DNA from: Kiritimatiellia bacterium
GTDB taxonomy: Bacteria; Verrucomicrobiota; Kiritimatiellia; RFP12; UBA1067
DNA: 64,000 bases
NCBI GenBank assembly: GCA_045536845.1
Contig: JAZSOG010000052.1
Location: 8,932-72,931, forward strand
Direction: 5' to 3'
Positions 1 to 64,000 of this stretch are shown piece by piece; the first letter of the stretch is position 1, and the number at the start of each line of letters is the position of its first letter. The notes under the pieces are model-generated. The model was not told where the DNA came from, ran no database searches, and worked only from the letters and a program-made list of their open reading frames with translations. Position numbers and translations under genes: made by a program.

Positions 1-462
1 GCACTCGCGGAAGTGGTTAGCAGGGAACTCTCTGGCAAGAATCCGCGCGCAATCCTCGACATGGGCTGTGGCTGCGGTCTCGTCGGCTTCCTTGTCGCGG
101 CGAGCCTGAAGGCTCCTGTTCGTCTTGTAATGGTCGATTCTCATACGCGGGCGGTCGAGGCGGCAAATCTCAATGCGGGGAAGCTCGGGATCCCTGCCGA
201 GGTAATACTTTCCGACAATGGAACTCCTGCGCAGATGGATGGCTCTTTCGATGTTTTTGCGGGCAATCCTCCGTACTACAGCGACTACCGCATAGCCGAC
301 ATCTTCCTTGAGACTGCACAGCGCGCGCTAAAGCCGGGCGGCGTCTGCTACACGGTCTGCAAGAACGCCGATGGTCTTGAACCTGTCCAGCGCCGCTATT
401 TCCCTGAAGTGGAAATTATCCGCCGTCGCGGCTATGCCGTCCTCAAATCCGTCAAAAATTGA
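1..462 (+). CDS. Class I SAM-dependent methyltransferase, small-domain/RsmC-like; 5' end lies before the window
   Basis: Motif I LDMGCGCG, VDSH, motif IV GNPPY; frame open from base 1. Confidence 0.8.
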   Translation, partial: ALAEVVSRELSGKNPRAILDMGCGCGLVGFLVAASLKAPVRLVMVDSHTRAVEAANLNAGKLGIPAEVILSDNGTPAQMDGSFDVFAGNPPYYSDYRIADIFLETAQRALKPGGVCYTVCKNADGLEPVQRRYFPEVEIIRRRGYAVLKSVKN

Positions 463-476
463 TATAATACACTCCT

Positions 477-2933
477 ATGAACTTGTCAATTCTCCTTGCC
501 GCGACGTTCATCTCTGGCGTCAATCCTGAATTGCATACTTTCAACCACGAGGGCGAATGCGGAACCGGCGCGGTCGTGCCGTGGGCGGGAAGCCTGTGGG
601 CGATCTCGTACGCGCCTCACATGCCGAACTGCTCGACCGACAAGCTTTACGAGATAAAGCCCGACATGACGCGCGTCATCCGCGCCGAGTCGATTGGCGG
701 TACGCCGGCGAACCGACTCATCCACAAGGAGTCGAACCAGCTCTTCATCGGGCCGTACGCAATCGACGAGAAGGGCAACGTCCGCGTTATGAAGCCCATC
801 AACGACGACGGCTCGACGAACCTCTACGGACGTCTCACCGCGAGCGCGCGCCACCTCACGGATCCCGCGCACAAGATCTACACGATGACGATGGAGGAAG
901 GCGTCTACGAGATTGATGTCGATACGCTTAAGGTCACCGAGCTTTTCCGTGACGGCAACATCCAGGGCTATGGCAGGCACGACGGCAATCTTCTCCCCGG
1001 ATACCACGGCAAGGGCGGCTATTCCGGCCAGGGGCGTCTCGTCTACGCGAATAACGGCGAGTTCTCCTCCGCCGCGATGAAAGACCCCACGACGACGAGC
1101 GGCGTTCTCGCAGAGTGGAACGGCAAGCCCGGCAAGGAGAACTGGAAGATCGTCCTCAGGAATCAGTTCACCGACATCACCTCGAAGGGCGGCATCTATG
1201 GCGCGGCGAATCCCGAAAAAGACCCCCTCTGGGCAATCGGCTGGGATTACAAGAGCGTGATCCTCATGATTCTCGACGGCGGAGAGTGGCACAAGTACCG
1301 TCTTCCCAAGGGCTCGCACAGCTACGACGGCGCGCACGGCTGGAACACCGAGTGGCCGCGTATCCGCGAAATCGGCGAAGGCGACGACTTCCTCATGACG
1401 ATGCACGGCACGTTCTGGCACTTCCCCGCGACGATGAGCGCGAAGAACTCGGCTGGAATCCGTCCGCGCTCCAACTACCTCAAGATCGTCGGCGACTTCT
1501 GCCGCTGGGGCGACAAAGTCGTGCTTGGCTGCGACGACACTGCGAAGAACGAGTTCCTCAACAAGCGCAAGGCGAAGGGCGGCATCGGCGCCCCCGGCCA
1601 GTCCAACAGTTCGCTTTGGTTCCTCGACTCCAAGGATCTCGATTCGTTCGGCCCGGTCATCGGCCGCGGCGCAGTGTGGCAGGGCGAGGACATAAAGGCG
1701 GGTGAAGTGTCCGACCCCTATCTTTGCGATGGCTATGACCACAAGATGATGTTCCTCAAGATGGACGGTGACGGCTCAATCGGTTTCGAGGTCGATCGTC
1801 GCGGCACCGGGGAATGGGAATCCGTTGAAAAGGCGCCTATCCCGAGCTGGGTGTCGGTAAACGGCGAGAGCTGCAAGCCAATGAAACTGGGTTCCGAGAG
1901 CAGGATTGCTTGGGTTCGTCTTCGTGCGAAAACCGACCTCAAGAACGTGACGGCTGAATTTCAGTATTGGAACGATGACAAGCGCACGGCCGTTCCACGT
2001 CGCGGTGTCGCGCCCGGCGGGATGTTCACGGGTTTCGTGAGCGCTGACGCGCTGGATCCAGACCATTCTCAGGCCCCTGCCGCTTCGAGGGGCATTGTCA
2101 GGAGCGGCGAGGGCGACGAGAATCTTCCGCTTGAGATGGTGCAGGACGACCAGCTCTATATTATGCTTCCCGGCGAGGGCGGCAAGCTTGAACTCAAGAA
2201 GTCCGACAACGAGAAGAAGCTCGCGCAGGTCAAGAAGGAGTTTGCTATTGACGCCGGGCAGGATCTCGGCGACAGCTATGACAAGGCGTCCGCCGTTATT
2301 ACGGACGACGAAGGCCGCCGTTGGCGCTTCCCGTATGCGACGGATGCGCATGCGCGCACCGGCCGCCTCTGCCGAGAGTGCTGCACCGAGCGCGACCTCC
2401 TCAACATCGGCGGAACCTTCTACGAGCTCCCGGCCGAGAACGCGGGCGGGTTCGCGAAGGCGCGCGCAATTGCCACTCACAGGAGCCAGGTCTACGACTA
2501 CTGCACTTGGCGCGGACTCTTCGCCATCTCGGGCGTCGATCCTGCTGCGGCGGAAGCGGGCGAGCATTTCGTCAAGTCCGACGACGGCAAGGCCGCGCTC
2601 TGGGTCGGCGTCGCCGACGACCTCTGGAAGATCGGCAAGCCTGTCGGCGTTGGCGGCCCGTGGCTTGACACCGCCGTAAAGGCCGAGGTTCCGTCCGATC
2701 CCTACATCGTGACGGGCTTCGACAGGAAGCAGGTCGCCATCGCCACCGACAAGAACGCCAAGATACGCCTGGAGTTCGATGTCACCGGCAGCGGCACCTG
2801 GATTCCCCTCTACAACGTCGAAGTTAAGGCCGGCAAGTGGCGTAGCATCGACCTTGGCGGCATCCGCGCCTACTGGGTGCGTGCTGTTGCGGATTGCGAC
2901 TGCACTGCGACTGTTCAGTTCAAGTACGAGTGA
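477..2933 (+). CDS. Secreted conserved hypothetical protein, 818 aa, probably beta-propeller rich
   Basis: Long ORF with host-like codon usage, N-terminal signal-like segment, TGATATAAT promoter 8 nt upstream of ATG. Confidence 0.75.
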   Translation: MNLSILLAATFISGVNPELHTFNHEGECGTGAVVPWAGSLWAISYAPHMPNCSTDKLYEIKPDMTRVIRAESIGGTPANRLIHKESNQLFIGPYAIDEKGNVRVMKPINDDGSTNLYGRLTASARHLTDPAHKIYTMTMEEGVYEIDVDTLKVTELFRDGNIQGYGRHDGNLLPGYHGKGGYSGQGRLVYANNGEFSSAAMKDPTTTSGVLAEWNGKPGKENWKIVLRNQFTDITSKGGIYGAANPEKDPLWAIGWDYKSVILMILDGGEWHKYRLPKGSHSYDGAHGWNTEWPRIREIGEGDDFLMTMHGTFWHFPATMSAKNSAGIRPRSNYLKIVGDFCRWGDKVVLGCDDTAKNEFLNKRKAKGGIGAPGQSNSSLWFLDSKDLDSFGPVIGRGAVWQGEDIKAGEVSDPYLCDGYDHKMMFLKMDGDGSIGFEVDRRGTGEWESVEKAPIPSWVSVNGESCKPMKLGSESRIAWVRLRAKTDLKNVTAEFQYWNDDKRTAVPRRGVAPGGMFTGFVSADALDPDHSQAPAASRGIVRSGEGDENLPLEMVQDDQLYIMLPGEGGKLELKKSDNEKKLAQVKKEFAIDAGQDLGDSYDKASAVITDDEGRRWRFPYATDAHARTGRLCRECCTERDLLNIGGTFYELPAENAGGFAKARAIATHRSQVYDYCTWRGLFAISGVDPAAAEAGEHFVKSDDGKAALWVGVADDLWKIGKPVGVGGPWLDTAVKAEVPSDPYIVTGFDRKQVAIATDKNAKIRLEFDVTGSGTWIPLYNVEVKAGKWRSIDLGGIRAYWVRAVADCDCTATVQFKYE

Positions 2934-2955
2934 CGTCGGGGGGTTAATCTAAGAA

Positions 2956-3969
2956 GTGTCGCAAGTTCATGTCATAATTGGCGAAGACGACTATCTCGTG
3001 TCGGAGGCCGCGAAGCGGATCGTTGGCGACGGCATCGGGCTCGAGACGGTCGACTCTGCCAATTCGACGAACGAGGAACTTCAGCTAAGAGATCTCCGCG
3101 AGGCCGAGGCGTCGCTTCTGACGCCTCCTTTCCTCGACCCCAAGAAAACGACATGGTGGCGCAACGTCGGGTTCCTGCCGCAAAGCGGGAAGGGTGGCTC
3201 GTCCGAGGCGGTCAAGGCGGCGCTTGAGAAGTTTGCCGAGAAGCTCGCCGCCGCAGACCTTCCTGAAAACCAGCATTTCATCCTCTCTGGCCCGCGCCTA
3301 CTCCAGACTTCGATTTTCGCCAAGACGCTTAAGGCGTCGGTCGAGATGGTCGTCTTTTCCGCCGGTAAACCGTGGGAGCAGGCGAAGGCCGCAGCCGTGC
3401 GAGTCATCGATCTTGCGAAGGAGATGGGGCTTTCATTTGAGCGCGGCGCGGCGGAGATCTTTGTCGCCCGCGTCGGTCCAGATTCGCGCTCGCTCGCGAG
3501 CGAACTTGCGAAGATGCGCGACTACCTCGGCGGCGAGCGCAGCAAGATAACTGCCGCCGACATCGCGGAAGTCACTTCTCAAGGCGTTGGCGTCGAGCCG
3601 GAGATATGGGCGATAACAGACGCGCTTGGCGAGAGAAACTTTGCGAAGGTGCTCGATTCCGTTAGCCGCTTTGAGCGCGAGAATGGCTTTGCGGTTCTTG
3701 TTACGACGGTAGTGGAGAAGTTCTTCCGACAGCTTGCGGAGCTTAAGGACGCCGAGGCGAAAGGACGCTTCGGCGAGGCGACCGAGGGCATGAACCCGTA
3801 TGCCGCGAGGAAGAACCAGGGATTTCTCCGCAACTGGTCGCTGAACGAGCTTCGCGCCGCGCGCTTCCGCTTTCTCGAACTGCGCGAACGCGCCGTCTCG
3901 TCGCAATCCGCCGACGCCCTCGTTGTCGCGCGTCTCGCGCAGGTCTGCCGCAGGAGGGCTGCGCGGTGA
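2956..3969 (+). CDS. holA: DNA polymerase III delta subunit
   Basis: N-terminal VIIGEDDYLV, LASELAKMRDY, ITAADIAEV, IWAITDALGERN match HolA; 337 aa. Confidence 0.85.
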   Translation: MSQVHVIIGEDDYLVSEAAKRIVGDGIGLETVDSANSTNEELQLRDLREAEASLLTPPFLDPKKTTWWRNVGFLPQSGKGGSSEAVKAALEKFAEKLAAADLPENQHFILSGPRLLQTSIFAKTLKASVEMVVFSAGKPWEQAKAAAVRVIDLAKEMGLSFERGAAEIFVARVGPDSRSLASELAKMRDYLGGERSKITAADIAEVTSQGVGVEPEIWAITDALGERNFAKVLDSVSRFERENGFAVLVTTVVEKFFRQLAELKDAEAKGRFGEATEGMNPYAARKNQGFLRNWSLNELRAARFRFLELRERAVSSQSADALVVARLAQVCRRRAAR

Positions 3970-4679
3970 GCCGCGAGATGCTAAACCTGAAAAACGCCGC
4001 GGAGCACGTTCACATGGATGCGAACGAGCTTCGGCACGTGGCGCAGCGCGGCGAGATAGAGTTCGACGAGCACGGCGGTGACCTTTGGTTTGAACATCGC
4101 GTCCTCGACGAGTGGGCGCAGCGCAACTTGCTCGCTTCGGGCCGCAAGGAGCAACTTCGCCAGCATAGCGTCATCCTCGAAGAGCAGCGCCGCTCAAACA
4201 GTTCCGACTGGCGCGTATGGCGGCTTTTCGCGCCGACGGGGATCGTGCTCGATGTCCCTGGCAAGGCGAAGGCGGGGATACTGCGCGACATGACGAGCAT
4301 CGCGGACGCGACCGGTTTCGTCTACGATCCTGACGGGCTTTTCAAGGAGCTTGTCGCTCGCGAGGAAACGGCGTCTACGGCTGTCGGCGAGGGTGCGGCA
4401 TTTCTCCATCCTCGCTTCCACGACCCGTATATGTTCCAGGAGACGTTCATCGCCTACGGGCGCAGCGAGCGGCCTGTATTCTTTGGCGCGCCCGACGGGC
4501 AGGGCACGCGTCACTTTTTCCTCGTGTGCTCGACCGACCACGAAATGCATCTTCACATTCTCGCACGCCTCGCAGTCATGGCGCATGCAACCGAGTTTCT
4601 CCAGATACTCGACGAGGCGACGAGTCCGGAGCAGGTCGTCGAGATAGTCCGCGCGGCGGAGGAGGGTCTGCTTAAATGA
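3966..4679 (+). CDS. Excisionase-like HTH fused to a PTS EIIA (Fru/Ntr-type) domain
   Basis: N-terminal LNLKNAAEHVHMD HTH; REETASTAVGEGAAFLHPR phospho-His motif; HLHILARLA. Confidence 0.8.
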   Translation: MSREMLNLKNAAEHVHMDANELRHVAQRGEIEFDEHGGDLWFEHRVLDEWAQRNLLASGRKEQLRQHSVILEEQRRSNSSDWRVWRLFAPTGIVLDVPGKAKAGILRDMTSIADATGFVYDPDGLFKELVAREETASTAVGEGAAFLHPRFHDPYMFQETFIAYGRSERPVFFGAPDGQGTRHFFLVCSTDHEMHLHILARLAVMAHATEFLQILDEATSPEQVVEIVRAAEEGLLK

Positions 4680-5314
4680 AGAAGCTCTGGTTCTTTGACC
4701 TCGACGGCACTCTCGCCGATACCGACCGAGACATCCGCGAGGCGTGGAAGGCGACGCTTGCCGACCTCGGGCTCGAGTGCCCCGGCTTCGACGCCGGTTT
4801 TGTCGCAGGTCCGCCGATCGAGGACATGGCAAGGACGCTTTTCCCCGAGATCTATACCGACGCGCTTGGCGCGGCGATTCGAAAGGGCTTCGGCGAGCAC
4901 TACGACAACGACGGCTTTCCGAACACTGTCGAGTATCCGGGAATCGTCGACCGCGTGCGCGAGCTGAAGGCGTCTGGCGCGACAGTCGTCGTTGCGACGA
5001 ACAAGCGCTATGTCGGTGCGAGGCTGATTGCGGAGAAGTTCGGCTGGGAGCGCGTCTTTGACGGCATCTACGCCGGTGACATGTTCAAGGACGATCCCGC
5101 GATAGGCAAGATGACGAAGTCGGTGCTTCTTTCGTTTCTCATGCGGAAATACGCCGCGACGCCAGAGGAATGTGCAATTGTCGGTGACACGAAGAGCGAC
5201 TTTATTGCGGCGAAGGACAACGGTATCGAATCAGTCGGCGTTACATGGGGCTACGGCAAACCCGAGGAGCTCGCCCTCGCGAGCCGTATTGCCCATACCC
5301 CTGCCGAAGTATGA
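4676..5314 (+). CDS. HAD-family hydrolase, phosphoglycolate phosphatase-like
   Basis: FDLDGTLADT, ATNK, IVGDTKSD, GVTWGYG. Confidence 0.9.
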   Translation: MKKLWFFDLDGTLADTDRDIREAWKATLADLGLECPGFDAGFVAGPPIEDMARTLFPEIYTDALGAAIRKGFGEHYDNDGFPNTVEYPGIVDRVRELKASGATVVVATNKRYVGARLIAEKFGWERVFDGIYAGDMFKDDPAIGKMTKSVLLSFLMRKYAATPEECAIVGDTKSDFIAAKDNGIESVGVTWGYGKPEELALASRIAHTPAEV

Positions 5315-5330
5315 TATAATATAGCGGACA

Positions 5331-6041
5331 ATGTTTGAAGTGCGGAACATCGCGTTTACCTACCACAAGAAGCAAGTCTTGCGGGATGTGTCGTTTGTCG
5401 TCTCTCCAGGCGAGGTCGTGTGCGTGATTGGGGCCAACGGAGCCGGCAAGACGACGCTTCTCAAGGTGCTTGCGACCCTTGCCGCGCCCGATTCCGGCGT
5501 AGTGATGGTCGACGGCCAGAACGCATTTGCGAAACCCTTGCGTTACCGCCGCCAGCTCGGCTATCTGCCCGAGCGCGTCGCTCTCTACGAGGAGATGACC
5601 GTCAAGGAGTACTTGAACTACCGCGCCGCGCTGAAGGGCGAGCCGGTGAAGCGCATCCGCAGGCGCGTCGACGAGGCGTGCGAGATGTGCAAGGTGTCGG
5701 AATTCCTGCGTTCCCCGATTGGAAGTCTCTCCGCTGGGCTAAAGAAGCGCGTGGCGCTCGCAGATGCGCTTCTCCTGAGGCCGCGCGTCCTGCTCTTGGA
5801 CGACTTCCTCGCGGGGCTCGACAGCGACATGCGCGAAACCGCTGGCGCCGTGCTGTCAAACGCCGCCGCGTTCTCGTCGGTCATAGCGACAGGACACGAG
5901 CTTGACGATCTCGCAAAGTGGGCGACAAGGTTCTTCATTCTCAGGGACGGGGTGATTTCCGCGTCCGTGTCGGCCGTAGGCGTCGACAGGAGTTCCATTC
6001 GCGGCCGTATTGCCGCGGCGCTAAAGGGGAGCATCTCATGA
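5331..6041 (+). CDS. ABC transporter ATP-binding protein, GldA-like
   Basis: Walker A GANGAGKT, LSAGLKKRV signature, LLLDD Walker B. Confidence 0.9.
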   Translation: MFEVRNIAFTYHKKQVLRDVSFVVSPGEVVCVIGANGAGKTTLLKVLATLAAPDSGVVMVDGQNAFAKPLRYRRQLGYLPERVALYEEMTVKEYLNYRAALKGEPVKRIRRRVDEACEMCKVSEFLRSPIGSLSAGLKKRVALADALLLRPRVLLLDDFLAGLDSDMRETAGAVLSNAAAFSSVIATGHELDDLAKWATRFFILRDGVISASVSAVGVDRSSIRGRIAAALKGSIS

Positions 6042-8104
6042 GTCCGGTGCGCGTCACTTGGAGGCGCACCATCGGCCGTGCGCGCAGCCTCTACTCTACG
6101 GCGTTCGCAGCTGGCGGGTTCCTTGCGGCCGCGGCGGCTCTCTTCGCGTTCAAGCTCGATGCGGCAGAAGGCGCCAGTCTCTCGGTCGCATCCGTCTGGG
6201 CGGCGAGCGTCTCTCCGTTCCTCCCCGCGCTCGCGGCGTTCTTTGCGATGGACGTATGGAGCGACGAGCTGCAGTCGGGGCGCGTAGAACTTCTTCTTAC
6301 TACTCCGGTGAGGGAGCGCGAATTTACGCTCGGCAAGTTCCTCGGCGTCTTTTCGATGGTAGTGATTTCAACGTTCCTCTCGTTTGCCTCGACCGTAGTC
6401 GCGCTGCGCATATATGCGCCGTCTGCGCTCGCTGGCGTCGGCGTTCTCGGCTTCTGCCCCGCGTTTCTCGCGCTTATGCTCCAGAGCGTCCTCTGGTGCG
6501 CGGTTTCGGTCGCGATGAGCTCCCTTTTCCGGCATGCAGCGGCGGCAGCGTGTGCGTCGCTCCTCCTTCTGGTAGGCATCCCTCGCGGCGGATGGGCCGC
6601 GCTTCTCGCCTGGGCCCCGCAGGGCAGGACGGCGTTCGGGGAGATGATTCTCGACGCGCATGTGATCGACATGTCCTCGGGTCTTTTCTCGTCGGGCACA
6701 GTCCTCTCGTATCTCGTCCTTTCGTCGTTCTTCCTCTTCGTCGCCTCGAAGAACGTCGCCATGTACCGCTACAGTGGTCGAGGCGGCCGTTCGTTGCGGT
6801 TTTCCACCGCCTTTGCGATAGTCCTCGCCGGTGTCTTCTCTGGGCTTGTCGTCGAACTCGTGAACCGTCTCGACTCGAAGCTCGACCTGCCGGTCGGAAA
6901 CCTCGAGACCGAGTTCTCCGGCAGGACACGCGGCATACTTTCCTCGGCTCAGGGTGAAATGACGGTGACGTGCTTCCTTCCCCGCAAGGACGCGCGCTTC
7001 CGCCCGATTGGTCGCTTCCTCCGTCGTCTCCAGCGCGAGTCGGCGTCGCTCGGCGGGCTCAATATAGACCTCCGCTTCGTAGATCCGCTGTGGGATCTCG
7101 GCCCGGCTGAACGGCTCGTGCGCCTTGGCGCTGCCGAGGGCAGTCTCGTCTTCGAGAAGGGCCGCCGCAACGTCGTGCTGCCGCTTGCCGAGGGATATGG
7201 CGAGCGGATATGCGCGTCGTCCATACAGAGCCTCACGGTGCCGCCGCAGAGGCGCAACGTCTACTGGACCGTCGGGCACGGCGAGGCGGCTAGCGAGGAA
7301 TACGGCACCTTCGGAATGAGCGACATAGCGCGCGACCTTTCGCGCGAAGGGTACAGGAACATGCCGATCGACCTCGCGGGCGACGCGCAGATTCCGTCTG
7401 ACTGCGCTCTCATAGTCGTCGCCGGCGCGAAGGAAGACTTCTCCCGCGCAGAGGCAGGCCGCATCGACTCGTATCTCCGCGCAGGCGGTCGTCTTCTCGT
7501 CCTTCTCGCGACGGCAGATTTCGGCGGCGTCGCCTCGCTGCTCCCCGGCTGGGGTCTCAGGCCCTCTTTGGTGACGACGACCGGCGCAAAGTCTCTTTCG
7601 GGAACCGACCTCATCGTCGGAGAGTTCTCCGAACATGCGATTTCGAAGCCGCTGCAGGGCTCTCGCATCGTCCTCGAGCGGCCTGTCGGCTTCATGCCGT
7701 CCGCCGCCGCGGAAACGGGAACAGGTGCCGACCGCATAGAGTTCACTCCGCTCGCCAAGGCGGGCACCGCTGTGGTCGCGGCTGCGGTTGAGCGCGGAGT
7801 GGGAGCGGGCGCAGACCTTTCGATACGCCCGATGCGCATAGTGGCGATAGGCGACGCTGGCTTCGTCATGAACGGCCAGCTCGCGGCGCGCGCCAACGCC
7901 AACCGCGACTTCTTCCTGAACTGCGTCGCGTATCTCTCGGGAACGGACGCGTCGGTCGCGAGCGGAGCCGAGACGAATGTGCTGACGACAGGGCTTGACC
8001 GCGCCGCGCGGATACACTTCGCCGCCGTAATCGCCGGCGCCGTTCCGTTCGTCGTGTTCCTGCTGCTGATGGCGGTCGCCGCCAGAAGGAGGCGTCGCGC
8101 ATGA
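6038..8104 (+). CDS. ABC-2 permease fused to a GldG/GIFT-like substrate-binding domain
   Basis: ATGA overlap with the ATPase; multi-TM N-terminus (ELLLTTPVREREFTLGKF); VYWTVGHGE and NRDFFLNCVAYL are GldG-like. Confidence 0.8.
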   Translation: MSPVRVTWRRTIGRARSLYSTAFAAGGFLAAAAALFAFKLDAAEGASLSVASVWAASVSPFLPALAAFFAMDVWSDELQSGRVELLLTTPVREREFTLGKFLGVFSMVVISTFLSFASTVVALRIYAPSALAGVGVLGFCPAFLALMLQSVLWCAVSVAMSSLFRHAAAAACASLLLLVGIPRGGWAALLAWAPQGRTAFGEMILDAHVIDMSSGLFSSGTVLSYLVLSSFFLFVASKNVAMYRYSGRGGRSLRFSTAFAIVLAGVFSGLVVELVNRLDSKLDLPVGNLETEFSGRTRGILSSAQGEMTVTCFLPRKDARFRPIGRFLRRLQRESASLGGLNIDLRFVDPLWDLGPAERLVRLGAAEGSLVFEKGRRNVVLPLAEGYGERICASSIQSLTVPPQRRNVYWTVGHGEAASEEYGTFGMSDIARDLSREGYRNMPIDLAGDAQIPSDCALIVVAGAKEDFSRAEAGRIDSYLRAGGRLLVLLATADFGGVASLLPGWGLRPSLVTTTGAKSLSGTDLIVGEFSEHAISKPLQGSRIVLERPVGFMPSAAAETGTGADRIEFTPLAKAGTAVVAAAVERGVGAGADLSIRPMRIVAIGDAGFVMNGQLAARANANRDFFLNCVAYLSGTDASVASGAETNVLTTGLDRAARIHFAAVIAGAVPFVVFLLLMAVAARRRRRA

Positions 8105-9789
8105 AGAACATGCGTATAATCGTCTGGCTTCTTGCGGGCATTTCGCTGCTCGTCGCGGCGAACTTCTTCCTCTCGTTCAACGACACGCCGGAAACTGCGA
8201 TCGTGCAGCGCAGGAGTCTGCTGACAGTTCCCGACGATGCCGTTTCGATGCTCGAGATATCGCGCGACGGCTCTGTTGAGTCGGTCCTTACGCGCACGGG
8301 CAGTTGGCGTCTCGTCGAGCCGTTTCCCGGCAGCGTAGACGAATCCGTCGTGCTGAAGCTTCTCGACGCGCTCGCGTATGCGCCGCTGGACGACTCGCTC
8401 GGCGACCAGGAGCTCCTGAAACTCGGCAGGACGCGCGCCGACTTCGGCCTCGAGAATCCGCGCCTTTGCATACGCGTGAGGGCAGGCGATACCGAGACTT
8501 CGATTTCCTTTGGCACAACCACGCCTTCGGCGTCTGGAGTTTATGCGGCGATAGAAGGCGTCCACGCGGTGTTTGTCGTTCCTTCGAACACTCTTGCCGC
8601 CGTTGACGTGCCGGCGTCTGGTTTCCGCCGCCGCACGCTGTTTACCTCCGGCGAGGAATCGGTCGCTTCGTTCGACGTGAAGCGCGGCACCGGTGAGTTC
8701 ATGCGCTTCAAGAGAGACGGCGACGGCTGGGCCATGGTGCAGCCGACCGAGGGTCCTGCGTCAGCGCCGAAGATCAAGAAGCTCCTTACCGACGTGATGT
8801 CTGCGAGCGCCTATGATTTCGTGTGGCCCATCGGCGGCTCCAACGAGGTTGCAGAGGTGTCGGGCGCGCTTCTCGCCGGCTACGGCCTTGGCGCCGAGAA
8901 CGCAGTCACGCTGACGCTGAAGGGCACGGACGGTTCGGACAGGCGCATATCTTTCGGTTCCGATGCCGGCGAAGGCCGCGTTTATGCTCTCGTCCACAAC
9001 GGCTCTGCGATAGTCACCGTCGACGGGTCTTTGAAGGACATGGCATCGCTTGGCAATTCCGCGTTTGCCGACACGCGTCTCTTCCCGTACGAGGCCTCGC
9101 AGGTCAACGGCATTTCGATCGTTGACGGTGGAGTCACTTGCATGCTGGCTAAGAACGACGACGGTTCGTGGCGCATGGATTCGCCCATTTCCGCGCCTGC
9201 GTCGCTTACGGCCGTCGAGTCGCTTGTGTCGGCCGTGCTTGCGCTTCGCGGCGGCGATGCAGACGAGAAGGGCGTGGAGGTCTCGATCTCCGCCGACGAG
9301 CGCAAGGTGCATGTGGCCCGCGGGTCGCTTGGCACGCATTTCCGTCTCGAGAATCTCCGCAGTCTCGAGATACTGAAGATAGACCCCGCTTCCGTAAGGC
9401 GGCTTTCCGTCACTGGTACCAACGCGAACAAGATGAAGTCGGTTGCCTATGACCGCGACAGGCGCGCATGGAGCGTCGAGGCGTCTTCCGTTTCCGGCAC
9501 TGTGTCCGAAGGCGGCATAACGCGCGTCCTCGGCGTGGTGAATCCGCTTGAGGCCGGCAGGATCGTGAAGCTCAAGGTGTCGGCGGACGATCTCGGCGGC
9601 TATGGGCTGGACAAGCCGCGGCTTACCGTTGCGATAGATCTTGAACGCGAGGACGCGATAAGGCGCAACATTCTTGTCGGCGATGCGACCGATGGCGGGT
9701 GCTTTGCGACCGTTGGCGCGTCGGATGCCGTTTTTGTGCTGTCGGAGTCGGCGGTGTACGACCTTTCTGCGGACATTGTCGAGGAGTAA
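8101..9789 (+). CDS. DUF4340-like membrane-anchored protein
   Basis: N-terminal TM; repeated DFGLENP / GYGLGAEN / GYGLDKP units; usual companion of GldAFG-like systems. Confidence 0.75.
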   Translation: MKNMRIIVWLLAGISLLVAANFFLSFNDTPETAIVQRRSLLTVPDDAVSMLEISRDGSVESVLTRTGSWRLVEPFPGSVDESVVLKLLDALAYAPLDDSLGDQELLKLGRTRADFGLENPRLCIRVRAGDTETSISFGTTTPSASGVYAAIEGVHAVFVVPSNTLAAVDVPASGFRRRTLFTSGEESVASFDVKRGTGEFMRFKRDGDGWAMVQPTEGPASAPKIKKLLTDVMSASAYDFVWPIGGSNEVAEVSGALLAGYGLGAENAVTLTLKGTDGSDRRISFGSDAGEGRVYALVHNGSAIVTVDGSLKDMASLGNSAFADTRLFPYEASQVNGISIVDGGVTCMLAKNDDGSWRMDSPISAPASLTAVESLVSAVLALRGGDADEKGVEVSISADERKVHVARGSLGTHFRLENLRSLEILKIDPASVRRLSVTGTNANKMKSVAYDRDRRAWSVEASSVSGTVSEGGITRVLGVVNPLEAGRIVKLKVSADDLGGYGLDKPRLTVAIDLEREDAIRRNILVGDATDGGCFATVGASDAVFVLSESAVYDLSADIVEE

Positions 9790-9793
9790 AACG

Positions 9794-11866
9794 ATGAAGG
9801 ACACAGTGATGAAGGACTACGGCGAGGATGTCTTTTCCGAGAAGGCGATACGCGCCTTCCTGCCAAAGACCGTCGCGGCCAAGCTGCTTGCGACGATGCG
9901 TGACGGCAAGCCCCTTGATCCGTCCATCGCGGACGCGGTCGCCGCGGGCATGAAGGACTGGGCCGTCGGGAAGGGCGCGACCCACTTCACCCACTGGTTC
10001 CAGCCGCTCACCGGCGGCACGGCCGAGAAGCACGATGCCTTCCTCGAGCCGACCGGCCCCGCGCAGGCGGTGCAGCGTTTCTCCGGCAAGAACCTGATCG
10101 GCGGCGAGGCGGACGCGAGTTCGTTCCCCTCGGGCGGCCTCAGGTCGACTTTCGAGGCGCGCGGCTACACGGCGTGGGATCCGACTTCCCCTGCGTTCGT
10201 GAAGCGCCACGAGAACGGCGCGACCTTGTGCATACCGACGGCGTTCTGCTCGTTCACTGGCGACACGCTCGACATGAAGACCCCGCTTCTCCGCTCGCTC
10301 CAGGCGCTCACCCGCGCGATGGAGCGGCTGATGGCGAAGTTCTCTCAGCCGAAGGCGCACGTCGAAGTCACGCTCGGCGCCGAGCAAGAGTATTTCCTTG
10401 TCGACAGGCGCTTTTACATGAGGCGCCCCGACCTTCTGCAGACGGGCCGCACGGTGTTCGGCGCTGCGCCCGCGAAGCACCAGCAGCTTGACGACCATTA
10501 CTTCGGCGCGATCAAGCCGCGCGTCCTGAAGTTCATGACTGAGGTCGAGCAGCGCCTTTGGCAGCTCGGAATCCCCGCGAAGACGCGCCACAACGAAGTC
10601 GCGCCCGCGCAGTTCGAGCTCGCGCCGATGTACGAGGATCTTAACCTCGCCGTCGACCACAACATGCTCATCATGGAAGTTCTCCGCCAGACGGCCGAGA
10701 GCAACGGGCTTGTGTGCCTTCTCCACGAGAAGCCATTCAAGGGCGTCAACGGATCTGGCAAGCACTGCAACTGGTCGGTCGCCTATGGCGGGCGCAATCT
10801 CCTTACGCCTGGCGCGAACCCGCGCGAGAATGCGATCTTCCTCACGGTGCTCCTCGCCGTCATCCGCGCGATCGACAAGCATGCCGACATTCTCCGCATG
10901 TCCACCGCCGGCGCTGGCAACGACCACCGTCTCGGCGCGAACGAGGCGCCGCCTGCGATTATCTCGATCTTCCTCGGCGACGAGCTGAACGCCGTCCTCG
11001 ACTCGATAGAGAGTGGAACGCGGCAAATGCGCCGCGGCGGAAAGGGCGGGAAGCTCCGTGTCGGAGTCGATACGCTCCCTGCACTCCCCAAGGACACGAC
11101 CGACCGCAATCGCACTTCGCCGTTTGCGTTCACCGGCAACAAGTTCGAGTTCCGCGCTCCCGGTTCGTCGCAGAACTGCGCGCAGAGCCAGATGGTTCTG
11201 AACACCATCGTCGCAGAGTCGATAGACGCGATCTGCGACAAGCTCGAGGCGATGAAGGGCGACTTCAACGAGAATCTCCAGAAGCTCCTGCAGCGTCTCG
11301 TCAAGGCGCACAGGCGCGTCGTGTTCTCGGGTGACGGCTATTCCGCCGCGTGGCCGAAGGAGGCCGCGAAGAGAGGGCTTCCCAACCTGCGCGACACGAT
11401 GGCTGCGCTTGCGCCGCTTAAGGATCCGCTCAACGTCGCCCTCTTCGAGAAGTACGGCGTTCTCTCGAAAAGCGAGATGCTCTCCCGCTGGGAGATCGGC
11501 ATGGAAGACTACCACCGCCGCATCCGCATCGAGGCGTCGATTTCGCTCGAGATCGCGCGTTCGATGATACGCCCCGTCGTCGCGGACGAGTTCTCTCGCC
11601 TTGCAACGGCGCTCGGCCAGGCCAAGGCCGACGGACTCAAGTACGGCATGCGCGGTCTTACTGCGCTTTCGTCCAAGCTTGGCGCCGGCCTCGACGATTT
11701 GCACGTCAAGTGCGACCGTCTCGAGAAGGCCCTTGCCCGCAAGCGCCACGAGTCGCAGATCGTCGCGATGAACGACCTCCGCCGCACCGTCGACCGTCTC
11801 GAAAGTCTCGTCGACGACTCGCGCTGGCCGCTTCCGAAATACCGCGAGATCCTCTTCGTCCACTGA
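9794..11866 (+). CDS. glnA: Glutamine synthetase type III
   Basis: THFTHWFQPLTG, GEADASSFPSGG, HNEVAPAQFE, HEKPFKGVNGSGKH, DRNRTSPFAFTGNKFEFR; alternative start at 9809. Confidence 0.95.
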   Translation: MKDTVMKDYGEDVFSEKAIRAFLPKTVAAKLLATMRDGKPLDPSIADAVAAGMKDWAVGKGATHFTHWFQPLTGGTAEKHDAFLEPTGPAQAVQRFSGKNLIGGEADASSFPSGGLRSTFEARGYTAWDPTSPAFVKRHENGATLCIPTAFCSFTGDTLDMKTPLLRSLQALTRAMERLMAKFSQPKAHVEVTLGAEQEYFLVDRRFYMRRPDLLQTGRTVFGAAPAKHQQLDDHYFGAIKPRVLKFMTEVEQRLWQLGIPAKTRHNEVAPAQFELAPMYEDLNLAVDHNMLIMEVLRQTAESNGLVCLLHEKPFKGVNGSGKHCNWSVAYGGRNLLTPGANPRENAIFLTVLLAVIRAIDKHADILRMSTAGAGNDHRLGANEAPPAIISIFLGDELNAVLDSIESGTRQMRRGGKGGKLRVGVDTLPALPKDTTDRNRTSPFAFTGNKFEFRAPGSSQNCAQSQMVLNTIVAESIDAICDKLEAMKGDFNENLQKLLQRLVKAHRRVVFSGDGYSAAWPKEAAKRGLPNLRDTMAALAPLKDPLNVALFEKYGVLSKSEMLSRWEIGMEDYHRRIRIEASISLEIARSMIRPVVADEFSRLATALGQAKADGLKYGMRGLTALSSKLGAGLDDLHVKCDRLEKALARKRHESQIVAMNDLRRTVDRLESLVDDSRWPLPKYREILFVH

Positions 11867-11896
11867 CGCCTCGCGTCTCCGCCCGCCTGTCTCCCC

Positions 11897-12787
11897 ATGA
11901 GAAGCGCGTATGGATTTGATTCGAGGGTCTACCTCCTGGACGTGACCGACCGGTGCCCGAACCGGCGGACGATGCAGGAGCTCGTTGACGTGCTCGCGCG
12001 CTTCGGCTACAACGAATTCTACCTTTACGATACGGCGAAGGAGCGGGAAGTGCCACTTGAGACGGCGAAGACTGAGGCCTACTGCCGTATGCAGGGAATC
12101 GGCTTCAAGGTCGTGGGCGAGGACTTTCGCCGCGAAATCGAGGCGGACGCGAAGACAGTAGTCGCGCCGACGTTTGCCGCGCGCTCGCTCTGCGGGCGCA
12201 TCGAGGAGATGCGCGAGGCAATGGAGCGCGCCGAGGCTGCGGGCTCCGAGCGAAAGGCGACGCGCTTCGTCGTGACGGACTTCTCCGACGGCTATGCGTG
12301 GCATCCGCTCTGCGTGTCGCTTCCCGCGATAATCCTCGCCGGGAACTTCATGACCGCGGGTCGCGTCGCGGCAAAGATGGACTTGGAGAAAGACCTCTGC
12401 TCGGTGATGGATCTTCCTGTTGGCGGGCTTCTCCAGAAACTTGGTACGCTCTACCTCCGTGGCGGCGCCGTGAAGCCAGACTCCTCCGAGTATTTCAACA
12501 TACTCGCTGGCGACGTCGGCTACTCGCGCCACCCGGGGCTTACGCAGTTCGTGCTCGACGACGTCTCGGCAGTCGCGCGCGGCGTGCGGATTGCGCTTGA
12601 GCGCTGGCTTGACCGAAGCGACTGGGCGAAGGAGATTTCCTATGCGGCGCTCCTGCTCGAATGTTCGTGCCATAGGCGCGACGAGCGGCGACTGCGCGAG
12701 CTCCGCGACCTCCACGGACACGTCTGGCGCATGCGCTTTGAGCCCGAAGGCAGGGTCGAATCTCTCGCAAAGCTGCCCAGATTCTGA
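11897..12787 (+). CDS. GH20-related protein lacking the central catalytic region
   Basis: N-terminal YLLDVTDRCP..LVDVLARFGYNEFYLY and later FVVTDFSDGYAWHP resemble the two ends of a GH20 barrel; only 296 aa. Confidence 0.55.
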   Translation: MRSAYGFDSRVYLLDVTDRCPNRRTMQELVDVLARFGYNEFYLYDTAKEREVPLETAKTEAYCRMQGIGFKVVGEDFRREIEADAKTVVAPTFAARSLCGRIEEMREAMERAEAAGSERKATRFVVTDFSDGYAWHPLCVSLPAIILAGNFMTAGRVAAKMDLEKDLCSVMDLPVGGLLQKLGTLYLRGGAVKPDSSEYFNILAGDVGYSRHPGLTQFVLDDVSAVARGVRIALERWLDRSDWAKEISYAALLLECSCHRRDERRLRELRDLHGHVWRMRFEPEGRVESLAKLPRF

Positions 12788-12934
12788 AAAAGCCGCTTGT
12801 CCGCGCTCCAACCGTATCCCGCCATCTCCCAATAACCCATCGCCAAGCTGCTGGCAATGCTGCCATGAGCGCTGCGGGTTTCGGCGTGGATGAACTTTGC
12901 GAACGCGGCGTTGGACCCGTAGAGATGGGTGACC

Positions 12935-13561
12935 CTACTGCTGCACCAGGAGACCGTCGCGAAGGGCGATGGCCACGGCCTCCGAGCGGGTTGATACGCC
13001 GAGGCGGTGGAAGATGAGCTTCATGTGGTCCTTGACACTGTTGGGGCTTATGCCGAGGACGCTTGCGATGTCCTGGTTCGAGAACCCGCGCGAGGCGAGG
13101 CGCAGGACCTCTATTTGACGCGCGGTGAGCTCCGGGGCGAGCCGGCTAAGGGCGATGTCTTTTTCCATCGACCTTGGGATGACCTTTCCGCCGGCGGCTA
13201 TCTTCCTTATCGCCGCGACGATTTCGTCCTGCGATGAGGTCTTCGAGACGGCTCCTCGAGCGCCCGCGCGTATCGCAGAGCCGAGATCTGCCGAAGTGAT
13301 GAAGGAGGTGAGAGTCAGGATTCCGGTCGCGGGATGGTCTTTCAGGATCGCCGATGTAGCCTTTGCGCCGTCCATGCGTGGCATCATGAGGTCCATCACC
13401 ACGACGTCGGGCCTGAGTTCGGTGGCCAGCCTTACGGCGTCCTCGCCGTTGCCGGCTTCGCCCACGACCGTCATGTCGTTTTCGAACGAAATCGCCGACG
13501 CGATGCCCATCCTCACGATGATGTGGTCGTCGGCCAGGAGAATTCTGATCTTCCCCGACAT
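12935..13561 (-). CDS. NarL/LuxR-family response regulator
   Basis: LADDH, VVMDLMMP receiver; LTARQIEVL..SNQDIA..HMKLIFHRLGV HTH. Confidence 0.95.
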   Translation of the reverse strand: MSGKIRILLADDHIIVRMGIASAISFENDMTVVGEAGNGEDAVRLATELRPDVVVMDLMMPRMDGAKATSAILKDHPATGILTLTSFITSADLGSAIRAGARGAVSKTSSQDEIVAAIRKIAAGGKVIPRSMEKDIALSRLAPELTARQIEVLRLASRGFSNQDIASVLGISPNSVKDHMKLIFHRLGVSTRSEAVAIALRDGLLVQQ

Positions 13562-13564
13562 TTT

Positions 13565-15652
13565 TCAGTCCTCCCTCGTCATCTTCATTGTCACCGTCAC
13601 TTTCGCTCCGCATCCCGGGGCGCTCGACACGTCGACCGCTCCGTCGAAGTCGTCGAGCCGCTCGCGAATCCCCTGAAGGCCGAAGTGGCCTTGAAACGGC
13701 CCCGGTGCCGCCGCGGGATCGAATCCTGTTCCGTCGTCCTTCACCGAGAACCGCAAGCTCTCTCCCTGGCGCTCGCCTGCGATTCTCACATGCTTCGCCC
13801 CGCCGTGGCGGATGGCGTTCACGACAAGCTCGCGGATGATCTTGAGGATGACGTGGACGGCGGTATCGGAGAGCGTTTCGCGCGGCACGTTGAATCGCAC
13901 CGAGACCTCGGCGTTTTCCGAAAGCGGCGAGACCGTGCGGCGGATCGCCTCGGAAAGGTCCTTCTCCTCGAACGTGCGGTTCCTGAGGTCGAGGAGGCAG
14001 CTCTGGAGTTCGCGTCGGCACGAGCCGAGCATCTGCCGCGCGAGTCCGAGAAACCGTGCGACGGACGTGCTCTCGGGCGGGTTGGCGCGCTCGGCCGAGT
14101 CGAGCTGCAGCGCGATGCCCGTAAGCGACTGCGAGATGGAGTCGTGGAGCTCCACGGCGAGGTGTGTGCGGACCTCCACCTTGACTTCTGATTCCTTGTG
14201 CGCGGCCATTTCCCTGAAGAGCGCCTCGGCCTGTCTGCGGGCGCGTTCCACAAGAGTCTTGTTCCACAGCATTGCGCCGACGAGAAAAGCCGAAAGCAAC
14301 GCAATCATGGCAACGAGGCGTGCAGGCGTCCACCACGGCCTGTGCGCGACGACGCGTATGTCGTCCGCCGTGCGCGGCAGGATAAGCGTTCGGCGAAAGA
14401 CGGGCTGTGCCGACAAGTCGTCTGGATTGTCCAGCTCGACGATGCACACGCCCGTGGCGGAGACGCGGCAGCCGTCTTCAATGTCCTTGTAGTCTTCCTC
14501 GGCGATTTCCGAAACCTGCACCTCGATTGTCATGTCGCCCTCTCTGATGCGCATGACGCCGGTGACCGCAGACTCTCCCGTCGTCGTGACGACCGTGCCT
14601 TCGACGCGGATGAGCTTGCCGTGCCATTTCTGGCTTACCTTCTTCATGCCCATGGAGGAGACAAAGAGGTCTTTGATCCTGACGTCATCCGCGCATTCGC
14701 CTTCAAGGTCTGCTTCGCCTTCGATACGGACGACTGCGCCGACAAGCTGGCGATTGGCACTTGCAAGGTTGGGGAACCCCGAGGCCGTGACGAGGTCACC
14801 TGGCTTTATGCCGCGATGCGGCTCGCAGAGGCCGATAGACATGAAGTTGTGCTCTTTCACCAGAGATGATTCCGCCTGGAGAAAAACCCATTTGTCCCCG
14901 ACGGCCCTCACTACGCCGCGAACGGTTTGCCGATGGCTGGGATCGCCATCTCCGAGGTGTGGCGCGGCAAACGGGTCGCCGGCCTTGCGCACAATCCCGA
15001 TGCCGTTTGTACCGAATGGCGCAATGTATCTTTTCGAGAATACGGAGAAAGACTGGCAGAAAGATCCGCGTAACAGTACTTCGGCGTCAACAAGCCCAGT
15101 CAGCGAGTCCAAAGGATATTCATCTTCTGTAACTGCGACAGGAATGGAATGTGGTCCGCTGCGCAGCGTGAGCCAGTTCCATGTTGGATCAAGCGCGTCG
15201 CGTGTCACGGATGTCACAACGCCGCTTGCGAACGAAAACCTTTGGTTGTTGCAGAACGACGCAGTGAAGTCTTTCCAGTCGATTGGCGGCGTAGCCGGGA
15301 AGGGTCCGTTGCCGAGACGCTTGACTTTCTCCGCCATTATGCCTGATTTGTCGAGTTTGGGGTCGCGGACGACCGTGCCTGAGATTGCGATGATGTCGCC
15401 GTGCCGGACGTCAGATGCGGCAGACATGTCTGCCGCCGTTGCGACGTTTGTTCCGTCGGTGAATGTGAGTCTGCGTATTCCATCGGTGCGGAAGATGGAG
15501 ATAACCTGACCTGTCACCGTGAATCGCTCTTCATGGGCAAGCGCGTGTGTAATTGTCCATTCAAGTTCCGCGATGGACTTGAAACGCACATCCCCATCTC
15601 CGTGCGCGAGCGCGGCGAGAGCCAGGACAGCAAGAAGAAGGGTGCGTTTCAT
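13565..15652 (-). CDS. Sensor histidine kinase (HisKA_3 type) with a large extracytoplasmic region
   Basis: ELHDSISQ H-box, ELVVNAIRHG, DDGTGF, GHFGLQGIRER; signal peptide MKRTLLLAVL; TGGTATAAT 7 nt upstream. Confidence 0.92.
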   Translation of the reverse strand: MKRTLLLAVLALAALAHGDGDVRFKSIAELEWTITHALAHEERFTVTGQVISIFRTDGIRRLTFTDGTNVATAADMSAASDVRHGDIIAISGTVVRDPKLDKSGIMAEKVKRLGNGPFPATPPIDWKDFTASFCNNQRFSFASGVVTSVTRDALDPTWNWLTLRSGPHSIPVAVTEDEYPLDSLTGLVDAEVLLRGSFCQSFSVFSKRYIAPFGTNGIGIVRKAGDPFAAPHLGDGDPSHRQTVRGVVRAVGDKWVFLQAESSLVKEHNFMSIGLCEPHRGIKPGDLVTASGFPNLASANRQLVGAVVRIEGEADLEGECADDVRIKDLFVSSMGMKKVSQKWHGKLIRVEGTVVTTTGESAVTGVMRIREGDMTIEVQVSEIAEEDYKDIEDGCRVSATGVCIVELDNPDDLSAQPVFRRTLILPRTADDIRVVAHRPWWTPARLVAMIALLSAFLVGAMLWNKTLVERARRQAEALFREMAAHKESEVKVEVRTHLAVELHDSISQSLTGIALQLDSAERANPPESTSVARFLGLARQMLGSCRRELQSCLLDLRNRTFEEKDLSEAIRRTVSPLSENAEVSVRFNVPRETLSDTAVHVILKIIRELVVNAIRHGGAKHVRIAGERQGESLRFSVKDDGTGFDPAAAPGPFQGHFGLQGIRERLDDFDGAVDVSSAPGCGAKVTVTMKMTRED

Positions 15653-15679
15653 ATTTGTGATTATACCATAAATACCGCG

Positions 15680-15732
15680 CCCGCCCCCAACCACCCAAAC
15701 GGGTGGTTTGCGGTTTCGCGGAAGATTGGTAA
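15680..15732 (+). repeat. 53-bp direct repeat copy 1 with AACCACCC-AAAC-GGGTGGTT hairpin
   Basis: 50/53 identical to 17300-17352. Confidence 0.9.
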
Positions 15733-15946
15733 TAAACAGTGTGGCTATCATGAGTGAAGCGTCACTTCCTACACCACACGCGACGCGAAGGAGATCGCCA
15801 AGCTGCAGGCAATGGTGGTGGTTGACGGCAAAAAGTCTATATGATATAATGCTCTTGTAACTTGACTTTCTGAAAATGGCTTGATTTTAGAATCTCTACA
15901 TTCTAATTTTACCTTATTTTCAGAACATGAAGAATCGAGGTGTGTG

Positions 15947-17158
15947 ATGACAGCAGAAGAAATAGAGCCGATTTTTCGGACAAGTAATCGTCTAATTCGT
16001 GAAACAGATTGCGGATTCCATAGATATTTGTCGAAAGAAATAGACTGGAATGAGCCGTTTGTCTGCATTATGGGCGCTCGCGGGGCGGGTAAGACGACCT
16101 TGATGCTTCAGCATATAAAGGAGACTTTTGGAGAAGGAAGCGACAAGGCCATTTACATGAGTCTTGACAGCCTGTGGTTTTCCAACAATAGTGTGCTGGA
16201 GTCGGTAGAATACCTTTACAGCCACGGCTTTACGCATGTGTTTCTTGATGAAGTCCACCATGTCGGAAAGGATTGGTCTCTTCTTCTCAAGAATCTTTCA
16301 GATCAGTTTCCATCCATGTCCTTCGCCTACAGCGGTTCTTCTTTGCTGAAGCTGGACAAGGGCAGGGGGGATTTGTCGCGGAGGCAGTCGATATACAGAT
16401 TGCGCGGCCTTTCATTTCGCGAGTATCTTGAGTTCGAAGGCGTCGGACGGTATGAACCGCTCGAATTGGGTCAGATAGTGAAGGATCACATTTCGCTGGC
16501 ATCCCGCATTTGCTCGGACATCAAGATTCTGCCGTATTTTGACAAATATCGTCGATGCGGATTCTACCCTTTCTACAAGCGTTCGCCGACGCATTATCTT
16601 GATCAGCTGCTTGAAACCGTCCACAAGGTTCTGGACGTTGATTATCCGGGAATAGAGGAAGTTTCGCAGGATACCATCAGAAAGGCGAAGAAGATGTTGA
16701 TGATTCTATCGTCATCCTGTCCGCAGACGCCGAACATGTCCGCCCTTTATCGGGAACTGGGAACGGAGCGGGCGCAGGGGCTCAAGATGCTTTCCGCGCT
16801 TGAACGCGCCGGACTTCTTGCGCTTCTCCCGCCGAAAGGCGAGACGCTGAAGAACATGTCCAAGCCGGAGAAGATATACTGTGACAACACGAATCTGATG
16901 TATGCGCTTGTGCAGAATGCGAACATCGGCACATTGCGCGAGACGTTCTTTTGCAACCAGGTCAGGAACGACCACGCCGTCGTGTTCACGGAGCGTGGTG
17001 ATTTTCTTGTTGACGGCAAATGGACGTTCGAGGTCGGCGGGAAAGGCAAGGGGTTTGACCAGATCAAGAACTTGCCCGACAGCTATGTCGTCAACGATGA
17101 CGTCGAAGTGGGCTTCGGCAACAAGATCCCGCTTTGGCTGTTTGGTTTTCTGTATTGA
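15947..17158 (+). CDS. AAA_14 / DUF4143-type ATP-binding protein
   Basis: GARGAGKT, FLDEVH, YSGSS, KIYCDNTNL, RETFFCNQ, FEVGGKGK, KIPLWLFGFLY; GAGG upstream of ATG 15947. Confidence 0.9.
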   Translation: MTAEEIEPIFRTSNRLIRETDCGFHRYLSKEIDWNEPFVCIMGARGAGKTTLMLQHIKETFGEGSDKAIYMSLDSLWFSNNSVLESVEYLYSHGFTHVFLDEVHHVGKDWSLLLKNLSDQFPSMSFAYSGSSLLKLDKGRGDLSRRQSIYRLRGLSFREYLEFEGVGRYEPLELGQIVKDHISLASRICSDIKILPYFDKYRRCGFYPFYKRSPTHYLDQLLETVHKVLDVDYPGIEEVSQDTIRKAKKMLMILSSSCPQTPNMSALYRELGTERAQGLKMLSALERAGLLALLPPKGETLKNMSKPEKIYCDNTNLMYALVQNANIGTLRETFFCNQVRNDHAVVFTERGDFLVDGKWTFEVGGKGKGFDQIKNLPDSYVVNDDVEVGFGNKIPLWLFGFLY

Positions 17159-17299
17159 GCGACTGGCCATGCCGGCCGCCATTGCTTCTCGCGGCATATA
17201 GACAAACTCGCAGACTGATGGCGGTTTAAACCGAAAAATCGGCAGGAGTGTTTGTATGCCAGTCGCTGCAACACTATGGGGTCAGCTCTTATAAGCCCT

Positions 17300-17352
17300 C
17301 CCGCCCCCAACCACCCAAACGGGTGGTTCGCTGTTTCGCGGAACATTGGTAA
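17300..17352 (+). repeat. 53-bp direct repeat copy 2; resembles an IS200/IS605-type end hairpin
   Basis: Same hairpin as copy 1, here preceded by GCTCTTATAAGC. Confidence 0.85.
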
Positions 17353-17427
17353 ACTTCTTGGTGACAGTTGCGGGTGGAGTGTCCCTTCGCTTCGTGATTT
17401 CGCAGATTTTAAAACGAGGAGCAGACA

Positions 17428-17652
17428 ATGAAAACAACAGTGCTCGGAGGATTCAGCGGTGGCCGAAAAGCGCTGTCCTGTGGCGTTGCGGCCGCAGGTG
17501 TTTTTGCGCTTGGTGCTGCGTTGCGTGTTTGTGCGGATGTGGCTGTGGTGAATGAGGCGCCTTCCATCGACGGGAGACTGGACGATGCGTGTTGGAAGGA
17601 ACTGCCGTTCCACGACGATTTCAAGGAGGCGAGTCGCATGCGGGTAGTGTAG
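17428..17652 (+). pseudogene. Truncated N-terminus of a CBM9/DOMON-like sugar-binding protein
   Basis: Signal peptide plus APSIDGRLDDACWK matches PPVIDGRLDDPCWK of the protein at 21762; stops after 74 aa. Confidence 0.7.
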
Positions 17653-17723
17653 CAAATTTGAGGTTTTATCGGGATACCCCGTTTTGAGGGGATTGTCTTG
17701 CCGTTCACGTTAAGATATACTAT

Positions 17724-19844
17724 GTGACGAATATGGAAATGAGGATGATATACGGGCTGGCATTGGCATTCATATGTGCTTTGCAAGTTGAGGGTCTCGC
17801 GAAGGAGGCCGTCGTTTCGGAAGTGAAGATCTATGAGGGCGTTCCGGCCTTGTGGGTCAATGGCAAGCCGTCCACGGGTTGTATGTTTTGGAGTGGCCGC
17901 GTTGATTCCGATAAGGACATTGAGGTGATGTGCAAAGCCGGTATTCATCTTTATAATACCGGTTGCTCGGTTGATGGTGACGATCCTGAACGGGGCAGTG
18001 ACGTCCTTGAGGGCGAATTGAAGGGACTCGACGCCAAGATTGCGCGCATCGTTCGGATTGATCCGGATGCAAAGGTCCTTGTCCGTGTTGGAACGCGCAT
18101 TCCGTTCACGGCTTGGTGGATTCTGTCGCATCCTGAAGAACGTGTCCGTTGCTACAATATTGCGTCCGGGGCTTACGAATATGCTGACTGGGCGTCCCCA
18201 TCTTCTCCTTCTTGGAATGCGGTAATGTACAATGCCGTGCGGAAGATCGTTCGTCATTGCGAAGAGAAGTGGCCAGATCGTGTTCTCGGGTACAATCCTG
18301 GCGCATGCAGTAGCACCGAGAATATGTACATGTACGGTAACAACATCGCCGACTTTTCGCCCTGTCACATCAAGGCATTTGGTCATGCCGCACCTGACCC
18401 GATGTGCTTCTTTGCGCAGAGTCCCTTTGACTTTCGCCGCTTACTCGATCCGGTCTCGGACAGGGATGCCGTGGCGTTTCGCCGTTTCCAGTCCACGGCT
18501 ATGGCCGAGACGGTCTGTCGGCTCGCGCGAACAGTAAAGGACGAGCTGGGAAAAATGGGTCGCAACAAGATCTGCGGCGTATTTTACGGCTATATGTGTC
18601 GGCATGTGAATGACGGAGGTCTTCTTTGCGACGGACATCAGGCACAGGATGCCGTCTATTCTTCGCCGGATGTCGACTTCATCGCTGCGCCGCTCGACTA
18701 TTCGACGCGTCAGCTTGGCGGTGTCGCGTACGCCCAATGCATGCCGGGTGCGGTGGCCGTTCGTGGCAAGCTCTACTATGCGGAAGAGGATTCGCGATTG
18801 CACCTCGCACACGGGCAGGGCAATCAAACGTCCGGCAACGAGGAGGAGTCACATTGGACGATCCTGCGCAACTTCTTTGACTCCTATTCACACGGCGGTG
18901 CGATGTGGTGGATGGATCTGATGTCGGACGGCTGGTACCGAAACGACTGGTTTTCAATCCCGCTCGGCGAATGCCGTGCGTTTGCCGAGCGCCATCTCTC
19001 CCGTCGCGGGAGTGTTGCCGAGATCGCCGTCTTTGCCCATCCTGACGCGATTGCATACGAGCGAGCGGCGCCGACGATGTTGTCGGCCGAACTTATCAGC
19101 GGTGAGATGCCCGAGGTTTGTGCCATCGGTGCGCCGTATGACGTCTATCATTTGTCAGACATAGCCCTGCTGGCGCGGAAAGGTGGTCTCCATTCGTATA
19201 AGATGGCTGTTCTTCTGAATGCCCATACGGTGAGCTGTGCTTTGCGCCGTGACATCAAGCGTCATCTCTGTTGTGATGGGCGTACCGTTGTCTTCCTCGG
19301 CCCAGCCGGTTGGAACTCGGAGGATCGGCAAGGGGAGGCGGGAGTACAGGATCTGACGGGGATTGTCGTACGAAAACAGAGTTCGTCGGATGGAGCGCAA
19401 ACCGAGAGTTTTGTCGACGGTCGTCGCATCGTCTTCGGATCGACTCTGACGTCCGATCCGACGTTGACGGTCTGTGATTCTCGGGTGCGGACGATAGGTT
19501 GGCGTGTTCATGCGTCGAATTGTGCTCGTCCAACCGACCGCGACGGGGCCGTGTTGGTTGAAAAAACGTTTTCCCAATGGAAAAGCGTCCTTTGCACGGT
19601 CAATTTTTTGCCGTCCGACCTGTTGCGCCGCTTTGCCGAGGATGCTGGAGTTCACGTCTACTCACCACATGGCGACCAGGTCTTTGCCGGGCCTGATTGG
19701 TTCGCGGTGGCGGCTAAGATGCCAGGACGACATCAATTCATGTCACGAGACGGAAAGCATCTTGAGGTGGATATGAAACGCGGCGAAGTCCGCTATTTTG
19801 AATCTGAAGTACAACCCAAACAAAAGGAGAAAGGTTCACTATGA
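17724..19844 (+). CDS. Putative glycoside hydrolase, GH42/beta-galactosidase-like clan A barrel with C-terminal trimerisation-like domain
   Basis: Signal peptide, PALWVNGKP, SSTENMY (candidate acid/base E), YYAEEDSR (candidate nucleophile E), IGAPYDVY; true start may be 17733 or 17739. Confidence 0.65.
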   Translation: MTNMEMRMIYGLALAFICALQVEGLAKEAVVSEVKIYEGVPALWVNGKPSTGCMFWSGRVDSDKDIEVMCKAGIHLYNTGCSVDGDDPERGSDVLEGELKGLDAKIARIVRIDPDAKVLVRVGTRIPFTAWWILSHPEERVRCYNIASGAYEYADWASPSSPSWNAVMYNAVRKIVRHCEEKWPDRVLGYNPGACSSTENMYMYGNNIADFSPCHIKAFGHAAPDPMCFFAQSPFDFRRLLDPVSDRDAVAFRRFQSTAMAETVCRLARTVKDELGKMGRNKICGVFYGYMCRHVNDGGLLCDGHQAQDAVYSSPDVDFIAAPLDYSTRQLGGVAYAQCMPGAVAVRGKLYYAEEDSRLHLAHGQGNQTSGNEEESHWTILRNFFDSYSHGGAMWWMDLMSDGWYRNDWFSIPLGECRAFAERHLSRRGSVAEIAVFAHPDAIAYERAAPTMLSAELISGEMPEVCAIGAPYDVYHLSDIALLARKGGLHSYKMAVLLNAHTVSCALRRDIKRHLCCDGRTVVFLGPAGWNSEDRQGEAGVQDLTGIVVRKQSSSDGAQTESFVDGRRIVFGSTLTSDPTLTVCDSRVRTIGWRVHASNCARPTDRDGAVLVEKTFSQWKSVLCTVNFLPSDLLRRFAEDAGVHVYSPHGDQVFAGPDWFAVAAKMPGRHQFMSRDGKHLEVDMKRGEVRYFESEVQPKQKEKGSL

Positions 19845-21724
19845 ATAAACTAGTGTTGAGCGTATCGCTGCTTATGGCCTTCAGCTCGCTCACAGGGCTG
19901 ACGGCCGACCTTGTTTTCGAGAACAAGGACGGGTCAAACGACATTTCCTCCAAGGCAGCTTGGGGTGTGGATGATTTCTCGGCCTATCGGGCGGAATTCA
20001 ATATGGCAAATGCCGTCATGACGGCGTCGAATGACGTCTCGTTTGCTGGCGGCATCAAGTTGACGAATCCGTGGCAAAGCTGGCGTGGACATCCGACGAT
20101 GACATTCGACATGCGGGATGTGACAACGGGTGCGAATCCAGGTCCGAGGAAAATCACGCTTGGAGGGAATCTTTATTTCCCGGGGCACAACCTAACGGCG
20201 ATATTCAGGGGTGGCTTGTGGGACTGTGGCGGCAAGACGTTCCTCTACAGCGACATTTACAAGGCTCCATCCAATGTCGTGTATGTCACGGACGGAGCTC
20301 TTCTTGCAAATCTCTCTTCGTTTAGCGGTGGCAGTTATGGAGACCAGACGGGTGGTGATGCCTACGTTTATGTCGACGGCGCGTCATGTGTCTATACGAA
20401 GTCCGCCAGTGTTTCGCGTTATGGCGGCAAGGGCGGCGTTATGTCCTTTTCGGGCGGGGCAAAACTGGTGGCGTCGAACAGTGAAGGAGTTGCGTTGGCC
20501 CTGGATGAAGGAGGATCCTGTCGAGATCAGGCGTTTGTGGTGGATGGCGCGGGTACGGAAGTTTGCGTTACCGGCACGGTCTATGTTTCACGGGCGGCAT
20601 TGAACAACAAAATGCTCGTTCGAAATGGCGCTTCATTGTCGGTGGACGGCATATTCGCGCTCAATTACAGCTCGGGTTCCAGCAATACGTTGCTGCGAAT
20701 TGAGAGTGGTGCGTCCTTTGATCAAGATCGGTCGGACATCTTTTATTGCGGATTGAGTGGCCCACGGGCGCGGGTGGAGGTGCTGGACGGAGGCGTGATG
20801 TCGTCAGGTCAGCTTCGTATGGGAGAGAGTGATAGTTCCAAAAATTGCGAGTTCGTTGTTTCCAATGCGACCTATCACGGACGATTCCCGAGGATTGGAA
20901 TGAAAGTCGGCGCAGTGGGCTGTTCCGTCCGGATTAAAGGTCGCCAGACGGTTTTTGACATTCAGGAAGCGGGAACGTGTGCCCTGTTTGCAAGAGCCCC
21001 CGAGTGCCTGATTTCGCTTGACGGTGCATGTTGGACGAATAACTTTATCGGGGGATCGGCCGATTTCAATGCAACTTATGGCAGCACTGTCAGGAATTGT
21101 CGGTTTGAATTGCTGAACGGGGCGGAGTATGTTGCGACAAATAGTTTTAATGTCGGCAGTCTTGCGTATGCTGCGTGGACGAATGTAGTGTATGTCGGAT
21201 CGGGTAGTGTCATGTCGGTGTCCTCGATTCGTCTCGCTTCCGTCGGGAATGAGTTCGTGGTCTCGAACGGCACGGTACGGACGACTTCTGGATCGTTTAC
21301 CGTTTGCGATGACACAAACTGGACGGTGAACACCAACGACTGTCTTGTTCTTCAGGGAGATTGTCCGTGCGTCGACGTAAGGACGGAATTGATTGTGAAG
21401 CGTGATTCGCGGGTTCGGTTTGAGTTGCCAGAGGGCGGATATGGAACAGACGTCGCCCTTCTTTCGGCAGAAACTGTCACGTTCGACGATTCATCCCGTA
21501 TTGAGATTGTGGGTGCCACTCGCTACGCGAAATCGTTGCCCAGTCGTCGGGATGTTGTCCTTATGTCGGCGAGCAAAAAGATGACGATTTCACCTGACCG
21601 GATTGCCGAGCTCAATTCAGATCCCGAGATCGTTTCTGCTGGTGCAAAGGTCCGACTGTCGTCTGACGGCAAGAGTGTCTTGTTACGGGCGGGGGAAAGC
21701 GGCCTTGTCCTGATCGTCAGGTGA
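19841..21724 (+). CDS. Secreted G/S/V-rich beta-helix (autotransporter-passenger-like) protein
   Basis: Signal peptide; repeated V-V-D-G-x-G-T / V-x-N-G-A strands; no beta-barrel; ends GLVLIVR. Confidence 0.65.
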   Translation: MNKLVLSVSLLMAFSSLTGLTADLVFENKDGSNDISSKAAWGVDDFSAYRAEFNMANAVMTASNDVSFAGGIKLTNPWQSWRGHPTMTFDMRDVTTGANPGPRKITLGGNLYFPGHNLTAIFRGGLWDCGGKTFLYSDIYKAPSNVVYVTDGALLANLSSFSGGSYGDQTGGDAYVYVDGASCVYTKSASVSRYGGKGGVMSFSGGAKLVASNSEGVALALDEGGSCRDQAFVVDGAGTEVCVTGTVYVSRAALNNKMLVRNGASLSVDGIFALNYSSGSSNTLLRIESGASFDQDRSDIFYCGLSGPRARVEVLDGGVMSSGQLRMGESDSSKNCEFVVSNATYHGRFPRIGMKVGAVGCSVRIKGRQTVFDIQEAGTCALFARAPECLISLDGACWTNNFIGGSADFNATYGSTVRNCRFELLNGAEYVATNSFNVGSLAYAAWTNVVYVGSGSVMSVSSIRLASVGNEFVVSNGTVRTTSGSFTVCDDTNWTVNTNDCLVLQGDCPCVDVRTELIVKRDSRVRFELPEGGYGTDVALLSAETVTFDDSSRIEIVGATRYAKSLPSRRDVVLMSASKKMTISPDRIAELNSDPEIVSAGAKVRLSSDGKSVLLRAGESGLVLIVR

Positions 21725-21727
21725 GGA

Positions 21728-21767
21728 GTTGGAGATTTCGTCTATGTTGGAGATTTCGTCTATGTTG
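21728..21767 (+). repeat. 18-bp tandem duplication of RBS plus start codon
   Basis: TTGGAGATTTCGTCTATG at 21729 and 21747. Confidence 0.95.
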
Positions 21768-24700
21768 TCGCAAGTTCTGATTTTAGCGTCGACACTCATC
21801 GCCCAGCCGCCTGTCATCGACGGACGCTTGGACGATCCTTGCTGGAAGGATGCGGAGTTTCATTCGGACATGCAGTTGATGAGGACGGCTGAAGACGATG
21901 GTCAATCGCTCAAGCCGACGGCATTCGCTGTTAGATGTGACGAGTCGGCTCTTTATCTGGCAGTTCGTTGTGCAGAACCGGAGGTCGACGAGATGAAGAC
22001 GCGCCCTGACAATGGCGCCATCTGGAGTGAATGCGTCGAGTTCTTCTTCTCTCCGGGTAAGACAACCTTTGAGTTCTATCAGTTTGCCGTCAGTCCGGTG
22101 ACGAAGGTGACTCATGCGGAGTTTTACTCCGAGGGTGGTCACATTCGCCCGGATCCGTACAAGCCGACTTGGCGACAGGCATTGGCCTTCGGAGACAAAG
22201 AATGGACGGCCGAATTGGCCATTCCGTTGTCTGCGCTGTACATGACTCGTAACAAGGATTGGAAGTCCGACTGGTTGTTCAACTTCCGGCGTACGACGCG
22301 TGTTGGAAGTCGATCTGGGGACGTTTATACGTGGTCTCCGCTCGTTTCAAAGGGCTTGGAGCCCGAAAACTTCCGCACACTTGGCGGGTTTCCCGCCCGC
22401 GCTGCGGAAGAGGATGTTGTTGTTCGGTCGGCTCATGCCAACATGAAGTGTCGTACAAAAGAGGGTTTGACGGGTTTGCTTGATCTCGTCGTTTTCGTCG
22501 GCAGGACTGGCGAATATGAGGTCAGTGCCTCGTGTTGTTCAAATACAACTCACATCAGACTGACGGCTGGTGAAAACCGAGTGTCTCTACCGTGCGTATT
22601 CAAGGAGAATGGCCGTGCGTTGACGCATTTCAAGGTGGCAAAACGCGGGTTTGAGCGAACCTGTGAGCGGGGTTATCCAGTAATGGTAGACTACCGTCCG
22701 ATCAAGGTCAGGTTGACGACGCCCGGTTTTCGAAATAACTTCTATCCTGGGCAGAATACGGATGTTGTTGCCGGTGAGATTGAAGTCGCTGATGGCGGGA
22801 TTGCACATCTGACTCTTGAAGGGCCTGGATTCGAGACGCGGCAGGCGAGCGTGTCAGGGCGCGGAAACTTCTCCTTTGATACGAAGGGGTTTGGAATCGG
22901 AGACGCAACACTGACCGTTGTCTCAGGCGAAGAGTTGGAAAGGGTCCGCATCCGCAATTTGCCGAAGAGCGGACATCGTATGGCATGGATCGAGAATGGC
23001 AACATGATTGTCGATGGTAAGCCGACGTTTCGTATCGGCTTGTTCGGCGTCAACTATAATCAGGGGCGCAGGAACTATGCGCGCTTTCAGTCCGAGCGCA
23101 AGTCGTTCATGCTTTCCGAGGAGTTTGGCGTGGTGTCGGTCGAACCCGGGCGTTTAGTCAAGGGTTCGGAGTCGAGTGAAGGGATGCGCGATGGCAGGCC
23201 GAGTGAAAAAGTCCTGCGGGCAATCGACCGTCGAATGGCGGAGAATGAAGAAAAAGATTTTGCGGTCTATTTTATTACTGACGAGCCGGAGTGTCGAAAC
23301 GTTTCCCCTGTTTGGCTGAAGTATATTTACGATTATATTGTCGAAAAGGACCCCTATCATCTCGTCTTTACGAATTCGCGTGGTGGCAAGACCTATGTCG
23401 ATACCGCTGACATTTTCCAGACGCATCCGTATTTGGCGGCGGTGAATTGCGAGGATGGTGTCCGTCGATATGGCGTGGAGCCGTGTGATGTCGGTTCTTA
23501 TGTCGATGCATTCGAGATCGTCGATCGGCGAACGGACAAGGTTGTTGGGATTATTCCGGCATGTTTTGCCTATCGCTGGTACTCGACACGCAATGATTAC
23601 CCGGCTTTAGAAGAATACCTCTGCACGTCGTGGGCGGGAATAGTCCGTGGCGTCAAGGCCGTGATGCCGTATGCGGCTCATGACATGGGGGACCGTGCGC
23701 AGCTTTGGGAGGGAACACGTTATCTTCACGAAAGTATCCGGGCTCTTGAACCCTATCTGCTACACGGTCGGCGCACGACGTTGACCATGTCCAAGACGAC
23801 GGAAACAACCCTTTACGACTTGGACGGCGAATGCGTTGTCGTTGCGTTGAATTTTACGAAGGATATTCAGTGTGCAAAGTTTCCGGGGGTTCGTGGACGA
23901 TTTAAGGAGTTCAGAGGCTCAAGAACCCTTGATGTGGATGTAGGGATTCAGCTGAAGCCCTTTGAGGTCTTTATTGCCACGACTGCTCCTTGCGATTCTG
24001 GATTGGAATCGTATGCGACGATGTCTGCTCGTGTTGTGTCATTGGAAAAGGAACGACAATCTCACGATTCGCAGCTCTTGGAGCGTCATGATGCCGTTCG
24101 TTTCGTTTCCAATATGAATGGGCCGTGGGGTAAGTACTACAAGCTCATCGACGGTTGCCGGGAGATGTGGGCGGCAGCGTCTGCCAACAAGGCGAACCCT
24201 TATGTTGAGATGTCATTTACGAAGTTTTCACCGGTTTTTGAAAAAGTCAGGGTCTATGGATTCGGACTCAAGAATCTCAAGACGGAGATTCTGATTGACG
24301 GTGCGTGGAAAGAGCTTGTTCCCAAGAGTGTCCGTGATGAGGAGTGGATGCGCGAAGTCGATTTTGGAAAGTCCATCAGGGCGAATTGTCTTCGGATTTC
24401 TTTCCCGGCGGGGAAGGGGGACCGCAACGAGGTCGAACTCTATGAGATTGAACTTCCGAAGTCTGTAGGCGGAACTGTTGGCACAATGAAGTCGAATGTC
24501 GCACCGCGTAAAGATCGGGGTCTTGTTGTGACGTATGGGAAAAACACGGTGCTTACGAACTCGATTTCTTGGAGTTTGCCCGTGGACGCACGTCCCCAAT
24601 GGGCGGTTATTGACATGAAGAAGTTGGTTCCAAAAAAAGTTGGGCAATACAAGGCCTGGCATTTTCGGTATGAACCTTGTGAACGCGAAGAAAGCCAGTT

Positions 24701-25199
24701 GCTTGCGTCATTGGGGGGCGAACCGGAAGAAGCGGGAATTTATACGATTCGGTTTTATCCGCCTCCGAAAAGGACAAGAAAAGTGATCACGTTTCGTGAT
24801 TATGGTCTCAATGTTGAATTTGGCGGTTTGAGTTTGCTGGATAAACCGGCTAATTATGTGGAATTTCGCCATCCAAGTGGAAAGGAGAAGGTCTGTCTTG
24901 GCGATGAGGTTGAAGTGAATGTTTCTTTTGCTGTTCCCTGCGAAGATGTTGCGGCGGAGTTTATGTTTGCACCGAATCCGTTGAATTCACTGCGGCCGTA
25001 TGCAGTTAATGGTTCAAGTGGCGTCAGGATGCATCGGCTCAATACAACGGGATGTGATTGGGGGACCAAGATCAAGATTGCATCGTTGCAACGGAATGTC
25101 CCTGCGCGTTGCGTTTATCTCCGGGCCAATGCTTTGGGAAGCGAGTTCGATCGCACTCTGTTCGGGAATTCCCCTGTTGCATTTTCGGCAGGTCGCTAA
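21762..25199 (+). CDS. Large modular carbohydrate-active protein: CBM9-like domain, putative GH barrel, discoidin-like and further beta domains
   Basis: PVIDGRLDD..W, CVEFFFSP, EWTAELAIP (CBM9-like); YFITDEPE, DIFQTHPY in the core; YYKLIDG..EVELYEIEL. Confidence 0.65.
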   Translation: MLSQVLILASTLIAQPPVIDGRLDDPCWKDAEFHSDMQLMRTAEDDGQSLKPTAFAVRCDESALYLAVRCAEPEVDEMKTRPDNGAIWSECVEFFFSPGKTTFEFYQFAVSPVTKVTHAEFYSEGGHIRPDPYKPTWRQALAFGDKEWTAELAIPLSALYMTRNKDWKSDWLFNFRRTTRVGSRSGDVYTWSPLVSKGLEPENFRTLGGFPARAAEEDVVVRSAHANMKCRTKEGLTGLLDLVVFVGRTGEYEVSASCCSNTTHIRLTAGENRVSLPCVFKENGRALTHFKVAKRGFERTCERGYPVMVDYRPIKVRLTTPGFRNNFYPGQNTDVVAGEIEVADGGIAHLTLEGPGFETRQASVSGRGNFSFDTKGFGIGDATLTVVSGEELERVRIRNLPKSGHRMAWIENGNMIVDGKPTFRIGLFGVNYNQGRRNYARFQSERKSFMLSEEFGVVSVEPGRLVKGSESSEGMRDGRPSEKVLRAIDRRMAENEEKDFAVYFITDEPECRNVSPVWLKYIYDYIVEKDPYHLVFTNSRGGKTYVDTADIFQTHPYLAAVNCEDGVRRYGVEPCDVGSYVDAFEIVDRRTDKVVGIIPACFAYRWYSTRNDYPALEEYLCTSWAGIVRGVKAVMPYAAHDMGDRAQLWEGTRYLHESIRALEPYLLHGRRTTLTMSKTTETTLYDLDGECVVVALNFTKDIQCAKFPGVRGRFKEFRGSRTLDVDVGIQLKPFEVFIATTAPCDSGLESYATMSARVVSLEKERQSHDSQLLERHDAVRFVSNMNGPWGKYYKLIDGCREMWAAASANKANPYVEMSFTKFSPVFEKVRVYGFGLKNLKTEILIDGAWKELVPKSVRDEEWMREVDFGKSIRANCLRISFPAGKGDRNEVELYEIELPKSVGGTVGTMKSNVAPRKDRGLVVTYGKNTVLTNSISWSLPVDARPQWAVIDMKKLVPKKVGQYKAWHFRYEPCEREESQLLASLGGEPEEAGIYTIRFYPPPKRTRKVITFRDYGLNVEFGGLSLLDKPANYVEFRHPSGKEKVCLGDEVEVNVSFAVPCEDVAAEFMFAPNPLNSLRPYAVNGSSGVRMHRLNTTGCDWGTKIKIASLQRNVPARCVYLRANALGSEFDRTLFGNSPVAFSAGR

Positions 25200-25357
25200 T
25201 CTCAAGGAATCGGATCATTGATCTGGGGAGGGCCAGTAACAATACACGGGAAAATGCGGGGATAGACCCCTTTGATGGTTGTGATTTTGGACGGGAAGCC
25301 GCATGATTTGACAAGATGTCGTAATGAGATCTGGGGCGGCATCCCACGGAGTTCTTT

Positions 25358-25390
25358 CTTTGCGACCTTTGCGTTCTTTGCGGCTTAAAC
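25358..25390 (+). repeat. 9-nt periodic CTTTGCG x3 followed by GCTTAAAC
   Basis: CTTTGCG at 25358, 25367, 25376. Confidence 0.85.
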
Positions 25391-25638
25391 ATCAGAGTCG
25401 ATTAAGGTTGTTTAGCGTCGATTGGGGCAGCGTTTCCTACACGATCTACACGGCTATAATCTGTGTGGGGCTGCGAAGCGGCTGTTTCCTGGCGGGCGGT
25501 GAAAGGATGAAAAGGCTCGGCGCAGATTGAAAACTTGTCGATTGTTGTCGGCGAGGCGGTAAAATACAAGAAATTGTGTTTTTGCAGGGTCATGTCTACA
25601 ACCTGTTGATAAGATTTTATAAATTTACCCTTGTCAGG

Positions 25639-25654
25639 GCACAATATTTAGTGT
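25639..25654 (+). promoter_or_regulatory. NrdR box
   Basis: GCACAATATTTAGTGT matches 14/16 of ACACWATATATWGTGT, about 90 bp upstream of nrdD. Confidence 0.75.
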
Positions 25655-25746
25655 ATCATACTCATCCGAACTACCAATAGTAGTGAGATTTACTTTAAAA
25701 CAATCATAAACAAAAAGTCCAAACACTAAGAAGGGGCGATCAGGCG

Positions 25747-27990
25747 ATGAAGACGAAAGAGATGAAGATCACCAAGCGCAGCGGACAGGAAGTTCCGTTC
25801 GACATCACGAAGATCGAGAACGCAATTCGCAAGGCATCGCAGGCCGTCGACTACAAGGATGCGCTTTCGGAAGGTCGCATCAAGCTCATCGCGGAGGAGG
25901 TTGCCGGCGTGTGCGCGGCCCGCGATCGCGCGATGCACGTCGAGGAGATTCAGGACATTGTCGAGACGAAGTTGATGGAGTTTGGCGCGAGGGAGATTGC
26001 GAAGCGCTACATCGTCTACCGCTACAAGCAGGAACTCAAGCGCAAGTCCAACACGACCGACGACCAGGTGCTGTCGCTGATCGAGTGCAACAACGAGGAC
26101 GTGAAGCAGGAGAACTCCAACAAGAACCCGACGATCAACGCCGTGCAGCGCGACTACATGGCGGGCGAGGTCTCGAAGGACGTCTCGGCGCGACTTCTTC
26201 TCCCAGCGGACGTCGTCCAGGCGCACAAGGAGGGCATCATCCACTTCCACGACATGGACTACTACGCGCAGCACATGCACAACTGCGACCTCGTGAACCT
26301 CGAGGACATGTTGCAGAACGGCACGGTGATCTCCGAGACGATGATCGAGAAGCCGAAGAGCTTCTCCACTGCCTGCAACATCGCGACGCAGATCATCGCG
26401 CAGGTTGCCTCTAACCAGTACGGCGGCCAGTCCATCTCGCTCACCCACCTCGCGCCGTTCGTCGACATCTCAAGGAAGGCGATACAGGAAGAGCTGAAGG
26501 AAGAGTGCAAGCTCGCCAACGTCAAGATGTCGAAGGCCGATTTCAACAAGATCGTCGAAAAGCGCGTCCGCAAGGAGATCCAGAAGGGCGTGCAGACGAT
26601 CCAGTACCAGGTCGTCACGCTCATGACGACCAACGGCCAGGCTCCGTTCGTCACCGTCTACATGTACCTCGGCGAGGCGAGGGACGACCGCGAGCGCGAA
26701 GACCTCGCGATGATCATCGAGGAAGTGCTGAACGAGCGCATCAAGGGCGTCAAGAACGAGCAGGGCGTCTACATCACGCCCGCGTTCCCGAAGCTCATCT
26801 ACGTCCTCGAGGAGCAGAACGTCACCGAGAAGTCGCCCTACTGGTACCTGACCGAGCTCGCGGCGAAGTGCACGGCGAAGCGCATGGTTCCCGACTACAT
26901 CAGCGAGAAGAAGATGCGCGAGTACAAGCTCTCCAAGGGCGAGACCGTCGGCCACGGCGACACGTACACCTGCATGGGCTGCCGCTCGTTTCTCACGCCC
27001 GACCGCTCTGGCGACGGCTATGGCAACGTGGCGCGCGCGAAGAACTACGAGCCCGGCAAGCCCAAGTACTACGGCCGCTTCAACCAGGGCGTCGTCACGA
27101 TCAACCTCGTCGACATCGCGCTTTCCGCGCACGGCGACATGAAGAAGTTCTGGGACATCTTCGAGGAGCGCTGCGAGCTCTGCCACCGCGCTCTCCGTTG
27201 CCGCCACGAGCGCCTGAAAGGGACGCCTTCCGACGCGGCGCCGATCCTCTGGCAGTACGGCGCCCTTGCGCGTCTCGACAAAGGCGAGAAGATCGACAAG
27301 CTCCTCTACGGCGGCTACTCGACGATTTCGCTCGGGTACGCGGGGCTCTGGGAGTGCGTCCTCGCGATGACCGGCAAGAAGCTCACCGAGCCGGAGGGCG
27401 AGAAGTTCGGGCTTGAGGTAATGGAGAAGCTCAACGAGTACACCGCGAAGTGGAAGAAGGCCGAGGACATCGACTACTCCCTCTACGGCACCCCGCTCGA
27501 GTCGACGACCTACAAGTTCGCGAAGTGCCTGCAGAAGCGCTTCGGCGTCGTGAAGGGCGTTACCGACAAGAACTACATCACGAACTCCTACCACGTGCAT
27601 GTGACCGAGAAGATCGACGCGTTCGACAAGCTCGCGCTCGAGGCGAAGTTCCAGAAGCTCTCGCCCGGAGGCGCGATCTCCTACGTCGAGGTGCCGAACA
27701 TGCAGAACAACCTGAAGGCGGTTCTCTCGATCATGAAGTTCATCTACGAGAACATCATGTACGCCGAGCTCAACACCAAGAGCGACTACTGCCAGGTGTG
27801 CGGCTTCGACGGCGAGATCGAGATCGTCAAGGACGAGAGCGGCAAGCTCGTGTGGAAGTGCCCGAAGTGCGGCAACACCGACGAGTCCAAGCTCAATGTC
27901 GCGCGCCGCACCTGCGGCTACATCGGCTCCCAGTTCTGGAACCAGGGCCGTACGCAGGAAATCAAGGAACGCGTACTGCACGTCTCGTGA
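25747..27990 (+). CDS. nrdD: Anaerobic (class III) ribonucleoside-triphosphate reductase with ATP-cone
   Basis: ITKRSGQEVPFD ATP-cone, IHFHDMDY, HNCDLVNL, YTCMGCRS, CQVCG..CPKCGN zinc site, RRTCGYIG glycyl-radical loop. Confidence 0.97.
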   Translation: MKTKEMKITKRSGQEVPFDITKIENAIRKASQAVDYKDALSEGRIKLIAEEVAGVCAARDRAMHVEEIQDIVETKLMEFGAREIAKRYIVYRYKQELKRKSNTTDDQVLSLIECNNEDVKQENSNKNPTINAVQRDYMAGEVSKDVSARLLLPADVVQAHKEGIIHFHDMDYYAQHMHNCDLVNLEDMLQNGTVISETMIEKPKSFSTACNIATQIIAQVASNQYGGQSISLTHLAPFVDISRKAIQEELKEECKLANVKMSKADFNKIVEKRVRKEIQKGVQTIQYQVVTLMTTNGQAPFVTVYMYLGEARDDREREDLAMIIEEVLNERIKGVKNEQGVYITPAFPKLIYVLEEQNVTEKSPYWYLTELAAKCTAKRMVPDYISEKKMREYKLSKGETVGHGDTYTCMGCRSFLTPDRSGDGYGNVARAKNYEPGKPKYYGRFNQGVVTINLVDIALSAHGDMKKFWDIFEERCELCHRALRCRHERLKGTPSDAAPILWQYGALARLDKGEKIDKLLYGGYSTISLGYAGLWECVLAMTGKKLTEPEGEKFGLEVMEKLNEYTAKWKKAEDIDYSLYGTPLESTTYKFAKCLQKRFGVVKGVTDKNYITNSYHVHVTEKIDAFDKLALEAKFQKLSPGGAISYVEVPNMQNNLKAVLSIMKFIYENIMYAELNTKSDYCQVCGFDGEIEIVKDESGKLVWKCPKCGNTDESKLNVARRTCGYIGSQFWNQGRTQEIKERVLHVS

Positions 27991-28472
27991 ACTACGCGTC
28001 CATAAGAACCTGCGACATCGCAAACGGAGAGGGAGTGAGAGTCTCCCTCTTCGTTTCCGGCTGTACGCACTGCTGCAAGGGCTGCTTCAACGAGGAGGCG
28101 TGGGACTTTTCCTACGGGCAGCCCTTTACCGAGAAGACAGAAAGCGAGCTTCTCGCCGCGCTGGAACCCGACTTCATCGACGGCCTCACGCTTCTTGGCG
28201 GCGAGCCGATGGAGCCGGAGAACCAGCGCGCGCTCGTGCCTTTCCTCAGGCGCGTGCGCGACAGGTTCGGGCTCTCTAAGACGATCTGGGTGTACACGGG
28301 GTGCGTCCTCGAGACCGAGCTAAAGTCGCCATCGCACTGGCGCACGGAGCTTACCGACGAGTTTCTGTCGCTCATAGACGTGCTTGTCGACGGGCCTTTT
28401 ATCGAGGCCCAGAAGGACATCTCGCTCCAGTTCCGCGGCAGCGCCAACCAGCGCATCCTCCACCTGCGCTGA
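27987..28472 (+). CDS. nrdG: Anaerobic RNR activating radical-SAM protein
   Basis: GTG start overlapping the nrdD stop; DIANGEGVRVSLFVSGCTHCCKGCFN; FRGSANQRI. Confidence 0.95.
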   Translation: MNYASIRTCDIANGEGVRVSLFVSGCTHCCKGCFNEEAWDFSYGQPFTEKTESELLAALEPDFIDGLTLLGGEPMEPENQRALVPFLRRVRDRFGLSKTIWVYTGCVLETELKSPSHWRTELTDEFLSLIDVLVDGPFIEAQKDISLQFRGSANQRILHLR

Positions 28473-28505
28473 TTTTTTGGTATAATATCACCCGTCTTTC
28501 CGACA

Positions 28506-28582
<77 letters not shown>

Positions 28583-28802
28583 CTTTTTATCCCATTTTCA
28601 CCCAATAAAATCAAGGGTTTTCGGCAAATCGGCATTGTTTACCTTGTACAAGCATTTACGCTGATTTACATCCCTAAGGAGGTGCCCGCTCCAAAGAGCA
28701 GGCCGAACATGAATGTCGCTTTCATCATGATGCAAATATACCATATTTTTGAACTTGCGTAAATCACAAGGCGAAGATCGACCGCGAATTTTCCGCAGCC
28801 CC

Positions 28803-28832
28803 TTGACATACATACCCGTAGGTATGTATAAT
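28803..28832 (+). promoter_or_regulatory. Sigma70 promoter with TetR-type operator in the spacer
   Basis: TTGACA-18-TATAAT; perfect inverted repeat TACATACC-cgta-GGTATGTA at 28809-28828. Confidence 0.9.
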
Positions 28833-28843
28833 ATGCGGCGACC

Positions 28844-29479
28844 ATGGCCAGGAGAAGGAAAGAAGACGCCGAGAAGACGCGCAGGAGGATTCTTGCGAGC
28901 GCGCTTTCGCTCTTTGTAAAGAAGGGCTACGAGAGGACGACGTTCAACGACATCGCCGCACGACTCAAGATGACGAAGGGCGCGGTGTACTGGCACTTCG
29001 AGTCGAAGGAGCGGCTCCTCGTCGAACTCGTCGAGGAGGCGCTTGCGAAGTTCCGCCGGCAGCTCGACGAGATGATGCCGACCGGCGAGCTGACATTCCC
29101 CGCCGTCGCCGACGTGATGATCAAAAACGCCATGCACATGGTGGACGATCCGAAGAGCGCGGAGTTCTTCCGCCTGATGAAATGCCAGATCAAGTGGTCG
29201 GACGACTCGATGGCGAAGGTTCGCGAGGATCTTCTCGCGAACGAGAATCGCGGCCCTATGTCGGCGTTCAGGAACGCCGTGGCTGCGGATATCGCCGCCG
29301 GCCGCGCTCGCGCGGAAGTTGACGCGGACGAGGTTGCGGTCGTTTCGATCGCCATTTGGGACGGGCTCGTCCAGGCCCGCATAGACCATTTCCTCACGCG
29401 CGACCTTGAGCAGACGCTAAGGCACGCCTACGAGGCAATCTGGAACCGCATACGTACAAAGGAGTCAAGCAATGGCTGA
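28844..29479 (+). CDS. TetR/AcrR-family repressor
   Basis: FVKKGYERTTFNDIAARLKMTKGAVYWHFESK. Confidence 0.95.
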   Translation: MARRRKEDAEKTRRRILASALSLFVKKGYERTTFNDIAARLKMTKGAVYWHFESKERLLVELVEEALAKFRRQLDEMMPTGELTFPAVADVMIKNAMHMVDDPKSAEFFRLMKCQIKWSDDSMAKVREDLLANENRGPMSAFRNAVAADIAAGRARAEVDADEVAVVSIAIWDGLVQARIDHFLTRDLEQTLRHAYEAIWNRIRTKESSNG

Positions 29480-30680
29480 AAAGGAATCAACGGTCGGTAG
29501 CATAATTGGGACCATAGTCCTCGCGGCGGTATGCGTCGCGGGCGGCTGGATAGGGAAGGACATGTGGCCGAAGGGCGACGGCGGCGCGGCGGCCGCGCAG
29601 GCAGCGAAGCTCGCGGCTATGCAGCAGACCGTCGCGGTCACGAACGCCGAGCTGCGCGTCTACAACCTCCCAGAGAGGTTCGTCGCCCACGCAGAGGCGG
29701 TGCAGGAGGTCGATCTCCTTCCGCAGATCGACGGCTACGTCCGCGAGATCAAGTTCAAGGAAGGCGACGTCGTAAAGGAGGGGCAGGTCCTCTACGTGAT
29801 CGACGACGAGCGCTACCAGGCCGTCGCGAACCAGCGCAAGGCCGACCTTGCGGCGGCCGAGGCCGAGGCGCGCAGGGCGGAGCGCTACTTCGAGCGTATG
29901 GAGAAGGCGGACGAGCGCGGCATCACGCAGCTCGAGCGCGACAACGCCGAGGCCGCGGCGGAGAAGGCGAAGGCTGCGGTCCTCCAGGCGAAGGCGAACC
30001 TCGTCGTCGCGGAGTACGACCTCAAGAAGACCACGGTGTTCGCTCCGATCTCCGGGCAGATCGGCAAGTCGTCCGCCCACGTCGGCGACTACGTCGCGCC
30101 GTCGAAGGGTGCGCTCGCGAAGATCGTGCAGATCGACCCGATCCGCGTCTCGTTCCCGCTCACCGACCGCGCCTACATCGCGTGGCGCCAGGCGCAGCGC
30201 GAGGGAACGGACCATGCGTTCCGCATGCGACTCATCCTCCCCGACGGCAGCGAGTACGACCGCGAGGGCACGTGGGACTTTGACGACAACCAGATGTCGC
30301 GCGAAACGGCGTCGATCATGATGCGCCTCAGGTTCCCCAACCCCGAACGCCTGCTCATCCCGAACAGCTACGTGACGCTCCTCACTGACTACCAGGAGCC
30401 GCCGAGCTACCCGTCCGTCCCTCAACAGGCGATCGTCGACCTTCCCGGCGGGAACCAGGGAGTGTGGATCCTGAAGGACGACATGACGGTCGAGCAGCGT
30501 CCCGTGGAGACGAAGGAGGCGTTCGGCGGATGGACCCCACTCGTGAAGGGCGTGAAGGAAGGAGAGCGCGTCGTCATCTCCGGAATCTCCAAGCTCGGTC
30601 CCGGCGTGAAGGTCGCGCTTGCCGAGCCTACCTCCAACGACGACATCAACGCCAACCACAAGTCCCCGATCGAGGAGTGA
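29472..30680 (+). CDS. RND membrane fusion (periplasmic adaptor) protein
   Basis: [35 protein letters not shown]. Confidence 0.95.
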
Positions 30681-30687
30681 GGACCAG

Positions 30688-33600
30688 ATGAAACTTCCTC
30701 TCAGACCAGCAATAGACCAGATCAAGACGTTCTCGCGGACGTTCGTGGAGCGTCCACGCTTTGCGATGGTCATCGCGATCGTGCTGTCCATAGCCGGCAC
30801 GATGGCGATCTTCAACCTGCCGGTAACGCAGTATCCGCGCGTGACGCCGCCTTCGATACAGGTGAGCTACACCTACCCGGGCGCGAATGCGAAGGAGGTG
30901 CTGAACACCGTCGCGATGCCGCTCGAGGACGAGGTGAACGGCGTGGACGACATGCTCTACATGACGGGGCAGTGCGGCGACGACGGCAGCTATTCGCTCA
31001 ACGTGTCGTTCGAGGTCGAGTCTGACCGAGACATGGACCAGGTCAAGGTGCAGAACCGCGTCTCGCAGGCGGAGGCGAAGCTCCCCGCGGAGGTAAGACA
31101 GCTCGGCGGACGAATCCGCGCGCAGAACTCCGACATGCTCGGCTTCATCGCGGTCAGGTCCCCCAACGGAACCCTCTCGCGACTGCAGATCTCGGACTAC
31201 ATCTACGCGAACATCCAGCCGGTGCTCCTGCGCGTCAAGGGCGTGGGCGACGCGACGGTGTACGGTCCGAAGCTCTCGATGCGCGTGTGGCTCGATCCCG
31301 CGCGCATGGCCGCGCAGGGAATGAACACCGAGGAGGTGATGGCCGCCGTCTCGAAGCAGAACATCCAGGCCTCGCTCGGCTCGGTCGGCGCCGCGCCGAC
31401 AGGCGACCACGCCGCGTGGACGATGTCGCTCCTCGCGAAGGGGCGCCTCATGTCCGCGGAGGAGTTCGACGATATCGTCGTGAGGCGTGACGCGAACGGC
31501 GGCGTCGTGCGGCTCAAGGACATCGCGCGCACCGAAATCGGCGAACAGAACTACATGTTCACCGGCCAGCTCAACGGAGGCAACGCCGTCTCCATCGCGC
31601 TCCAGCAGAAGCCGGGCGCGAACGCGATCGCTACGATGAAGGCGATAAGGCAGGCGATGGCCGAGCTCGAGGAGTCGTTCCCCGACGACCTCGAGTGGGT
31701 CATCCCCTACGACGCGACGGACTACGTGAGCACCTGCATCGACGAAATCGTGTACACGCTCCTCATCACGTTCGGACTCGTTGTGCTCGTATGCTACCTC
31801 TTCCTCCAGGACTGGCGCGCGACGCTGATTCCGTGCCTCACGATCCCCGTGTCGCTTTCCTCGACGTTCATCCTGATGGCCTTCCTCGGCTACTCGATCA
31901 ACATCCTCACGTTGTTCGGGCTTGTCCTCGCGATCGGCGTCGTAGTGGACGACTGCATCGTCGTCGTTGAGCGCGTGCAGTTCCTCATCGAGACGCGCGG
32001 CCTCAACTCGAAGGAGGCGGCGATCCAGGCGATGAGCGACGTGACGTCCGCCGTCATCGCGACGACGCTTGTCCTTCTCGGCATCTTCGTCCCAGTCGGC
32101 TTCATGAGCGGTATCACGGGACGCATCTACCAGCAGTTCTCCGTCACGCTCTCCGCCGCGGTCTGCTTCTCGACCGTGTGCGCGCTCACGCTCGCTCCGG
32201 CGCTCTGCTCGCTCATTCTCCACGAGGCAAGGCCCTACAAACATGGTCCGCTCGCATGGTTCAACTGGGCGGTCAACTCGTTCAAGGGGCTCTTCGTGAA
32301 GCTCGCGAAGTGGCTCGCGTCGCGCATTTTCCTCGCGCTCGCGCTCCTCATACTTACTATCCTGCTGACCGTGCAGATGTTCCGCTCGACGCAGACGGCG
32401 TTCCTCCCCGATGAGGACCAGTGCGTCATATTCGCCGCGATGGAGATGCCCGAGGGCTCGACTCGCGACCGCACGCGAGACGTGTCGCTCCGCGCCGTCG
32501 ACATGCTGCTCAAGGTCCCCGAGGTGAGAAGCGTCCTCACGATCACGGGCTTCTCGATGGTCGGCGGTCGCGGCGAGAACCAGTCAATGGTCATCATCGA
32601 GCTCAAGGACTGGTCGGAGCGCAAGGGCAAGGACCAGAGCGCTGCGGCGATGGTGCAGAAGCTGCAGGCCTACCTTGCGCAGGTCCCGGAGCCGAACTGG
32701 AAGGTATTCATGCCTCCGGCCATTCCCGGCCTCGGCATGACGAACGGAATAAGCGTCGACCTTCAGGACAAGGGTACGGCCGATCCGATACGCATGGATC
32801 AGGTCAAGAACCGCGTCCTCGCCGAGCTCAACGACAAGACGAAGCATCCCGACATCATGGTCGCCTACTCGGGCTACAACGCCGTCACGCCGCACCTCCG
32901 CTTCAACCTCGACCGCGTGAAGGCCGAGATGTACAAGGTGCCGGTCTCGACCGTCTACGCGACGCTGCAGAACTACCTCGGCTCGCGCTACGTCAACGAC
33001 GTCAACCTCGGCACGCAGGTGAACCGCGTGACAGTGCAGGCAGACTGGGACGGACGCGCCACGCCCGAGGCGGTCTCGCGCCTCTACGTGCGCGGCGAGA
33101 ACGGGGCGATGGTGCAGATCGGCTCCCTCGGCGACATCACGCGCGAGCTTGGACCGCGCACAGTCTACACGCGCGACAAGTACGTCTCGTGCGGCATAAC
33201 CGTAATGCCCATGCCCGGCGTCGCGTCAGGCAAGGTCATGAACGACCTGAGGAAGGTGTTCAAGGACATCCTCCCGGACGACTACGGCTACGACTGGGCG
33301 GCGCTCTCGTTCCAGGAGGCGCGCAACGAGGGCGGAGCGGCGCCGCTCATCGCGCTCGCGATCCTGTTCGGCTACCTCTTCCTCGTCGCGCAGTACGAGT
33401 CGTGGACGATTCCTCTCCCCGTGATGCTCTCGATCTTCGTCGCCGTGTTCGGCGCGCTCGTGGGACTCAAGTGGTTCGGCATCTGGATGACTGGTTCGCC
33501 GTATCCGCTCTCCATATACGCGCAGCTCGGCCTCGTCCTTCTCGTAGGTCTTGCCTCGAAGAACGCGATCTTGATCGTCGAGTTCGCGAAGGACAAGCGC

Positions 33601-33921
33601 GAGAACGAGGGCTACTCGATTGCGGACGCCGCGGGCGCGGCGGCGGGCGAGCGCCTTAGGGCGCTTCTCATGACCGCTCTCACGACGCTTCTCGGCACTC
33701 TCCCGATGATGATCGCGACGGGCGCTGGCGCGGCGAGCCGCAACCACCTAGGCACGACCGAGTTCTGGGGCATGTTCGCGTCCGTGTCGTTCGGAATCCT
33801 CCTGGTGCCCGGACTCTACGCGCTCTTCCAGACTTGGCGCGAACGCATCAAGCGTTTCTTCGCCTATCTTTCCACAACGGCGCTCCGCCGCCGTCAGCTA
33901 AAAGCAAGGAGTGATGTATGA
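30688..33921 (+). CDS. RND inner-membrane efflux transporter (AcrB/HAE1)
   Basis: [41 protein letters not shown]. Confidence 0.97.
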
Positions 33922-35414
33922 AAAGACTGATTCCGCTTGTTGTGATTGCCGCTGCCGGCTGTTGCCTGCTTCCATCCGTCGGACCAGACTACAAAAGCCC
34001 AGACATGGACGGGCTTCCTTCATACGCGATGCCTGACGCCGGATACCCCACGACGAATCGCACGGAAGTCGGTGAGTGGAAGCCGGCAGAGGGCGATGAC
34101 GACATTCGTACGCTCGTCACGACGAACGACATTTCATGCTGGTGGTGCCGCTTCGACGACGATGTCCTCACGAACTTGGTAGCGAGCGCCGTCTCGAGCA
34201 ACCTGACGTTTCGCATGGCGCAGCAGCGTCTGCAGGCGTCGGCCTGGATGCTCTTCGGCTCCTACGCCGCGTTCATGCCCAAGGCGACGTTTGGCGCGAG
34301 CGGCACGATGGGGCACCACGAGCGTTACACCTCGTCCCAGTACGCGTCGTGGCTTTCGTCCGGCTCTAAGCGCAACTACTCCGACATCTTCCGCGCCGGT
34401 TTCGACGCGTCGTGGGAAATCGACATCTTCGGCGGCAGCCGTCGCGCCACCGAGGCCGCGTGGTCCGAAATGGCGGCATCATACTGGAGTCTCGAGGACG
34501 CCTGGGTCACGCTCACCGCCGAAGTAGGGCGCGAATACATACAGCTCCGCACGACCCAGCAGCGCATCGCGGTCGCGCGCACGAACCTCGTTCTCCAGAC
34601 CGAGACGTACGACATCTTGAAGTCGCGCTTTGACTCCGGCATTGGCGACGAGCTCGCTGTCAACCAGTCGAAGTACGTCGTCGACCAGACGCTTGCGACG
34701 ATTCCGCCGCTTCTCGCGGAGGAGGAGAGACTGCTCAACGCGATTGCCGTCCTCACGGGAGACATTCCCGGTGCCCGCCACGACGAGCTTAAGAACTGCC
34801 CCGACCGCGACTGGCTTCTCGCTCCCGAGAAGATCGCGGAAATTCCGCTCGACATGATCCGCGCGCGTCCCGATGTGCGCGCCGCAGAACGCAAACTCGC
34901 CGCGCAGACGGCGAAGGTCGGCGTCGCTAAGTCGCTCTGGTTCCCGAAGCTCTACATCAACGGCTATCTCGGGGTGGAGTCGGTCAAGGTTCACAAGTTC
35001 CTCGGGAAGGGCGACTTCTACGGTTCCATCGGGCCTGCGATAAGCTGGCCGATCTTCCAGGGCGGCAGCATCTACGCGAACGTGAAGGCCGAGGAAGCGC
35101 GTATGGACGAGGCATTCCTCGCCTACGAGTCGTCAATCCAGGAGGCGTACCGCGAAGTGCGCAACGCCTATGCCGAGTACACCCAGCAGTACCACCGCTA
35201 TCAGGCGCTGCAGGGCGCCGTGAAGGCGGCTCAGGACGCAGTCGCGATCTCGAACGACCTTTACAAGAACGGTCTCAGAGACTTTACGGCGGTCATCGAC
35301 GCGCAGCGCTCGCTCCTATCGCTCGAGGAGGCGCTCGTGATTTCGCGCGGCCAAATTACCGTCAACCTGATCGCGCTCTACAAGGCCCTCGGCGGCGGCA
35401 TCGTCGGCATTTAG
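33918..35414 (+). CDS. Outer-membrane efflux factor lipoprotein (NodT/OprM)
   Basis: Lipobox [38 protein letters not shown]. Confidence 0.95.
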
Positions 35415-35431
35415 CCTAAGTTCGTTCGGCG

Positions 35432-35610
35432 GCGGCCGAGGCCTGCGCCCGACCTGCTCGCCCGACCCGCAGTTTGCGGGCGCCCCACCGGCATGATTTT
35501 GACGCGCGCGCCTTCACGCGCGCCCTTTACGCTGGCGGTCAAAATCACGCCGGGCCCGCAAACATGCTCTCGTGCGCCAGTCGGCTCTCCGGCCTCGGGC
35601 ATTCGGCCGC
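35432..35610. other. Long imperfect inverted-repeat element between the efflux and feo operons
   Basis: GTTTGCGGGC 35472 pairs with GCCCGCAAAC 35554; CCGGCATGATTTTGAC 35488 pairs with GTCAAAATCACGCCGG 35538; CCGAGGCC 35436 pairs with GGCCTCGG 35591. Confidence 0.8.
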
Positions 35611-35644
35611 TGTCTCACAGATAATAATTTTTCTATGACCCCTA

Positions 35645-35674
35645 TTGACAGACGTGAGTTAGTTTTGGTAAACT
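35645..35674 (+). promoter_or_regulatory. feoAB promoter
   Basis: TTGACA-18-TAAACT with extended -10 TG. Confidence 0.65.
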
Positions 35675-35734
35675 TTGCGGCGTCTAACAAGATTAGGAAC
35701 GGCAAAATGCCGTTGGAACAAGGAGATTGCTGAA

Positions 35735-35953
35735 ATGACTCTGGCGGAGATGAAGGAAGGGGAGCGGGCGCGAATCGTCCGCGTGTCGGGCGAGGAGGCC
35801 GTGAAGCGGCACCTCGGCGCACTCGGTTTCGTGGCGGGCACTATTGTGCGCGTTGTGGGCGAATCCTACGGCAACATGATTCTCGCCGTGCACGAGAGCC
35901 GCATCGCCGTCAACGACGCGACTGCGCAGGATGTGGAGGTGGCAAATGTCTAA
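35735..35953 (+). CDS. feoA: Ferrous iron transport protein A
   Basis: MTLAEMKEGERARIVRV..HLGALGF..SRIAV; AGGAG RBS. Confidence 0.9.
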   Translation: MTLAEMKEGERARIVRVSGEEAVKRHLGALGFVAGTIVRVVGESYGNMILAVHESRIAVNDATAQDVEVANV

Positions 35954-38486
35954 TAAAAGCGTGAAAATAGCTCTCGCAGGAAACCCGAACAGCGGCAAGA
36001 CGACGCTTTTCAACGCGCTTACTGGGTCCGAGCAGTACGTCGGCAACTGGCCGGGCGTCACAGTCGAGAAGAAGGACGGAATACTCGCCGGACACAAGGA
36101 TGTCGTCATACAGGACCTCCCCGGCATCTACTCGCTCTCGCCCTACTCCATCGAGGAGAAGGTGTCGCGCAGGTTCCTCGTCGAGGAGGGGCCGGACGCG
36201 ATTCTCAACATCGTCGACGGCACGAACATCGAGCGCAACCTCTACTTCTCCACGCAGCTTGCGGAACTGGGGCTGCCGATGGTGATGGCCGTCAACATGA
36301 TGGACGTCGTGAAGAAGAACGGCGACAAGATCGACTTCGACAAGATCGCGAAGGCGCTCCGCTGCGAGGTCGTCGGGATTTCTGCTCTCAAGAACGAGGG
36401 CGGCATGGAGGCCGCAGAGAAGGTCGTCGAGATGGCGAAGAAGGCCGTCGTCGAGAAGGGCCCCGGGAAGCTCCCCGACGTCCCGCACGTGTTCTCGGGC
36501 TCGGTCGAGCACGCGATCGCCCACATCGAGGAGTCTATACAAGGCAAGGTCCCGCTCCGCTCTATACGCTGGTACGCGATCAAGGTCTTCGAGCGCGACC
36601 GCGAGATAATAAAGAAGCTCGACATCGGCGTCGGCGAGATGAAGCACATCGAGGAGCACATCCGCGACTGCGAGAAGGAGATCGGCGACGACGCGGAGTC
36701 GATCATCACCAGCCAGCGCTACGACTTCATAAAGCGACTCATGGACAAGTCGCTGGCGCTGAATGAAAAGCGCAAGGACAAGGCGACCATGTCGGACAAG
36801 ATCGACAAGATCGTCACGCACCGCATCCTCGCGCTTCCGATCTTCATCCTCTCCCTCTGCGTTATGTGGTTCCTCGCCGTCGCGGAGAACGGTCCTGGAA
36901 CCGTTCTAACCGACTGGGCGAACGACGGATTCCTCGCGGACGGATGGCATCTCCCGTTCACGATGCACGAGTGCCGCGAAGAAGGAAAGTACAAGGGCAT
37001 GGAGTTCGAGGACGCGCAGGGTGAGTTCGCCAAACAGGACGCCTCGAAGTCCGCCTGGGAAGAAGCGTATCTTGAGAAGATCAACGAAGGCAAGTCCGAC
37101 GACGACAAGGTTGAGGAGATGCCCGAGGAGATTGACGAGAAGGTCGCGGCGACGATTGTCGCGAAGGGCGTGTTCGTCGAGGACGAGGAGACTGGCGAGC
37201 CGATCGCGAAGGAAGACAACGAAGACGAGCCCGACCTCTGGGACGTCGACTTCGCGGCGTACAAAGAGGCCTCGGAGTGGGAGGAGCCCGATCCCAAGCA
37301 GTTCGGCGTATGGGTTCCCGGTCTCGGTGCGCTGATAACGGGTGCGCTCGAAAAGGCCGGCGTGAACGACACGGTGAGGAGTCTCGTCGTAGACGGCGCG
37401 TGGGGAGGCGTTGCCACTGTTCTCGGATTCGTCCCGGTGATCTTCATCGTATTCCTCTTCCTCGCGTTTCTCGAGGACTGCGGCTACATGGCGCGCGTCG
37501 CGTTCATCATGGACAGGCTCCTGCGCCGCTTCGGCCTATCCGGCAAGTCGTTCATCCCGATGCTCGTCGGCAAGGGCTGCGGCGTCCCGGCCGTGATGGC
37601 GGCCAGGGCCATTGAGAACGAGCGGGCGCGTCGCATGACGGTTATCCTCGCGACTTTCGTCCCGTGCGGCGCGAAGACGGTCATCATCGCGATGTTCGCG
37701 GCGCTCTTCTTCCGCGAGCAGTGGTACGTTGCCGCGATGATGGACGTGGTCGGCATCGCGATAATCATCCTCGGCGGCATCGCGCTCAAGAAGACGAGGT
37801 TCTTTGCGGGCGAGGCGTCGTCGTTCGTCCTCGAGCTCCCCGCGTACCACATGCCGACGATATCCGGCGTCTGGCACCACACGTGGAACCGTCTCAAGGG
37901 CTACATCCTCAAGGCCGGTCTCGTCATCTTCCCCGCATGCGTGTTCCTCTGGTTCATCATGCACTTCGACTGGTCGCTCAATCTGCTTGCCGACGAGGAG
38001 ATCGAGAAGTCGATTCTGCACGATCTCGGCAGCTGGATCGCATGGTTGTTCGAGCCGCTCGGCTTCGGCTCGTGGCAGGGCGCGGCGGCGTCCGTCTCCG
38101 CCGAGATAGCGAAGGAGCAGGCGACTGCGACGCTGAAGCTCGTCACCGTCGGAATGGAGGGCGTCTCCAGCGGTGCGCACATCCAGAACTTCTTTGCGGC
38201 GATCAGCGCCTTCCCGAAGCTTGCGGCACTGTCGTTCATGGTGTTCAACCTGTTCGTCCCGCCGTGCATGGTCGCGATCGCCGTGACGTTCCGCGAGATG
38301 GGCTCTCAGAAGTGGGGCTGGTTCGCGGTCGGCTTCCAGCTCTTCGTCGGATACGTCCTCGCGCTCAGCGTGTACAGGCTTGGCGTGCTGTTCGCGGGCG
38401 GCGGCTTCGGTATTTGGACGGCTGTCGCGATTCTTGCCGACCTCTTCTGCCTCTGGATGATCGTCAGGAAGGGGAGCGGGAAATGA
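35946..38486 (+). CDS. feoB: Ferrous iron transport protein B
   Basis: GNPNSGKT, VGNWPGVTVE, DLPGIYSL, EDCGYMARVAF, GCGVPAVM. Confidence 0.97.
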   Translation: MSNKSVKIALAGNPNSGKTTLFNALTGSEQYVGNWPGVTVEKKDGILAGHKDVVIQDLPGIYSLSPYSIEEKVSRRFLVEEGPDAILNIVDGTNIERNLYFSTQLAELGLPMVMAVNMMDVVKKNGDKIDFDKIAKALRCEVVGISALKNEGGMEAAEKVVEMAKKAVVEKGPGKLPDVPHVFSGSVEHAIAHIEESIQGKVPLRSIRWYAIKVFERDREIIKKLDIGVGEMKHIEEHIRDCEKEIGDDAESIITSQRYDFIKRLMDKSLALNEKRKDKATMSDKIDKIVTHRILALPIFILSLCVMWFLAVAENGPGTVLTDWANDGFLADGWHLPFTMHECREEGKYKGMEFEDAQGEFAKQDASKSAWEEAYLEKINEGKSDDDKVEEMPEEIDEKVAATIVAKGVFVEDEETGEPIAKEDNEDEPDLWDVDFAAYKEASEWEEPDPKQFGVWVPGLGALITGALEKAGVNDTVRSLVVDGAWGGVATVLGFVPVIFIVFLFLAFLEDCGYMARVAFIMDRLLRRFGLSGKSFIPMLVGKGCGVPAVMAARAIENERARRMTVILATFVPCGAKTVIIAMFAALFFREQWYVAAMMDVVGIAIIILGGIALKKTRFFAGEASSFVLELPAYHMPTISGVWHHTWNRLKGYILKAGLVIFPACVFLWFIMHFDWSLNLLADEEIEKSILHDLGSWIAWLFEPLGFGSWQGAAASVSAEIAKEQATATLKLVTVGMEGVSSGAHIQNFFAAISAFPKLAALSFMVFNLFVPPCMVAIAVTFREMGSQKWGWFAVGFQLFVGYVLALSVYRLGVLFAGGGFGIWTAVAILADLFCLWMIVRKGSGK

Positions 38487-38647
38487 ACTACGAGTCGATC
38501 ATAGTTCTATCCGTTGTCTTGATTCTTGCAGCGCTTGCCGCCTGGCGGGTCGCGAAGAAGGGCGCACCGTGCGAGTGCGGCGGTTCGCGCAAGGCCTGCG
38601 GCGGCAAATGTTGCTGCTGCGAACACGACGAAAGTGCAGAGAAGTGA
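38483..38647 (+). CDS. FeoB-associated Cys-rich small membrane protein
   Basis: 54 aa, one TM then CECGG..CGGKCCCC; ATGA overlap with feoB. Confidence 0.8.
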   Translation: MNYESIIVLSVVLILAALAAWRVAKKGAPCECGGSRKACGGKCCCCEHDESAEK

Positions 38648-38655
38648 TTATTGGC

Positions 38656-38688
38656 CTTTGTGATCTTTGTGCCCTTTGTGGCTAAAAC
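38656..38688 (+). repeat. 9-nt periodic CTTTGTG x3 followed by GCTAAAAC
   Basis: CTTTGTG at 38656, 38665, 38674. Confidence 0.85.
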
Positions 38689-38812
38689 ATAACTAGCCTA
38701 TAAGACTGTCACTGCTGGTGATCTTTCAATAGATATAAAGTTAGCGCTAACTAATATAATTAGTTCTGTAAAACATAAATTAGACACAACTAACAAGGAA
38801 AGGGGCAACAAG

Positions 38813-39688
38813 ATGAACATCAAGAAAATAGCATGCGCGGCTGCCGTCTGCGGTTGCGTCTCGCTTGCGACTGCCGCTGACGAGGTCGCAGAAGCGGAGA
38901 AGGGCGAGGTCGAGGAGGACGCGCCGGTCGTATCCGCCGAGTTCGGCCTCCAGTTCGACTCGAAGTACATGACATACGGCGTGATCGACGGCAAGGATCC
39001 GATTCTGACGCCGAGCGCGCAGCTTACGTTCTTTGACTGGGCGTATGTCGGCGTTGAGTCGATCTTCGACCTGACGAAAGGCAACGGCAAGCGCGGCGAC
39101 TACGGCAACCGCGCCGGAAAGTGGACGACGCTCGACATGATCGTCGGCCTTTCGCACGAGTTCGACCTCGGGGAGACACTTGGCGCTCTTTCTGTCGACG
39201 TCAACTACATCTACGAGTACCTTCGCCGCCACCACAGCGACATGGGCGACACGCAGTACATCAACCTGGAGCTTTCGCTCGGGGACCTTTGGTTTGAGCC
39301 GACACTCGGAATCGAGCGCGACCTGATGGCCGACGAGGGCACGTACGTGAACCTCGAGGTCGGACACACCTTCGCGCTCGTCGGCGACGACGAAGACCCG
39401 ACGCTCACCTTCAGGCCGTCGATCGCGCAGGGCTTCGGCGACAAGCACAGGACACGCGGGTACGAGCTTGCCGACGACCACGGCGGAGTGATGGACACGA
39501 CTATCAAGGGCGAGTTCGAGTGGGCGATCTGCGACCACGTCGCGCTCACGGCCTACATCGCCTACAGCGACTACTGGTTCGACTCGAAGCTCCGCGATGG
39601 CGCGCGTGCCTACAACGGCGCGTGGGGATCGAGCTGCGACCACTCCTGGACCTTCTACGGCGGAATGGGCGTCACCGTCTCGTTCTGA
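38813..39688 (+). CDS. Outer-membrane beta-barrel, TorF/TIGR02001-like
   Basis: Signal peptide, DSKYMTYG near the N-terminus, alternating strands, terminal GMGVTVSF. Confidence 0.7.
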   Translation: MNIKKIACAAAVCGCVSLATAADEVAEAEKGEVEEDAPVVSAEFGLQFDSKYMTYGVIDGKDPILTPSAQLTFFDWAYVGVESIFDLTKGNGKRGDYGNRAGKWTTLDMIVGLSHEFDLGETLGALSVDVNYIYEYLRRHHSDMGDTQYINLELSLGDLWFEPTLGIERDLMADEGTYVNLEVGHTFALVGDDEDPTLTFRPSIAQGFGDKHRTRGYELADDHGGVMDTTIKGEFEWAICDHVALTAYIAYSDYWFDSKLRDGARAYNGAWGSSCDHSWTFYGGMGVTVSF

Positions 39689-39863
39689 CGGTGTCCGGTG
39701 TGGCGGGCATGGCGTAGTGGTGGTGGACGCTTCCGTTGTTGCGCCCGACGCGGTGGGATCCGCTCCTGTAGCAGCCTTCGTGGTGGCGGCCCGTTCTCTC
39801 GGACTTGCATCCTGCGAACAGAAATCCGGCGGCGAATAGCGAAACAATCAAAATCCTGGACAT
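39672..39863 (-). CDS. Small His-rich lipoprotein, 63 aa
   Basis: AAGGAG RBS, lipobox FLFAGC, RHHEG..HHHY. Confidence 0.5.
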   Translation of the reverse strand: MSRILIVSLFAAGFLFAGCKSERTGRHHEGCYRSGSHRVGRNNGSVHHHYAMPATPDTVRTRR

Positions 39864-39878
39864 GTGATTCTCCTTTGA

Positions 39879-40001
39879 GCTGTAGCGCATCACGCCTTTC
39901 TCGTTCAGCCACCAGATGATGATGGCCTTGTACTTCCCGCCGATGACGGCGATAGCCGCCTCCACCGTGCAATGCAGTTTCTTCGCCTCGCCCTTGGTCA
40001 T
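39879..40001 (-). pseudogene. N-terminal remnant of an HxlR-family regulator
   Basis: CTVEAAIAVIGGKYKAIIIWWL..GVMRYS, then homology ends. Confidence 0.8.
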
Positions 40002-40074
40002 TTTGCCAACCTTTGTTTCCTTTTGGTTAGTATGATACAAAAAAGTGCATTCTTGCGCTCATGGAAAATATTAT

Positions 40075-40212
40075 GGCTGGGGCGGCAAGATCGACTTCAC
40101 GGACGTCCTTCTTCTCCTGAAGATCGACGGAGAATGGAAGTGTGTCGCCAAGGCGCACATGGACGTCGCGGACTACTTTGGAATTGCTTCGGGCAACAAC
40201 ACGGACCGGCTT
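40075..40212 (+). pseudogene. Fused remnants: lumazine-binding/NTF2-like C-terminus and a flavin-reductase-like fragment
   Basis: FTDVLLLLKIDGEWKCVAK, then ADYFGIASGNNTDR (compare CDYLGLVSGNKTPDK in the flavin reductase at 60.3-60.9 kb). Confidence 0.55.
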
Positions 40213-40309
40213 CATGCACCTTGCACCCACCAGTGAGCACAATGTCTTGAAGGTGTTCCTCGTCTATTCGCCGTCGGCTGCGAACGATGTCGCAGATAAT
40301 TTAGATTCG

Positions 40310-40342
40310 ATTTAACACGATTCTAACACAATCCTCACGGGC
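40310..40342 (+). promoter_or_regulatory. 11-bp tandem repeat, candidate PhoB-type operator upstream of the Na/Pi transporter
   Basis: ATTTAACACGA TTCTAACACAA TCCTCACGGGC. Confidence 0.6.
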
Positions 40343-40449
40343 GAATAACATGGATTTGGGACAATACCGGGCGACAGAAAAAAAAGACAAACATAATTCT
40401 GGTTTTACGTGCAAATCGCTAAACCAGTCCAACAATGACAGGAGGAACA

Positions 40450-42141
40450 ATGACAGGAAGTGTGCAGATTGCCGTGACGGCGATCGGAGGACTCGCGCTA
40501 TTCATCTACGGAATGGGTCTGATGAGTGACGGCCTCAGGGAGACGGCCGGGAGCAAACTGAAGGCCGTGCTTGGGTACATGACGAAAAACAGGTTCTTCG
40601 CGATAGCGGCGGGAGCCGGGGTGACCGCGCTCATCCAGAGCTCCTCCGCGACAAGCGTCATGACCGTGGGATTCGTCAACGCCGGTCTGCTGTCGCTGGA
40701 GCAGGCGATCGGCGTAATATTCGGCGCCAACATAGGAACGACCATCACGGGACAGATCGTTTCGCTGAAACTGGACGACCTCGCACTTCCGGCCATCACG
40801 ATAGGCGTGGCCGGACTACTAGCCGCCCGCGGCAAGTCAATGCGCGGGATTCTGCGCACGGTGCTGGGATTCGGCTTCCTCTTCTACGGCATGCAGGTCA
40901 TGAGCCATGAACTGAAGTCACTGACGGAAATGCCTGCGTTCATCCGGTTCTTCTCGACGTTCGACTGCACGCCATCGGCAACGGGACACCTTCCGCTGGG
41001 GTGCGTGCTCGGCGCGATAGCCGTCGGCACCCTGTGCACGATGCTCGTCCAGAGTTCGTCGGCGACAATAGGCATCACCATCGCGCTCGCGGAGGCAGGA
41101 GCCATCAACATATGGACGGCAATCCCGATAGTCCTCGGCGACAACATCGGCACGACGGTCACAGCCGGACTGGCGGCGATCGGCACAAATGCAAATGCAA
41201 GGCGCACGGCGCTGGCCCATGCGCTTTTCAACCTGCTCGGGACGATGATACTGACGGCGTCGTTCGCCCTTGTGTTCACCGCGTCGGACGGAGTCGGCGC
41301 GCCCGCGTTCTTCCATCTGGTCGATCTCTGCGTTCCAGGCGACAGCTTCACGGGAGCAAACCCGGGGCGCCACGTGGCCATGGCCCACACGCTCTTCAAC
41401 GTCGGGAACGTCATCCTGCTATCCGCCTTCATTCCCGCGCTTGCCCGGATCTGCGAGACGATCATACGCTCCAAGGGGGAATCGCGCACGCTCACGCTCG
41501 AACCCAAACTGCTCGTCGCACCCGCCCTGGCTTTGCAGGCGGCCGCCTCCGCAGTCGCCGAGATGACACGACGCGCATGGACGGTCGCCTCGGTTGCGCT
41601 CAACAACAGCCTCGGCAAGACATCCGTAAATCCAGAGTCGATCGAAGCGGCCGAACGCAAGGTAGATGAGATGCGCGAGCAGATAAAGGCGTACCTCGTG
41701 GAGATTTCCCAGCGCAAGCTGTCCCAGCGCGAGGCGCTGATGATCCCGGAGCTCATCCACTGCGCAAACGACGCGGAGCGAATCAGCGACCTGGCGCTCA
41801 AGGTCTGCAGGAAGGGAGACGTCGTCAGAGGCGGCATAGCGAACCCCGGTGCCGTTTCCCTCGTAGCAGGCGTGGCGGCACAGGTCAGGCAGTTCGCCCA
41901 CGACACAATCGACGCGATGAGAAACGGCAAGCCGCCCGCCTTCGACCCGAAGAGCATCGACAGCGGAATCAGGTCCGCCGCGCGCATGGCGACTCTCGAG
42001 CTGTGGAACGACCAGCCGTCCCGCGGTGCGCACACGAGCGAGTACCTTGCGCTGGTGTCGGTATTCAAGTGCCTCGGCGACATTTCCCGCCACATCGGAA
42101 ACATCGCCGTGCGGGCCAGGGGGTTTTCGAGCGCCGTCTAG
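40450..42141 (+). CDS. Na/Pi cotransporter (NptA/YjbB) with PhoU-like C-terminus, copy 1
   Basis: IQSSSATSVM, IFGANIGTT, VQSSSATIG, VLGDNIGTT; AGGAGG RBS. Confidence 0.93.
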   Translation: MTGSVQIAVTAIGGLALFIYGMGLMSDGLRETAGSKLKAVLGYMTKNRFFAIAAGAGVTALIQSSSATSVMTVGFVNAGLLSLEQAIGVIFGANIGTTITGQIVSLKLDDLALPAITIGVAGLLAARGKSMRGILRTVLGFGFLFYGMQVMSHELKSLTEMPAFIRFFSTFDCTPSATGHLPLGCVLGAIAVGTLCTMLVQSSSATIGITIALAEAGAINIWTAIPIVLGDNIGTTVTAGLAAIGTNANARRTALAHALFNLLGTMILTASFALVFTASDGVGAPAFFHLVDLCVPGDSFTGANPGRHVAMAHTLFNVGNVILLSAFIPALARICETIIRSKGESRTLTLEPKLLVAPALALQAAASAVAEMTRRAWTVASVALNNSLGKTSVNPESIEAAERKVDEMREQIKAYLVEISQRKLSQREALMIPELIHCANDAERISDLALKVCRKGDVVRGGIANPGAVSLVAGVAAQVRQFAHDTIDAMRNGKPPAFDPKSIDSGIRSAARMATLELWNDQPSRGAHTSEYLALVSVFKCLGDISRHIGNIAVRARGFSSAV

Positions 42142-42181
42142 GGCGCCGCAGGCCACGGTGAGTTTTGGTATAATACAAGTC

Positions 42182-42865
42182 ATGAATCAGCCAAAGATAC
42201 TCGTCGTCGAGGACGATCCGTCCATCCGCCGCGTAATCGTGCTGGCACTCAAAAGCGCGGACTACGCGAAGATAGCGGAGGTTGCATCGGGCGATGCGGC
42301 GCTTGAAGCCGCGTTCAGGATGCGTCCCGACCTTGTCCTGCTCGACATCATGCTCCCCGGAATGGACGGGCTGTCGGTGTGCCGGGCCCTTCGGTCGAAT
42401 CCCGAGACGGCCGCTGCGGCAATCGTCATGCTGACCGCCAAGGGCGCAGATCGGGACGTCGTAGCCGGACTGGACGCAGGAGCCAACGACTACATCGCCA
42501 AGCCCTTCTCCAAGGACGTGCTGCTGGCCCGCATCAGGGCCGCGCTGCGGACAAGCGGCGCCGCAGACGCGACGCATTTGTCGCTCGACGGTCTTGTCCT
42601 CGACAACACCACCCACCGCGTCACGCTGGACGGAGCGGACCTGAAGCTCACGCTCACCGAGTTCAGAATACTGGAGCTGCTGCTGCTCAACGTCGGACGC
42701 GTGTTCGAGCGCGCGCGGATAATCGACCGCATATCGGGCGGGGAGAAGATTGTCACGGAGCGGACCATAGACGTGCAGATGGTGGGTCTGCGCCGCAAGC
42801 TTGGCACATGGGCCAGACACATAGAGACGATCAGGGGAGTCGGATACCGGTTGGACGAAAAATGA
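42182..42865 (+). CDS. OmpR/PhoB-family response regulator, copy 1
   Basis: VVEDD, LLDIMLPGMDG, KPFS, RTIDVQMVGLRRKL, IETIRGVGY; TGGTATAAT 7 nt upstream. Confidence 0.95.
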   Translation: MNQPKILVVEDDPSIRRVIVLALKSADYAKIAEVASGDAALEAAFRMRPDLVLLDIMLPGMDGLSVCRALRSNPETAAAAIVMLTAKGADRDVVAGLDAGANDYIAKPFSKDVLLARIRAALRTSGAADATHLSLDGLVLDNTTHRVTLDGADLKLTLTEFRILELLLLNVGRVFERARIIDRISGGEKIVTERTIDVQMVGLRRKLGTWARHIETIRGVGYRLDEK

Positions 42866-44076
42866 AAAAACGGTTTGACAGAAGTCTGGCGGCCGCTGCC
42901 GCCGGCGGCGCGTGCATCGTGGTGTTCTCGCTGATCCTCTTCGCCGTCGCTCGCAGCTTCCGCTCGTCGATAGCGGAAATGGCGGAGTCCGGCACCCGCG
43001 TGACAATCGTCAACGCCGACGGATCGGTTTTCTACGACACCGACGACGCAACGGACAACCACGCAACGCGCGAGGAGGTGCGACAGGCATTCGCGCGCGG
43101 GCACAGCACCGTGCTGCGCCACTCCGACACCCTGAACCGCGACTTCCTCTACTGTGCGCGCACGGTCGATGGCCGCGTTGTCAGGCTTGCCGTGCCGTAC
43201 ACAGGCGTGATAAGGTCGCAGCGTCTCGCCTGGGCCGGGCTTTGCGCCGCCGTGGCGATGGGCGCATGCGTGATCGTGCTGGTCTTCGTGGTGACACGAA
43301 GGCTGACAAGGCGACTCGACGAGCAATCCAAGAGGCTGGAGATCGCAGCCGCAAACGAGAGGTTCCGCCGCGAATTCACGACAAACGTCACGCACGAGCT
43401 GAAAAGCCCCCTGACGGCGATACAAGGCGCCGTTGACGTCCTTGGTGACGGATCGTGCCTTTCGGAAGAGGAACGCAAGGATCTGTTCGGAATAATACAC
43501 GGCGAAAGCGCAAGACTTGGGTCTCTTGTCGGAGACGTGCTTTCTCTCGCCCAGATAGAGCAGGAGGAGATAGAACATTCCCACGACTTTGCGGACGTTC
43601 CCCTGGCGGAACTGGTCGATGCAGTGGCGACCCGCGAGCAAGCCAAGGCGAACGCCGCACATGTGAAGATCGCGGTCGTGCGCAACGACGACGTCCACGT
43701 CAAGGGTGACGTCGGCAGGCTGGAGGAAATCCTCGAGAACCTGATAGACAACGCCCTGCGCTACTCCGGATCGGACCGCATAGACGTTTCTTCTGCGGCC
43801 ACGCCGACGGAGGTGACCGTATCCGTCACCGACTTCGGAATCGGAATACCTGCGGAGCACATTCCGCACATCTTCGAGCGATTCTACCGCGTCAACAAGT
43901 CGAGAAGCAGGTCGCTGGGCGGCACCGGGCTCGGGCTGGCGATTGTGAAGCACCTCGTCCAGCTGCACGGCGGATCGGTTTCGGTGGTCTCGTCTCCCGG
44001 ACAAGGCACGACATTCTCATTCACCCTTTCGCGCCTGCCGCATCCAGCCGCTCCCCGCGCCGCCACCATGCTATGA
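42862..44076 (+). CDS. PhoR-like sensor histidine kinase, copy 1
   Basis: NHATREEV, NVTHELKSPLT, NLIDNALRY, FERFYRVNKSRSRSLGGTGLGL. Confidence 0.93.
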   Translation: MKKRFDRSLAAAAAGGACIVVFSLILFAVARSFRSSIAEMAESGTRVTIVNADGSVFYDTDDATDNHATREEVRQAFARGHSTVLRHSDTLNRDFLYCARTVDGRVVRLAVPYTGVIRSQRLAWAGLCAAVAMGACVIVLVFVVTRRLTRRLDEQSKRLEIAAANERFRREFTTNVTHELKSPLTAIQGAVDVLGDGSCLSEEERKDLFGIIHGESARLGSLVGDVLSLAQIEQEEIEHSHDFADVPLAELVDAVATREQAKANAAHVKIAVVRNDDVHVKGDVGRLEEILENLIDNALRYSGSDRIDVSSAATPTEVTVSVTDFGIGIPAEHIPHIFERFYRVNKSRSRSLGGTGLGLAIVKHLVQLHGGSVSVVSSPGQGTTFSFTLSRLPHPAAPRAATML

Positions 44077-45410
44077 ACGGCAAACGACCAACGCAAACCG
44101 CACTCGCATGCATTGCAGCGGCAGGCACCATCATCTTGTCGGCGACTTCATTCGGATCCTCGACCAACCTCAACGTGTCAGCCGGTGCGGACGTCCGCCT
44201 GCGCTACGACGGAACGGACAACCTCCCGACGACATCAAGGAGGGAGTCCGTCCCAAGTGACTACGCACGCATCCGCATACGCCCGTGGCTCAAGGCCGAA
44301 TACCAGGACATCGGGATGTTCGTCCGACTGTCCGACGAATTCCGCGCCTACCGCGCGCCGGACGCGCTGTCGCGCAAGCAGCGCTGGCCTGACGTCCTGT
44401 TCATCGACAACCTTTACGTCGCATGGAACGGCGCATTCGACGCCCTCGACTTCAAGCTCGGACGGCAGGACATGTCGTTCGGCGCCCAGCGCATCGTATC
44501 GGACGGCACGGGTGGCGACGGATCGAGAAGCGCGTACTTCGACGGACTGCGCGTCACCTGGCATGCCGACGAGAAGCGCACCCTCGACATGTTCGGAATC
44601 TACCAGACGTTCGACGACTGGCTTCCGACCCTCGGCAAGGAGCACGCCAACGGAGAGAAGCCGCACGACTACGACATGACGGGGTACGGGCAGGACGAAT
44701 ACGGACTCGGACTCTACTGGCAGGACAGATCAAATGAAGACTTCGGATACGACGCATACTACGTGGCCAAGGGCGAACGCCGTCCATCACATGCGAAGTA
44801 CAGGAAGGAAGGCCGCCACGCCGACTCGCACACATTCGGCTTGAGGCTCCTCCCTCGGTTTACCGAGACGCTATACGGAGAACTCGAACTCGCCGGACAG
44901 GTGGGCTCCGAGATAAAGCTCGCAGGGCAGTGCTACGCGGGCCTGACATGGAAACCGGAGACGGCATGCAAGCCAAGCCTCACTGGTGCACTGTGGTGTC
45001 TCTCGGGCGATTCTGACGGCGAGCGCGGCAACACCTCATGGCACGCCGTATTCAACCGCGAAACTGGGCTCGGCGAGTCGATCGCGCCAATGTACTCGAA
45101 GTACAACTACACCAACCTCGTCTACCCGCACCTCGCGGGCGAGTGCGAGCTCGGTGACTTCTCGAAGCTCGCGTGCCAGGCGGGTCCGCTCTTCACCGCA
45201 GTGCGCGAGGACGATGCCGACGGATCCTACCGAGGGTTCTACGCGCAGGTCAAATACACCATCCACCCCGACAAGTTGTTTGGCGCCGACATCCTGAGGG
45301 GAGGCGAGCTGTCATTCCAGGTCGAGTGCTTCGACAAGGGAAACTACTTCAGGGACCACAACGACCACACGGCGATATTCGGACGCATCGAGCTCGTCTG
45401 GAAATTTTAA
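44073..45410 (+). CDS. Outer-membrane beta-barrel, alginate-export-family-like
   Basis: Signal peptide, RLRYD, DNLYVAW, KLGRQDM.FG, FDGLR, terminal WKF. Confidence 0.75.
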   Translation: MNGKRPTQTALACIAAAGTIILSATSFGSSTNLNVSAGADVRLRYDGTDNLPTTSRRESVPSDYARIRIRPWLKAEYQDIGMFVRLSDEFRAYRAPDALSRKQRWPDVLFIDNLYVAWNGAFDALDFKLGRQDMSFGAQRIVSDGTGGDGSRSAYFDGLRVTWHADEKRTLDMFGIYQTFDDWLPTLGKEHANGEKPHDYDMTGYGQDEYGLGLYWQDRSNEDFGYDAYYVAKGERRPSHAKYRKEGRHADSHTFGLRLLPRFTETLYGELELAGQVGSEIKLAGQCYAGLTWKPETACKPSLTGALWCLSGDSDGERGNTSWHAVFNRETGLGESIAPMYSKYNYTNLVYPHLAGECELGDFSKLACQAGPLFTAVREDDADGSYRGFYAQVKYTIHPDKLFGADILRGGELSFQVECFDKGNYFRDHNDHTAIFGRIELVWKF

Positions 45411-45437
45411 CGCGATCCTCACACGATTCCAACGAGG
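45405..45437 (+). promoter_or_regulatory. 11-bp tandem repeat matching the 40310 motif
   Basis: TTTTAACGCGA TCCTCACACGA TTCCAACGAGG. Confidence 0.55.
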
Positions 45438-45473
45438 AACAAACATCATCGCTGGCGGAAACCTCCGCATTGC

Positions 45474-47165
45474 TCATTTGCGGTCGGCCAATGTCTCGGC
45501 CATGTTGATGTAGCAGGACCGGATGCGTTCGTAGGCGTTCAGGATGTCAAGCTCGGCGAGAACGCGCACCGGCGAATCCGGATCGTCGGAGCCGACGCGA
45601 GAGAGCTGCTTCCCCCTGGCGTCGTGGATGCATCCGCCAATGTCATGCGAATTCGCCTGAAGCGCGGCGAGGTCGAACATCGGGCGTGGAGACTTGATGA
45701 GCCCTGACACCGTTTGCGCAAACTCAAAGACGGTTTCATGGACGCCCAGCAATGTTTGACAAGACTGTGCGGAGAAGTTCTGTCCGCCTTTCCTGAGCCG
45801 CCGCGTCGCTTTCAGGATCGTGGCCGCCTCGTCCGAGACGGACTCCAGCTCGTCCGAAAGCCGCAGAAGCCGCCGGACCCTGTCGGATACCTCGGTCGGT
45901 GCGCGTTTGACCATGATCCTGCCAAGAAACTCCGTGATCTCCCGCTGGACGTTGTCCAAAACCTCCTCGCGATGCAGGATATGCTTTTCTGCGGAATTGG
46001 TTGCCTCGCCCGTAAGCACATCCTTGACACCCGCCAGTAGCTCAATGTCGCTGTCCCGCATGAACCCGACTTCAAGAAGCGCCTGATCGCAGGCGATGAC
46101 GGGCGAGATGTACGAGGACAACCTGAGCGCACTCAAATGCGGTTTTTCAGCAGGCAGTGCTTTTATGATGCGAGAGACGAAACGCGCGAACTGTCGCGAG
46201 AACGGTAGGAAGAACAACGTCGTTATGACATTGAAGATCGTATGAACCGCAGCCATTGGCGCGGCAATGTGCGGATACGTCGTCACGCCGTTCGCTGTCA
46301 CGGCTTCCGCGTAGCGGGGGAAGAATGACGTCGCCATCGGAAGGATCACGGGGATGAAGAACGGAATAAGCAGGACCGTGCCCGCGACGTTGAAGAGCGT
46401 ATGTGCAAGCGCCGTCTGCCGCGCCTCGGCGGAGCTGTTGAACGCGGCAAGCCACGCTGTCATCGTCGTTCCGATGTTCATCCCGAACACAGTGGCGGAT
46501 GCCGCCTCGAAACTCAAAAGCCCCTGCTGTGCGAGAGTCATGGCAATCGCTGTAGTAGCCGCGGAGGACTGCACGACTGCGGTAAAGGCGAGCGAAACGA
46601 GGACGCATTTTGCAAGTCCCCAAGCCGTTGTCGCATCAAGGGATCTGAACGCGTCAACCACCGCCGGCATGGTTCGGACAGGTTCCATTCCCTCTTTCAT
46701 ACAGTAGAGCCCTATGAAGATGCAGCCGAGCCCCATGAAGGCGAGACCGATATTGTGAAGCCGTTCGTTGTGCTGGAAGAAGTAGAAGAAGTAGAGCGCC
46801 GCACCCACGAGAACGGCACACAGTCCGAGCATCTCCACGTCTGGCGCGAACGCAATGAGCCATGCCGTGGCCGTGGTTCCGATGTTCGAGCCTATGATGA
46901 CATTGATCGCCTGTGACAGGTTCATGAGCCCGGACGAGACGAATCCGACTACCATGACCGTGATGATCGAGGACGACTGGACAATAACGGTTGAAATGAC
47001 GCCTGTGCCCACTCCCGCCAGACGGTGTGTCGTCGCAAGTGACATGAAGCGCCTGAGGCCCGATCCGCTGACGGCCTGCAATCCTTCCGAAAGATGCTTC
47101 ATGCCTAATAGGAACAAGCCCAACCCACCGCTGACGGTTATCAATATTGAAAACACCTGACTCAT
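45474..47165 (-). CDS. Na/Pi cotransporter (NptA/YjbB), copy 2
   Basis: VQSSSIITVM, IGSNIGTT, VQSSAATT, FGMNIGTT. Confidence 0.93.
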   Translation of the reverse strand: MSQVFSILITVSGGLGLFLLGMKHLSEGLQAVSGSGLRRFMSLATTHRLAGVGTGVISTVIVQSSSIITVMVVGFVSSGLMNLSQAINVIIGSNIGTTATAWLIAFAPDVEMLGLCAVLVGAALYFFYFFQHNERLHNIGLAFMGLGCIFIGLYCMKEGMEPVRTMPAVVDAFRSLDATTAWGLAKCVLVSLAFTAVVQSSAATTAIAMTLAQQGLLSFEAASATVFGMNIGTTMTAWLAAFNSSAEARQTALAHTLFNVAGTVLLIPFFIPVILPMATSFFPRYAEAVTANGVTTYPHIAAPMAAVHTIFNVITTLFFLPFSRQFARFVSRIIKALPAEKPHLSALRLSSYISPVIACDQALLEVGFMRDSDIELLAGVKDVLTGEATNSAEKHILHREEVLDNVQREITEFLGRIMVKRAPTEVSDRVRRLLRLSDELESVSDEAATILKATRRLRKGGQNFSAQSCQTLLGVHETVFEFAQTVSGLIKSPRPMFDLAALQANSHDIGGCIHDARGKQLSRVGSDDPDSPVRVLAELDILNAYERIRSCYINMAETLADRK

Positions 47166-47186
47166 TGTCTTCCCTCTGCCTAGATT

Positions 47187-48395
47187 CTAGATGACAAGCG
47201 TGAACGTCGCGCCTTCGCCAGGTTTGGACGAAACCGTCGCCTGACCACCATGCAGCTGCACGATGTGTTTTACGATGGCGAGTCCAAGTCCCGTGCCGCC
47301 AAGGGCACTGCTGCGGTCCTTGTCAACCCGATAGAACCGCTCGAAAAGACGCGGCTGGCAGTCCTCTGGGATTCCGATTCCGTGGTCGATGACGCTGATT
47401 GCCGCTTTGCCGTCCGCTGTCCGCTCAACGCTGATCTCGACCTCTGTCGAGCCGCTGTAACGTAATGCGTTTTGGATGAGGTTGGCGATGGCTGATTCAA
47501 CCAGCCGCGCGTCGCACGGACGGACAAGTTCATCCGTCTCTTGCATCTTGCGAACGAATGAGAGGGCGACGCCCGCCTTCTTGGCCGACGGGCGGGCAAG
47601 GTTGACCGCAGTCTGCGCGATGTCCGCGACTGCGCATGGTGCGAATGCCGCGTCATGTTCCGCCTCGGCCTTTTCGAGCCTGGCCAGCGCGAGGATGTCA
47701 TCCACGAGCGCGACGAGTCGTGAAGAGTGATTCTTGATGACGTTCTGAAGTTCGGCGCGGTCCGCGCTGTCAAGCTGCGCCGTATCGTCAGCGAGCATTT
47801 CCGTAGCGCCGAGAATGCCGGTCACCGGGGTTCTGATCTCGTGCGTGACATTTGATATGAAATTTGTGCGGAAGCGCTCGAGCTTGCGCATCTCCTCCAT
47901 CATCTTGTCCTGAAGGTCGCGTTCGGCGGAGAGACGCGAAAGACGTCGTTCGTAGCGCCGCGTGAGGAAGAACAACGCGGCGACGATCAAGGCACCCGTT
48001 CCGACGGCTGCGATAAGCCCGCGAACCGCGTCCGCCTTGGCGTCGGTCACTGACTGGTACGGAACGGCGATGCGCAGTACGTAGTCGCCGATACGCCGTG
48101 CGAAGTAGAACATCGAGATGCGAAGTGTCTCAGACTCGCGGATGGCGCTGCGGGGCAGGCCGTCCGCGCAGACGGCCTCGAACTCCGCGCGGTCCGCATG
48201 GTTGGGCAGGTCCTTCCCGGCGGAGTCGTATACAACCTTCCCGTTCAGGTCGATGAGCGAAACGCGCACGTCTTCCGCGATTTTATCGACGCTCCGCTTG
48301 AACCGCGCGGTCTGGTTCCATAAAATGGCGCAGCAGACGATGACGCCGGCAAAGGCAAGCGCGGGAGGGAAAAAGAAAGAAAAATTACTTTTCAT
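47187..48395 (-). CDS. PhoR-like sensor histidine kinase, copy 2
   Basis: NHADRAEF, NVTHEIRTPVT, NLIQNALRY, FERFYRVDKDRSSALGGTGLGL. Confidence 0.93.
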   Translation of the reverse strand: MKSNFSFFFPPALAFAGVIVCCAILWNQTARFKRSVDKIAEDVRVSLIDLNGKVVYDSAGKDLPNHADRAEFEAVCADGLPRSAIRESETLRISMFYFARRIGDYVLRIAVPYQSVTDAKADAVRGLIAAVGTGALIVAALFFLTRRYERRLSRLSAERDLQDKMMEEMRKLERFRTNFISNVTHEIRTPVTGILGATEMLADDTAQLDSADRAELQNVIKNHSSRLVALVDDILALARLEKAEAEHDAAFAPCAVADIAQTAVNLARPSAKKAGVALSFVRKMQETDELVRPCDARLVESAIANLIQNALRYSGSTEVEISVERTADGKAAISVIDHGIGIPEDCQPRLFERFYRVDKDRSSALGGTGLGLAIVKHIVQLHGGQATVSSKPGEGATFTLVI

Positions 48396-49066
48396 GGCGT
48401 GATCCGATAGCCGATTCCACGGATTGTCTCGACATGCCCCGCCCACTCTCCAAGCTTGCGGCGGAGTCCGACCATCAGCGTGTCGACGGTGCGGTCTGTA
48501 ACATCCTTCTCCTCTCGCTGGATGCGTGAGATGATCTGCTGCCGCGTATAGACGCGGCCTGGATGCGCGGACAGAATGTCCAACAGATCGAATTCGCTGC
48601 GCGTCAACGACAGTGCGGCGCCGTCTATGGATGCTGTCCGCGTGGTTTCGTCAAGGACGAGCGCTCCGAGCGTGCGGATTGGCCCTTTAGGTTGCGAGGA
48701 GCGGCGAAGCGCGGCCTTGACGCGGGCTACGAGAATCGCCTTTGAAAACGGTTTTGCGATATAGTCGTCCGCGCCAAGCTCCAGTCCGCGCACAACGTCT
48801 TCCTCGGCGGTGCGGGCCGTCAATATGACAATTGGCGTTCCGGACACGGATGAAGTCCGGCGTATGGCGCTGCACACGGACAGCCCGTCCATCCCCGGCA
48901 GCATCAAGTCGAGGATTACAAGAGCGGGCTTTTCCCTCTGGACGAGGGCAAGACCCTCCGTGCCATTCCCCGCTTCGCGTATCGAAGCGAACCCCGCGCC
49001 TTTGAGTGCGAGCCGGATTACAGTACGTATTCCCGGATCGTCTTCGATGAGAACTATTTTGTCCAT
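48392..49066 (-). CDS. OmpR/PhoB-family response regulator, copy 2
   Basis: LIEDD, ILDLMLPGMDG, RTVDTLMVGLRRKL, VETIRGIGY. Confidence 0.95.
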   Translation of the reverse strand: MDKIVLIEDDPGIRTVIRLALKGAGFASIREAGNGTEGLALVQREKPALVILDLMLPGMDGLSVCSAIRRTSSVSGTPIVILTARTAEEDVVRGLELGADDYIAKPFSKAILVARVKAALRRSSQPKGPIRTLGALVLDETTRTASIDGAALSLTRSEFDLLDILSAHPGRVYTRQQIISRIQREEKDVTDRTVDTLMVGLRRKLGEWAGHVETIRGIGYRITP

Positions 49067-49088
49067 GTCAGCGTATATTATCTCACAA

Positions 49089-49110
49089 AATTGTCAGAAT
49101 TGTGTGAGAA
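49089..49110 (-). promoter_or_regulatory. 11-bp tandem repeat upstream of response regulator copy 2
   Basis: Minus strand TTCTCACACAA TTCTGACAATT. Confidence 0.55.
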
Positions 49111-49259
49111 AGTCTGCTCGGGTGAAGCGTCGGCAGTGTTCTTTCAGGCGGAAAACCCGGTTTTGTCGAGGATTCTTCGGTCTCGCAATTGTTCGCTGCG
49201 AATGCCTATGGTATAATATCCTTAATGGGCACAGCGAATCCAGCCAGAGGAGGCAAGGC

Positions 49260-50066
49260 ATGAAATCACCGAAGGAAACCGCACTTGAGGAAAAGATCCT
49301 GCGTCAGCTCGCCGGGTACGCGTTCCCGGAGGCCTTGGCAAGGGTCCTGTTCTCGGACGAGGAGACGCAGCACATCCAGGAATACGCGAATGTAGTGTCG
49401 CTCCGCCGCCTCGGGTTCAACGACCATGGTCCCGTTCACATGAGACAGGTCGCCTACAACGCAATCAAGGCGCTCGTCATCCTTCACGGGGCGGGGGTGA
49501 AGACGACGCTCGAGGAAGACGGAGCCGGACGCTTCGAGGACAGTCTTGCGTCTGTTCTGCTCTCGGGATTCCTTCATGACCTCGGCATGTCCGTCGGAAG
49601 GGAATGCCATGAACGCACTTCGGCTATGCTCGCCCTGCCGATCATTGACCGCGTCCTGCTGACGCTGCTGCCGGACGACAAGCAGCGGCGCGTGGTCATC
49701 CGCTCGATGGCGCTGGAGGGGATTCTCGGACACATGGGTACGACGCGTATCCATTCGCTCGAGGCGGGACTCATACTGATCGGCGACGGCTGCGACATGA
49801 CGAAAGGCCGCGCGCGCATCTCGATGGCGCTTTCGGACCGGCCGCATGTCGGCGACATCCACAAATACTCGGCCAACGCCATTCTCCGCGTCAGGATCCT
49901 GCCGGGCGAAGAGAAGCCGATGCGGATCGACGTCGAGATGGATGCTGACGTCGGATTCTTCCAGGTCGAGGAAGTACTGATGCAGAAGCTGTCGATGAGC
50001 CCCGCGCAGTCGCTTGTCGAACTGTACGCCGGAGTCTCGGGCCTGGACCGCAAGCGTTATCTTTGA
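49260..50066 (+). CDS. HD-superfamily phosphohydrolase (COG3294-like)
   Basis: RRLGFNDHGPVH, FLHDLG, GDGCDMTKGRAR, GDIHKYSA; AGAGGAGG RBS. Confidence 0.85.
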   Translation: MKSPKETALEEKILRQLAGYAFPEALARVLFSDEETQHIQEYANVVSLRRLGFNDHGPVHMRQVAYNAIKALVILHGAGVKTTLEEDGAGRFEDSLASVLLSGFLHDLGMSVGRECHERTSAMLALPIIDRVLLTLLPDDKQRRVVIRSMALEGILGHMGTTRIHSLEAGLILIGDGCDMTKGRARISMALSDRPHVGDIHKYSANAILRVRILPGEEKPMRIDVEMDADVGFFQVEEVLMQKLSMSPAQSLVELYAGVSGLDRKRYL

Positions 50067-50145
50067 CCGAACATTCGCACGGAAATTTGATTTTTACGTA
50101 AAGATGGGGCGAGAACGCGAAACGCTGTCCGGGTCGGCGTCATGA

Positions 50146-50700
50146 TCATATCCTCCTGCCGAGATCGAAGGCCGCCTTCATGAACTTCGTCTTCTTCACG
50201 GCTCCGGGTTCGTAGACGCCTCCGGCCTTGAGGAAGCCCTTGATCTTCGCGCCCTCGAAGCAGTCGACGAAGCCCTGCAGCGGCGCCTTCACGAGATCCC
50301 AGTCCATGTTTTCGGCCATCGTCGCGACGAGATAGTACGGCTTGCCGTTCGGCTCCGGCCACTTCGCGACGCAGCGGTCGAAGAGCGCCTTGAGCTGCCC
50401 GGCGATCGAGAAGTAGTAGACGGGCGTACCGAACACGACGGCGTCCGCCTTGCATATCTTCTCGACGATTGCGTTGGCGTCGTCCTTGATGACGCACTTG
50501 CCGAGCTTCTGGCAGGCATAGCAGCCGGTGCAGAACCCGATCTTCCTGCCATTAAGCCGGATGACCTCGGCCTTGTTGCCCGCGGCCTTCACGCCCTTGG
50601 CGACCTCCTGGCAGAGCGCGTGGGAGTTGGAGTTCGGACGGAACGACGCCGAGATGATCAGCACGTTCTTGGTTTTCTTAATTGTCTTCTTGGTGGACAT
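50146..50700 (-). CDS. Flavodoxin-fold NAD(P)H-dependent FMN reductase / iron-sulfur flavoprotein
   Basis: SASFRPNSNS, CTGCYACQKLGKC, FGTPVYY..GQLKALFDR. Confidence 0.9.
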   Translation of the reverse strand: MSTKKTIKKTKNVLIISASFRPNSNSHALCQEVAKGVKAAGNKAEVIRLNGRKIGFCTGCYACQKLGKCVIKDDANAIVEKICKADAVVFGTPVYYFSIAGQLKALFDRCVAKWPEPNGKPYYLVATMAENMDWDLVKAPLQGFVDCFEGAKIKGFLKAGGVYEPGAVKKTKFMKAAFDLGRRI

Positions 50701-50720
50701 TGCTAACTCTCCGTTGGGTT

Positions 50721-51329
50721 TTAGAATCGGTGCGCTGCCGCGCATTGCCCTAATATTATATCATTTCCCTGTTCTTTTATGACCTTCGCGGGGACTCCAG
50801 CGACGACCGTGCGCGGCGGAACGTCCTTCGTCACGACTGCGCCTGCGCCGACGATTGCACCTTCGCCGATTGTCACACCAGGACAGATCGTCACTCGTGC
50901 ACCGAGCCATACCGTGTCGCAGATTTTGACCGGCTTCGGAATCATCCCGCCGCGCTTTTCGGGATCGGGGTCGTGGTTCAGCGTCGCGATGATCGTCTGC
51001 GGACCGATCAGCACATCGTCGCCGATTGTGATGCCTCCTTGGTCCTGAAACTGGCAGCCAGCGTTGATGAACACGCGCTTCCCGATTCTGGTGTTCTTCC
51101 CGCAGTCGGTGTGGAAGGGCGGGAACATGGCGAATGACTCGTCGATCTCGCTCGCCGTCAGCTTTGACATCAACGCGCGCACTTCCTCGGGCGTGTGATA
51201 CGTGCCGTTCAGCTCGGCCGTAATCTTGAGCGCCTCCTGCGAGAAAGCGTGAAACGCCTTGTGCAGTTTGCTTCCCGCTGGGATGTATTTCGTCTCGGCC
51301 ATCGCCTTTCTGAATTCTTCAACTGTCAT
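50721..51329 (-). CDS. Sugar O-acetyltransferase (hexapeptide repeat, Maa/LacA family)
   Basis: PPFHTDCGKN, VWLGARVTICPGVTIGEGAIVGAGAVVTKDV. Confidence 0.92.
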   Translation of the reverse strand: MTVEEFRKAMAETKYIPAGSKLHKAFHAFSQEALKITAELNGTYHTPEEVRALMSKLTASEIDESFAMFPPFHTDCGKNTRIGKRVFINAGCQFQDQGGITIGDDVLIGPQTIIATLNHDPDPEKRGGMIPKPVKICDTVWLGARVTICPGVTIGEGAIVGAGAVVTKDVPPRTVVAGVPAKVIKEQGNDIILGQCAAAHRF

Positions 51330-52423
51330 TTTAGGTTCTTCCTGTAGAACGCCTCGATACGGTCAAAGGGAATGGCGTCCTTTCCGCCGCCGTCGTAGAG
51401 GTCGCAGTGGCTCGCGCCGGGGACGATGACGAGTTCCTTGTTGTCGCCCCTGAGCATCTTGTAGGCAGTTTCGCCGAAGTAGCGGCTATGAGCTTTCTCG
51501 CCATGCAACACCATGACAGCGCTCTCGATCTCGCCCGCGTAGGCGAGCAGCTTTGCGTTGAGGAACGAAAGAAAACACGTCTTGTTCCAGCCGTCCGTCG
51601 AATTGAGTGAGCGCGTATGGAAGCCACGTGGCGTCTTGTAGTAGGCGTGGTAGTCCTTGACGAACTGCGGCGCGTCGGCGGGAAGTGGATCAACCACACC
51701 GCCGCCGCGCTCGGGCTTGCCAGTCTTGAAATCGACAATGCGTTGGGCGTTCATCGCCTCGCGCTTCTCCTTGCGCTTGGCCGCTGAATCCTCCGCGTCG
51801 TTGTAGCCATTCGCCGTGACGCGCGTCATGTCGTACATCGTCGAGGCGACCGTCGCCTTGACGCGAGTGTCGATTGCGGCGGCATTGATGGCGAGTCCAC
51901 CCCAGCCGCAGATGCCAAGGATGCCGATCTTCTCCGCGTCCACATCATCGCGGGAGATGAGATAATCGACCGCCGCCTGGAAGTCCTCCGTGTTGATGTC
52001 CGGTGAGGCGACATAGCGCGGCTCGCCTCCCGATTCGCCCGTGAAGGACGGATCGAAGGCGATGGTCAGGAAGCCGCGTTCCGCGAGCGTCTGGGCGTAG
52101 AGCCCTGACGACTGCTCCTTCACTGCGCCGAACGGACCCGAGACCGCAATCGCCGCAAATTTCGGCGTGCGCGGCGCGCCCGCCCTACCGTTACCTGTTC
52201 CCCATTCCCCGTTCCCCACCTTCGGCTTATACACGTCCGCCGTGAGCGTGATCCCGAAACGGTTTTTGAATGTCGCCTTTGCGTGTTCTACCTTCTCGGA
52301 CTTCGGGAACGTCTTGTCCCACTCCTCTGCGAGCGGGAGGGACACGCTTGTCGCGTCCGCCGTGCAGACGCCGCCCGCGACCAATGTCGCGATTGCAAGT
52401 TCTTTCATCATTTCATTCTCCAT
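51326..52423 (-). CDS. Secreted alpha/beta hydrolase (YcjY/dienelactone-hydrolase-like)
   Basis: SGPFGAVKEQSSGLYA, FDPSFTGESGG, GICGWGG Cys nucleophile elbow, GASHCDLYD. Confidence 0.9.
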   Translation of the reverse strand: MENEMMKELAIATLVAGGVCTADATSVSLPLAEEWDKTFPKSEKVEHAKATFKNRFGITLTADVYKPKVGNGEWGTGNGRAGAPRTPKFAAIAVSGPFGAVKEQSSGLYAQTLAERGFLTIAFDPSFTGESGGEPRYVASPDINTEDFQAAVDYLISRDDVDAEKIGILGICGWGGLAINAAAIDTRVKATVASTMYDMTRVTANGYNDAEDSAAKRKEKREAMNAQRIVDFKTGKPERGGGVVDPLPADAPQFVKDYHAYYKTPRGFHTRSLNSTDGWNKTCFLSFLNAKLLAYAGEIESAVMVLHGEKAHSRYFGETAYKMLRGDNKELVIVPGASHCDLYDGGGKDAIPFDRIEAFYRKNLK

Positions 52424-52517
52424 TTTGATTGTGTTGTCCTGTTGCGGTGAAAAAGAAAACACGGGCATTATACTGTATTGGGCTAACAATAACAAATACA
52501 GATTTCGTATCGGATGC

Positions 52518-52534
52518 CATAATTGATGATTATG
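52518..52534. promoter_or_regulatory. LysR-type box upstream of the hydrolase operon
   Basis: CATAA-TTGATGA-TTATG (T-N11-A dyad). Confidence 0.6.
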
Positions 52535-52667
52535 ATAGCGACAATTCCGCCGCGTCAAAGCGTCTTATCGTGCAATGCTCGAAAACCCGATACTCAAACC
52601 GTCGCCCGAATGGTCGGCGGCAGAGGCCGTCTGTATGGCGCATTCTGAATACTATGCGACAGGCAAC

Positions 52668-53597
52668 TCACCGCCACCCACCTTCACATTCAAGATTGGT
52701 GTCGTTTGGCTTTGGATTGAATGCCGTACGCATATTGAGTCGGATGCCATATTCCGACTTCTCGAAGATCAAGCCGTAATTGGCCGACACGAGTTCGCCC
52801 TTGTCATTTACCTTCGTTCGTGTCCTAAAAACCATGTACTTGTTTCTGGGCATTTCGACGTTGCGCTCAACATTACCAGTCTTGCGGTCGTAAACATATT
52901 CAAGGGATTTCAGATAAACTGCATTCGTATCTGCGCTATAGCATCTATTCATCTTGCTGAAATCATCCGTCGGCACAAGATACACGCCGTCAAGACAGTT
53001 AGTCATCGTAACATCAAGATGCGAATATACCTGAAACCAGTTTGTAGGAGAACGCCAGAAATCATACTTGATCTGCAAATCATCATACTTGCCATTTCCG
53101 TATGGCGGACACCACTCAAACTGCTTTAGGTCAAGACCCATGACAACATTTGTAGCCGGATATTTAAGTTCTTGAAACGCTCCGCCATTAAGAATCAACT
53201 TGGCAGGATGGCGTTTCTTTTTTAGCGTCGCCGTCGTTTCAACAGTTCCTTCAGACCACTTGCGCAGACGCTCCGCATCTTTGTCTGGTAGCACTCTGAA
53301 ACTTGGGTCTATCTTTGTTTCGTAGTAGCCGTCCTTGCGAATCCACGCATGAGCCTCGCCTATGCAAAGACCGCTGGCAGCAAAACAGCCCTCCGCGTCA
53401 GTTTTGCCGCGCTTTACATCAACCTTCTGCGGTGCCGTGTAGAACGTCACAGAAATCGCCGCATCCGACACGGCTTTGCCCAGATCATCAACGACTTTGA
53501 TTTTGACATCCGCCAACGCGCCGTCAATTATGGGGCTATATGCAGCAACAGAATGAACAACGCCAACTGCCGCGAAAAGACAAGCAAATAATTTCAT
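52668..53597 (-). CDS. Secreted protein with carboxypeptidase-regulatory-like N-domain; candidate immunity partner
   Basis: Signal peptide, VKIKVVDDLGKAVSDAAI..GKTDAEG, KDGYYET, C-terminal FNPKPNDTNLE; ATGA coupling to the upstream gene. Confidence 0.65.
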   Translation of the reverse strand: MKLFACLFAAVGVVHSVAAYSPIIDGALADVKIKVVDDLGKAVSDAAISVTFYTAPQKVDVKRGKTDAEGCFAASGLCIGEAHAWIRKDGYYETKIDPSFRVLPDKDAERLRKWSEGTVETTATLKKKRHPAKLILNGGAFQELKYPATNVVMGLDLKQFEWCPPYGNGKYDDLQIKYDFWRSPTNWFQVYSHLDVTMTNCLDGVYLVPTDDFSKMNRCYSADTNAVYLKSLEYVYDRKTGNVERNVEMPRNKYMVFRTRTKVNDKGELVSANYGLIFEKSEYGIRLNMRTAFNPKPNDTNLECEGGWR

Positions 53598-54790
53598 TGG
53601 TTCAACCCTCCAACTTCGACAATCTTCTGAAAGACCGGATGCACGAAGAAATATGCAACGTTCTTTATGTCCGAATGAAGAAACCGCCCGCCCAACTGCC
53701 CGTCATCAGGGCGCGGCCACGTGTTAGCCATATACAGAGGTGCATTCATGTCGATAGACTCCATTATATCCTCCCTGAACCTTGTCCGCCCCGTCGGCGG
53801 TGAAAGTGCCGGGGTGCCTTGCGTAAGATGAGAGTCGATTTCAAGGCGTGTGGCAACTGCGTTCGTGATTGAGATCGGAAAGGGATCGAACACCGTGTTT
53901 GTGTTAAACACGGAAAGATCGGTCACGGCATTTGCATCATCCTCGCTCCAAACCCTTGCTCCAAGCAAATTGCTCTTGAAGCCCCAGCCAGACCACACCG
54001 TCGTACCGATGAAACCTAAAAGAGATTTGCGACCTTTGTAGAGTTCCTGTTTGTGCCACGAATAGCGTTCGCCCCAGTTGCCAGACGGACTGAATCCGTT
54101 ATACCACGATGGATTGTGCGCATCCGTGTACAGTTCCAAAACCTCGTCGCCGGACGAGTAGAAGTTTACCGCGACAGGCACGACAGCGGCGAATCTGCCG
54201 CGCCACGTCAAGGCGTTTCGCGCGTCGCCGGAAGCGAAAAGCTTATGCCATTCCGACGTCCAACAGGCATTCGTGTAGCCCGTCCATTCGCCATGCACAA
54301 GCCTATTTGTCGGCGATGTGTCAGCAAGCGATGGGTCAAACGCCTCAGACGGGATGGCAGAATTGAGCATAATGAGCTTTTCGACCTGCATCCCGTAGTC
54401 CTGAATCGCGGCTGCGGCAACCATCGTGCCGAGACTGTGGGCAATGACAACGCGGCGTCCGGGGATGCTGTTTATATACGGCGCAAGACGAGAGGCTGTC
54501 ACAAAGGCATTGGAGGCGTTGACCTGATAGTTGTATGACGGCCCGATATCGGACTCCCACGCTATCGGGTAGAACTCCATGTTCGCCCCGGCCTGCCACA
54601 GTCGCTTGAACATCTCAGACGCCCATGCACGGGCATTCTGCTCGCTTACGTTCGCCCCGTGGATGAAAAAGACATTTGCCTTTTCCGCACTGGCGGCAAG
54701 CGGCGGCAAAATTGCCGCGAACGCGAGAAGGGATCCCGCGAGGCGGCGGCAAATCTGCCGCGATAGGTGCTTGTGGCGATATTGTCGCAT
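53594..54790 (-). CDS. Secreted alpha/beta hydrolase (lipase/esterase fold, DUF900-like); candidate toxin domain
   Basis: Signal peptide, FIHGANV, IAHSLG nucleophile elbow, C-terminal LHSD. Confidence 0.75.
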   Translation of the reverse strand: MRQYRHKHLSRQICRRLAGSLLAFAAILPPLAASAEKANVFFIHGANVSEQNARAWASEMFKRLWQAGANMEFYPIAWESDIGPSYNYQVNASNAFVTASRLAPYINSIPGRRVVIAHSLGTMVAAAAIQDYGMQVEKLIMLNSAIPSEAFDPSLADTSPTNRLVHGEWTGYTNACWTSEWHKLFASGDARNALTWRGRFAAVVPVAVNFYSSGDEVLELYTDAHNPSWYNGFSPSGNWGERYSWHKQELYKGRKSLLGFIGTTVWSGWGFKSNLLGARVWSEDDANAVTDLSVFNTNTVFDPFPISITNAVATRLEIDSHLTQGTPALSPPTGRTRFREDIMESIDMNAPLYMANTWPRPDDGQLGGRFLHSDIKNVAYFFVHPVFQKIVEVGGLNQ

Positions 54791-54985
54791 TTCTGGATGG
54801 CATCAATTATACCAAAATCTGACTGTTTATAGTACGGCGGTTTGCTTTCAAATTTGACGCTATGCGAGATAAATGGGCGTTTTGCCGCACAAAATAGAAC
54901 ATAGGGCGTAGCACTTTTGTCTGGCCTGCTCATCTGATGCGATGGGCTGGACAACGCAGCGCGGCACTTCAGAAGTCAAGCGACG

Positions 54986-55008
54986 AGGCATAATTTACAC
55001 TTATGCCT
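54986..55008. promoter_or_regulatory. LysR-type autoregulatory box
   Basis: Perfect inverted repeat AGGCATAA-tttacac-TTATGCCT just upstream of the lysR -10. Confidence 0.75.
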
Positions 55009-55029
55009 TAATGTGGTATATTATGCGGC

Positions 55030-55920
55030 ATGGACTTGCGAATACTCAGGTATTTTCTTGCCGTGGCGGACGAGGGGAACATCACCCGCGCCGCCGAACG
55101 GCTGCACGTTTCGCAGCCTGCGCTCTCCACGCAGCTTGCCGCGCTGGAGGACGAACTTGGGCATAAGCTCTTCGAGCGTGGCGCTCGCGGAATAGAGCTC
55201 ACGGAGAAAGGCATCGCGCTCAAACGCCGCGCCGACGACCTCGTTGATCTCGCCGAGCGCATCGAGGCCGAGATCAAGGCGTCCGACACGGACGAAATCG
55301 TCGGCACGGTCTCCATCGGCGCGGGCGAGACTCCGGCATTCCGCTTTGTCGCCCGCGCTGCGGAAGAACTCCGCCGCAGGAATCCGAAACTGCAATTCTC
55401 CGTGTCGTCCGGCAACGGCGAGGACATCGTTGCCCACTTGCGCGAGGGGACCTTTGACCTTGGCGTGCTTGTCGGCCCCGGACGCTACGACGGCTTCGAC
55501 TACCTGACGCTGCCCTACACGCATCACTGGGGACTTGCCATCAAAAAGGATTCGCCGCTTGCCGCGAAGAAGCGCATCTCGCCGAAGGATGCGAGAGGGA
55601 TTCCGCTCATCTGTTCGCGTCAGGCGATGGTGAAGGAGTTTCTCGCCGGATGGTTCGGCTGTCCGTTCGGGAAGCTGAACGTGGTCGCCAACTACAATCT
55701 CATCTACAACGCGGCCGTTTTCGTCGAGGCGGGGCTGGGCGCGGCAATCTGCATTGACGGCATGATCCCGCAGGAATTCTCCGGGAGCGTCGTGTTCCGT
55801 CCGTTCGCGCCCGCGCTCGTCAGCGACGTCTATCTCGCATGGCGCAAGAACTCCGCGCTCTCGCCTACCGCATCTGCACTCGTCGATGCCGTCAGATGTC
55901 AGCAGAAAATGGTTTGCTAA
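55030..55920 (+). CDS. LysR-family transcriptional regulator
   Basis: LRYFLAVADEGNITRAAERLHVSQPALSTQL. Confidence 0.97.
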   Translation: MDLRILRYFLAVADEGNITRAAERLHVSQPALSTQLAALEDELGHKLFERGARGIELTEKGIALKRRADDLVDLAERIEAEIKASDTDEIVGTVSIGAGETPAFRFVARAAEELRRRNPKLQFSVSSGNGEDIVAHLREGTFDLGVLVGPGRYDGFDYLTLPYTHHWGLAIKKDSPLAAKKRISPKDARGIPLICSRQAMVKEFLAGWFGCPFGKLNVVANYNLIYNAAVFVEAGLGAAICIDGMIPQEFSGSVVFRPFAPALVSDVYLAWRKNSALSPTASALVDAVRCQQKMVC

Positions 55921-56597
55921 AATGTGGCGGAGAGAGTGAGGTATAATCCCACAACAAGGCAGATGACGGCGGTGATGCGTTTCGACCACCGCTCGAATGC
56001 TGCAAGCGCGTCGAGCATCCTTGCCGTGCGGCTGGAGGCGAATGCGATTGTGAACGCGACTGCGAGGACGGGCAGAACTGACGCGACGCCGAATGCGCCG
56101 GAGAGCAGCACCGGCGCGTCTCGTTCGACTGCAAGAGGGAGAAGTCCCCCGAAGAAGAGCGCGGCGGACGACGGGCAGAACGCCATCGTCAGGACGACTC
56201 CAAGCGCAAACGTACCGGCCAAACCGCTTGCAGAGAGCCGGGCGCGAAGCCGGGCGAGTCTGCCGGAATTCGGCAGGGACGGCAGCGGCACGAGGTCGAG
56301 GAGAACCGCGCCCACGACGATGAGGATCGGCCCCACGAGGACGCTCATGTGCTTTTGCAGCGCGTGGGAGAGCGTCGGCGCGGAGGCGAGTCCGGCGGCG
56401 AGCGCGGCGGCGATTGCGACGTAGGCGAGGACGCGCCCCAGCGCGTAGGCGAGGCCGTTCCACGCGACATGGCGCGGATTCGCCGCGTTGCGGGCGATGA
56501 CGCCCACGGCGGCGACGTTCGCTGCGAGCGGACACGGGCTGACGGCGCACAGGAGGCCCAGCCACGATGCGGAAAGGATTGCAAGGACGGTCTGCAC
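55917..56597 (-). CDS. arsG: ArsG-family (DsbD_2-like) membrane protein
   Basis: AVSPCPLAANVAAV, AFCPSSAALFFG; position in the ars cluster. Confidence 0.75.
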   Translation of the reverse strand: MQTVLAILSASWLGLLCAVSPCPLAANVAAVGVIARNAANPRHVAWNGLAYALGRVLAYVAIAAALAAGLASAPTLSHALQKHMSVLVGPILIVVGAVLLDLVPLPSLPNSGRLARLRARLSASGLAGTFALGVVLTMAFCPSSAALFFGGLLPLAVERDAPVLLSGAFGVASVLPVLAVAFTIAFASSRTARMLDALAAFERWSKRITAVICLVVGLYLTLSATF

Positions 56598-56599
56598 GG

Positions 56600-57079
56600 C
56601 TACTCCTTTGCGGCGGCGAAGTCCGCGATGCTCCTGGCGACGTAGTCCTTGAACGCCGCCTCGTCATGCGCGAGCGACCAGCACTTGTCGAGGACGGCAA
56701 ATCTGGTGCCGTCCCGAAGGACGATCGTGCGCATCGTGAGGCCGAAGTCCGCGACGTAGTGTTCGTTTGCCGGCTCGTCGAGGTTGACGGCCTTGATTTC
56801 TACTGACGGGATGTTACCGGCCACCTCGCGCACCATCTGCTCCATGCGGTTGCACGTCATGCACCGCTGGCGTCCGTGGAAGTAGAACACCGTCAGCTTC
56901 CGGGATTCGCCTGGAGCTTCGGCTTCCGCCTTTGGAGGCGGCGCCTCGCTCGCGGTGTTGAACGCGCGCAGGGCGGCAATTGCCGCGAACGCGACAAGCG
57001 CGAGGCCGACGAGCCGCTTCCATGCGGGCTTTTTCTGCTTGCACTTGCAGGGGCAGCAGGGAGTTTCTTCGTTAGTCAT
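56600..57079 (-). CDS. arsF: ArsF-family thioredoxin-fold protein
   Basis: One TM, VFYFHGRQRCMTC; directly upstream of the arsG-like gene. Confidence 0.7.
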   Translation of the reverse strand: MTNEETPCCPCKCKQKKPAWKRLVGLALVAFAAIAALRAFNTASEAPPPKAEAEAPGESRKLTVFYFHGRQRCMTCNRMEQMVREVAGNIPSVEIKAVNLDEPANEHYVADFGLTMRTIVLRDGTRFAVLDKCWSLAHDEAAFKDYVARSIADFAAAKE

Positions 57080-58124
57080 TTCGTTTGTCCTTTCTTATTG
57101 CGTTGCTTCTGTTCATGATGCCGACGAGCGTGAGCATGACGGGGACCTCGACGAGGACGCCCACGACGGTCGCAAGTGCGACGGGCGAGGCCGTGCCGAA
57201 GAGCGAGACGGCGACCGCCACGGAAAGCTCGAAGAAGTTGGACGCGCCGATCATCGCGGCGGGTGCCGTGATCTCGCGCGGGAGCGCAAGACGGCGGCAG
57301 ACGCTCCGCGTCAGGAAGAAGACGAGAAACGTCTGCACCACGAGCGGCACGGCGATCAGCGCGATGTGCAGCGGGTTGCCGAGGATCACGCGCCCCTGGA
57401 ACGCGAACACGAGAACGAGTGTGGCAAGGAGTCCGCCCATCGTGAGCGGGGAGAACTTCGGGATGAACCTCTCGCGGAAGAACGCCTCGCCCCGCCGCCT
57501 CACCACCACGCCTCTCACGGCCACGCCGAGACCGAGCGGCACCACGACGAAGAGGACGACAGACGCGAGTAGCGTGCCCCACGGCACGGCGACTCCGCCC
57601 ACGCCCAGAAGGAACTTCACGGTCGGCGCGAAGGTGACGAGGATGATGAGGTCGTTCGTCGCCACCTGCACCACCGTGTAGGCCGCGTCGCCTTTCGTCA
57701 GCTGCGACCACACGAAGACCATTGCCGTGCAGGGAGCCGCCCCGAGAAGAACCGCCCCGGCGAGGTAGTCGTTCGCAAGGTCGGACGGAATCCACGCGCG
57801 GAACGCGACGCGGAAGAAAAGCCACGCGACCGCAAACATCGTGAACGGCTTGACGAGCCAGTTCACGACCCAGGTCACGAAGAGACCGCGCGGTTCGCGC
57901 CAGACGTTCCGAATGCTGGTGAAATCGACCTTGAGCATCATCGGAAATATCATTAGCCAGATGAGTATGGCGACCGGGACGGACACGTGCGCGACCTCTA
58001 AGCGTTCCAGCGAGGCGGGGACGGCGGGGAGAAATCTTCCGATGAGGATTCCCGCCGCCATGCAAAGGGCGACCCAGATCGTGAGGTGCCGGTCGAAGAA
58101 GGAAATGCCGTTCAACTGTTTCAT
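57072..58124 (-). CDS. acr3: Arsenite efflux transporter Acr3
   Basis: WVVNWLVKPF, GAAPCTAMVFVWS, GASNFFELSVAVA, GVLVEVPVML. Confidence 0.97.
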   Translation of the reverse strand: MKQLNGISFFDRHLTIWVALCMAAGILIGRFLPAVPASLERLEVAHVSVPVAILIWLMIFPMMLKVDFTSIRNVWREPRGLFVTWVVNWLVKPFTMFAVAWLFFRVAFRAWIPSDLANDYLAGAVLLGAAPCTAMVFVWSQLTKGDAAYTVVQVATNDLIILVTFAPTVKFLLGVGGVAVPWGTLLASVVLFVVVPLGLGVAVRGVVVRRRGEAFFRERFIPKFSPLTMGGLLATLVLVFAFQGRVILGNPLHIALIAVPLVVQTFLVFFLTRSVCRRLALPREITAPAAMIGASNFFELSVAVAVSLFGTASPVALATVVGVLVEVPVMLTLVGIMNRSNAIRKDKRND

Positions 58125-58137
58125 TTTCGCGTTCCTT

Positions 58138-59103
58138 TCAGTATGCGAGGTTGAGAATCCAGCCCGTGAGGGTGAAGAACAGGAGCAGATAGGCGGCGAA
58201 AACGGCCAGCAGCTTCACTGACATCACCTTCCTGAGCATGATGAACTCCGGCACGGAGGCTGCTGCGGCGGGGAGCATGAACGCAAACGCCGTGCCGACG
58301 GGGAGTCCCTTTTCGATGAGCGCGGCGGCGACGGGCACGACGCTCGTCACGTTCGCGTATGTCGGAATGCCGACAGCAACCGCCAGCGGGACGCTCCACC
58401 ACTCGCCGCCGCCGAGGTGCGCGGAGACGAACCCCTCCGGCACGAACCCGTGGAGCGCCGCGCCAAGCCCGATGCCGACGACGACCCACGGCGCGATGGC
58501 GGCGAGGATCGTGCGTGTCTCGTTCAGCGCGAAGCGGTGGCGCGAGACCTTCTGAGGGGCGGATTTCTTGCAGCAGCAACAACTTGTTTCCGTTTCCGTC
58601 TCGTCGGGCAGGTCGAGGAAGCGGTCGGCGCAGATGGCGTCGAAAAACATTCCGCCGATCACGCCCGCTCCCATTCCCAGCGCAACGTAGAGCGAGGTCA
58701 GCACCCAGCCAAGCGAGCCGCCGAGCATCACGACGGCCGCCTCGTTCACCGTCGGCAACGTGATTAGGAACGCCATCGTGATTCCGATGGGAATCCTCGC
58801 CGCCGCGAACCCGAGGAAGAGCGGTATCGACGAACACGAACAGAATGGCGTAAGCGCGCCGAGCGCCGCCGCGAGAAAATAGCAGACGAAACGGTTTCTG
58901 CCGGAGAGGAAGTCGCGTATCCTCTTCGCGTCCACGCCAGCGCGGACGTAGCCGATGACGTAGATCATCACGGCGAGCAGGAAAAACATCTTGGGGATGT
59001 CCTCAAGGAAGAACGCCACGGCGTCCCCCGCCTTGCTGCCTTCGGCAAATCCGAGGACGTTGTAGGTTAGCCAGTTGGCTAAATGTGTGAATCCTTTGAG
59101 CAT
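58138..59103 (-). CDS. ArsP/DUF318-family permease
   Basis: LTPFCSCSSIPLF, GAALHGFVP, GIPTYAN. Confidence 0.88.
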   Translation of the reverse strand: MLKGFTHLANWLTYNVLGFAEGSKAGDAVAFFLEDIPKMFFLLAVMIYVIGYVRAGVDAKRIRDFLSGRNRFVCYFLAAALGALTPFCSCSSIPLFLGFAAARIPIGITMAFLITLPTVNEAAVVMLGGSLGWVLTSLYVALGMGAGVIGGMFFDAICADRFLDLPDETETETSCCCCKKSAPQKVSRHRFALNETRTILAAIAPWVVVGIGLGAALHGFVPEGFVSAHLGGGEWWSVPLAVAVGIPTYANVTSVVPVAAALIEKGLPVGTAFAFMLPAAAASVPEFIMLRKVMSVKLLAVFAAYLLLFFTLTGWILNLAY

Positions 59104-59128
59104 TGCTTGCTATTCCTTTTCTGTTGTC

Positions 59129-59148
59129 GTTTAGTTGAGTTGCTAAAT
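59129..59148. promoter_or_regulatory. Candidate second ArsR box between arsR and the permease
   Basis: GTTTAGTT-GAGT-TGCTAAAT shares a half-site with the box at 59479-59498. Confidence 0.5.
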
Positions 59149-59168
59149 AATCGGGCGAAAAAAGAGCC

Positions 59169-59480
59169 TTACCCTCGCCGTGACTTCAGGCAGTCGAGCA
59201 TCTGGGCGATGCACGGGCAGGAAAGCCTGTAATAGACCTGCTTTCCGCGTTTCTCGTCTGTGACCGCGCCGGCGTCCTTCAGAACGGAGAGGTGTCGGCT
59301 GATGGTCGGGAACTCGTCGCCCACGGCCTTCACGAATTCGCAGACGCAATGCTCCGCGCCGTCGGAAAGCTGCTCGACGATCCACAGGCGCGTCGGGTGG
59401 CCGAGTGCTTTGAAGAAGTCCGCGTTGGACTGTAGTGCCGCTTTGTCGTACTTTTTCATCTGATATGCCTTAAAAAACAT
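59169..59480 (-). CDS. arsR: ArsR/SmtB-family As(III)-sensing repressor
   Basis: FKALGHPTRL, HCVCE, ISRHLSVLKDAG; alternative start at 59459. Confidence 0.93.
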   Translation of the reverse strand: MFFKAYQMKKYDKAALQSNADFFKALGHPTRLWIVEQLSDGAEHCVCEFVKAVGDEFPTISRHLSVLKDAGAVTDEKRGKQVYYRLSCPCIAQMLDCLKSRRG

Positions 59481-59514
59481 TTAGCAGTATAGCAAAATGT
59501 CCTGGATGTGTCAA
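59479..59514 (-). promoter_or_regulatory. arsR promoter with overlapping operator
   Basis: Minus strand TTGACA-17-TATACT; dyad ATTTAGCA-GTAT-AGCAAAAT at 59479-59498 over the -10. Confidence 0.85.
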
Positions 59515-59674
59515 TGGGCAAGGTGAATTTAAAATCTTCTGCAGCGGAGAACTCCTTGCCCTTGCCCTTCGTGGTAGGTGGATTCTCCAACCAATAGATG
59601 GCGTAGAACTGCTGCGGCTTTGCCATCACGCTACCCCCGCTCAACAGGACGATGCCTGCTGCAAAACCGCCGAC

Positions 59675-60298
59675 TCATGCCCTGTTGCCGCGCTTCCACT
59701 GCGCTTTCACGTATTTTGGCATGTCGCTGTATCTGATGCCGACGAGAAGTGTCATCGTCTTCTGCAGCATGCCGAAACAAAGGATCATGAGCAAGGGGCC
59801 GAAAACATAATCGTACCATGCGCCGAGATGATTGCAGACAAGATACGCGATTAGGACAACGCTCTCGGTTGCCTCAAGGATGGCAGTGACCATACCGGGC
59901 GTGTAGGGAGTCTTACGCTGGAAAAGCCGGATTCCCACAATGTGGACAGCGCCCTCAATAATGCCGAAAGTGGCGACGGCAACGGCAAGAAGAATCGTGG
60001 AGTCGAAGATGAAAGGGACGACCGTAATCAGCAAGAGGAGGATTCCTGCAGGAATGCGGCTCGCCCGCTTGATTTCACCGCTGACATCAATTTGTATGAG
60101 TCCTGCTATCATGTCAACAAACCCGCCTGGATACATGCCTTCTTCCCATTCATGCAGAACGAAGAAGACGGAATAGATGACCATGAACTTCTGGATCGAC
60201 GACAACTCTCCCATGAACGCCGGAACCGTCAGCAGCGTCATGGCGATGACGGTATAGATCTCAAGTGCGTAGTGCTTTATGAATTTCCAGAGCGTCAT
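59675..60298 (-). CDS. HXXEE-domain membrane protein
   Basis: LHEWEE, YTPGMVTA; multi-TM. Confidence 0.85.
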   Translation of the reverse strand: MTLWKFIKHYALEIYTVIAMTLLTVPAFMGELSSIQKFMVIYSVFFVLHEWEEGMYPGGFVDMIAGLIQIDVSGEIKRASRIPAGILLLLITVVPFIFDSTILLAVAVATFGIIEGAVHIVGIRLFQRKTPYTPGMVTAILEATESVVLIAYLVCNHLGAWYDYVFGPLLMILCFGMLQKTMTLLVGIRYSDMPKYVKAQWKRGNRA

Positions 60299-60310
60299 AT
60301 CATTTTACTT

Positions 60311-60871
60311 TCACTTCATCAGCTCGTTGCCACAGTTGAACGCCTTTGCCACGGCATCTCCCATGATGCGATAGACGTGGCCGCAAGTGTCGAAGCAGAT
60401 CGGCTTCATCTTCGCGGCGTCGGGCTTTCCGTCGGTAAGCGCCGCTTCCTCGACCGCGCAGTTGACGATCTTCCCGACAACGTTGCAGTTCTCTTCGTTC
60501 ATCGAGACAAGCTCACATTCGAGAACGAGCGGCAGCTCGTTGACAACGGGCGCGTCAACGAACTCGCTCTTCGTGAGCGTGAAGCCGCTCTTGGCGACCT
60601 TGTCGGGCGTCTTGTTGCCGCTGACGAGTCCCAAGTAGTCGCAAGCCGCTACCTTGTCAGCAGTGCCGAAGGCGACGGTGAACGCCTTTCGCGCCGCGAT
60701 GTTGCCTCAAGTCTTGTGCGAGGTGTCGATGCAAATCGTTATTTCGTCTTCGAGCGTGATCCCGCCCCATGCGGCGTTCATCACGTCAGGCGTTCCGTCT
60801 TCCCCGTATGTTCCGATCATCAACACCGGCATCGGAAACATCCAGTTCTTTTTCCCAAGGTTCTTTTTCAT
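60311..60871 (-). pseudogene. Flavin reductase/flavoredoxin with a single in-frame TGA at codon 55
   Basis: MKKNLG..PMPVLMIGTY..NAAWGG..HKT*GNIAARKAFTV..PLVLEC..PICFD; TGA at 60709-60707, frame otherwise intact. Confidence 0.85.
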
Positions 60872-60934
60872 GTCTTTGTCCTTTCTTTATGTTGTCTCAC
60901 GCGGAGTCGCGGAGGCACGATTTCATCTTAGTTG

Positions 60935-61399
60935 TTATGTTCCTGATAGTTGCCTGTAGCACTCGTATGCGGCGATGGATACGGCGTTTGCAAGGTTGAT
61001 GCTTCGCGCGTGTTCGCCGGGCATGGGGATCTTGAAAAGCGATTCTTTGTAGCGGGTGTAGAAGTCCTTCGGAAGTCCTGACGATTCGTTGCCGAACACA
61101 AGCGCGTCGCCTTCGGAAAAACGGCATTTGTATAGTGACTTCTCGCCGTGCGTCGAGAGAAAGAAGAGTCGCTTGGGCTTTGCCGCCGCAAGATACTCAT
61201 CCCAAGTGTCGTGAAGCGTGACGTCGAGATGCGGCCAGTAGTCGAGACCAGCGCGGACGACGTAGCGGTCGTCGAGGGCGAAGCCGAGGGGCCTGACGAG
61301 ATGAAGCGGCACGCCCAGCCCCACGCAGAGCCGGCCTATCGCCCCCGTGTTGTGCGGGATTTCAGGACGCAGAAGAACGATTGAAAAGCTATGCTTCAT
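60935..61399 (-). CDS. trmL: tRNA (cytidine/uridine-34 2'-O)-methyltransferase (SPOUT)
   Basis: PEIPHNTGAIGRLC, RAGLDYW, FGNESSGLP, RSINLANAV. Confidence 0.93.
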   Translation of the reverse strand: MKHSFSIVLLRPEIPHNTGAIGRLCVGLGVPLHLVRPLGFALDDRYVVRAGLDYWPHLDVTLHDTWDEYLAAAKPKRLFFLSTHGEKSLYKCRFSEGDALVFGNESSGLPKDFYTRYKESLFKIPMPGEHARSINLANAVSIAAYECYRQLSGT

Positions 61400-62102
61400 G
61401 TTCGAACCGCCACCCGAAGTCGTTGTGGTAGATCATGTTGCGGGTCATGCCGCCGTCAATGCAGATGTTCTCGCCCGTGATGAAGCCCGCCTTGTCGGAA
61501 GCGAGGTAGAGAACCATGTTGGCGATGTCCATCGGATTGCCGACTCGTCCCGCGAAGTGCTGCGTGGCGTCCGGCCCGTCATAGGTTTTGAACGAAGTGT
61601 CGATCCAGCCGGGCGAGATCGAATTGACGCGGACGCGCCCCGCGAGACTCGCTGCGAGCGCGTGCGTGAGCGCGGCGATTCCGCCTTTGGCCGCCGTGTA
61701 GCTCTCGCTCTGCGGCTGGCTCATCCTGTCGCGGGAGGACGAGATGTTGATTATAGACGCTCCCTCGGCGAAGTTGCCCTTGAAAAGCTTTGCGAGATAG
61801 AAGGGCGCGGCAACGCCGACCGCCTGCGCGTAGGCGAACTCCTCGTATGAGCAATCGTCGATGCCCTTGAATAGCGGCAGCGCGTTGTTGACGAGAACGT
61901 CGACCTTTCCGCTCTTCGCGACGACGTCCGCAGCGAACCGCTCAAGCGTCGCCTTGTCCGCGAGATCGCCCACGAACCACGGCCCCTGCTGGATGTCGAT
62001 TACGTAAACCGTCGCCCCCTCGTGCGTGAAGCATTCGGCGATGCATTTGCCGATCCCCTGCGCCCCGCCGGTGACAACCACAACCTTGTCCTTGAACGTC
62101 AT
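61389..62102 (-). CDS. Short-chain dehydrogenase/reductase
   Basis: TGGAQGIG, NNA, YTAAK, VNSISPGWI. Confidence 0.95.
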   Translation of the reverse strand: MTFKDKVVVVTGGAQGIGKCIAECFTHEGATVYVIDIQQGPWFVGDLADKATLERFAADVVAKSGKVDVLVNNALPLFKGIDDCSYEEFAYAQAVGVAAPFYLAKLFKGNFAEGASIINISSSRDRMSQPQSESYTAAKGGIAALTHALAASLAGRVRVNSISPGWIDTSFKTYDGPDATQHFAGRVGNPMDIANMVLYLASDKAGFITGENICIDGGMTRNMIYHNDFGWRFEHEA

Positions 62103-62160
62103 TTCATACCCTCCAGCAGTTCATTTTACATTGTCTTGCGTCTTGCGCCGCGAGGCTGTC

Positions 62161-63168
62161 CTACTTTGAAGAGCACTTGCTATGGCCCATAGCCACCGGT
62201 CGCACCATGTTGTAGACCATCATTATCGCCAAGAACGCGGCCGACGCCCAGTGGACGGCGGAAAGCGAATGGCCCGCGGCGGCGGTCACGGAAGTCGCGG
62301 GAAGCGCATCCGGGACAAAGTTGATCGCGATGCCGCAGAGAATCGCGCCGATGACGATCACGGCGACGTACGCGGCGGCGGCCTTGCGCCCGACAAGCGC
62401 GGCGACGGTCGTGAGCGACATTGCGTTCATCGCAGGGCCTACCATCAGGAAGACGAATGCCGCGCCGGGCGAGACGCCCTTTGCGACAAGTGACGCGGCA
62501 ATCGGAATAGACGCCGTCGAGCAGACGTACATCGGAAAACCCACAAGCGCCATAACAGGCATTGCGATCCAGTCGCTGCCGTGGAAGGCGTCTGCGAAAA
62601 AGTTGTCCGGGACAAGCACCGTGACGAGAGCGGAGACGGCGAGTCCGACGGCAAGCGGCTTTGCGACCGAGCCGAGAAGCCGCCTGTACGCCTGCCAGAA
62701 TATCGCCTTGATCCCGCGAGAACCCGCGGCCGATTCCTCGACGGCGACGGTAGACGCATCCTCTCCGCCGACAGCGGAGACCACCGCTCCGCCTACGACG
62801 CCCGTAAGCGCGGCGGCGATCGGACGCGCGACGGCGAAGACGGGTCCGAGCAGGGCATAGGTCGCGAGGATTGAATCGATGCCCGTCTGCGGCGTGGAGA
62901 TGAGAAGGGCGGCGGTAGGACCTTTCCCCGCGCCGTGCTTGCGAAGCCCGGCCGCAATCGGCAGCACGCCGCACGAGCAGATCGGAAGCGGAACTCCGAT
63001 CGCGACGGCGCGGAGAATTCCGCGAAAGCCTGAGCTGCCGCCCATCATGCGGTTCACCCAGCTGCGAGGAATCCACACGGCGATGATCCCCGCCATCAGG
63101 AATCCGAACACAAGCCACGGCGCCATCATGGCGAACACGTGGACAAACGCAATCAATATGTCTTTCAT
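62161..63168 (-). CDS. DUF318-family metal-efflux permease (SO_0444-like)
   Basis: PLPICSCGVLP, STPQTGIDS, PMYVCSTAS. Confidence 0.85.
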   Translation of the reverse strand: MKDILIAFVHVFAMMAPWLVFGFLMAGIIAVWIPRSWVNRMMGGSSGFRGILRAVAIGVPLPICSCGVLPIAAGLRKHGAGKGPTAALLISTPQTGIDSILATYALLGPVFAVARPIAAALTGVVGGAVVSAVGGEDASTVAVEESAAGSRGIKAIFWQAYRRLLGSVAKPLAVGLAVSALVTVLVPDNFFADAFHGSDWIAMPVMALVGFPMYVCSTASIPIAASLVAKGVSPGAAFVFLMVGPAMNAMSLTTVAALVGRKAAAAYVAVIVIGAILCGIAINFVPDALPATSVTAAAGHSLSAVHWASAAFLAIMMVYNMVRPVAMGHSKCSSK

Positions 63169-63217
63169 AGTTGTATGTCTTTCATAGTTGGTAGTTGATA
63201 GATGATAGTTGGTAGTT
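63158..63217. repeat. 16-bp duplication (period 17) of the permease start plus a 7-nt periodic array
   Basis: ATGTCTTTCATAGTTG at 63158 and 63175; TAGTTGG TAGTTGA TAGATGA TAGTTGG from 63185. Confidence 0.9.
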
Positions 63218-63224
63218 CGATTGC

Positions 63225-63503
63225 CTACGCCATCTTCGAAAAACTCTCGAGCGCCTCCGCGAACGACTCGATCGTCTCGTCGGCGTTGCCCTTTTCGATG
63301 CCCTCGCGCACGCAGTGGCGGAGATGCCCGTCGAGCACGATGAACGACAGGCGGTGGAGCGCTCCGTTCGCCGCGTTGAGCTGCGTGAGGATGTCCTCGC
63401 ATGGAATGTCCTCTGCGAGCATCTTCTGGACGCCAGTCAGCTGGCCGATGATCTTCTTCAGCCGCAGCTGAAGCGCCGTCACGTCTTCTATGCATTTCCT
63501 CAT
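63225..63503 (-). CDS. CsoR/RcnR-family metal-sensing repressor
   Basis: RLKKIIGQL, PCEDILTQL, HLRHCV. Confidence 0.93.
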   Translation of the reverse strand: MRKCIEDVTALQLRLKKIIGQLTGVQKMLAEDIPCEDILTQLNAANGALHRLSFIVLDGHLRHCVREGIEKGNADETIESFAEALESFSKMA

Positions 63504-63534
63504 CTTCAGTCCTTCCTTGACCTTTTGGCAATAT

Positions 63535-63564
63535 ATTATACCATACCCCCGTAGGGTATGTCAA
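63535..63564 (-). promoter_or_regulatory. csoR promoter with G/C-tract operator
   Basis: Minus strand TTGACA-18-TATAAT; dyad CATACCC-ccgta-GGGTATG at 63542-63560. Confidence 0.88.
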
Positions 63565-63600
63565 AGCGTCAGCTACGAATCATGCCGAGCGGGAATTGCG

Positions 63601-64000
63601 TCACCTAGACAAAATCTGCGCTTTTTCCGATGTCGACACATCCGCGTCGACGAGTCGCGGAATTCTGACGACCGACTGCCGCAATATGCTGTCACCCGCC
63701 TCGACCATCTCGAGCCGTCCGGACACGGTTATCGGAGAGTCTATCGACTGCCATTTTGCCGCCCATCCTTCAGAATCGGACGGAACGAACTCAAGCACGA
63801 AACCCGTCGAACAGCAGGAACAGCCGCCGGGGGTGTCCATACTGCACCCGAAATACCGCTTGCCGTCCTCTTCGTCGACGCGGGTGACAAGACTGCCGAA
63901 TATGCGAAGCGTCTTGCCCTCAAACTCGGCCGGGTTCGCGTTGAGCCGGTATTCGCACGTGAAGCGGGCAGTCTGGCTCATCCGCGTCAAGTCGATGTCA
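63601..64000 (-). CDS. Conserved hypothetical Cys-containing, OB-fold-like protein; 5' end beyond the window
   Basis: IDLTRMS..GKTLRIFG..YFGC..GCSCC..EF; frame open to the window edge. Confidence 0.6.
   Translation of the reverse strand, partial: DIDLTRMSQTARFTCEYRLNANPAEFEGKTLRIFGSLVTRVDEEDGKRYFGCSMDTPGGCSCCSTGFVLEFVPSDSEGWAAKWQSIDSPITVSGRLEMVEAGDSILRQSVVRIPRLVDADVSTSEKAQILSR

Follow-up and report, generated by a model that had tools for sequence, protein, structure and literature searches.

In the window, a stretch of 64,000 nucleotides from a Kiritimatiellia contig, two genes on the minus strand form a compact unit (Table 1). The upstream gene encodes a hydrolase of 398 residues and the downstream gene a partner protein of 309 residues, and the two reading frames share the sequence ATGA, the coupling that the initial annotation had described. 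The drop in GC that it had reported is also there (0.43–0.53 over about 52400–55000, 0.60–0.64 in the flanks).

Table 1. Features of the hydrolase-partner cassette, in positions of the window.
Feature	Position	Strand	Basis or remark
Gene 1, 398-aa exported α/β hydrolase (lipase-like), putative toxin	53594..54790	-	ORF, Pfam, homologues, model
Predicted signal peptide of gene 1, residues 1–35, ...PPLAASA/EKANVFF	54686..54790	-	by eye, −3,−1 rule
Codon of predicted nucleophile Ser119 (AHSLG)	54434..54436	-	invariance in 31 homologues
Hypervariable hydrolase loop, residues 337–345 (RFREDIMES), candidate specificity contact	53756..53782	-	co-variation
Gene 2, 309-aa exported two-domain all-β partner, putative immunity protein	52668..53597	-	ORF, AF2 model, homologues
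Partner N-domain, residues 27–125, transthyretin/CarboxypepD_reg-like β sandwich	53223..53519	-	Pfam, AF2, Foldseek, PDB profile
Partner C-domain, residues 130–303	52689..53210	-	three discrete types among close homologues
TGGTATAAT, putative extended −10 promoter element	54806..54814	-	read from sequence; 15 nt before the ATG of gene 1
Duplicated segment	50772..55865		second copy about 21 kb away, same contig

The unit had been credited with a promoter of its own. This holds for TGGTATAAT, which has the form of an extended −10 element, and not for a −35 element: inspected by eye, TACTAT, the hexamer that lies 17 nt upstream, agrees with TTGACA at one of six positions, and the site is absent from the list produced by a sigma-70 consensus scan. 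Genome-wide, TGNTATAAT occurs 440 times as compared with 6–47 times for permuted words, an over-representation of roughly 10- to 70-fold, and 80% of its sites precede a long ORF initiated by ATG; because of these counts and this placement we regard TGNTATAAT as the main promoter word of the host genome. The distance of 15 nt from the −10 element of the cassette to the ATG is rare in this genome, where the mode is 6–9 nt.

Both proteins begin with a signal-peptide-like segment, as had been proposed; the calls were made by eye and with a hydrophobicity heuristic, which 95% of the hydrolase homologues and 94–98% of the partner homologues pass. A hydrophobic N-terminal segment is found in 99 of 104 short-form homologues of the hydrolase, and the signal-peptide region of gene 1 is non-homologous between the copies of the cassette. 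Pfam places the protein in Abhydrolase_6 (8.8e-7), and its scores for PGAP1 (21.9 bits, cut-off 24.3), Tle3 (11.4, cut-off 27) and DUF900 (PF05990; 18.4, cut-off 20.5) stay below threshold; a paralogue on contig C40 exceeds the DUF900 cut-off with 23.2 bits, and some homologues carry a precomputed PF05990 assignment. The serine hydrolase motifs that had been read by eye, HG (44–45), AHSLG (117–121) and HSD (372–374), are all present and are invariant in 31 aligned homologues, as is E216, and at least 90% of them have D215. From the α/β-hydrolase fold, Ser119 would be the catalytic nucleophile. A Foldseek search with the AF2 model of the protein (pLDDT 70, pTM 0.71) and a PDB profile have generic hydrolases, lipases and esterases as best matches, and the PDB sequence/profile search returned just a weak match to pancreatic lipase (E 0.02). 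Altogether 303 hydrolase homologues were retrieved. The names of the sources of the homologues point to rumen and gut.

Gene 2 had been described as ending in NDTNLE; the ORF in fact runs on with CEGGWR before the stop codon. Its AF2 model has a pLDDT of 91.6. Pfam gives a single weak match (CarboxypepD_reg), Foldseek matched the transthyretin-like N-domain alone (teneurin, dioxygenases, CnaB) and recognized no immunity fold, and the PDB profile search also matched the N-domain sandwich. For the C-domain no solved relative was found by Foldseek or PDB profile. The motif FNPxPNDTNLE occurs family-wide at the end of this domain (NDTNLE at 52689–52706, minus strand), and D156, P165, G169, D173, R258, R260, F293, N294, N298 and E303 are invariant. 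We retrieved 129 partner homologues, and the family comprises 1101 clusters at 50% identity (E ≤ 1e-30). For neither protein did searches of NCBIfam, PADLOC and PHROGs produce a meaningful match. Pfam and NCBIfam contain no model specific to either, and neither has a relative of solved structure; by these comparisons both belong to large undescribed families. The dN/dS ratios (0.12–0.16 for gene 1, 0.10–0.24 for gene 2) indicate purifying selection, and values of about 0.1 for both genes together with the invariant catalytic residues argue that function is retained.

Among 78 loci from named genomes the partner gene lies directly downstream of 65 of 70 hydrolase genes and directly upstream of two more, so that the adjacency of the two families, which had been predicted to be constant, holds, strictly counted, for 67 of 70; most often the two genes overlap by 4 nt. 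Over 41 relatives, 14 have both genes, five and four have a single one and 18 have neither (Fisher p = 5e-4). We propose that the cassette encodes a lipase-like antagonistic effector and its periplasmic immunity protein, a variant of polymorphic toxin systems, and put the probability of this reading at a little over 0.6. Linkage, architectures, partner arrays, tips without the serine next to intact partners, mosaic exchange, purifying selection and mobility, all read from the DNA, support a toxin-immunity relationship. As a counterpoint, the many invariant polar residues of the partner and its conserved N-domain would also suit an independent function of this protein.

One alternative would be that the partner is a dedicated helper in folding, secretion, anchoring or substrate binding, following the logic of lipase and Lif, for a secreted nutritional lipase or esterase degrading lipids and esters in the gut. 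The generic lipase and esterase fold, the purifying selection on both genes, the polar motifs of the partner and its β-sandwich N-domain, a type common in carbohydrate-active and surface proteins, would all suit a helper. The partner, however, is modeled as all-β with a cleavable signal peptide, whereas Lif foldases are helical and membrane-anchored, and a helper leaves unexplained what is found at other loci. The arrays that had been anticipated exist, as tandem runs of two to four divergent partner genes behind one enzyme. C-terminal hydrolase fragments that lack the serine are followed by a partner (L069, L080, L085, L101, L108 and G029), an intact one in the last five, and elsewhere the hydrolase gene is frameshifted or deleted and the partner intact. 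A solitary partner sits within a mixed array of ankyrin and M76-peptidase tips, an orphan toxin/immunity array in a 98% complete genome without the hydrolase. A helper would also not account for the N-terminal module that long hydrolases have in common with Rhs proteins (see below), nor for the patchy and mobile distribution of the cassette, which adjoins R-M and GmrSD genes. We consider the nutritional reading unlikely. The cassette is in addition mosaic and occurs in unrelated neighborhoods.

The initial annotation had proposed that this hydrolase domain normally caps giant secreted proteins in Kiritimatiellia and Verrucomicrobia, and this is borne out: the domain ends secreted proteins of 600–2450 residues, and its N-terminal extensions, which had been expected to vary, range from none to more than 2000 residues, while the hydrolase invariably forms the C-terminus. 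The genome of the cassette contains eight copies, two of them short and six ending frames of 627 to 1535 or more residues. At the N-terminus the long forms carry a module made up of a hydrophobic hairpin, a 'KTN' motif, a roughly 250-residue domain and TSP3 repeats; no Pfam model matched it apart from these repeats, and it has no match on C42, the contig of the window. In the same genome, which encodes an Rhs protein on contig C1, the module is common to a 2345-residue RHS protein and to reprolysin-like proteins, and across metagenomes it is also found on RHS proteins of 2450–2540 residues, two of them with PF14113. Haemagglutinin-type Pfam domains were not found on the long forms.

Gene 1 is a short form, without the N-terminal module or a recognizable translocation or receptor-binding domain. 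Short forms make up one well-supported clade with 27 of 59 sampled pairs, the cassette inside it; maximal-ORF lengths overshoot for some of them (727 residues for L036, 397 in NCBI, P0012), and L036, L042 and L060_5710 were counted as short. The cassette had been described as a stand-alone orphan module. It is indeed a short, Sec-only form, but the orphan part of the description misleads: with its complete hydrolase domain and its own signal peptide, gene 1 does not look like an orphan in decay. That it is a tip shed only recently we rejected in view of these two features, the dN/dS of about 0.1 and the age of the short-form clade.

The lack of any delivery module could also mean that the cassette serves mainly for immunity, the partner guarding against the long-form lipase toxins of neighbors and the short hydrolase remaining undelivered. 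In the genome of the cassette partners outnumber hydrolases (13 versus 8 matches), there are genomes with a partner and no hydrolase, and the cassette is mobile and resides in defense-type neighborhoods, as an immunity cassette might. The hydrolase, however, is under constraint equal to that on the partner (dN/dS 0.12), retains every catalytic residue and has a signal peptide of its own, the short forms radiate as one clade, and a periplasmic lipase that is never delivered would be nothing but a liability, which the pseudogenes elsewhere indicate can be lost when the gene is not needed. An immunity cassette in this sense we regard as quite unlikely.

How the specificity of an effector and its immunity protein might be encoded is suggested by the duplicated segment (Table 1), whose second copy has its own hydrolase-partner pair (C42:83281–85379) and bears an insertion of an EcoRV-type R-M system. 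By blastn the copies are 79–88% identical in the flanks, the hydrolase gene and the partner N-domain, and the partner C-domain cannot be aligned. The two hydrolases are 87% identical and their partners are of different types, with N-domains, conserved among close homologues in general, that are 88% identical in amino acids and C-domains that are 43% identical; the partner diverges faster than the hydrolase. Within the hydrolase gene the nucleotides of loop 337–345 are only 60% identical between the copies as compared with 83–97% for the flanking DNA, and a mosaic break lies near residue 324. In 28 close homologues the sequence class of the loop tracks the type of the partner C-domain; partial correlations after removal of overall identity are 0.46 and 0.36. 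The co-variation, an indirect sign of binding, could in part mean that loop and C-domain are inherited together in one recombination block rather than being in contact.

On the toxin-immunity reading, the cassette would belong to a system confined to Kiritimatiellia and Verrucomicrobiota and be its short form, exported by Sec alone. The product of gene 1 would be a lipase-type α/β hydrolase with a Ser-Asp/Glu-His triad that Sec exports and that probably attacks the lipids of membranes, reached from the periplasm or from outside. The translationally coupled, periplasmic two-domain β protein encoded by gene 2 would bind the hydrolase and thereby hold it inactive in the producer, its variable C-domain reading loop 337–345 for cognate specificity and its invariant motifs, the NDTNLE tail included, contacting the conserved catalytic face. 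The hydrolase would be one of several exchangeable C-terminal cargoes of large exoproteins, beside Rhs-encased tips and reprolysin-like peptidases, all with one lineage-specific N-terminal module in common.

An effector against eukaryotes such as rumen protozoa, fungi or host cells, from which the partner merely shields the producer during export, would fit organisms that inhabit rumen and gut, where protozoa are abundant, and lipase-type effectors of other secretion systems are reported to hit bacterial as well as eukaryotic membranes. The specificity types, the orphan immunity-like genes and the arrays are, however, the pattern expected from neighbors of the same kind shooting at each other, and the sequences contain no hint of a target in eukaryotes; we hold this reading to be very improbable. 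We rejected a role in phage defense in view of the export of both proteins and the absence of a match to any PADLOC model.

The initial annotation had noted no genes of a type VI secretion system (T6SS) in the window; the T6SS sheath gene (VipB/TssC) has no match in the 89% complete genome, while a control genome responded. Contact-dependent inhibition (CdiB/CdiA/CdiI) uses a TpsB transporter and a haemagglutinin-repeat exoprotein; a search for ShlB/TpsB gave no match in this genome and none in the control genomes either. Since secretins are present and a T6SS sheath gene is absent, type II secretion or vesicles appear the likeliest route of release for the proposed toxin. It speaks against an antagonistic role that neither a recognizable translocation or receptor-binding domain in the short form nor a T6SS sheath in the genome is there to bring a Sec-exported enzyme to the membranes of competitors. 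More tentatively, Kiritimatiellia and Verrucomicrobiota of animal guts may possess a T6SS-independent interbacterial weapon of their own, in which the N-terminal module exports lipase-like, Rhs and metallopeptidase cargoes, the partner family provides modular immunity and the short forms act as diffusible, bacteriocin-like lipases, which might be released bound to the partner in the way colicins are bound to their immunity proteins. Modular immunity would then mean a constant N-domain with a swappable C-domain that reads one hypervariable loop of the toxin.

Kiritimatiellia are common in the microbial communities of the rumen and the human gut, yet hardly any have been cultured. On how they compete, nothing was found in the literature searched. 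If the proposal is correct, the cassette and the long forms define a new lipase-type toxin domain, a new immunity family of more than 1100 clusters at 50% identity and a new delivery module that works without a recognized contact-dependent secretion machine. With 87% identical hydrolases and different partner types in one genome, and a candidate specificity determinant of just nine residues, the pair is a compact experimental model of toxin-immunity specificity.

Of the known systems, the cassette resembles the Tle-Tli pairs of T6SS in its α/β hydrolase with a GxSxG-type elbow (here the invariant AHSLG), in the adjoining gene for an exported partner (N-termini signal-peptide-like by the heuristic in 94–98%) and in the proposed logic, a lipase dangerous in the periplasm being neutralized there. 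Tle1 to Tle5, the families reportedly defined by Russell and co-workers in 2013, presumably correspond to DUF2235, Lipase_3, Tle3/DUF3274, PGAP1-like and PLD. Gene 1 stays below the Tle3 and PGAP1 cut-offs and matches neither DUF2235, Lipase_3 nor PLD, no Tle structure is among its best 50 Foldseek hits, its product has a Sec signal peptide of its own, and its genome lacks a T6SS sheath gene. The partner, a two-domain β protein of an undescribed family, differs from Tli.

In the LipA-Lif operons of Pseudomonas and Burkholderia, too, the gene immediately after that of the secreted lipase encodes a partner that resides in the envelope and binds the enzyme. Lif is a helical, membrane-anchored steric chaperone, one per lipase; the modeled all-β partner with its cleavable signal peptide differs from it, and arrays, lone partners, orphan tips and discrete specificity types are not what a foldase would show.

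With polymorphic toxins the family has in common a C-terminal hydrolase on long secreted proteins with exchangeable tips, the window gene itself being a short form, an adjoining immunity-like gene of fixed position, variable sequence and discrete C-domain types, and orphan tips with poly-immunity arrays. To DUF900, which we suspect to be Tox-ABhydrolase-2, the cassette hydrolase is related distantly at best. SUKH immunity proteins are taken to be cytoplasmic. SUKH is the immunity of Tox-ABhydrolase type 2, in contrast to the exported partner here; α/β-hydrolase domains of types 1, 2 and 3 are known in polymorphic toxins, where short toxins of about 400 residues form a peak (Zhang et al., 2012; PMC3482391). 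MafB-MafI of Neisseria, Sec-dependent polymorphic toxins with lineage-specific N-domains (PMC3482391), come close in being exported via signal peptides rather than by an injection machine, in combining polymorphic C-termini with a conserved N-terminal domain that is restricted to the lineage, and in having downstream immunity genes and orphan cassettes. They differ in that the sequence families are unrelated and the window gene has no N-domain, and in that the target compartment of the cassette is probably the cell envelope, with an immunity-like protein that is itself exported.

The two genes of the cassette are coupled on the minus strand as the initial annotation had claimed, the stop codon of gene 1 (hydrolase) and the start codon of gene 2 (partner) sharing ATGA, and the GC content is indeed low, 0.43-0.53 over about 52400-55000 versus 0.60-0.64 on either side. 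The ATG of gene 1 is taken as the start because there is an in-frame TGA 5 codons upstream. With a probability of about 0.6 we consider the cassette a candidate toxin-immunity pair, the hydrolase being the putative toxin and the partner the putative immunity protein; the interpretation in the initial annotation is thus supported. The window corresponds to positions 8932-72931 of contig C42 of the source genome (G000), a bin of 3.04 Mb that is 89% complete.

Coordinates of the cassette, its promoter words and related genes (contigs C1 to C42 are from the source genome; N-module, N-terminal module of the long forms)
Feature	Position	Strand	Remark
Gene 1, hydrolase	window 53594-54790	-	ORF, 398 aa
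Gene 2, partner	window 52668-53597	-	ORF, 309 aa
TGGTATAAT element	window 54814-54806	-	15 nt ahead of gene 1 ATG
TGNTATAAT	window 460-468, 5312-5320, 15842-15850, 28478-28486, 42166-42174, 49209-49217	+	
TGNTATAAT	window 63543-63535, 54814-54806, 50763-50755, 15668-15660	-	
Second short hydrolase-partner pair	C42:83281-85379		outside window; L033 7279-9362
Second short hydrolase	C42:84198-85379		
N-module, RHS repeats, canonical Rhs-core end, ~170-aa tip	C1:186073-193110		2345 aa
N-module proteins ending in reprolysin-like HEIGHAxG peptidase	C5:3354-6242; C40:76871-79825; C29:80755-84588		
N-module proteins with other C-termini	C38:1043-3319; C12:1695-4136; C22:9277-11868		
ORFs of the L115 array	2-1000, 960-1889, 2068-3045, 3039-3860, 4233-5282		

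The gene 1 protein is above the cut-off only of the generic Abhydrolase_6 model (E 8.8e-7); it scores under the cut-offs of the PGAP1, DUF900 and Tle3 models, and an NCBIfam search gave no match. The serine hydrolase motifs that had been pointed out (HG, AHSLG, HSD) are all invariant in an alignment of 31 homologues: H44-G45, S119 (AHSLG), E216 and H372-S373-D374, together with D215, which is kept in at least 90%, form a complete serine-hydrolase set. The domain would start right behind the signal peptide, as had been stated, the predicted mature N-terminus (…AASA/EKANVFFIHG) lying 3 residues before the first core strand. In the AlphaFold model (pLDDT 70, pTM 0.71) the core is confident and the insertions are uncertain. 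Foldseek and a PDB profile search returned generic relatives only, which include PlaB of Legionella as well as pancreatic and lipoprotein lipases, and it is therefore reasonable to call the protein lipase-like.

The partner ends with ...FNPKPNDTNLECEGGWR, six residues beyond the FNPKPNDTNLE that had been quoted as its end. Its AlphaFold model (pLDDT 91.6) is all-beta with two domains, a transthyretin/CarboxypepD_reg-like sandwich (residues 27-125) and a second domain (residues 130-303) for which no solved relative was found by Foldseek or PDB profile search. When homologues with identities as low as 25% are included, most of the invariant positions fall into the second domain: D156, P165, G169 and D173 in the motif CPPYGxGxxDD, R258 and R260 in FRTRT, and F293, N294, N298 and E303 in FNPxPNDTNLE. 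The family profile collects 1101 clusters at 50% identity (E<=1e-30), nearly all of 300-400 aa and matching end to end. Signal peptides had been claimed for both proteins, and N-termini of the predicted type are found in 95% of the short hydrolases (signal peptide and hydrolase alone) and in 94-98% of the partners, as called by a heuristic rather than a dedicated predictor; by the same heuristic a few partners have lipoprotein-like boxes.

The source genome contains 8 copies of the hydrolase domain, 2 short ones on C42 and 6 that end larger frames (C7, 1535 aa; C14, at least 1298; C6, at least 1236; C40, at least 821; C39, at least 794; C48, 627), and all 8 are followed by an ORF with a (D/G)xNLE-type end. 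The variable N-terminal extensions that had been predicted thus range from none to long frames such as that on C7, and the predicted partner arrays exist, with three partners on C39, four on C40 and two on C7. Constant adjacency was likewise borne out in 78 loci from named genomes: among 70 hydrolase genes whose 3' end is intact and followed by 1 kb or more of sequence, the partner is directly downstream of 65, usually with a 4-nt overlap, and directly upstream of 2; of the other three, L080 and L093 adjoin a partner with a longer N-terminus. Across 41 relatives, 14 have both families, 5 and 4 only one and 18 neither (Fisher p=5e-4). The truncated long forms on C39 and C40 (L031 11267, L030 12661) have the same first 45 residues (GEEFRLSHTPCDVTISG...), and in both cases this beginning coincides with a contig end. 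Apparently the assembly breaks inside the repeated N-terminal region of long-form genes, so that their number and length are underestimated in this genome.

By taxonomic label the hosts belong to Kiritimatiellia or to Verrucomicrobiota (Limisphaerales among others). Cassettes also occur on short contigs binned as Bacteroidales, Anaerovoracaceae, Lachnospiraceae, Limosilactobacillus and Akkermansia (L055, L073, L074, L096, L110) and in 'Lentisphaeraceae' bins. These contigs are probably mis-binned, which is likelier than real transfer, and the taxonomic spread of the family is therefore to be taken with care.

The long-form N-terminal module consists of two hydrophobic helices (a hairpin), a KTN-like motif, a domain of about 250 aa and TSP3 repeats; it and the partner are undescribed families. 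In the source genome it also heads exoproteins with other C-termini (see table), one of which has a His...Cys pair that by eye is caspase-like. In metagenomes the same module is found on hydrolase proteins (about 1540 aa) and on RHS proteins (2450-2540 aa); two of the latter carry PF14113, presumably the Tae4 amidase effector family. The ~225 residues directly ahead of the hydrolase in long forms are a module seen only beside this hydrolase, terminating in a conserved MYRWxNxR.

Intact partners also accompany damaged hydrolases. C-terminal hydrolase fragments without the Ser, covering HMM positions 157-393, 181-393, 241-393 and 312-389, precede an intact partner at L101, L085, L080 and L108 and also in G029, a near-complete genome. 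At L059, L065, L070 and L074 the intact partner stands beside a hydrolase gene that carries a frameshift or an internal deletion. A relative that is 98% complete and lacks the hydrolase (L115, G034:C128:1-11000) has a mixed array of a large-protein end, an ankyrin-repeat protein, an orphan Peptidase_M76-like tip (FVWDP...ATRPL junction) and a lipoprotein, closed by a lone partner homologue that carries a lipobox. Alpha/beta-hydrolase toxin domains, ankyrin immunity proteins and poly-immunity loci are regular in polymorphic toxin systems, in which toxin lengths peak near 400 aa (Zhang et al., 2012, PMC3482391). At L117 (G028:C92) two tandem distant partner homologues (3871-4869 and 5079-5987, ends YY(Y/F)NPD..SRSLEP) are preceded by two secreted proteins, each about 365 aa long, and one protein of 1156 aa (6175-7269, 7421-8533, 8530-12000). 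These three match neither the hydrolase profile nor any Pfam family, and the partner superfamily may therefore pair with other cargo too.

The initial annotation had regarded the cassette as an orphan module, a description that is misleading in view of the phylogeny. In a maximum-likelihood tree built from 59 hydrolase domains all 27 short forms fall into one supported clade (99/97) that contains two long forms and is itself nested among long forms; short forms are thus an established lineage rather than freshly shed tips, and both genes are under purifying selection (dN/dS 0.12-0.16 for the hydrolase, 0.10-0.24 for the partner). The segment 50772-55865, including the flanking LysR and DLH-type hydrolase genes, is duplicated about 21 kb away on C42 with 79-88% nucleotide identity, and an EcoRV-type restriction-modification pair (D12 methyltransferase and EcoRV endonuclease; L033 9390-11257) is inserted directly upstream of the duplicate's hydrolase gene. 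The nearest partner elsewhere (91% identity) adjoins a GmrSD/HNH gene and dnaE, unlike in the window, and further copies have genes for DNA methyltransferase, helicase, Fic and ParB around them. Within the genus this version of the cassette is found only in this genome, the next closest copy being in another family of the order. From the unrelated neighbourhoods and the patchy kinship it follows that the cassette moves as a unit. In the closest relatives (L112-L114) a 46-aa ORF (L112 2512-2652) overlaps the partner stop by 4 nt; the window has no counterpart, nucleotide identity being ~0.4-0.6 past the stop.

Partner and hydrolase identities are correlated (Spearman 0.84), the partner changing faster. 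Among close homologues there are three discrete types of partner C-domain, which cut across the hydrolase tree: long-form hydrolases only 57-62% identical to gene 1 are accompanied by the window's type (60-64% identity), whereas hydrolases 75-87% identical to gene 1 have partner C-domains only ~40% identical to the window's. With overall identity removed, hydrolase residues 315-344 and 330-359 track the partner type (partial r 0.46 and 0.36), hydrolase residues 337-345 being RFREDIMES-like beside partner type 1, DLxxxGIxS beside type 2, and NLWHKRIPS or DLSDVNVTS beside type 3. The window's cassette is a mosaic, hydrolase residues 24-324 being nearest to the in-genome duplicate and residues 324-398 plus the whole partner nearest to the distant L112 copy (85-97% nucleotide identity each). 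Its divergence from the duplicate is confined to the loop region (60-72%) and, ~180 conserved codons away, the C-domain of the partner (40-65%). The same pattern would result from one recombination block spanning a middle part that is conserved in general, and we therefore take these alignments as only suggestive of a joint exchange of two specificity determinants, a loop in the toxin and a domain in the immunity protein.

A promoter of its own had been assigned to the cassette. The extended -10 element, TGGTATAAT, is present but a -35 is not: by eye, 1 of 6 positions in the hexamer located 17 nt upstream agrees with the consensus, and the site is absent from the list of a consensus promoter scan. 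The whole genome of 3.04 Mb has 440 copies of TGNTATAAT, against 6-47 for permuted words. For 80% of these sites an ORF of 120 aa or more that starts with ATG begins within 120 nt, and the distance from TATAAT to ATG peaks sharply at 6-9 nt. It is therefore the standard promoter word of the organism; the pattern points to the extended -10 as the main promoter element and to widespread leaderless mRNAs in this Kiritimatiellia. The 15-nt gap of the cassette is unusual in the genome and implies a leader of ~8 nt.

The absence of T6SS genes, claimed for the window, extends to the genome as far as the sheath gene is concerned, which was not found in the 89%-complete bin by a search whose control responded. 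A search for TpsB gave no match in this genome and no response in the control genomes either. There are 4 secretin genes, and the predicted export signal of the short form is a Sec signal peptide alone; type II secretion, vesicles and exit as a complex with the partner are conjectural routes of release. Near the hydrolase/partner array on C40, at a distance of a few kb, there are genes of prepilin type and, judged by eye, GspK-like pseudopilin genes (L030, G000:C40:94000-106661, at 1499-5052); their position may be accidental, or it may hint at an involvement of type II secretion.

A search of one literature library found no publication on toxin systems of Kiritimatiellia. The cassette resembles the Tle/Tli pairs in its working logic of a putative toxin with its immunity protein, but is outside every Tle family and without a link to a T6SS; in build its family is like the polymorphic toxin systems.
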